IMG/VR virus record: IMGVR_UViG_3300036815_000017
Location: 1-24,605 of that record
Length of the DNA stretch: 24,605 nucleotides
Strand: one strand, 5' to 3'
DNA from: a virus
Lineage: Duplodnaviria > Caudoviricetes
Shown here one piece after another: positions 1 to 24,605 of the stretch. The stretch's first letter is position 1. Each line of letters begins with the position of its first letter. The notes under the pieces were generated by a model. It was not told where the DNA came from and made no database searches. It saw nothing but the letters and a program-made list of their open reading frames with translations. The position numbers and the translations under genes are program-made.

Positions 1-997
1 CTTCAGAAGGATCCGGGCCCTTAGCAGCTTTAAATAATGCAGTGTATAAAATAGCGCTTGTAGCTGCAGCTGCAAGGGCAACCATGTTGAACCGCATCAA
101 TCCTTGCGTGATCATCATTGTCATATTCTGTAAATCTTTCATTTTTGCAGTTGGTCCCAACATTTTAAGAGCTAATACTGATGCGTTACCGGCGTTAGCT
201 AACTTATTTAACGAGTCTGCAGCTTTTAAACCGGCGCTATTGATCGTATATAGCGGATTAGCCATACGTTTATAGTTTTCACTTATACGAGTTGCCTGCG
301 TGGTCATATTCTGCATGTAACCTACTTGCTGTAGCATTCCCATCATAGCTAGTCGATTCGCGTTTATCGCGTCATCAGCTGCTTTTTTCTGCGCTTTACC
401 TAACGCTTGCACTTCAGACATGAATTGTTTTGTTGAACCTGCGTAATCTTTAGATGATTGTGCTAATTTGAAATAACCATACTGCACTTCAACCATAGCG
501 CCTTTTTGTTTCATCATCGCTTGATGCTGTTGCATATAACCCTGTTTCATTTCGGTATACATTTCCCTTTGACGCTGCGTCATCGAGTTGTATAGCGCTT
601 GTTGTTCTCTTCTTGAATTATAATAAGAACGCGTAGCTCTACCGTTTGAACTCTCTGTTATATCTGCCATGTGGCGAACAGCTTCAGCTTCTGCATGTCT
701 AGCTTGAGCGGATTGTCGAGAGCTATCAACAGAACGTCTATTAGCTTCTACAGTAGCGTTCGCTGCTGCTCTTGTTGTATTTCCTGACCTAGCTGCAGAC
801 TGCGCCATATCGTCGTATGCGCGCCTTGCTTGGTTGCTAGTGTCTCTTAATTGACTAGCCATTTCTCTGTTAGCTTCCCGTCCTGCTTGACCCATGTTAT
901 TTCCGACTTGTTCTAGTTCTCTATTAACCTGTTGAACGTCGCGTCGTAAATTACTCCTGTCTAACCTGGTTTCTATTTCAACTCTTCCATCAGCCAT
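1..997 (-). CDS. Tail tape measure protein, N-terminal part (runs off window)
   Basis: Not in ORF track. ATG at 997 after AGGTGA SD, reads MADGRVEIETRLD..., open to window edge, Ala/Gln/Met-rich helical sequence, follows tail chaperones. Confidence 0.9.
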   Translation of the reverse strand, partial: MADGRVEIETRLDRSNLRRDVQQVNRELEQVGNNMGQAGREANREMASQLRDTSNQARRAYDDMAQSAARSGNTTRAAANATVEANRRSVDSSRQSAQARHAEAEAVRHMADITESSNGRATRSYYNSRREQQALYNSMTQRQREMYTEMKQGYMQQHQAMMKQKGAMVEVQYGYFKLAQSSKDYAGSTKQFMSEVQALGKAQKKAADDAINANRLAMMGMLQQVGYMQNMTTQATRISENYKRMANPLYTINSAGLKAADSLNKLANAGNASVLALKMLGPTAKMKDLQNMTMMITQGLMRFNMVALAAAATSAILYTALFKAAKGPDPSE

Positions 998-1001
998 TAT
1001 G

Positions 1002-1652
1002 TCACCTACCTTCAATCATGGCTTTCTTCGCTTTCATGCTCTTCTGGAATTCGATGAACTCGCGTTGTTCTCTGATTTCTTTAGCTTTCGGAAGCTCGTA
1101 TATCTCTTTCATGTTCTTAATACGCTTTCTTTCGTCGGCGTTGTGTTTATCTTTTTGCGGTATTTCACAAGTGCGATAATGAAGTGCTTGACCCATTGGA
1201 GACTTTTCAGAAAGGTTACGGAAGAGAGCTAAAAACTTGTTCCACTGCATTTTCCCTTGCTGCTCGATTAAATCAATAGTGTAGTCAAATAAAAAAGATG
1301 AAAAAATCCGTTCTGCGTCTATCTTGAAGTCAACAATAGGCAGTTCCGATAGTTTTTCATCTTCTTTTTCTTTGTTATCGTTATTCATTAACGTTTTCAA
1401 ATCAATATCTAATCTTGCTTTCAAAACATCCATGAATAGCATTGATTTCTGTTCCGTGTCTAACTGTTTTAAAAGCTCTCTTTCTATGACTAGCATGTGC
1501 AACGCGATATCTATTCTTGCATATTCATTTACATCTTCGTCAGATAGTAAATCGAGCAACGATATGATGTTATCAAACGACAAATTCAATTCTAAACGAA
1601 CGCCATGCCATGTATAAAAGTCATTTTCGCGTTCTGTTAGTGAAAACATCAT
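1002..1652 (-). CDS. Gp15-family tail assembly protein (A118 gp15-like)
   Basis: DFKIDAERIFSSF...YTIDL...MQWNKFLALF motif, position just before tape measure. Confidence 0.85.
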   Translation of the reverse strand: MMFSLTERENDFYTWHGVRLELNLSFDNIISLLDLLSDEDVNEYARIDIALHMLVIERELLKQLDTEQKSMLFMDVLKARLDIDLKTLMNNDNKEKEDEKLSELPIVDFKIDAERIFSSFLFDYTIDLIEQQGKMQWNKFLALFRNLSEKSPMGQALHYRTCEIPQKDKHNADERKRIKNMKEIYELPKAKEIREQREFIEFQKSMKAKKAMIEGR

Positions 1653-2050
1653 TTCTTCACATTGCTTAGATATTTATCGCGAGCGTTATCGGCTTTCTTT
1701 TTCTCTTCATCAATGTAAAGTTCGTTTAGATAATGAACAAGTGACATTAGGTTTGTTGATGATTTACCAGCTTTTTTATATAACTCTTCGAAAGATCCTT
1801 CTCCTAAGAATGTTTCGACAATCGCTTTCACGACTTCTTTTTGTTTTTCTGCTGTTTCTTCAATAACTTCATCTGTAGCCGCATCGAAATCAACGATACT
1901 ATCCGTTACAACTTTGATTTCTTTATCGAATCGTTTGAATGCCTTTTGATATTTCGTTAAAGCTGCATCATCAAAATCAACTCGGTATAATTTACCTGCT
2001 ACGTCTACTTCTTTATAGGTCTTTTCAAATTCAAATTTAAAGTTTGTCAT
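1649..2050 (-). CDS. Tail assembly chaperone
   Basis: Between tail tube and Gp15 genes. ATG 2050 preferred (GGAGAG SD at 2059-2064). ATGA overlap with next gene. Confidence 0.75.
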   Translation of the reverse strand: MTNFKFEFEKTYKEVDVAGKLYRVDFDDAALTKYQKAFKRFDKEIKVVTDSIVDFDAATDEVIEETAEKQKEVVKAIVETFLGEGSFEELYKKAGKSSTNLMSLVHYLNELYIDEEKKKADNARDKYLSNVKK

Positions 2051-2081
2051 TCTATTCACTCTCCGTTTTTATAATTTATTC

Positions 2082-2111
2082 AAAGAAAAAAGAGCCATAT
2101 TATCGGCTCTT
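2082..2111 (-). terminator. Intrinsic terminator after major tail gene
   Basis: Minus strand AAGAGCC-gataatat-GGCTCTT followed by TTTTCTTT. Confidence 0.75.
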
Positions 2112-2113
2112 AA

Positions 2114-2566
2114 TTAAGGTTTTACAGGTGCTTTTGTTAATAGTGGAATACCATCAAAACTGATTGTGAATTCAATTTCGCCCTTGCTATTAGCGTCGCC
2201 TCCAGGATTTTTTATTTCAGAAATGGTTGCTCTGCCTTCCCATTTGTCTCCATTCGGCTCAGTAACCCTGAACTCAGTTTTACGTTCTGGTCCTACTTTG
2301 TGAGTTTTGCTAAAGATATAATCCTGCGCTTTATCGCCATAATATCTATGTCCTTCAAATCCATATCCCATCATAAACCCAGTAATGTCACGTTCAGCTG
2401 CACCACCACCATTATAGTAATAGTTTTCTTCTGATTCTTCATTGTTATCAGGATCAACAGATGTAATACCAGCTGCTAATCGTTCCCATGTAGCTACTTC
2501 TATACCCGATGTAGTGTTAAGTTCAAATTTATACCCATGATTCAATAAAAAACCTTGATCTGCCAT
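2114..2566 (-). CDS. Major tail (tube) protein
   Basis: 150 aa beta-rich, GGDANSKGEIEFTISFDG-P C-terminal motif, synteny. Confidence 0.85.
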   Translation of the reverse strand: MADQGFLLNHGYKFELNTTSGIEVATWERLAAGITSVDPDNNEESEENYYYNGGGAAERDITGFMMGYGFEGHRYYGDKAQDYIFSKTHKVGPERKTEFRVTEPNGDKWEGRATISEIKNPGGDANSKGEIEFTISFDGIPLLTKAPVKP

Positions 2567-2569
2567 ATA

Positions 2570-2986
2570 TTAATTACCTCCTAATTCTGTAGTAAATAGC
2601 GCGGTGTATATCCACTCGTTAGCTGCTGTTTTCTCAACGAAAGAAGGCTCCACATACTTGTTTAGACGTATCAGAGTATAAGAACTATCTACACTATGAA
2701 ACTTGCGTCTATGGACGTTATGGAGAGCCTCTGCAATTACATCTATACTTTCCATCGCTTCTAATTGGTTATCACTCTTAACAAGCACTTGAAACTGCTT
2801 ATTTATAATCTCACCTTCGAAATACTGGTCGCCCAAAGCTGATGGAATCATACGAACAGCGATACTCTTTTTCGGTTTATTGTTTGTCCCTATATCCAAC
2901 ATGTCAGCTTTAACCGGAGCAAACATTATTGATGGTGAAAAATTGCTAGTTAAATGGTTTTTAATAGAATCAATCAACCATTTCAT
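2570..2986 (-). CDS. Tail completion/terminator protein (A118 'minor capsid' family)
   Basis: Synteny just upstream of tail tube. ATG 2986 has AGGTGA SD. Confidence 0.7.
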   Translation of the reverse strand: MKWLIDSIKNHLTSNFSPSIMFAPVKADMLDIGTNNKPKKSIAVRMIPSALGDQYFEGEIINKQFQVLVKSDNQLEAMESIDVIAEALHNVHRRKFHSVDSSYTLIRLNKYVEPSFVEKTAANEWIYTALFTTELGGN

Positions 2987-2995
2987 ATGAATCAC

Positions 2996-3346
2996 CTACA
3001 GATTTTCTTTCATTTTTTGTTCGACTATTTGAACCCAATTATCTAATTTAGCAGCTTTTGCGGCTTCTAGCCAAAGACCCTGAGCATTAGGGTTAGTGTC
3101 GGTTGAGAACGAATATTGTGGATTCCAGTAGAGCCTCCGCGCGTACGGATTGTTCCATTCTATATGCCCTTCACCCGGTTTGCTAAATCTAACACCCGAA
3201 CGCTCTAACTCACCAGTATCTTTAGGGATATAGTAATTACTATCCTTCAGCACTTGTTGATCCAGGGCGAATTGCGCTTTTTCAGTCGCTTTTAATACCT
3301 TACTTTCAATCGCTTGTGTGTCCAACTGAATATTTACTCTTATCAA
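2996..3346 (-). CDS. Neck/tail-completion protein (A118 gp10-like 'minor capsid')
   Basis: YIPKDTGELERS and NNPYARRLY motifs. Confidence 0.8.
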   Translation of the reverse strand: MIRVNIQLDTQAIESKVLKATEKAQFALDQQVLKDSNYYIPKDTGELERSGVRFSKPGEGHIEWNNPYARRLYWNPQYSFSTDTNPNAQGLWLEAAKAAKLDNWVQIVEQKMKENL

Positions 3347-3678
3347 ACTAAAAGCACCTCCACATGATGAAGACTACTTCTATCATAAAAGTCACTAACT
3401 TTGCTAACGGTCATTTCTTTTCCGTCGAAGACTACTTTCGATTTCTCCTTGAATACAACCGGAGTGGAATGTACAGAGTCATGAAATAGCAGAGTATTAG
3501 TAACAAGACTCTCGCCGTTTCCGTTAGAAACAACGTTTTTCTTAGGTTCAACTCTTACTCTTTCAATCTTCTTAGCAGGAGCGTAGTTTTCACTACCACT
3601 CCACGTGTCGCCCTCTCCGATATATTCAAGATAATCTACAGTGTGTATTAGCAGTGATAAGCGAATAGGTTTAGCCAT
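3343..3678 (-). CDS. Head closure protein (A118 gp9-like)
   Basis: Synteny, C-terminal HHVEVLLV motif. Confidence 0.75.
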   Translation of the reverse strand: MAKPIRLSLLIHTVDYLEYIGEGDTWSGSENYAPAKKIERVRVEPKKNVVSNGNGESLVTNTLLFHDSVHSTPVVFKEKSKVVFDGKEMTVSKVSDFYDRSSLHHVEVLLV

Positions 3679-4072
3679 AGACGCTCACACCTGCGTAAAG
3701 TAAGCCAGTAGGCTTTAAGTAATCCACAACAGTAATAGCGTATCTGTCGTAGTGGCTTGGACCTTCAGCCGCTCCTGCGCTCATACCATTTTCAGAGTAA
3801 GAACCAACTGAAAATCCTCCACCACCTTCACTTACAGTTGCAGAAGTTTCACCATTAATAGCTAGAAACTCAACTTGAGCAGCTGTAGCTTTCTTTACCT
3901 GCTTCTTAATAAAAGGCGCCAACATATCGATGTCAACGCCTTCCAATTTATAATTTATAACGTGGTCGATTTGGTCACTAGCGCGATTAATTAACCTATC
4001 TAATAGCAATGCATCCGTTACTGGAGTGCCTTTGTATTCGTTATTGTAGTAATCAGCATCTATATACGGCAT
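3671..4072 (-). CDS. Head-tail adaptor/connector protein
   Basis: MPYIDADYY...RASDQID...VKKATAAQVEF...YLKPTGLLYAGV pattern. Confidence 0.8.
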   Translation of the reverse strand: MPYIDADYYNNEYKGTPVTDALLLDRLINRASDQIDHVINYKLEGVDIDMLAPFIKKQVKKATAAQVEFLAINGETSATVSEGGGGFSVGSYSENGMSAGAAEGPSHYDRYAITVVDYLKPTGLLYAGVSVYG

Positions 4073-4080
4073 GTGATCAC

Positions 4081-4320
4081 CTACTTAGCAGCAGTTTTTT
4101 TCGGTGCTTTTAAATCAGCTACTTCTTGTTCTAACTCTTCAATACGGTCGAGGGCTTTGTTATATTCACCTAACGTGACGTTGCGACCGCCCGTCGCATG
4201 TTTGATTACTTTACCTTCTTCAGTAATCTGATTGAATCCATCATTCAGATAACTAGCAAGAAAGTCTTTTTCGATGTGCAATACTTTATTCAATCGTTGC
4301 ACTTTTACCGTGTTACTCAT
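4081..4320 (-). CDS. Small head-module protein with C-terminal coiled coil
   Basis: ORF with SD between capsid and adaptor genes. Confidence 0.7.
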   Translation of the reverse strand: MSNTVKVQRLNKVLHIEKDFLASYLNDGFNQITEEGKVIKHATGGRNVTLGEYNKALDRIEELEQEVADLKAPKKTAAK

Positions 4321-4342
4321 TTAACACCATTCCTTTCGTAAT

Positions 4343-4375
4343 AAGAAAAAAGAGAAGCTGAAAAAACTTCTCTTT
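4343..4375 (-). terminator. Intrinsic terminator after major capsid gene
   Basis: AAAGAGAAG/CTTCTCTTT stem followed by TTTCTT on minus strand. Confidence 0.7.
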
Positions 4376-5267
4376 AGGCAGTAGTGATATTGAATTTAAC
4401 ACCTGCTACTTTTGCACCTAGGATGAATACATCCCAGTATTTGCGCTCGTAGTAAAGGTATTTACCGCCAGTAGCAGCGCTTGGAGTATCTAAGTCAACG
4501 AACTCGTATTTTTGTGGAGATACAACTGCTAAAGGATGAACTAAGATCATGTTGATTTGTTTTGCAGCAGCATCCGGAACAGCACCATTCGTAAAGTTGT
4601 AAGCTGTTTTCATGCGAGAAGAAGGAACAGTAACAATTGTCACATCGTCTAATGAGTACACGTTACGGTTGATGTCTTTCCCGCCACCTGCAACTTCTAA
4701 CGTACGTTGGATTCCTTCTGCTTCTTTTAATAACTTTTTAACAGCAGGAGTTGCATAAAGTAAACGACCATCTTGTGGCACTTCTGCTTCATCCTGTTCT
4801 AACATCATTTGATCAAATACACCTAAAATGTTTGCAGCAGTTAATACCGTAGCATCTGCAGTTTTACCTGCTCCAGTGAATTCAGAATATAATTTTGAAG
4901 CCATGTATTTATCATGCTCAGGAATGCTCTCTTCGTTAAGGAATACACGTGTAATGTTAGCGATAGATACAGCCATGTTAGTTTCATCGATATCTACTGG
5001 ATCGACTAAAGTACGGAACTCACGGTCATGACTTAAAGTTTTCGGTTCAAATGAGTTATCAACACGGCGAGTGTAGTTTCCTACAACGTCACGGTTAACG
5101 TCTGTGTATCCACCTACTTTGATGCTTGGGATTTGAATCGTTTTAGGACCTGTCCATTTAACGATATTGTTGTTAGGTGTGTTGTATAACGCACCAAATG
5201 CAGCGCCTTGTGCAAATTTTTGTACTAATGCCTCTTGATATTGTGCAGCGTAATTCAATGTAGCCAT
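4374..5267 (-). CDS. Major capsid protein
   Basis: 297 aa after scaffold, strong codon bias, TLSHDREF...VDPVDIDET...IPEHDKY motifs. Confidence 0.92.
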   Translation of the reverse strand: MATLNYAAQYQEALVQKFAQGAAFGALYNTPNNNIVKWTGPKTIQIPSIKVGGYTDVNRDVVGNYTRRVDNSFEPKTLSHDREFRTLVDPVDIDETNMAVSIANITRVFLNEESIPEHDKYMASKLYSEFTGAGKTADATVLTAANILGVFDQMMLEQDEAEVPQDGRLLYATPAVKKLLKEAEGIQRTLEVAGGGKDINRNVYSLDDVTIVTVPSSRMKTAYNFTNGAVPDAAAKQINMILVHPLAVVSPQKYEFVDLDTPSAATGGKYLYYERKYWDVFILGAKVAGVKFNITTA

Positions 5268-5296
5268 TAATAAATCACTCCTATTTTCATATTGTT

Positions 5297-5935
5297 TTAG
5301 ATAAGTTTAAATGCTGAAGCCCATTGCTCTGCTTCAGTCGACGTTTTCTTTTGGTGTTGGCCAGTTGTAAATGTAGGCTTTGGAGATCCTTGTGGTTCTT
5401 CCACTACACCTTTAAAATGAGGAAACTCTTCGACTACCATTTCGATAGCCTTCGTAATGTCTACATCATCACTAACCTTAGTTTTTGCTAGAGTAATAAC
5501 TGCATTTAAGTTATTTTCTTCTTTTATATCTAATTTAAGCGCGGCTATTTGTGCCTGAGCATTAAAAAGAGACTCATCTTTTTCTTTCAACTGAGTCTCA
5601 AAGGTTGTTAATTTTTCATTTGTCTTTTCTTGCTCTGTTTTAAGAGAATCTTGGTGCTCATTCCAACCTTTTACGGTTTGTTTCAGCTGATCTAAATTCT
5701 CTACGCCTAACTTCTTCAAGAACGCCGCTTCCTGTTGTTGTTTAACTTCATCCATCTGCTCTTGCGTAAAAGTAACAGGTGGTTCTGGATTCACTGGCGG
5801 TGTAGTTTCTGGTGTCACTACATTTGGTTCACCTCCTTCCGGTGCAGGTGGTGTTGCGTTTGGATCTTCGGAAAAATGTTGCATTCCTTTTCCTTCTTGT
5901 TTCAAACTCAATCTATAATTTAATGGTTTTGTCAT
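5297..5935 (-). CDS. Capsid scaffolding protein
   Basis: Pro/acidic N-terminus, FTQEQ motif, coiled coil, immediately upstream of capsid gene. Confidence 0.85.
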   Translation of the reverse strand: MTKPLNYRLSLKQEGKGMQHFSEDPNATPPAPEGGEPNVVTPETTPPVNPEPPVTFTQEQMDEVKQQQEAAFLKKLGVENLDQLKQTVKGWNEHQDSLKTEQEKTNEKLTTFETQLKEKDESLFNAQAQIAALKLDIKEENNLNAVITLAKTKVSDDVDITKAIEMVVEEFPHFKGVVEEPQGSPKPTFTTGQHQKKTSTEAEQWASAFKLI

Positions 5936-5959
5936 TTTGTTCTGCTCCTCTCTCCTTAA

Positions 5960-6232
5960 TTATTTAACGATATCCCAATCTTCTGCTAAAGCATCTGAAG
6001 TACTTGGTGCCCACATTGCATGCGTACCATCTGCACATCGTAATTGTAAGTAAGGGCGCACTTTGAATAAATCACCTTCATTTAATCCCCATGCTTCAGC
6101 AGTTTGTTTGTTACAAGGAATACCATCTGGATATCCCTTTTGATAAACAACAAACATGTTTTTACCATTCCAACCCTTACGAGAAATCTTTTCGCCTGTC
6201 TTAACTGCTTCAATTGCTTGTCCGAAGTTCAT
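5960..6232 (-). CDS. tad2: DUF2829 / Tad2-like signalling-nucleotide sponge protein
   Basis: MNFGQAIEAVK-G-KISRKGWNGKNMF...PYL...W-PS-SD-LAEDW signature. Confidence 0.85.
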   Translation of the reverse strand: MNFGQAIEAVKTGEKISRKGWNGKNMFVVYQKGYPDGIPCNKQTAEAWGLNEGDLFKVRPYLQLRCADGTHAMWAPSTSDALAEDWDIVK

Positions 6233-6444
6233 TATTCAGCAACCTCCCAATTCTCAGCGAATAGTTCAATCATTGTCTCTTTCCAAGGGACTCTTCCGAA
6301 ACGACTCTCTACATATAAATAAGGAGCAGTCATTTTGCTATGTTCATCAGGGAACTGTGCACGAATAACAACATCTTCGCTCCATTGTGGCAATCGCATT
6401 CCTTTACCTTTTTTCACTTCTTCAAATGCTTGTCCAAAACTCAT
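6232..6444 (-). CDS. Divergent short DUF2829/Tad2-like protein
   Basis: MSFGQAFEEVKKGKGMR..W...PYLY...VPW......LFAENW pattern aligns by eye with the neighbour. TAATG overlap. Confidence 0.7.
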   Translation of the reverse strand: MSFGQAFEEVKKGKGMRLPQWSEDVVIRAQFPDEHSKMTAPYLYVESRFGRVPWKETMIELFAENWEVAE

Positions 6445-6465
6445 ACATAATTCCTCCTAATCTTA

Positions 6466-7638
6466 TTAATTAGCTTTTTTCTTCTTTTTTACATCCACTA
6501 TATTCTCTCTATAACGTCTTCTTGTTCGTTTAGCCTTAGTTAGGAAATTTACTAGTTCCCCTTCGAGTGCGGCTATCTTTCCTTTTGATTCAGCTATGCC
6601 TTCTTTGCTACCTATTTCTTGCATCATCTTCAGTTTCAACTTTTCTTTTCGAATAGCACGTTCAAATGCTCGTTGCTTTTGGCTATCTTTGTATGCTTTT
6701 TCGGTTTCTTCTAGGTCATAAGGTTGATACGTTTGTCTGCTTGTACCTTCAATGAACGGATACGTTACATGTCGGCAATTAATTCCTAATATGGCATCTG
6801 GTTCGCCATAACCAGTAGAGGACCAAGCGGGATACTTAGCGCTTTTTCCGCTTCTATCAAATATACGCCCTTGAACTAAGGCACATTTGGGACGCGCATC
6901 CTTATGGCTACTAACTTCAATCAAATCAACTTTGTAATCGTCCATTCTTTTGAATTGCATTTCATTCGCAACTTTTTGACTTGTTGTCCGTGTTACCATA
7001 TTGACGTATGCAGTTGTACTCCATTTACGTCCCGCAGAATCCGTTAAGGCTGGAATTCCCTTTTCTGCCCATTCTGTAACAGTTCTTTTCAATACCTCTT
7101 GATGTGTAATCGTACCAGTTAGTAATTTACCTACATTCCTGTTAATTACATCCCTATACATCTGTTGCGAATGATTCAACATAGTCGTATTAACCAGATT
7201 AAGCGTGCTTTTCGCTTGATTTTGATACGTTTGCAATATATCAAAAACTGACAAACTCTCCATTGTTGTCTGCATCGCTGGAACTGAACCTGATATCGCT
7301 GCGCCTTTTACTGATTCTTCTACTGCTTTTTTTAAAATTTCATCAGTTCGTTCTAAAGCCGTATATCCAGCATCTTTAATCATCTTATTTACTTCGCTTG
7401 ATGTTTTACCTGAATGCTTTGCAATGACTGTAATTTGTTCTTGAGTGAGGTTTCCCAACTTCCTTAACTGGACTAATCTCCAATGCTGATATGCAGTTCC
7501 ATCTTCAGCTATTAATAAAAGTTCTTTACCTTCGTTAAGCACCCTCGCCATGTTAAGTAGTAACTCTTCTTCGATAGCATTATAAATCTCAACCACTGGA
7601 TCTGATAATTTTTCTAACTGTTCCGGTGTAAGAGCCAT
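6466..7638 (-). CDS. Phage minor capsid / head morphogenesis protein
   Basis: VSSH--ARPKC---QGRIF and GINCRH--YPF motifs, follows portal. Confidence 0.88.
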   Translation of the reverse strand: MALTPEQLEKLSDPVVEIYNAIEEELLLNMARVLNEGKELLLIAEDGTAYQHWRLVQLRKLGNLTQEQITVIAKHSGKTSSEVNKMIKDAGYTALERTDEILKKAVEESVKGAAISGSVPAMQTTMESLSVFDILQTYQNQAKSTLNLVNTTMLNHSQQMYRDVINRNVGKLLTGTITHQEVLKRTVTEWAEKGIPALTDSAGRKWSTTAYVNMVTRTTSQKVANEMQFKRMDDYKVDLIEVSSHKDARPKCALVQGRIFDRSGKSAKYPAWSSTGYGEPDAILGINCRHVTYPFIEGTSRQTYQPYDLEETEKAYKDSQKQRAFERAIRKEKLKLKMMQEIGSKEGIAESKGKIAALEGELVNFLTKAKRTRRRYRENIVDVKKKKKAN

Positions 7639-9140
7639 TACTCTTCGTTACTTTCACTTTTCGATTGAGGAGCGGTATCTGATCCGAATAAATCAACCAT
7701 TTCGGGTAACATCACTTTATTTTCTTCTAGTATCTCTTCTACGATTTTCTTCGCTTCCTCTTCAGAAACACCATGAATCTTCATAATGGCTAACTTCTTA
7801 GTAGTTAAACCATTCATAACAAGCGTAACTTGCTTGTTAATCTCTGCCGTCTGATCTTCGGCTATAGAGTCATCAAAGGTGACAGTAACTTCATAATTAT
7901 CAGTACTCTTAAATTCATCATATAGAGCGGCGATTTCGATAATGATATCAACTAAATCACGAATGCCATCTTCAATGATTGTTTCATGCGATTGCTTTGT
8001 TCTAAATGTCTTGGAGTTCTCACTTACAACCTCTGTTGCTGTTTTAACTCCTTGCCCATCAAAGCTAAATGCTCCAGCAGAGAAACCGACTTGCATCGAT
8101 ACATAGTTTAATAGTGCATTAATAGCAGCAGTATGCTCTTCCACACGTAATTCTACAGATATATCTTTTATACTCTGCTCTCCATCATCGAATTTCATAG
8201 CTTCATATACTTCATCAGTCGAATCAAAATATCTATGTGGCATACCTGATATTGGATCTATAACGGTTTTTATTGCTGAAGTTGGAACAATGATACGCTT
8301 TTTACCCAAAACGAATTCACGTTGGAAGCTATCAAACGCAATATCAAGTGATTTCAGTGTATCTAGTGAGTTAGCATATAGCGAAATTCCAAGTGGCGAA
8401 CTCAAATCTAAGTTGTTCGCTGTATTTGGTTTGAAGTAAACAAACATCGGTTTAGATAAGTCCTTGATACGTACTTCTTCTTCCAAATTAGGATATAGAG
8501 TCGATAAAGATACTTTTACACCTAAGTCACCTTGGTTCTTACTCTCATACAACTCGTTTTTAATTACATACTCTTCACCTTCAACTAAGTGCCATTCGAG
8601 CAATGTGTACTTCTTGTCACCTTTAGAAAGTTCATTTACAAATACGCCTTCAGTAATATGCTTATTGTCCCATGCTATAGGAATGAAACAGTCTGCTGTG
8701 ACATACGAAAGTTTGATTCCATTGTCCCAATAAACTTTAATGACCATGCCACCTAAAGCAAATGTGTACTCTAGATACCTTTGGAACTCTTTAATGAAGT
8801 TATTTTCATCCAGTGCATTCTTAATATCATCTGAAAGTGTTTTATCCGATATGTTAATTGAGCACTTCTCATTAAAGATAAGAGCAGCCATTTCCTGCGA
8901 TATGACCTTGGCCATATTTAGCGATGCCATCTTTCGACTTTTCTGCCCCTCAACCGTATGATACTTAACGTTATGCCAATCGTCATAATGACCACTGTAT
9001 ATAGCTTTCCATATATCAATTTGTTTATAGGATTCTTCGTTAATAGGTATCTCTTTTTTATCGGATATCTTCTTAATCCCTTTGATTAGTCCCATTTTAT
9101 ATAGCCACCCCCTTACTTTTGCAACGATGTTACCAAACAC
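7638..9140 (-). CDS. Portal protein (A118/SPP1-like)
   Basis: 500 aa after TerL, KTATEVVSENS and FDDS motifs. Confidence 0.92.
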   Translation of the reverse strand: MFGNIVAKVRGWLYKMGLIKGIKKISDKKEIPINEESYKQIDIWKAIYSGHYDDWHNVKYHTVEGQKSRKMASLNMAKVISQEMAALIFNEKCSINISDKTLSDDIKNALDENNFIKEFQRYLEYTFALGGMVIKVYWDNGIKLSYVTADCFIPIAWDNKHITEGVFVNELSKGDKKYTLLEWHLVEGEEYVIKNELYESKNQGDLGVKVSLSTLYPNLEEEVRIKDLSKPMFVYFKPNTANNLDLSSPLGISLYANSLDTLKSLDIAFDSFQREFVLGKKRIIVPTSAIKTVIDPISGMPHRYFDSTDEVYEAMKFDDGEQSIKDISVELRVEEHTAAINALLNYVSMQVGFSAGAFSFDGQGVKTATEVVSENSKTFRTKQSHETIIEDGIRDLVDIIIEIAALYDEFKSTDNYEVTVTFDDSIAEDQTAEINKQVTLVMNGLTTKKLAIMKIHGVSEEEAKKIVEEILEENKVMLPEMVDLFGSDTAPQSKSESNEE

Positions 9141-9152
9141 GTCTTCACCGCC

Positions 9153-10430
9153 TTATTTTACGTATTGTTTATAGAAGTAATTATTACTATAGCGCGTCTC
9201 ATCTAAGGCGTGGTTATAAGCATCAATGGGTTCTCCATTATCCAAACGGACATACATCCCGATTTCTTTTAGGAAGTTATAATGGTCGTACTCATCACAC
9301 TCAACAAGTAAAAATTGTTCGTTAGTAATAGCGTTTTGCAGTCGCTCAATACCAACTTCTTTCCCTTTACTCGAACCCTTTATATCACGAGCGTTATTGT
9401 CAGCTGCACTTGTTTGGATGCCAATCAGATGTAATTCTTCTCTTAATGATTTACATGCTGGATCGACAAACACTTCAGAATACCGCATTTCAAACTTATT
9501 AACGCACCATTCTATAAACTTCTTAATTTCTTTTGCATAAGTGGACATCGCTTTAACTTGACCAGTATCTTTACCGCTGTGATAGTAGTTAGCGACACGC
9601 AGCAGTCTGAACTTATCTTCATATCGAACTACAATATTGCAACTACATGAAGTCGCATCTGATTGGCCACCATCTGCAGTAAAATACATTTCGTATCTCT
9701 GACCACGAACAGCAGGAGTGATATTGTCTTTCATACTAAACATGGAGTAAATAACACCCTGTGGCATAACACGTTTACCATACCAATCTCGCTCCAATAA
9801 GTAAGGATTCTTTGAAAGGATATCGTATATCTCTTGCTTACGTACCTCAGTGATAATTGGGTTATCCTGTATCGTCCAATGAGTCCATCTTGTATTCTGT
9901 ACATCGAACACTTCTGAAATAACTGGATGATGTGGAGCAGGTGGGTTTAAATCCGCTAAATGATAACGATCTTGAGCAGCAAATGTACGTCTAAAACACT
10001 CTTGAATCATGCCCATATTAAGTAAGTTAATCTCACAAAACACCACGCTACCAAGCGACATACCCGTTATGGCGCCGACACTATTGCTTTTTCCTCCGCC
10101 TTTATAATAGATTTTCTTAACTCCATTAGGCGTGTGCACTGCAAGATGTGAACCATGTTCATCATGTTTAATCTCAGCAAGGTTACCAAAGATATGTTGT
10201 AATCCAGTCCCATCACCATCAATAAACAAGCGATATGCTTGTTCCTGGTTATATGCAGTAATTAAATGGTTTATATCCCTTGTCCACGTCAAATAATCAG
10301 CATAGCGGAAATGCCCTGCTGTTGTCTTTCCTGATCTGGGCGTACCCTCAAGTACATCAAAGGTGTAATTATACGGACGATAGATAACTTCCAACTGTTT
10401 AGGGGAAAACTTAATCGCTGTTTTGCTCAT
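9153..10430 (-). CDS. terL: Terminase large subunit (PBSX/SPP1-like)
   Basis: Walker A GTPRSGKT, nuclease motifs ADGG, VDPA, NHALDE. Confidence 0.93.
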   Translation of the reverse strand: MSKTAIKFSPKQLEVIYRPYNYTFDVLEGTPRSGKTTAGHFRYADYLTWTRDINHLITAYNQEQAYRLFIDGDGTGLQHIFGNLAEIKHDEHGSHLAVHTPNGVKKIYYKGGGKSNSVGAITGMSLGSVVFCEINLLNMGMIQECFRRTFAAQDRYHLADLNPPAPHHPVISEVFDVQNTRWTHWTIQDNPIITEVRKQEIYDILSKNPYLLERDWYGKRVMPQGVIYSMFSMKDNITPAVRGQRYEMYFTADGGQSDATSCSCNIVVRYEDKFRLLRVANYYHSGKDTGQVKAMSTYAKEIKKFIEWCVNKFEMRYSEVFVDPACKSLREELHLIGIQTSAADNNARDIKGSSKGKEVGIERLQNAITNEQFLLVECDEYDHYNFLKEIGMYVRLDNGEPIDAYNHALDETRYSNNYFYKQYVK

Positions 10431-11256
10431 ATTGTTTACGCCCCTTTATTAATGCATCTAACAATGAAGTATCTTTCGTTTGGCCACGTAATTTCTTAGC
10501 ACGTAATTCAACGAATTCTGTTTCTGCTTTCGTCTTATCGAGCATCAGACGCATGTTTGCTATCTTCAGCAATCGTTCATCATCCTCGTGCGCTAATGTC
10601 ACGAAACGAGTGATTAAATTGGATAGCGTAGTCATAGCCTTTGAATAAGCCTGAAGAAGTTTTGCTTGTTTATCGTGAGCGAAGTCTATCGTGTATGTGG
10701 TGCTTTCTCCAGACGTCGTTATTTCCTCTGACATATCATCCTTATCCCTAACATGCATAATGCGCTGTGAATTCATAATGTTAAAGTATTGTAGATGGAT
10801 GGCACTCCATAACATATCTATTTCAGTATGGTTTTGTATTTCATCAAGTAATTCCATAGCGTGTGGATCATCGTTAGGAATTATCTTTTTGAACAAACCA
10901 TGAGTAGTTGCATTATCATTTCCTTTTGGCGGTCCATGACCAACAGAGTTCTTATTACCCCATTTAGGATTCTTGTTACCAGGATTACCTACAGCGTTTT
11001 GATTTCCTTTCAATGCAGTGGATAACTTTTGCGAAGTACTACGTTTCTTTTTCGCAGTACTACAATCATTTTCATTTGCAGTACTACAATCAGAACCATT
11101 CAATTTAGCTACCCATTTATCTCTAGATTTCCATGAGGAAATTGTTTTTTCTTGTTCTTGAAGAATCTCAGCTATCTTTCGATTCGTGATATCTCCATTG
11201 CGTTCTTTATAAATATCAAATGCTTTATCTCTATTCGGGCTCCTTGCTTTAGCCAC
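10411..11256 (-). CDS. terS: Terminase small subunit
   Basis: ARSPNRDKAF N-terminal HTH, WKSRDKW, GNxNA repeats, THG. GTG 11256 has GAGGTG SD. Confidence 0.88.
   Translation of the reverse strand: MAKARSPNRDKAFDIYKERNGDITNRKIAEILQEQEKTISSWKSRDKWVAKLNGSDCSTANENDCSTAKKKRSTSQKLSTALKGNQNAVGNPGNKNPKWGNKNSVGHGPPKGNDNATTHGLFKKIIPNDDPHAMELLDEIQNHTEIDMLWSAIHLQYFNIMNSQRIMHVRDKDDMSEEITTSGESTTYTIDFAHDKQAKLLQAYSKAMTTLSNLITRFVTLAHEDDERLLKIANMRLMLDKTKAETEFVELRAKKLRGQTKDTSLLDALIKGRKQYEQNSD
11054..11092. repeat. 15-bp direct repeat x2 inside terS
   Basis: GCAGTACTACAATCA at 11054-11068 and 11078-11092. Confidence 0.85.
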
Positions 11257-11311
11257 GACCACCACCTCACGATAATCTCTAAATGATTTTATGAAAAATT
11301 AAGAATGTATA

Positions 11312-11340
11312 TTTACCAAATAAATACAAGCTGTTATAAT
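11312..11340 (+). promoter_or_regulatory. SigA-type promoter (extended -10), antisense to phage genes
   Basis: TTTACC-17bp-TATAAT with TGn upstream. Confidence 0.6.
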
Positions 11341-11346
11341 AAAGTT

Positions 11347-11397
11347 ACATTGCCATCGGATGAGACTTGAAAGCCAACAAGTTTCGTCCGTTTTTTT
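11347..11397 (+). ncRNA. Candidate ~50-nt small RNA (unit A)
   Basis: Promoter, then 13-bp stem CGGATGAGACTTG/CAAGTTTCGTCCG (two G-U on + strand) and T7. No ORF. Start estimated. Confidence 0.5.
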
Positions 11398-11399
11398 GT

Positions 11400-11615
11400 C
11401 TAGGCCTTCAAGAACTCATCAATCGTCTTATCTAACACGCTAATAAGAGACTCTCGTGCTTGTTTTGGTGTCATGTCATCGTTCATTTCGTTGTACATTG
11501 ATACAGCCTTTTCTAGTTTCTGTGGATCGATATGTTCTTTGACTAACTCCACTCCAAGGATGTTGTTGATTAACCTTCCTATCACTACTGATTGTTCTTG
11601 TTTAGTTAGTTTCAT
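11400..11615 (-). CDS. Hypothetical protein
   Basis: ORF with strong AAGGAGGAG SD. Confidence 0.8.
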   Translation of the reverse strand: MKLTKQEQSVVIGRLINNILGVELVKEHIDPQKLEKAVSMYNEMNDDMTPKQARESLISVLDKTIDEFLKA

Positions 11616-11648
11616 TTTTCCAACTCCTCCTTATGGTAATCCCTTTAT

Positions 11649-11676
11649 AAAATAAAAAAGCAGCGTATTCGCTACT
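11649..11676 (-). terminator. Intrinsic terminator
   Basis: AGTAGCG-aata-CGCTGCT followed by TTTTTATTTT. Confidence 0.7.
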
Positions 11677-11920
11677 GTAATTGTTCTACTATCTCATTAA
11701 ACAACTGTTGTCCTTTTTCCGGATATCTTTCTAATCCACCATCAGCAAAGTATTCACCTTCACTACAAATCACTTCAATCAATACGTCTCCTTTTTCCCA
11801 AACCTGTAAAGAGAACGCAACGCATGATTCGAATTCTTTTAACGCTTCTTCTCTGTCTGTGGTAGCCAACATAATATCCGTATCAGCATTGTCCCACATC
11901 ACAACTGTATAGATCAGCAT
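11672..11920 (-). CDS. Hypothetical acidic protein
   Basis: ORF with GAGGTG SD. Start ATG 11920 or TTG 11923. Confidence 0.75.
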   Translation of the reverse strand: MLIYTVVMWDNADTDIMLATTDREEALKEFESCVAFSLQVWEKGDVLIEVICSEGEYFADGGLERYPEKGQQLFNEIVEQLQ

Positions 11921-12014
11921 CAAATCACCTCGAAAGAATCATATTTTGAAAAATCCATAACGAAAACTAATTTATACAGGGAAATTAATAAGTTATACAT
12001 ATAACTTTCTTTCT

Positions 12015-12042
12015 AGTTTACATAACCATTCTTATACGCAGT
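12015..12042 (-). other. dif-like XerC/XerD (CodV/RipX) recombination core site
   Basis: Minus strand ACTGCGTATAA-GAATGG-TTATGTAAACT, 11-6-11 layout. Versus B. subtilis dif as recalled (ACTTCCTAGAA-TATATA-TTATGTAAACT): right arm 11/11, left arm 8/11. Confidence 0.8.
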
Positions 12043-12196
12043 TGATTAAAGTTGATATCATGGGAAATCGTTGATACCACTCACTTTCCGTTACATATCA
12101 TTCCATATATTTATGCATGATTTTATGCACGCCCTATTTTAGCGGGTTTCCAGCACCTAAACACCGTTATTTCCTGCATAAACTTCACTTTGTTAA

Positions 12197-12427
12197 CTAT
12201 CTATATTTTCGTTCGTTGTGTTCGTTTGTTTTGTTAGATCGCTTTTTAAGATATTCAGCAAACTTAGTTCTCACTCTTTCAAGTGCTTCCTTTCGTTCAA
12301 CTGCTCTATCTCTTTCGCTTGTTATATCATAAGGGCCATCAGCAGGATCAGGATAAACAATCTCATCGCAAATCTCCAAGAAGTAATCACCATCAATCTT
12401 TCCTAGTAACCACATCCTTGCATACAT
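12197..12427 (-). CDS. Possible hypothetical protein or gene remnant
   Basis: Protein-like composition from MYARMW..., but no clear SD. The longer ORF call crosses a terminator. Confidence 0.35.
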   Translation of the reverse strand: MYARMWLLGKIDGDYFLEICDEIVYPDPADGPYDITSERDRAVERKEALERVRTKFAEYLKKRSNKTNEHNERKYR

Positions 12428-12454
12428 ATTAAGATCGGCTAATTCCTGGTTTAC

Positions 12455-12489
12455 AAAAAACAAAAAGCCATCACCGAAGTGACAGCCTT
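12455..12489 (-). terminator. Strong intrinsic terminator with UUCG loop
   Basis: AAGGCTGTCAC-TTCG-GTGATGGCTTT followed by TTGTTTTTT. Confidence 0.85.
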
Positions 12490-12936
12490 CAAGGGGATGG
12501 GAGAAAAGAGAGAAAACAAATGGCAAAGTTTCTCTTCATTCAAGATTGAGATGAGTTACTCTCAACTTTCTCCAAATCACCGCATCAATAGTATGGCTAC
12601 ACGCCCTGTGTCGGTGACTGGGAGAAGAGCAAGAATCTTCTCGTTTATACTCCGTAGAGTCGGCTACTTAATGTCATTTTCACCATTTACGTTTGCACAA
12701 TGTGATTATATCCAGAGGGAATGTGTTTATTCCGTCCCCCTTGTTTGAACCAACACATAAGACTGAGGGGAATGTTCAGCTGTATTGGCTCAAACAAAGA
12801 GCGGAAGCTCTCTGCTCGTTTAGACCTATATTTTTAAAAAAATCCAGTTCATCCGACCGAACGAACCATCACCACATTTGTAAAGCGATCCATCTCGAAA
12901 TCAAGAACTTTGAAGTAGTTTCCGCTACCTCTCAGT
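12455..12936 (-). ncRNA. Candidate structured late-leader / non-coding RNA (~480 nt)
   Basis: Series of stems whose mismatches are G-U on the minus strand, cUACGg and cUUCGg tetraloops, bounded by predicted promoter and terminator. 5' end estimated. Confidence 0.6.
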
Positions 12937-12942
12937 AATAAT

Positions 12943-12999
12943 AGTGTATCACCTAATTATCAAGAACAGTGTGTCATCGTTGTGGCATGATTGTGGCTT
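12943..12999 (-). promoter_or_regulatory. Putative activator-dependent late promoter with upstream direct repeats
   Basis: TGaTACACT extended -10 (12951-12943), no good -35, three repeats AAGCCACAA/ATGCCACAA/ATGACACAC at 11-bp period in the 3' end of the activator gene. Confidence 0.6.
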
Positions 13000-13415
13000 C
13001 TTTTCATTCTGCTGCTTACTCTTCTAATATGGTCATAGCTATAACCTAGCTCACTAGCAACCTGTTTTAAATTGAACCCCATTACATCACGTAAATATAT
13101 AATTTGTTGTTCCAAACCTTTCTTTTTACTCATAACAAACTGTGCTTCCCCCATTAGTACCTTCTTATCAGTAATACGTTGTTTTAATCGCTCTGACTTC
13201 TCCATAATACGATCATGACGACCTGCAATTTCATCTAAAGCCAGTGGAATTTGTCCTCCTGTTACACGGTCCTTGCTGTAGTCTGTTACTCCATTAAACT
13301 TAGGCGCATTCATATGCATATTTTTAATCAGGTATTTATGTTCTAACTTCAGGTCCTTTAATTCAATCTCCATTAATTCAATTTCTTCTCCTAAGTTTTG
13401 ATAAATGTTTGTCAT
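12960..13415 (-). CDS. Late transcriptional activator (ArpU/RinA-like, sigma region-4-like HTH)
   Basis: N-terminal coiled coil, C-terminal IIYLRDVMGFNLKQVASELGYSYDHIRR HTH, last early gene before packaging module. Confidence 0.8.
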   Translation of the reverse strand: MTNIYQNLGEEIELMEIELKDLKLEHKYLIKNMHMNAPKFNGVTDYSKDRVTGGQIPLALDEIAGRHDRIMEKSERLKQRITDKKVLMGEAQFVMSKKKGLEQQIIYLRDVMGFNLKQVASELGYSYDHIRRVSSRMKRSHNHATTMTHCS

Positions 13416-13551
13416 GGTAAATCCCCCTATTTCGAATTTGTCTTTTTAACATCACATAAGGTACGTGAAATTTTAATATCTCATTGTTGAATAAGGGAAC
13501 GATAACTAGTAAGCAGCCCCCACCATCTACTCCCCATCGTTCCGCTATCCA

Positions 13552-13758
13552 TTAAGCTGTTTTCTTATTGATAGTACATCCTCTACTAAACTGCCATCCG
13601 TCATTTAAATGGTTCATTAACTGCTGATACGTAAATACATCAAACAACCAAACTCTTTGATCATGTTCAAACCCTGGTTCTTTTCGAAACAACATATATT
13701 CTCGTGTACCTTCGTATCTCTTTATAACACTCACCCCTTTATGATCTTGTCCATTCAC
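13552..13758 (-). CDS. Hypothetical protein (start uncertain)
   Basis: Co-oriented ORF filling the gap after DUF1064. Confidence 0.6.
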   Translation of the reverse strand: MNGQDHKGVSVIKRYEGTREYMLFRKEPGFEHDQRVWLFDVFTYQQLMNHLNDGWQFSRGCTINKKTA

Positions 13759-14161
13759 CTAACTTCTTGTCCCATATCACAACGATTAACTCCTGTTGAT
13801 TTTGAAACTCCCATAATCTTCTTCTTAATGGGAATCCTTCATTAATTGCCTTCTTATGCCCCTTAACATCTACAACCTCTACACGACCATCTGAGTACGT
13901 TACTTTAAAATCTGGTGTAAACCTCATAGCTGCCTTTTTCGACTTCCCTGACTTCGTTATGCTGCTCTTAATCTCAAATGATGGTATAAGAGTGAAAGCG
14001 GGATGACACTCTATGTGACTAACATCATCCCTGCTTTTTAAGTACTTGTAATAGTTCATTTCTGACTGAGAATCGAAGTTAATTCCGTCATAAGTTACTT
14101 TCTTTTGTTTAATTCGTGGCGCATTCTTTTTCTTGGTTGTTACCTTTCTCTTTCTAATCAA
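13739..14161 (-). CDS. DUF1064 family PD-(D/E)XK endonuclease
   Basis: DGINFDSQSE...PDF...VVDVKG motifs. TTG start with GAGG SD. Confidence 0.85.
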   Translation of the reverse strand: MIRKRKVTTKKKNAPRIKQKKVTYDGINFDSQSEMNYYKYLKSRDDVSHIECHPAFTLIPSFEIKSSITKSGKSKKAAMRFTPDFKVTYSDGRVEVVDVKGHKKAINEGFPLRRRLWEFQNQQELIVVIWDKKLGEWTRS

Positions 14162-14177
14162 CTAGTAACCTCACTTT

Positions 14178-14351
14178 CTATTTCATTTGTTCTTTACACT
14201 CTTCAAGAAAATCAATAACTTCCTGTATATGTTCCTTTGTTGTCATGCTTTCCATTACGTATCCTGCATCGTTATAAACATTAACCTTACTTCCTGTAAA
14301 TTCCATTCCACACATTCCATCTGCACCTAATAGCTTTACGTTATCTTCCAT
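14178..14351 (-). CDS. Hypothetical protein, 57 aa (MEDNVKLLGADGMCG...)
   Basis: Hand-translated, below ORF-track cutoff, GAGG SD. Confidence 0.7.
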   Translation of the reverse strand: MEDNVKLLGADGMCGMEFTGSKVNVYNDAGYVMESMTTKEHIQEVIDFLEECKEQMK

Positions 14352-14395
14352 TCTCCTAACCTCGCTTTCTATTCAAAGAATTGTTTTATTCAGTT

Positions 14396-14767
14396 TTATA
14401 TTTCTAATAACTCTGGATTATCATGAAGATTTCCTACCACTTCGAAATCTTCCCAATGTATATCTTTCGTTGTATACAAGCATTTTCCATAGGTATCGAA
14501 TTTATCAACAAAGCAGAAAGCTGCACGTTTTTCAGAAAACTCAATGTACAAAGGCAATTCGTCTAAGTCTTTTAATATATCGCCTTCATAAATCTCCTTT
14601 TCGTTCTTGTCATTCAATCCTGTGTATTGACCAACTGTATCAGCATAAACAATGTACAATTTTCCATTAACTGAAATCCCAGCATTTCCATTTTGTGTTT
14701 TTCTAAGATCCCCACAAGCCCACTCTGTACTATTGATTCTTCTGCCACGAAACTTTATTTCTCTCAT
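14396..14767 (-). CDS. YopX family protein
   Basis: MREIKFRG...GQYTGLNDKN-KEIYEGDI...EVVGN--DNPELL. Confidence 0.9.
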   Translation of the reverse strand: MREIKFRGRRINSTEWACGDLRKTQNGNAGISVNGKLYIVYADTVGQYTGLNDKNEKEIYEGDILKDLDELPLYIEFSEKRAAFCFVDKFDTYGKCLYTTKDIHWEDFEVVGNLHDNPELLEI

Positions 14768-14773
14768 TTCCCT

Positions 14774-14932
14774 CTACCTCCAACTGTTATAATTATCTAT
14801 TTCAAACTCATTTTTTCTTTTCAATGCAACTAAAAATTTCTTCACGCTATCATCTTTGCACTCTTTTATTTCTTCATTTAAAATTTCAATTTTATCTTTA
14901 TGTGGTTGTATTAAAATGTCTATCCATTTCAT
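14774..14932 (-). CDS. Hypothetical protein, 52 aa (MKWIDILIQPHK...)
   Basis: Hand-translated, GGGGG SD. Confidence 0.65.
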   Translation of the reverse strand: MKWIDILIQPHKDKIEILNEEIKECKDDSVKKFLVALKRKNEFEIDNYNSWR

Positions 14933-14945
14933 CTTTCTACCCCCT

Positions 14946-14974
14946 GAATAAAACCCAATATTCCGTCAATACTA
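14946..14974 (+). promoter_or_regulatory. SigG-like (forespore) promoter
   Basis: GAATA-17bp-AATACTA fits the GHATA-N17/18-MATACTA consensus. Confidence 0.5.
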
Positions 14975-14978
14975 TAGA

Positions 14979-15037
14979 CACCTAGTTGAGACAAGATCTC
15001 CATTAGGTGAGCAGTTAGCTTTTGCTAGCTGCTCTTT
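14979..15037 (+). ncRNA. Candidate two-hairpin small RNA (unit B)
   Basis: CACCTAGT..ATTAGGTG and GAGCAGTTAGC-tttt-GCTAGCTGCTC stems, G-U on + strand. U-tract is short. Confidence 0.45.
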
Positions 15038-15347
15038 AATATTCTGTTGATGCAATGATACAAGGGCTTGTAATGTTGTCATTTTTAATTACCCATTCAA
15101 ATGTTTTGCGGACTACTATTGAATCTCCAAGTGGTCTTCCACATTGAAAATTGTCCTTTTCACTTTCTGGCAATTCATCTATGTCTACATACGTAACTTC
15201 TTGCAAACTAACTTCCCCAACGAACCCTTCGTTTATATCCTCATCATCAAATCCACATTCTTTCTTGTAATACGCTTTTGCTTGTTCTTCCGTTTCTGCG
15301 CAAACCCAATCAGTATCATTCATTTTAAAAACCTTCATCATATCCAT
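15036..15347 (-). CDS. Hypothetical acidic protein
   Basis: ORF with SD. Confidence 0.8.
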   Translation of the reverse strand: MDMMKVFKMNDTDWVCAETEEQAKAYYKKECGFDDEDINEGFVGEVSLQEVTYVDIDELPESEKDNFQCGRPLGDSIVVRKTFEWVIKNDNITSPCIIASTEY

Positions 15348-15377
15348 TCCCCTTTTCTACAAAATGAAATTTTTATA

Positions 15378-15575
15378 CTAATTACTGTCATCCCTCATAA
15401 TCCAATTCAATTTCATAACTACCTGGTCCAAGATACCTATTTGATTATTAACACCATCACGATATTCCTCACCATGAACTCTTGAAAAACTATTTTGGAT
15501 CCGTTTTAAACCTGATTTTCTTCGTTTTAAATCAGTGATAAGCTGTTTAACTTCTTCAGATTTCAAACTGCACAT
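15378..15575 (-). CDS. Hypothetical protein (start uncertain)
   Basis: Co-oriented ORF between two junction motifs. Confidence 0.65.
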   Translation of the reverse strand: MCSLKSEEVKQLITDLKRRKSGLKRIQNSFSRVHGEEYRDGVNNQIGILDQVVMKLNWIMRDDSN

Positions 15576-15602
15576 CCTTTTCTATTCAAATAACGCTTTT
15601 GT

Positions 15603-15851
15603 TTAATGACGGAAATTTAAATATTTTATATTTCCAAATATGGTTTTCTTCACCATTACAGGTTTCCTGTCTTTAAATATTGGTTTGAGTGATTTTTCAA
15701 ATTCAGTAGAATCTACAATTTCCCTAATCCATTCTCCACTTACAAATGGTAAGGCTGAGTTTGGTCTTTTGAAATATACCTCCAAACAATCATCAAATAC
15801 TTTTGTAATGATGGCTTCCATGCGACAATATTTAGCGTACTGACCAATCAT
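15603..15851 (-). CDS. Hypothetical protein
   Basis: GGAGGTG SD, bounded by junction motifs. Confidence 0.75.
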   Translation of the reverse strand: MIGQYAKYCRMEAIITKVFDDCLEVYFKRPNSALPFVSGEWIREIVDSTEFEKSLKPIFKDRKPVMVKKTIFGNIKYLNFRH

Positions 15852-15880
15852 TAAAACACCTCCAAAAAAAACGCTTTGAT

Positions 15881-16051
15881 TTAGTTTTCTTGCTTATTTT
15901 TCTTATACTCAACGTCAGTTACTATCAAAGAAGTACATTCATTACACCCAATAGTTCCATCTCTCATTTGAAACCAATAATAGTCGTTGTCGCATTTACA
16001 ACCACGTTCTTTTGCTATCTTAAACATCTCTCTTTTCTTTTTAGATACCAT
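15881..16051 (-). CDS. Small CxC...CxxC putative zinc-binding protein, 56 aa
   Basis: Hand-translated MVSKKKREMF...GCKC...GCNEC..., GAGGG SD. Confidence 0.7.
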   Translation of the reverse strand: MVSKKKREMFKIAKERGCKCDNDYYWFQMRDGTIGCNECTSLIVTDVEYKKNKQEN

Positions 16052-16107
16052 AGCAATCCCTCACTTTCGTACAAAATTCAAATTTCATTCCAATTAATTG
16101 CCTTTTA

Positions 16108-16137
16108 TTGCATTCATTTGGGATTTCGTGGTAATAT
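16108..16137 (+). promoter_or_regulatory. SigA-type promoter (extended -10), antisense
   Basis: TTGCAT-18bp-TAATAT with TGn. Confidence 0.55.
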
Positions 16138-16143
16138 TAATCT

Positions 16144-16218
16144 ATAAAGTCATTAATTTGGCTTTAACCTTATACAAGGAGCCATGAGCCTTCACAACTC
16201 ATGGCTCTTCCCATTTTT
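16144..16218 (+). ncRNA. Candidate ~75-nt small RNA (unit C)
   Basis: TAAAGTCA/TGGCTTTA stem then GGAGCCATGAG/CTCATGGCTCT stem and pyrimidine tail. No ORF. Confidence 0.45.
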
Positions 16219-16220
16219 AT

Positions 16221-16487
16221 TTACTTTTCCCTAGCCTTCGCCAAACGTTCCGCAGCTTGTTGTCTTTGTTCTTCAGACATCACCCGAATTTGTTTCATAC
16301 TTACTTGTTTTTCTTGCAATACACCTTTAACAGCTATCGGTCGACCATCCTCTTCTTCTAAAGTTTTTAAATCACATAGATTACTAAGTTTTCTAATGTG
16401 TTTCGGAACAGTAGAGTAAACCATCCACTCCCCTGTGCCGTTGTCAAAAACTAGAGTTGTTTCTTGTTCATCGCGAGAATATGCCAT
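16221..16487 (-). CDS. Conserved-looking phage hypothetical protein
   Basis: ORF with AAGGGG SD. Confidence 0.8.
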   Translation of the reverse strand: MAYSRDEQETTLVFDNGTGEWMVYSTVPKHIRKLSNLCDLKTLEEEDGRPIAVKGVLQEKQVSMKQIRVMSEEQRQQAAERLAKAREK

Positions 16488-16515
16488 TGTTTATTTACCC
16501 CTTTCCTTAATTTAA

Positions 16516-17019
16516 TTAATATCCCGAATTCAAACGATCATAGTTAACTTGATTCTTTTCAAAGTACGATTTTTCCATATCCTCACCCGACATTTCCATT
16601 TTCTTACCGATGGCCAATAATGCAGATAACGCATGAGAGTAGTCAAAAATACAAGAGTAGTCAGTCTTATAAATAATTGATAATAACTTATGGAAACTAT
16701 AATCATGTTCAATGAATTTCTCAGCAATTTTAAATGTTCTGCTTGTCCCTAGAATCAATTCGACATGCCCATACTTATTGCCCAGACTCGCCATAAAGTG
16801 CATGCAATCCGCCCACTCATCGTACTGACGTGCCTTATCATCATTCTTGTTTTTCTTCCAGTATTTAAAGAATCCGATCTCTTGCGCGAGCTCCCCAAGT
16901 TCTACGTATAAAGCCTGTGTCACATCGCCTGTTAAGTTCTGCCCTTCTAAACCATGAACCTCAACAATCTTACGATCTAGCTTGTCCTGCGCTTCAAAAA
17001 TCTTTTGTATGTTTAACAC
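16516..17019 (-). CDS. dut: Dimeric all-alpha dUTPase
   Basis: Q--LD, ALYVELGELAQE--FKYWK, DEWADCMHF, Y-EKN-VN--R---GY motifs. Confidence 0.88.
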   Translation of the reverse strand: MLNIQKIFEAQDKLDRKIVEVHGLEGQNLTGDVTQALYVELGELAQEIGFFKYWKKNKNDDKARQYDEWADCMHFMASLGNKYGHVELILGTSRTFKIAEKFIEHDYSFHKLLSIIYKTDYSCIFDYSHALSALLAIGKKMEMSGEDMEKSYFEKNQVNYDRLNSGY

Positions 17020-17032
17020 TCATATCCGCTCC

Positions 17033-17200
17033 TTATAGAAAATTTAATAATGTTTTTTGACGTTCTTCTAATTCTTTAATTTTCTTTTCTGTATTCTCAA
17101 CTTCGATTTTAGCCATTGTAAGGTGATATTTGTATTTGTTTATTTCATCTTGATTCGTTACGATTTCGCTTTTTATTTGAACTAAAGTCGATTCTTTCAT
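17033..17200 (-). CDS. Hypothetical coiled-coil protein, 55 aa
   Basis: Hand-translated MKESTLVQIK..., AGGAGG SD. Confidence 0.75.
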   Translation of the reverse strand: MKESTLVQIKSEIVTNQDEINKYKYHLTMAKIEVENTEKKIKELEERQKTLLNFL

Positions 17201-17209
17201 AAAAACCTC

Positions 17210-17455
17210 CTATACTCCTAATCTAGTCATTACTTTTCCTTCCTGGAATCCATAAATCACTGGGTCATTTTCGATAATTAGAGATGGCATTGTCATGAGA
17301 TCATGTTTTTGAATGTAATGAGAATTTTTAGGTTCCTCTACGTTGAGATAACTTACATCTAAAACAGCGACATCAGAAGGGAAATTATCCAACATCATTT
17401 TTAATCGTTTACAATCGTTACAATTATTTTTAGTGAATACTGTAATCTTAATCAT
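17210..17455 (-). CDS. Glutaredoxin/NrdH-like redoxin
   Basis: ITVFTKNNCNDC (CxxC), cis-Pro motif TMP, GF. True start ATG 17455. Confidence 0.85.
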   Translation of the reverse strand: MIKITVFTKNNCNDCKRLKMMLDNFPSDVAVLDVSYLNVEEPKNSHYIQKHDLMTMPSLIIENDPVIYGFQEGKVMTRLGV

Positions 17456-17624
17456 TTTGTTCTTCCCCTTTAGTGAATTTAACTTGAATGTCGTTACCTC
17501 TAAAACTTGTAATTTCGAATGCATACCCCTTATTTTGAAACCCTAAAACGCATTCGTAATATTTATAAACTTGATCAGGATCACTTAAATCAAAAGTTAT
17601 AATTTCAGTTTTAGCTATGTGCAT
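17448..17624 (-). CDS. Hypothetical protein, 58 aa (MHIAKTEII...)
   Basis: Hand-translated, AAGGAG SD, stop overlaps redoxin start. Confidence 0.7.
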   Translation of the reverse strand: MHIAKTEIITFDLSDPDQVYKYYECVLGFQNKGYAFEITSFRGNDIQVKFTKGEEQND

Positions 17625-17691
17625 TTCGTTTCTCCTTTGCTTCTGCTAATAATTTAGTAATTTCATACGTACCATGCTCTGTATATTTCAT
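17611..17691 (-). CDS. Micro-ORF, 26 aa (MKYTEHGTYEITKLLAEAKEKRNAHS)
   Basis: GGGGAG SD, TAATG coupling to upstream gene. Confidence 0.6.
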   Translation of the reverse strand: MKYTEHGTYEITKLLAEAKEKRNAHS

Positions 17692-17900
17692 TATTTTCTC
17701 CCCTTTATCACATAAGTTTTAAATGATTCACCTTTACGGTTAAAAGACACTATGTTCATCCCGTGAAAATCTCGGTGCCATTTGAACGACTTGTCTAATT
17801 CTGAACAACTATTACCCTTGCTTCCAATTTCGTTATTCTTCATACCTTTCCACGATTCTTTCATGGCCTTGCTGATTTGCCGATTACGTGTATATCTCAT
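17691..17900 (-). CDS. Hypothetical basic protein
   Basis: ATGA coupling, AAGGAGG SD. Confidence 0.75.
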   Translation of the reverse strand: MRYTRNRQISKAMKESWKGMKNNEIGSKGNSCSELDKSFKWHRDFHGMNIVSFNRKGESFKTYVIKGRK

Positions 17901-18091
17901 CGCGATTCCTCCTTGTATTTAGATAAGATAGTCATTAATGCAATTGCCGTCCCTTCATTCGCAATCCATTTCCCTCTATAGAAACCAGCAAGTCCTAAAT
18001 CTTCAGCTTCGTAAGCCTTATCAGCTTCTTTTCTGTTTTCCACCGCTGATTGTTGTAACTGTTCGATATACTCCTCAATCGCTTCCATCAT
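17897..18091 (-). CDS. Hypothetical protein
   Basis: Coupled ORF with AGGAG SD. Confidence 0.75.
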   Translation of the reverse strand: MMEAIEEYIEQLQQSAVENRKEADKAYEAEDLGLAGFYRGKWIANEGTAIALMTILSKYKEESR

Positions 18092-18486
18092 TCTCCTGTG
18101 CCTCCCTGTAATAACTCTGGATTCTCAAACTTATTTCCAATCACTTCTGCCCAATGTCTCATTCTGTGAAGGTACCAACCTCCGCAACTCAGTTCCATAT
18201 ATTCGTTATATCCCACCTCATAGTTACCATCCATATCAATTGAACCGTGGAATGGATGGCCACTAATTTGAACAATGTCTCCTTCATAAATTGGATTTCC
18301 CATTTTGTCATTCAACCCAGTGTATTGTAATGGTTTTAACTGAGTGTATTCGCCGTTATCAATTCGATAAATTGCTAATTCGCCATAGGATAACCATGCA
18401 TCTAAGTTATCTTCACTTTCGATTTCATCACCTGAATACATCTTTTTAAGATCCTCATCCCATGCTTTAAACTTAATTTCTCTCAT
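18088..18486 (-). CDS. YopX family protein (second copy)
   Basis: MREIKFKAWD...QYTGLNDK-G--IYEGDIV...EVIGN-FENPELL. Start ATG 18486. Confidence 0.9.
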   Translation of the reverse strand: MREIKFKAWDEDLKKMYSGDEIESEDNLDAWLSYGELAIYRIDNGEYTQLKPLQYTGLNDKMGNPIYEGDIVQISGHPFHGSIDMDGNYEVGYNEYMELSCGGWYLHRMRHWAEVIGNKFENPELLQGGTGE

Positions 18487-18613
18487 TCTCCCCATCCCTT
18501 TCCAAAAGCCCCGCCAGTTCCTCGCAACTCCCTTCAAATAAGTCGCGTCCGTCTGGTAGCTTGAATATATTTTTCTGAATCAGTATTTCTATTAAAACGT
18601 CTTGCCTGTCCAT
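18473..18613 (-). CDS. FbpA-like small protein, 46 aa
   Basis: Hand-translated MDRQDVLIEILIQKNIFKLPDGRDLFE..., AGGAGG SD. LI--LI---IFK--DGR-L-E pattern resembles the Fur-regulated basic protein A family. Confidence 0.6.
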   Translation of the reverse strand: MDRQDVLIEILIQKNIFKLPDGRDLFEGSCEELAGLLERDGENERN

Positions 18614-18621
18614 GTTGCCTC

Positions 18622-19041
18622 CTAGCTGATTTGTTTCTTCTTATATTTCCGTGGTGGTTTTGTTGCTGCTTCGTAAGGGTCCACATCTCTACTAATTCTT
18701 GCGTAAAATGATGATGTACTTATTCCATTTTCCTGTGCCATTTTTATAAGTGCTTCCCATTTATTGTGTTTCTTTGGTGTTGTTACTGCTTCATAAGGGT
18801 TCATACCGTCTTTAATTCTTTTGTATAAAGTTGTATGACTAATCCCATTCCGCTCCGCAAGTGTTTTCATTCCAGCGCTTATTCCAATTTCACTTTTTTT
18901 CTCTCTAACCGGTACCGTTATAGCGCGTTCTATCTCCCATCCACTCTCATTAACTCGTAGATACACATTCATTTTGCTAATTCCGTTCTTGGCAGCCTTC
19001 TCGTAATCCTCATCAGTAATAACAGGTCCGTAATACTTCAT
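18622..19041 (-). CDS. Protein with three tandem HTH-like repeats
   Basis: A--NGIS----Y-R-----(W/P)-E-A-T-P repeated three times. ATG 19041 with GGAG SD. Confidence 0.8.
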   Translation of the reverse strand: MKYYGPVITDEDYEKAAKNGISKMNVYLRVNESGWEIERAITVPVREKKSEIGISAGMKTLAERNGISHTTLYKRIKDGMNPYEAVTTPKKHNKWEALIKMAQENGISTSSFYARISRDVDPYEAATKPPRKYKKKQIS

Positions 19042-19051
19042 TTCGTCACTC

Positions 19052-19321
19052 CTAATCCAATGCCATGATTTCATCTCTCGTACGGTCAGAACGAGTTATC
19101 CTAATCTTCTGAATGCCTTTACCGTGTTCTTTCACTGACGCGCTCCATGCTTCGCTCTCAGTCTTTACATCGAACCAATCAATACGTTGCTTTTCTTCCT
19201 TGTCATAGAATTCAACAGCGTATGTCGTTATGACGGGTGTCTTCGCTAAGAATTGCTCCGATGTACTTGTAGCTGCGTAATCGAAACTTCCTACAACATC
19301 CTCCAGTGTCAGTTGCTTCAT
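19052..19321 (-). CDS. Hypothetical protein
   Basis: ATGA-coupled ORF. Confidence 0.75.
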   Translation of the reverse strand: MKQLTLEDVVGSFDYAATSTSEQFLAKTPVITTYAVEFYDKEEKQRIDWFDVKTESEAWSASVKEHGKGIQKIRITRSDRTRDEIMALD

Positions 19322-19605
19322 GCCCCTAACCCCATCGGACGTGATTTAATCTCGTTCTTATCCGCTTGATCCATTATTAATGCTGCGATTTCTAACTGGT
19401 GTCTTCCTAGCTCTACTGCTATTTCAATTATGTTTTTGCCCTCTTTCCACATTTCTTGCAATCGAATCACTTCGCTCTCATCAAATACCAGGTCCAGTTC
19501 TTCTAAAGCGATATACATGTTACGACGCGAGTTCTTCATATACTTCCTTTGCTGTGCTGCTATTGTGTAATTCTCCTTTTCCAAATCCGTTCCAAGTCTC
19601 GGCAT
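19318..19605 (-). CDS. Putative helix-turn-helix protein
   Basis: MWKEGKNIIEIAVELGR HTH-like segment. Confidence 0.7.
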   Translation of the reverse strand: MPRLGTDLEKENYTIAAQQRKYMKNSRRNMYIALEELDLVFDESEVIRLQEMWKEGKNIIEIAVELGRHQLEIAALIMDQADKNEIKSRPMGLGA

Positions 19606-19783
19606 CCCATTTCCCCTCCATTTGTAATTGATGAATTGCTCTTAGTTCCGCCATAACGGCATGACGTCTTCTATCCACTTCTTCAGGTGTCCGATTCCCT
19701 GCTTCGCAAATACATGGTGCAAATTGGTACATTCCCGTTCCTATATCGTTTCTGATTACTCCCGTTCCGTTACATGTACACAT
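19520..19783 (-). CDS. Hypothetical protein with N-terminal CxCxGxG...CxC zinc motif
   Basis: Start ATG 19783 or 19789, GGGGG SD. Confidence 0.7.
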   Translation of the reverse strand: MCTCNGTGVIRNDIGTGMYQFAPCICEAGNRTPEEVDRRRHAVMAELRAIHQLQMEGKWDAETWNGFGKGELHNSSTAKEVYEELAS

Positions 19784-19816
19784 TGTCATTCCCCCTTTTG
19801 TTTTCAAAAAACGCTT

Positions 19817-20080
19817 TTATTCAAATTTTTGATTTTGCCATTCAGTTATACAAGCTGATTTGATCTCCTCTGATTCTTGTGTTTCCTCATCGAAATCAAT
19901 AACAGCGTAACTTGGTACTATTAAAAACTCTTTACCGCATACATTGCATTTAGGATTTCCGTATGCATAAATCCCTTTTATAGTCTCGAATTCCAGTAAA
20001 TCCAAATCTGCATTATCAAAAGCTACAAGACCGTTACAATTTTCTCCATTGCATTTATGCGCTTCAATAGCCATTTTCAT
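19817..20080 (-). CDS. Putative zinc-ribbon protein
   Basis: CNGENC...CNVC, GGGGG SD. Confidence 0.7.
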   Translation of the reverse strand: MKMAIEAHKCNGENCNGLVAFDNADLDLLEFETIKGIYAYGNPKCNVCGKEFLIVPSYAVIDFDEETQESEEIKSACITEWQNQKFE

Positions 20081-20087
20081 TTCCCCC

Positions 20088-20984
20088 TTAGAATCCTAAA
20101 TGTTCAATACGTTTATCTGATGTTTCCTTAAATACAATCGCTTCAGCTTTATTTAAAATCCGACTTCCAAGCTTCTTATCATATTTTTTAAATATGTCAC
20201 CGCTTGATAAGTTAGTTGTTGTGATCGTTACTTTCCCTTGTCTTCCGTTCGTTACGGCATATAGTACACGTTGGATGAAGTTGCTTGCTTCGTCCGTTCT
20301 GTTCATCGATCCGCTCTCTGCACCTAAGTCATCCAGTACCAGGAAGTCAACGCTTGTTAGAAGGTCCACACAATACTCTTCCGTATACTTAGAATCTTTG
20401 TTGTTAAAGGAATCTTTGATAAGTCGCATAAGTTGTTCAATCTCGACATACAAGCAGCTTTTCATTTTTTGATAGAGTAGCTCGTCATTATCCTTCTCAC
20501 CATCTGATATTTCATAGAAATGACTTCTTAATTCTCTTAGGATTGAATAAGCTAAATGGCTTTTACCTGCACCTTGCACACCTACAATAAATACGTTTTT
20601 AACCTCACCTGCTTTTAGGCTCTCTACAATGCCTTCTACGAGCCTTTTATTTGTTCTAGTCTCATTACATTCAGTTCTATAGTTAGATAGCGTAGCTTCG
20701 AGTATTTCCTCGTTACTAATGATGCTGTGCTTTGTAAGCATGTTGAACTTCTTAGTTCTTTTGATTTTCTTATAGTGATTGTTCGCCTGTTCTTTTAATA
20801 CTTTGTCGTTTTCCTCAACAACACATCGTGGGCAGACAACTTGTCCTTTGAATTCAATCATCTGAACAGGCTTAACGAATTTTTGGCCACCTATTTCATA
20901 AGAATGGTTCATGCATTTATCAGAATGGAAGTTCACCTTTAAATCCAGGGATTTGGCTACCCTTTGCATTGCTGTTGCCGTCAT
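20088..20984 (-). CDS. DnaC/IstB-like AAA+ helicase loader
   Basis: Walker A GVQGAGKS, Walker B LVLDDLGAE, TTN, SR. Probable start 20984 (AAGGAG SD). Confidence 0.9.
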   Translation of the reverse strand: MTATAMQRVAKSLDLKVNFHSDKCMNHSYEIGGQKFVKPVQMIEFKGQVVCPRCVVEENDKVLKEQANNHYKKIKRTKKFNMLTKHSIISNEEILEATLSNYRTECNETRTNKRLVEGIVESLKAGEVKNVFIVGVQGAGKSHLAYSILRELRSHFYEISDGEKDNDELLYQKMKSCLYVEIEQLMRLIKDSFNNKDSKYTEEYCVDLLTSVDFLVLDDLGAESGSMNRTDEASNFIQRVLYAVTNGRQGKVTITTTNLSSGDIFKKYDKKLGSRILNKAEAIVFKETSDKRIEHLGF

Positions 20985-21759
20985 GGTTTTTCGCTCCTTT
21001 TTCATTTAGATAACCTTCAAATTTAGTCCCAAATAACGTTTCTGGTCGTAAGTACTGGTTCATGTTCGAATCTTTTAACCACTGTGCTGTTTTAATATCA
21101 ATAACTTGCTTGAAATCATCTATAGTAAAACCGTCTTTAAATCTAGCTTTGATTAACGATCTAGTTTTCGCTGTTTTATGTTTAAAAGATTTACCAGCTT
21201 CTTTATTAAGATAAGAAACAATATCTTCATAAGGGATGCAGTCTTTTGGCTGCTCTTTTTGGCCAGAAGACATAGTATCTTTTAATGTAGTAATCTCTGT
21301 AGTATTCTTTGTAGTAATCTCTGTTAAAGAATTCACCCTTTCGGTAAGTTCCATTTCACCCAAAGGGGAATTTGGATTTTCCCCAAAGGTCAAAATGGAT
21401 TTTACCCTTTCGGTAACTTCGGAAATGTTTAACTTAATGTGATTTGTTGGAGCTCCATTAAATTTGAACTTTTGAACTTCCACAAATCCTTTTTCGATTA
21501 AGATTTTAATTGCACGATCATATTGTTTAGGCGTGATTCTTATCTCAGTTCGCCAGTCCTCACGACCTTTAGCTAACCAAAACCCTCCGTTTTTCTTAAC
21601 TCTTAATTTGCTCTTACCTTGTTCATTTGGCATGTACCAATAAACGATTTGCCCTAACAGGATTCCAGCGATTAAATCATCAGTTATATCGACATAAGCG
21701 AGTCGTACCATATAACCATTTCTTGCAAATGTTTCTAGTTGAAATATGTTACTACTCAC
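20920..21759 (-). CDS. Phage replication initiator / replisome organiser
   Basis: N-terminal wHTH, conserved phage C-terminal domain (IVSYLN...YLRPETLFGTKFEGYLN), adjacent to loader, contains iterons. Confidence 0.88.
   Translation of the reverse strand: MSSNIFQLETFARNGYMVRLAYVDITDDLIAGILLGQIVYWYMPNEQGKSKLRVKKNGGFWLAKGREDWRTEIRITPKQYDRAIKILIEKGFVEVQKFKFNGAPTNHIKLNISEVTERVKSILTFGENPNSPLGEMELTERVNSLTEITTKNTTEITTLKDTMSSGQKEQPKDCIPYEDIVSYLNKEAGKSFKHKTAKTRSLIKARFKDGFTIDDFKQVIDIKTAQWLKDSNMNQYLRPETLFGTKFEGYLNEKGAKNHDGNSNAKGSQIPGFKGELPF
21286..21420. repeat. Putative replication origin iterons
   Basis: Four related units starting at 21332, 21355, 21378, 21401 (23-bp period, ACCCTTTCGGTAA twice), plus TGTAGTAATCTCTGT at 21286 and 21310. 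Confidence 0.75.
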
Positions 21760-22002
21760 TTAATTCACCTTCTTCATTTCCGTTTCATAGAAGCAATCTG
21801 TTTCATCGATTTCACCCGTTCTATGAATACTTTCTGTATTTACAACTCTTCTTGCTGGATAAACGCATTCGTAACCTTCTTTCGACCATTCATACATTTT
21901 GTATCCGATTTCCGTTTTGGTTTCACCGCGAATATATTTGTTCTCTTTAGTCTTACTTGGAATAATGAAGCTATATCGTTTTGATCTGTACACTGTTTTC
22001 AT
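21760..22002 (-). CDS. Hypothetical protein
   Basis: ATG 22002 overlaps upstream stop (TGATG). Confidence 0.7.
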   Translation of the reverse strand: MKTVYRSKRYSFIIPSKTKENKYIRGETKTEIGYKMYEWSKEGYECVYPARRVVNTESIHRTGEIDETDCFYETEMKKVN

Positions 22003-22178
22003 CACATCACGTCCCTTTCGCATACCGCTATGTCGCCTTGAATTTTGATTATTTTGTACCCTGGATAGCGATCAGGAGTGATGTACTCAATCGCCTTCAT
22101 TTTTGCTTCTTTTTCAGTTCGTACGCCCTTCCATACCCATGAAGGAAGGACGACTTTCGATTGGTTTTTATCTAACAT
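22002..22178 (-). CDS. Hypothetical protein, 58 aa (MLDKNQSKVVLPSWVW...)
   Basis: Hand-translated, AGGAG SD. Confidence 0.75.
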   Translation of the reverse strand: MLDKNQSKVVLPSWVWKGVRTEKEAKMKAIEYITPDRYPGYKIIKIQGDIAVCERDVM

Positions 22179-22190
22179 AGGCTTTCGCTC

Positions 22191-22982
22191 CTAACTAAGT
22201 ATTTGAGAGTAATGAATTACTTTTGTTAATCGCTTCGTTTGTCTGCAATAAGCGCATTTTTCACATCTATTAGGCTTGTCCATTCCATGTTTCACTGATA
22301 AAACACGAGGCAAGTTCTCTTCAACTTCATCTAATTCCAGTTGGATGATTTCGTCATCAAAGTTAATCACTGCTTTATCAGGATGTTTTTCCTTTGATAC
22401 CGCTACAATGAATGGTTCTAACCAGTTTTCTCTGCCGGACCATCGTTTTTCCAACTCGGCATATACTGCCATTTGAATTGTGTATCCATATGCTTCAACA
22501 AATGAGCAATATCCGTATTCATCCGTCCAAACCTTGTCGTATATGGACTTAACTGTCTTTAAATCAACGAATCTTCCATTGAGAGGGTTATATACATCTA
22601 GTTTCGATTTCCAATGTGTACCGAATAGCTCGGCTGTTATGATGACTTCTTTTTCTCCTTCTAGAGCAAACATGCACAATCCATCATCTTTTAGAGTTTC
22701 AATCATCAGATCTGCATTTTTATATTGGGAGTAAAGTTCTCCGCTTCTTGTAAAGAGAGAAGGAGTCTTCTCTTTAAATTGATCAAGTGCTCCTTCTAAC
22801 CAAGCATGTACATATGAACCAAGTAACAGGCTTTCGTTATGTTCTTCTTTCCATTCACCTTTTAACTTCGCAAGTGCTGCCGCTTCACATTTCCTAAAGG
22901 CTTTATATTGACTGACTGACATGTATTGCATATCCGCTTCTTGTGAGTAGTAATTTTCATCATTCAGTTGTAGAAGGTTCAT
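22191..22982 (-). CDS. PD-(D/E)XK exonuclease (DUF3799/RecE-like)
   Basis: SVSQYK, GSYVH, K-KLD...VDLKT, Y-IQMAVY, C-terminal CEKCAYC. Confidence 0.85.
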   Translation of the reverse strand: MNLLQLNDENYYSQEADMQYMSVSQYKAFRKCEAAALAKLKGEWKEEHNESLLLGSYVHAWLEGALDQFKEKTPSLFTRSGELYSQYKNADLMIETLKDDGLCMFALEGEKEVIITAELFGTHWKSKLDVYNPLNGRFVDLKTVKSIYDKVWTDEYGYCSFVEAYGYTIQMAVYAELEKRWSGRENWLEPFIVAVSKEKHPDKAVINFDDEIIQLELDEVEENLPRVLSVKHGMDKPNRCEKCAYCRQTKRLTKVIHYSQILS

Positions 22983-23814
22983 CTTTTACACCCTCTGTTT
23001 GTTGGAATTGAGCTTCTAAATTTGATTTAGTAGGACTTGTCTTCTTTGTATCGAAGAAGTCTTCTTTTTTGCCTACACCGTCACGAATTGAAGTGTAAAT
23101 GCGCCCTAATTTCACAAAGTCATGTTCTGTAAAAGCATCAACATTCAACTGTAATGATTCTTCAATCATTTCCTTTGTTACACCAAACTCTTTTTTGAAT
23201 GCATCTAACGCTTTGCGTAAGCGATCTTCTAAAGGTTCTTTCTGTCCATTTACCAAAGTGTCATTGCACTTCTGTACAGCAGCGTCGACAATATCTCCCG
23301 GAATAATTCCTAAGATACAAGCTCGCATTCTTCGCGTGCCCATATTTGCAGTTAATTCGTAAACATCTCGGCTGTCAGTTAGTTTATTTGTTTTCCCTTT
23401 TGCTTTTCGTTCATGTTTAACAGTGAATATTTTCGTTTGGCGTGTGTTTGTTTCAAGATCCCACGCATAAGCCATCATTGAAGATTCACCATCTTTTTGA
23501 TCTAACTCAATAATTCCGTAATCAATGTTCCCCCAGTTTCTTGCGATGACTTCAGCAAGCCTGATTGATGGTCCTTGAACTTTTTGACCGCCTTTCGGAT
23601 ATTGATACACTGCATTTTCAGCAACCAATTTACGTTCGCACTCTTTCATAATTCTTTGAAATGAATCATATGTGTCTCTAGGGAAGTTTTTAGCTACATA
23701 CATAGCCATTTGTACTTCTTGTGCTTGTCGACTTACCATAGCCTCTGTAGCTGTACTTTTAGCCTCTGGCTTTGGCATATATTCTGAGTAATCGATATTT
23801 GATAATCCGTTCAT
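22960..23814 (-). CDS. Putative single-strand annealing recombinase
   Basis: Adjacent to exonuclease in recombination module. AK-FPRD, GPSIRLAE---RNWGN, AWDLETN motifs. Function inferred from context. Confidence 0.6.
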   Translation of the reverse strand: MNGLSNIDYSEYMPKPEAKSTATEAMVSRQAQEVQMAMYVAKNFPRDTYDSFQRIMKECERKLVAENAVYQYPKGGQKVQGPSIRLAEVIARNWGNIDYGIIELDQKDGESSMMAYAWDLETNTRQTKIFTVKHERKAKGKTNKLTDSRDVYELTANMGTRRMRACILGIIPGDIVDAAVQKCNDTLVNGQKEPLEDRLRKALDAFKKEFGVTKEMIEESLQLNVDAFTEHDFVKLGRIYTSIRDGVGKKEDFFDTKKTSPTKSNLEAQFQQTEGVKDEPSTTE

Positions 23815-23832
23815 TATTAATCTCTCCTTTTA

Positions 23833-24018
23833 TTAAAATGGCGCTAATTCAGTTTGTTTACTAGCTTCATATACTTCTTGTAACGCTTGTAACCCGTATT
23901 CATAAGCTAGAACCATAGATGATGCATTAGGTTCGTCACTTTGCTTATATCGTTCAACTAAACTTATTAGAATTTGAATTTCAGCTTCAATTTTGTTTTG
24001 TAGGCCCATCTTATTCAC
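23833..24018 (-). CDS. Hypothetical protein
   Basis: Co-oriented coupled ORF. Confidence 0.7.
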   Translation of the reverse strand: MNKMGLQNKIEAEIQILISLVERYKQSDEPNASSMVLAYEYGLQALQEVYEASKQTELAPF

Positions 24019-24211
24019 CTGCTACTTTCTTTGTAGAATGAGACTCTACATATTGTTTGATGCATTCTGTTTCTGCGTGTAGGTAATCTCCACCGAAATC
24101 TAAGCAACTTTCTCCAAAATAGATTTCTCCATTACAACCACAACAAAGTTCAATGAAGTCTCTTGCTGATGAATCATGGTGATTTCCAATTAGCATTCCG
24201 TTTTCAATCAT
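24011..24211 (-). CDS. YqaI-like small protein with CxxC..H..C
   Basis: MIENGM..N.HD start and location before the recombinase/exonuclease pair recall skin-element yqaI. Confidence 0.6.
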   Translation of the reverse strand: MIENGMLIGNHHDSSARDFIELCCGCNGEIYFGESCLDFGGDYLHAETECIKQYVESHSTKKVAGE

Positions 24212-24383
24212 TTTTACGTCCCTCCATTAAGTTGATAGCTTGTCCTTGTGGTTTATCAAAAACAACTTTTAATGGTTGGAATAACATTGATGACATTTGA
24301 AGCATTTCGTTTTGCTCATTTGTTAATGCCACTGGGTATAGCACTCCATCCTTGCAATACATTAAAACTACGCCGTCTTTCAT
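24204..24383 (-). CDS. Hypothetical protein, 59 aa (MKDGVVLMYCKDGVLYPVAL...)
   Basis: Hand-translated, AAGGAGG SD. Confidence 0.75.
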   Translation of the reverse strand: MKDGVVLMYCKDGVLYPVALTNEQNEMLQMSSMLFQPLKVVFDKPQGQAINLMEGRKND

Positions 24384-24397
24384 AATTAATATCCTCC

Positions 24398-24427
24398 TTG
24401 TTTTTAGGAGAAAACATTTGGTATAAT
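24398..24427 (+). promoter_or_regulatory. SigA-type promoter (extended -10), antisense
   Basis: TTGTTT-18bp-TATAAT with TGn. Confidence 0.65.
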
Positions 24428-24433
24428 GTAATT

Positions 24434-24486
24434 GGATATTTACATTTGTTTTCTCTAAACCGTCCTATTGGTGAGGGCGGTTTTTT
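24434..24486 (+). ncRNA. Candidate ~53-nt antisense small RNA (unit D)
   Basis: AAACCGTCCT/AGGGCGGTTT stem (G-U on +) with T-tract. No ORF. Confidence 0.55.
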
Positions 24487-24496
24487 ATTTTCTCAA

Positions 24497-24576
24497 TAGA
24501 AATTAACAAATAATTCTGTTAAGATTAAATTACCGATATGTGTAACAACCGGCCTGTGCTTCTGTACGGGCTTTTT
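24497..24576 (+). ncRNA. Promoter plus candidate ~45-nt small RNA (unit E)
   Basis: TAGAAA-17bp-TAAGAT with TGn, then GGCCTGTGC-ttct-GTACGGGCT and TTTT (three G-U on +). Confidence 0.45.
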
Positions 24577-24605
24577 ATGATGCTTTCACGCATCGGAATA
24601 TCCAG

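What the first reader, a model, noticed from the sequence alone, without database searches (positions are those of the whole stretch)
11312..24576. Five ORF-less promoter-plus-hairpin mini-units antisense to the lytic genes: a possible phage small-RNA repertoire
Seen: most intergenic gaps of ~100 bp or more contain a + strand promoter followed within ~45-75 nt by a terminator-like hairpin, with no ORF: A 11312-11397, B 14946-15037, C 16108-16218, D 24398-24486, E 24497-24576. Four have TGn extended -10 boxes. In all five the stem mismatches are G-U only on the + strand, arguing for selection on + strand RNA rather than minus-strand terminators. The 5' segments differ. Known: lambdoid prophages encode similar short seed-plus-terminator sRNAs/anti-sRNAs. 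Inference: RNA-only 'morons' expressed in the lysogen, acting on host RNAs, defence systems or leaky lytic transcripts.
Basis: partly seen in the sequence, partly recalled or inferred. Interest (0 to 1): 0.78.

Follow-up and report, generated by a model that had tools for sequence, protein, structure and literature searches.

The report
Phage small RNA matching receptor gene
Bacillus cereus-group phages, the classic gamma phage among them, carry tiny likely RNA genes between their lytic genes, and one of them is complementary to the start of the host gene for the phage receptor GamR, so it is predicted to switch the receptor off and likely keeps rival phages out.

Summary
The five units are real, but they are five separate conserved families, not one, and not scars. 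The window is a Bacillus cereus-group siphophage fragment.

A: an 11-base exposed 5' seed is kept in 64 viral loci and in Gamma and Wbeta while promoter, hairpin and position change. It pairs with the start codon region of host gamR, the gamma-phage receptor gene (identity fixed by published primers). Predicted: RNA-based receptor shut-off. Pairing statistics alone are modest (window seed: 7 of 40 decoy sets do as well).

D: a cis antisense RNA predicted to flip the early-operon leader into a ribosome-site-hiding fold; the pairing arms co-vary.

B: forespore-type promoter, 20-74-base variable payload, fixed terminator; no host target beat controls.

C, E: conserved, targets unclear.

No Rfam match; no transcript data. 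The scan noted B-type cassettes before on other DNA; the GamR link and the D switch were not found in its notes, nor GamR with an sRNA in my paper searches.

The parts
11312..11340 (+). Unit A promoter: sigma-A type, TG-extended -10
   Evidence: top site (10 of 12); kept in relatives
11347..11357 (+). Unit A 5' seed (11 bases), complementary to bases -1 to +10 of host gamR mRNA
   Evidence: 0.90 unpaired
11357..11397 (+). Unit A terminator hairpin and T run
   Evidence: family stem 95% paired with compensatory changes
14945..14974 (+). Unit B promoter: forespore-type (sigma-F/G-like) boxes, 17-base spacer
   Evidence: sigma assignment rests on a recalled consensus
14975..15008 (+). Unit B variable payload (hairpin with anti-Shine-Dalgarno letters)
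15009..15037 (+). Unit B near-invariant terminator
16108..16137 (+). Unit C promoter: sigma-A type, TG-extended -10
   Evidence: sequence; homologs
16145..16218 (+). Unit C RNA: 5' hairpin, conserved single-stranded stretch, terminator
24392..24416 (-). Ribosome site of gene 24204-24383 and the pyrimidine-rich arm that can hide it (leader of the early recombination-replication operon)
24419..24427 (+). Unit D extended -10 box
   Evidence: sequence
24434..24488 (+). Unit D RNA: antisense to the leader arm (24441-24456) that normally frees the ribosome site, then terminator
24204..24383 (-). First gene downstream of the D leader (59 aa, phrog_16626)
24517..24577 (+). Unit E: extended -10, conserved 20-base payload, terminator

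Best explanation
The five units belong to five separate, conserved families of promoter-payload-terminator cassettes of Bacillus cereus-group phages that likely make small regulatory RNAs, and unit A's 5' end is complementary to the start codon region of the host receptor gene gamR, so it is predicted to block receptor synthesis and likely limits attachment of rival phages. Shown: the cassettes, their conservation, the complementarity and the identity of gamR. Inferred: transcription, pairing in the cell, lower GamR, protection. D is predicted to act in cis: the lytic leader folds so that the ribosome site of the first recombination-replication gene is free, and the D RNA would unzip that fold and let a second hairpin hide the site. 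B likely fires under a forespore-type or phage-made sigma factor and carries a swappable anti-ribosome-site payload whose targets I could not find. C and E likely act in trans; C has a weak lead to a second wall-anchored protein.
For: A: 64 of 89 viral loci found by the promoter alone carry the seed; 63 of the 64 keep all 11 pairs, the two common changes being C to U opposite G. Gamma, Wbeta, J5a and Carmel carry the window's exact seed behind another promoter, before another gene, with another hairpin; Gamma's receptor is GamR (PMC10644760, PMC9863714, passages). An unbiased exact search of five whole genomes gave 3 sites, one at a gene start; that gene is a 595-residue DUF4430/LPKTG protein whose two ends match the published gamR primers. 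The 11-mer sits at the gamR start in 5 of 5 genomes and is the only shared site among 16; 30 of 46 gamR starts keep it whole, 4 more keep 10 bases. gamR ranks first of 2741 start regions for the family seed (-21.5 against -17.7 next; 4 of 200 shuffles; 0 of 40 decoy sets). D: the two arms change together across three sequence types; 39 of 42 loci of a second type keep the inverted repeat and the other 3 pair by G-U on the lytic strand; blocking the arm hides the ribosome site in 7 of 10 window-type leaders (mean unpaired 0.50 to 0.02). B: 102 of 132 terminators have the box 10-82 bases upstream against 17 of 264 control windows.
Against: No transcript was seen. The pairing is short: from the predicted +1, 7 of 40 (window) and 6 of 40 (family) decoy sets give an equally good best hit, 62 of 200 shuffles match the window seed, and with four more flanking bases gamR falls to rank 3. 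The gamR site is only 0.33-0.48 unpaired, net gain -6 to -10 kcal/mol. The ranking covers 2.8 of 5.2 Mb, with my own crude gene calls, and one block was chosen to hold gamR. 12 of 46 gamR starts break the pairing. No compensatory change between seed and target was found. The virulent Walpha mutant lyses the Wbeta lysogen (PMC4113786 section 14), so exclusion cannot be complete if it uses GamR; one paper doubts that all Wbeta relatives share a receptor (PMC8878798). This phage's own receptor is unknown. D: only 16 of 39 leaders of the second type switch, 1 goes the other way, and one variant (L218, L223) pairs better on the + strand. B: 0 of 4 SASP-like genes showed the box.
Confidence: 0.62

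Rival explanations
1. The units are small RNAs, but A's real target is another mRNA, such as the replication-initiator gene of competing prophages, and the gamR match is coincidence.
For: A DnaD-domain prophage gene ranks second with 11-12 pairs, first when the window seed is extended; an 11-mer occurs about three times per genome; half of the chromosome and most phage genes were not ranked.
Against: That pairing needs two G-U pairs; the gamR site is perfect, shared by all five genomes tested, and belongs to the known receptor of phages that carry the seed.
Confidence: 0.2
2. All units work in cis or as DNA parts: antisense dampers, insulating terminators and recombination points for swapping accessory genes, like PeSL cassettes; payload letters are incidental.
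For: All face the lytic transcript; B-type units stand in tandem between variable genes; B payloads beat decoy medians in only 47 of 153 cases; D does look cis-acting.
Against: A cis damper needs no fixed sequence, yet A's seed outlasts its promoter, hairpin and position; blocking A, B or C does not change access to the neighbouring ribosome site; PeSLs point along their genes by my reading of the abstract, these point against them.
Confidence: 0.12
3. The selected feature lies on the lytic strand: ribosome sites with mini-ORFs or mRNA stabilisers, of which the + strand seeds are only the mirror image.
For: Read on -, A and many B payloads give a Shine-Dalgarno-like word and a start codon.
Against: The mini-ORFs fall in all three frames among B variants and differ between A variants (sequence); G-U pairs and T runs favour +.
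Confidence: 0.04
4. Promoter and terminator scars of deleted protein morons, or chance.
For: Promoter-like sites are not enriched as a class.
Against: No relative holds a same-strand gene in slot B (0 of 103); payloads are conserved and stems compensated.
Confidence: 0.02

Closest known systems
STnc6030 of Salmonella prophage BTP1 (PMC7067206, passages) and sas of P22 (PMC12197685, table)
   Same: Prophage RNA linked to superinfection exclusion, transcribed against lytic genes.
   Different: Both act in cis on phage transcripts; A is about 50 bases and is predicted to act in trans on a host receptor mRNA.
DicF and other trans-acting prophage sRNAs (PMC12197685, passages)
   Same: Short seed plus terminator, host mRNA target.
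   Different: Enterobacterial; targets are division or metabolic genes; no sequence likeness (Rfam).
TldR RNA-guided flagellin control by temperate phages (PMC13418256, search listing only)
   Same: Phage RNA specificity used to remodel a surface structure that phages bind.
   Different: TldR is a protein acting on DNA with a guide; A has no partner protein in view and pairs with mRNA.
P22 sar, lambda OOP, P1 C4 and plasmid antisense leader switches (recalled; OOP in PMC7067206 passage)
   Same: D is a short cis antisense RNA over the leader of a lytic-side gene.
   Different: D is predicted to work indirectly through an anti-anti-Shine-Dalgarno fold that spans its own promoter.
CsfG, RoxS/RsaE, FsrA C-rich sRNAs of Bacillus (PMC8216469, passages)
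   Same: B-family payloads have C-rich loops; CsfG is under sigma-F/G.
   Different: B is mobile, multi-copy, with a fixed frame and a swappable payload; no Rfam match.
PeSL cassettes of T4-type phages (PMC2839356, abstract)
   Same: Small promoter-plus-stem-loop cassettes among variable accessory genes.
   Different: Here the cassettes oppose the genes and carry conserved or anti-ribosome-site payloads.

Membership tests
Trans-acting base-pairing sRNA (unit A) | Own promoter and intrinsic terminator, no ORF | tested here: met
Trans-acting base-pairing sRNA (unit A) | Conserved exposed seed complementary to a conserved translation-start region elsewhere | tested here: met
   significance of pairing alone is modest
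Trans-acting base-pairing sRNA (unit A) | Compensatory change between seed and target | tested here: inconclusive
   only wobble-compatible changes seen
Trans-acting base-pairing sRNA (all units) | Discrete transcript and repression in the cell | not testable with these tools
   needs RNA data and reporters
Superinfection-exclusion factor (unit A) | Target is a receptor of phages that carry the element | tested here: met
   Gamma carries the seed and uses GamR; not shown for this window's phage
Superinfection-exclusion factor (unit A) | Protects the carrier from infection | not testable with these tools
   Walpha still lyses the Wbeta lysogen, Gamma does not; repressor immunity confounds this
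Cis antisense leader switch (unit D) | Two mutually exclusive leader folds, conserved by covariation | tested here: met
   7 of 10 window-type leaders switch
Cis antisense leader switch (unit D) | Switch holds across the whole family | tested here: inconclusive
   16 of 39 in the second type
Forespore sigma-F/G sRNA, CsfG-like (unit B) | Sigma-F/G promoter boxes | tested here: inconclusive
   102 of 132 fit a recalled consensus; no paper confirmed the consensus; 0 of 4 SASP-like genes fit
Forespore sigma-F/G sRNA, CsfG-like (unit B) | Match to a curated family | tested here: not met
Type I antitoxin RNA | Long overlap with a convergent small toxin gene | tested here: not met
   A ends 3 bases short of gene 11400-11615, B overlaps gene 15036-15347 by 2 bases, C ends before 16221
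CRISPR-repeat mimic or type III antitoxin RNA | Likeness to a known repeat or antitoxin family | tested here: not met
   no Rfam match at gathering score or near it
PeSL-type mobile cassette | Repeated cassette at gene-swap points | tested here: inconclusive
   true of tandem B units in relatives; the five units here share no sequence; recombination not tested

The most novel reading that the evidence does not exclude
Temperate phages of the Bacillus cereus group carry an interchangeable kit of tiny RNA genes that rewrites the host surface: A silences the phage receptor GamR (superinfection exclusion by an RNA alone, present in Gamma and Wbeta and overlooked), C silences a second sortase-anchored wall protein, D locks the replication operon, and B is a programmable slot for the spore stage.
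Probability: 0.4. Interest if true: 0.92.

Novelty: new variant of a known kind. Interest (0 to 1): 0.83.

Why it matters
If true, a 50-base RNA lets a phage shut the door it came through by repressing its host receptor's mRNA. The exclusion RNAs in the reviews I read act in cis on phage transcripts; I found no trans RNA against a receptor gene in these phages. It sits unannotated in long-studied phages (Gamma, Wbeta, Fah, Cherry), gives a precise one-reporter test, would help explain host range and lysogen resistance in B. thuringiensis and B. cereus, and shows that such cassettes can point to unknown receptors by complementarity.

Tried and rejected
No RNA holder was listed for window 11200-16300; this is no evidence either way. 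Rfam: nothing at gathering score, only chance-level matches at E up to 5. B targets: a dynamin-like gene (top hit for 20 of 153 payloads) and a GerM-like gene (9 of 153; both names recalled from the sequence) looked attractive but failed decoys that keep ribosome-site statistics (21-22 of 40 decoy sets as good; 47 of 153 payloads beat the decoy median, 8 beat all 9 sets). D and E host targets: 6 and 8 of 40 decoy sets as good. C: family seed's best hit is a 56-residue gene (3 of 40 decoys), second the wall-anchored cyclic-nucleotide phosphodiesterase that ends like the published basA primer; the 12-mer is not enriched over its control in 71 genomes, the window's C is weaker (12 of 40) and variants L220/L223 break it, so it stays a lead. 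The 14 bases that D shares with the minus-strand unit near 12510 do not co-vary with D type. Pairing between A and E was seen by eye and not supported by duplex energies. None of 24 relatives of the gene beside C carries C there. C and D/E have no match among annotated phages. Cluster look-ups gave only a DUF4430 name. One search used a mis-registered structure; one search is the valid count. PMC7759979 could not be opened.
Full report
Setting. The window is a 24.6-kb virus record. All called genes lie on the minus strand: head and tail genes, terminase, a late-activator-like gene at 12960-13415, small accessory genes, DnaC loader, replication initiator and exonuclease. Its relatives are temperate phages and prophages of the Bacillus cereus group.

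The observation. Four of six gaps of 100 bases or more hold one. Rfam has no family for any. They share no common sequence; each has its own relatives.

Unit A. A search by the promoter alone gave 89 viral loci; 64 continue with the same seed, a hairpin and a T run (I dropped 25 hits without the seed, two of which passed the first filter). In 24 aligned members the stem is 95% paired, with 8 cells changed on both sides (0 of 500 shuffles). The window's hairpin is largely rewritten, yet the seed stays. A search with the BtCS33 copy found 59 Bacillus phage records among 97, including Gamma, Wbeta, Cherry, Fah, J5a, F16Ba and z1a (the 35 Lactococcus matches were not examined). The four Wbeta-type records I opened carry the window's exact seed behind a different promoter and before a different gene. 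So the seed outlasts promoter, hairpin and position, as expected of a trans-acting RNA.

Its target. An exact search for the 13-base complement in five whole genomes gave 3 sites (reversed control 10): one inside a reading frame, one the phage unit itself, one a gene start. That gene is found in 64 of 70 scored genomes and encodes a DUF4430 protein with an LPXTG anchor. Table S1 of PMC3208642 gives primers for gamR whose two ends match this gene and a length of 1787 bases, which fits 595 residues. GamR is the receptor of phage Gamma (PMC10644760, PMC9863714, PMC4113786; passages). The seed covers bases -1 to +10, the start codon included; that pairing there blocks initiation is recalled knowledge. 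Of 64 seeds, 63 keep all 11 pairs, through C-to-U changes opposite G. The 11-mer lies at the gamR start in 5 of 5 genomes and the other 11 sites are not shared. Of 46 gamR starts listed, 30 keep it, 4 lose one base and 12 break it, mostly at codon 3 (I left out 9 listed matches in other genes). Among 2741 start regions that I called on 2.8 of 5.2 Mb of G001, with one block chosen to include gamR, gamR ranks first for the family seed. The statistics weaken for the seed read from the predicted +1: 6 of 40 and, for the window, 7 of 40 decoy sets do as well, and a prophage DnaD-domain gene is close behind. The case therefore rests on what the hit is, the receptor of phages that carry the seed, more than on pairing energy. 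Against it: Walpha lyses the Wbeta lysogen while Gamma does not (PMC4113786, section 14); PMC8878798 says the receptor may differ among Wbeta relatives; this phage's tail tip is outside the record.

Unit D. Of 18 relatives of the gene at 24204-24383, 14 carry a unit in or near this slot. A stretch of the promoter spacer and a stretch of the payload are complementary and change together across three sequence types. On the lytic strand they form a leader hairpin; the spacer arm can instead pair with the ribosome site. With the payload arm blocked, as the D RNA would block it, the site closes in 7 of 10 window-type leaders (0.50 to 0.02 unpaired) but in only 16 of 39 of the second type, with 1 opening. 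In that type 39 of 42 loci keep the repeat and 3 pair by G-U on the lytic strand; L218 and L223 favour the other strand. The genes behind the leader overlap or nearly touch as far as the exonuclease, so the switch could reach the recombination-replication operon (inference). The same test changes nothing for A, B or C.

Unit B. Its left motif and terminator frame payloads of 20-74 bases in 25 length classes; 0 of 103 in-context viral loci hold a same-strand gene there (17 of 120 hits were unrelated). Two-piece matches are tandem units. In 123 genome loci, 102 of 132 terminators have a forespore-type box upstream, against 17 of 264 control windows; a strict form precedes 17 of 2741 genes and occurs once in the window, at B. 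The consensus is recalled; no paper I could open confirmed it, and 0 of 4 SASP-like genes fit. A phage sigma factor is a rival reader: Fah encodes a sigma-F relative. Payloads carry anti-start-codon and anti-ribosome-site letters and C-rich loops, but no host target beat decoys. Earlier notes of this scan describe this family on other DNA.

Units C and E. C has 10 homologs among 15 terminator matches, plus 3 in D-slot loci, with compensated hairpins around a conserved single strand. Its lead to the basA-like wall protein is weak. E has 22 loci with a conserved payload and no target.

In print. Searches for GamR with sRNA, for GamR with small RNA, exclusion and antisense, for B's terminator letters, and for B. 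cereus or B. thuringiensis prophage small RNAs listed nothing on these units (listings only). The library lacks most subscription papers, and bioRxiv supplements are closed, so transcript tables of B. cereus-group strains may hold these RNAs unseen. The scan's notes have no entry with GamR and no look-alike of A or D/E. Papers seen: PMC3208642 (passages, Table S1), PMC4113786 (passages, section 14), PMC10644760, PMC9863714, PMC8878798, PMC12197685, PMC7067206, PMC7438776, PMC8216469, PMC3174212 (passages), PMC2839356 (abstract), PMC8844932 and PMC13418256 (listings).

Verdict. Real RNA-like cassettes (about 0.85); A acts on gamR (about 0.62); D is a cis switch (about 0.6); B, C and E targets open. 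A new variant of phage small RNAs with a sharp, cheap test.

Noticed in passing
window 12430-12950, minus strand: The 1-kb gap behind the late-activator-like gene holds several hairpins and ends in a pyrimidine-rich stretch plus a UUCG terminator (12463-12530).
   Followed up: partly
window 24578-24605; L219, L220, L222, L228, L576: The record ends in the first arm of a conserved multi-hairpin element that reads on the lytic strand with a C-rich loop; it follows D or E in many relatives.
   Followed up: no
window 14360-14395, 15348-15377, 15576-15602, 15852-15880, 16052-16085, 19808-19830: Short gaps between accessory genes share an A-rich then T-rich junction motif ahead of each ribosome site; possible cassette-exchange or protein-binding sites.
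   Followed up: no
L438-L467: Host gamR starts vary mainly at codon 3 (Met to Ile), inside the site that unit A would bind; possibly escape, numbers small.
   Followed up: partly
L015 payload; G001 1502610: One B-family payload (5 loci) pairs over about 17 bases with one host start region, matched by 2 of 40 decoy sets; one of many tried.
   Followed up: partly
35 Lactococcus phage records match part of the A unit; not opened.
   Followed up: no
L221, L226, L229: Further unrelated promoter-payload-terminator units lie near the D slot in relatives, so the repertoire is larger than five.
   Followed up: no
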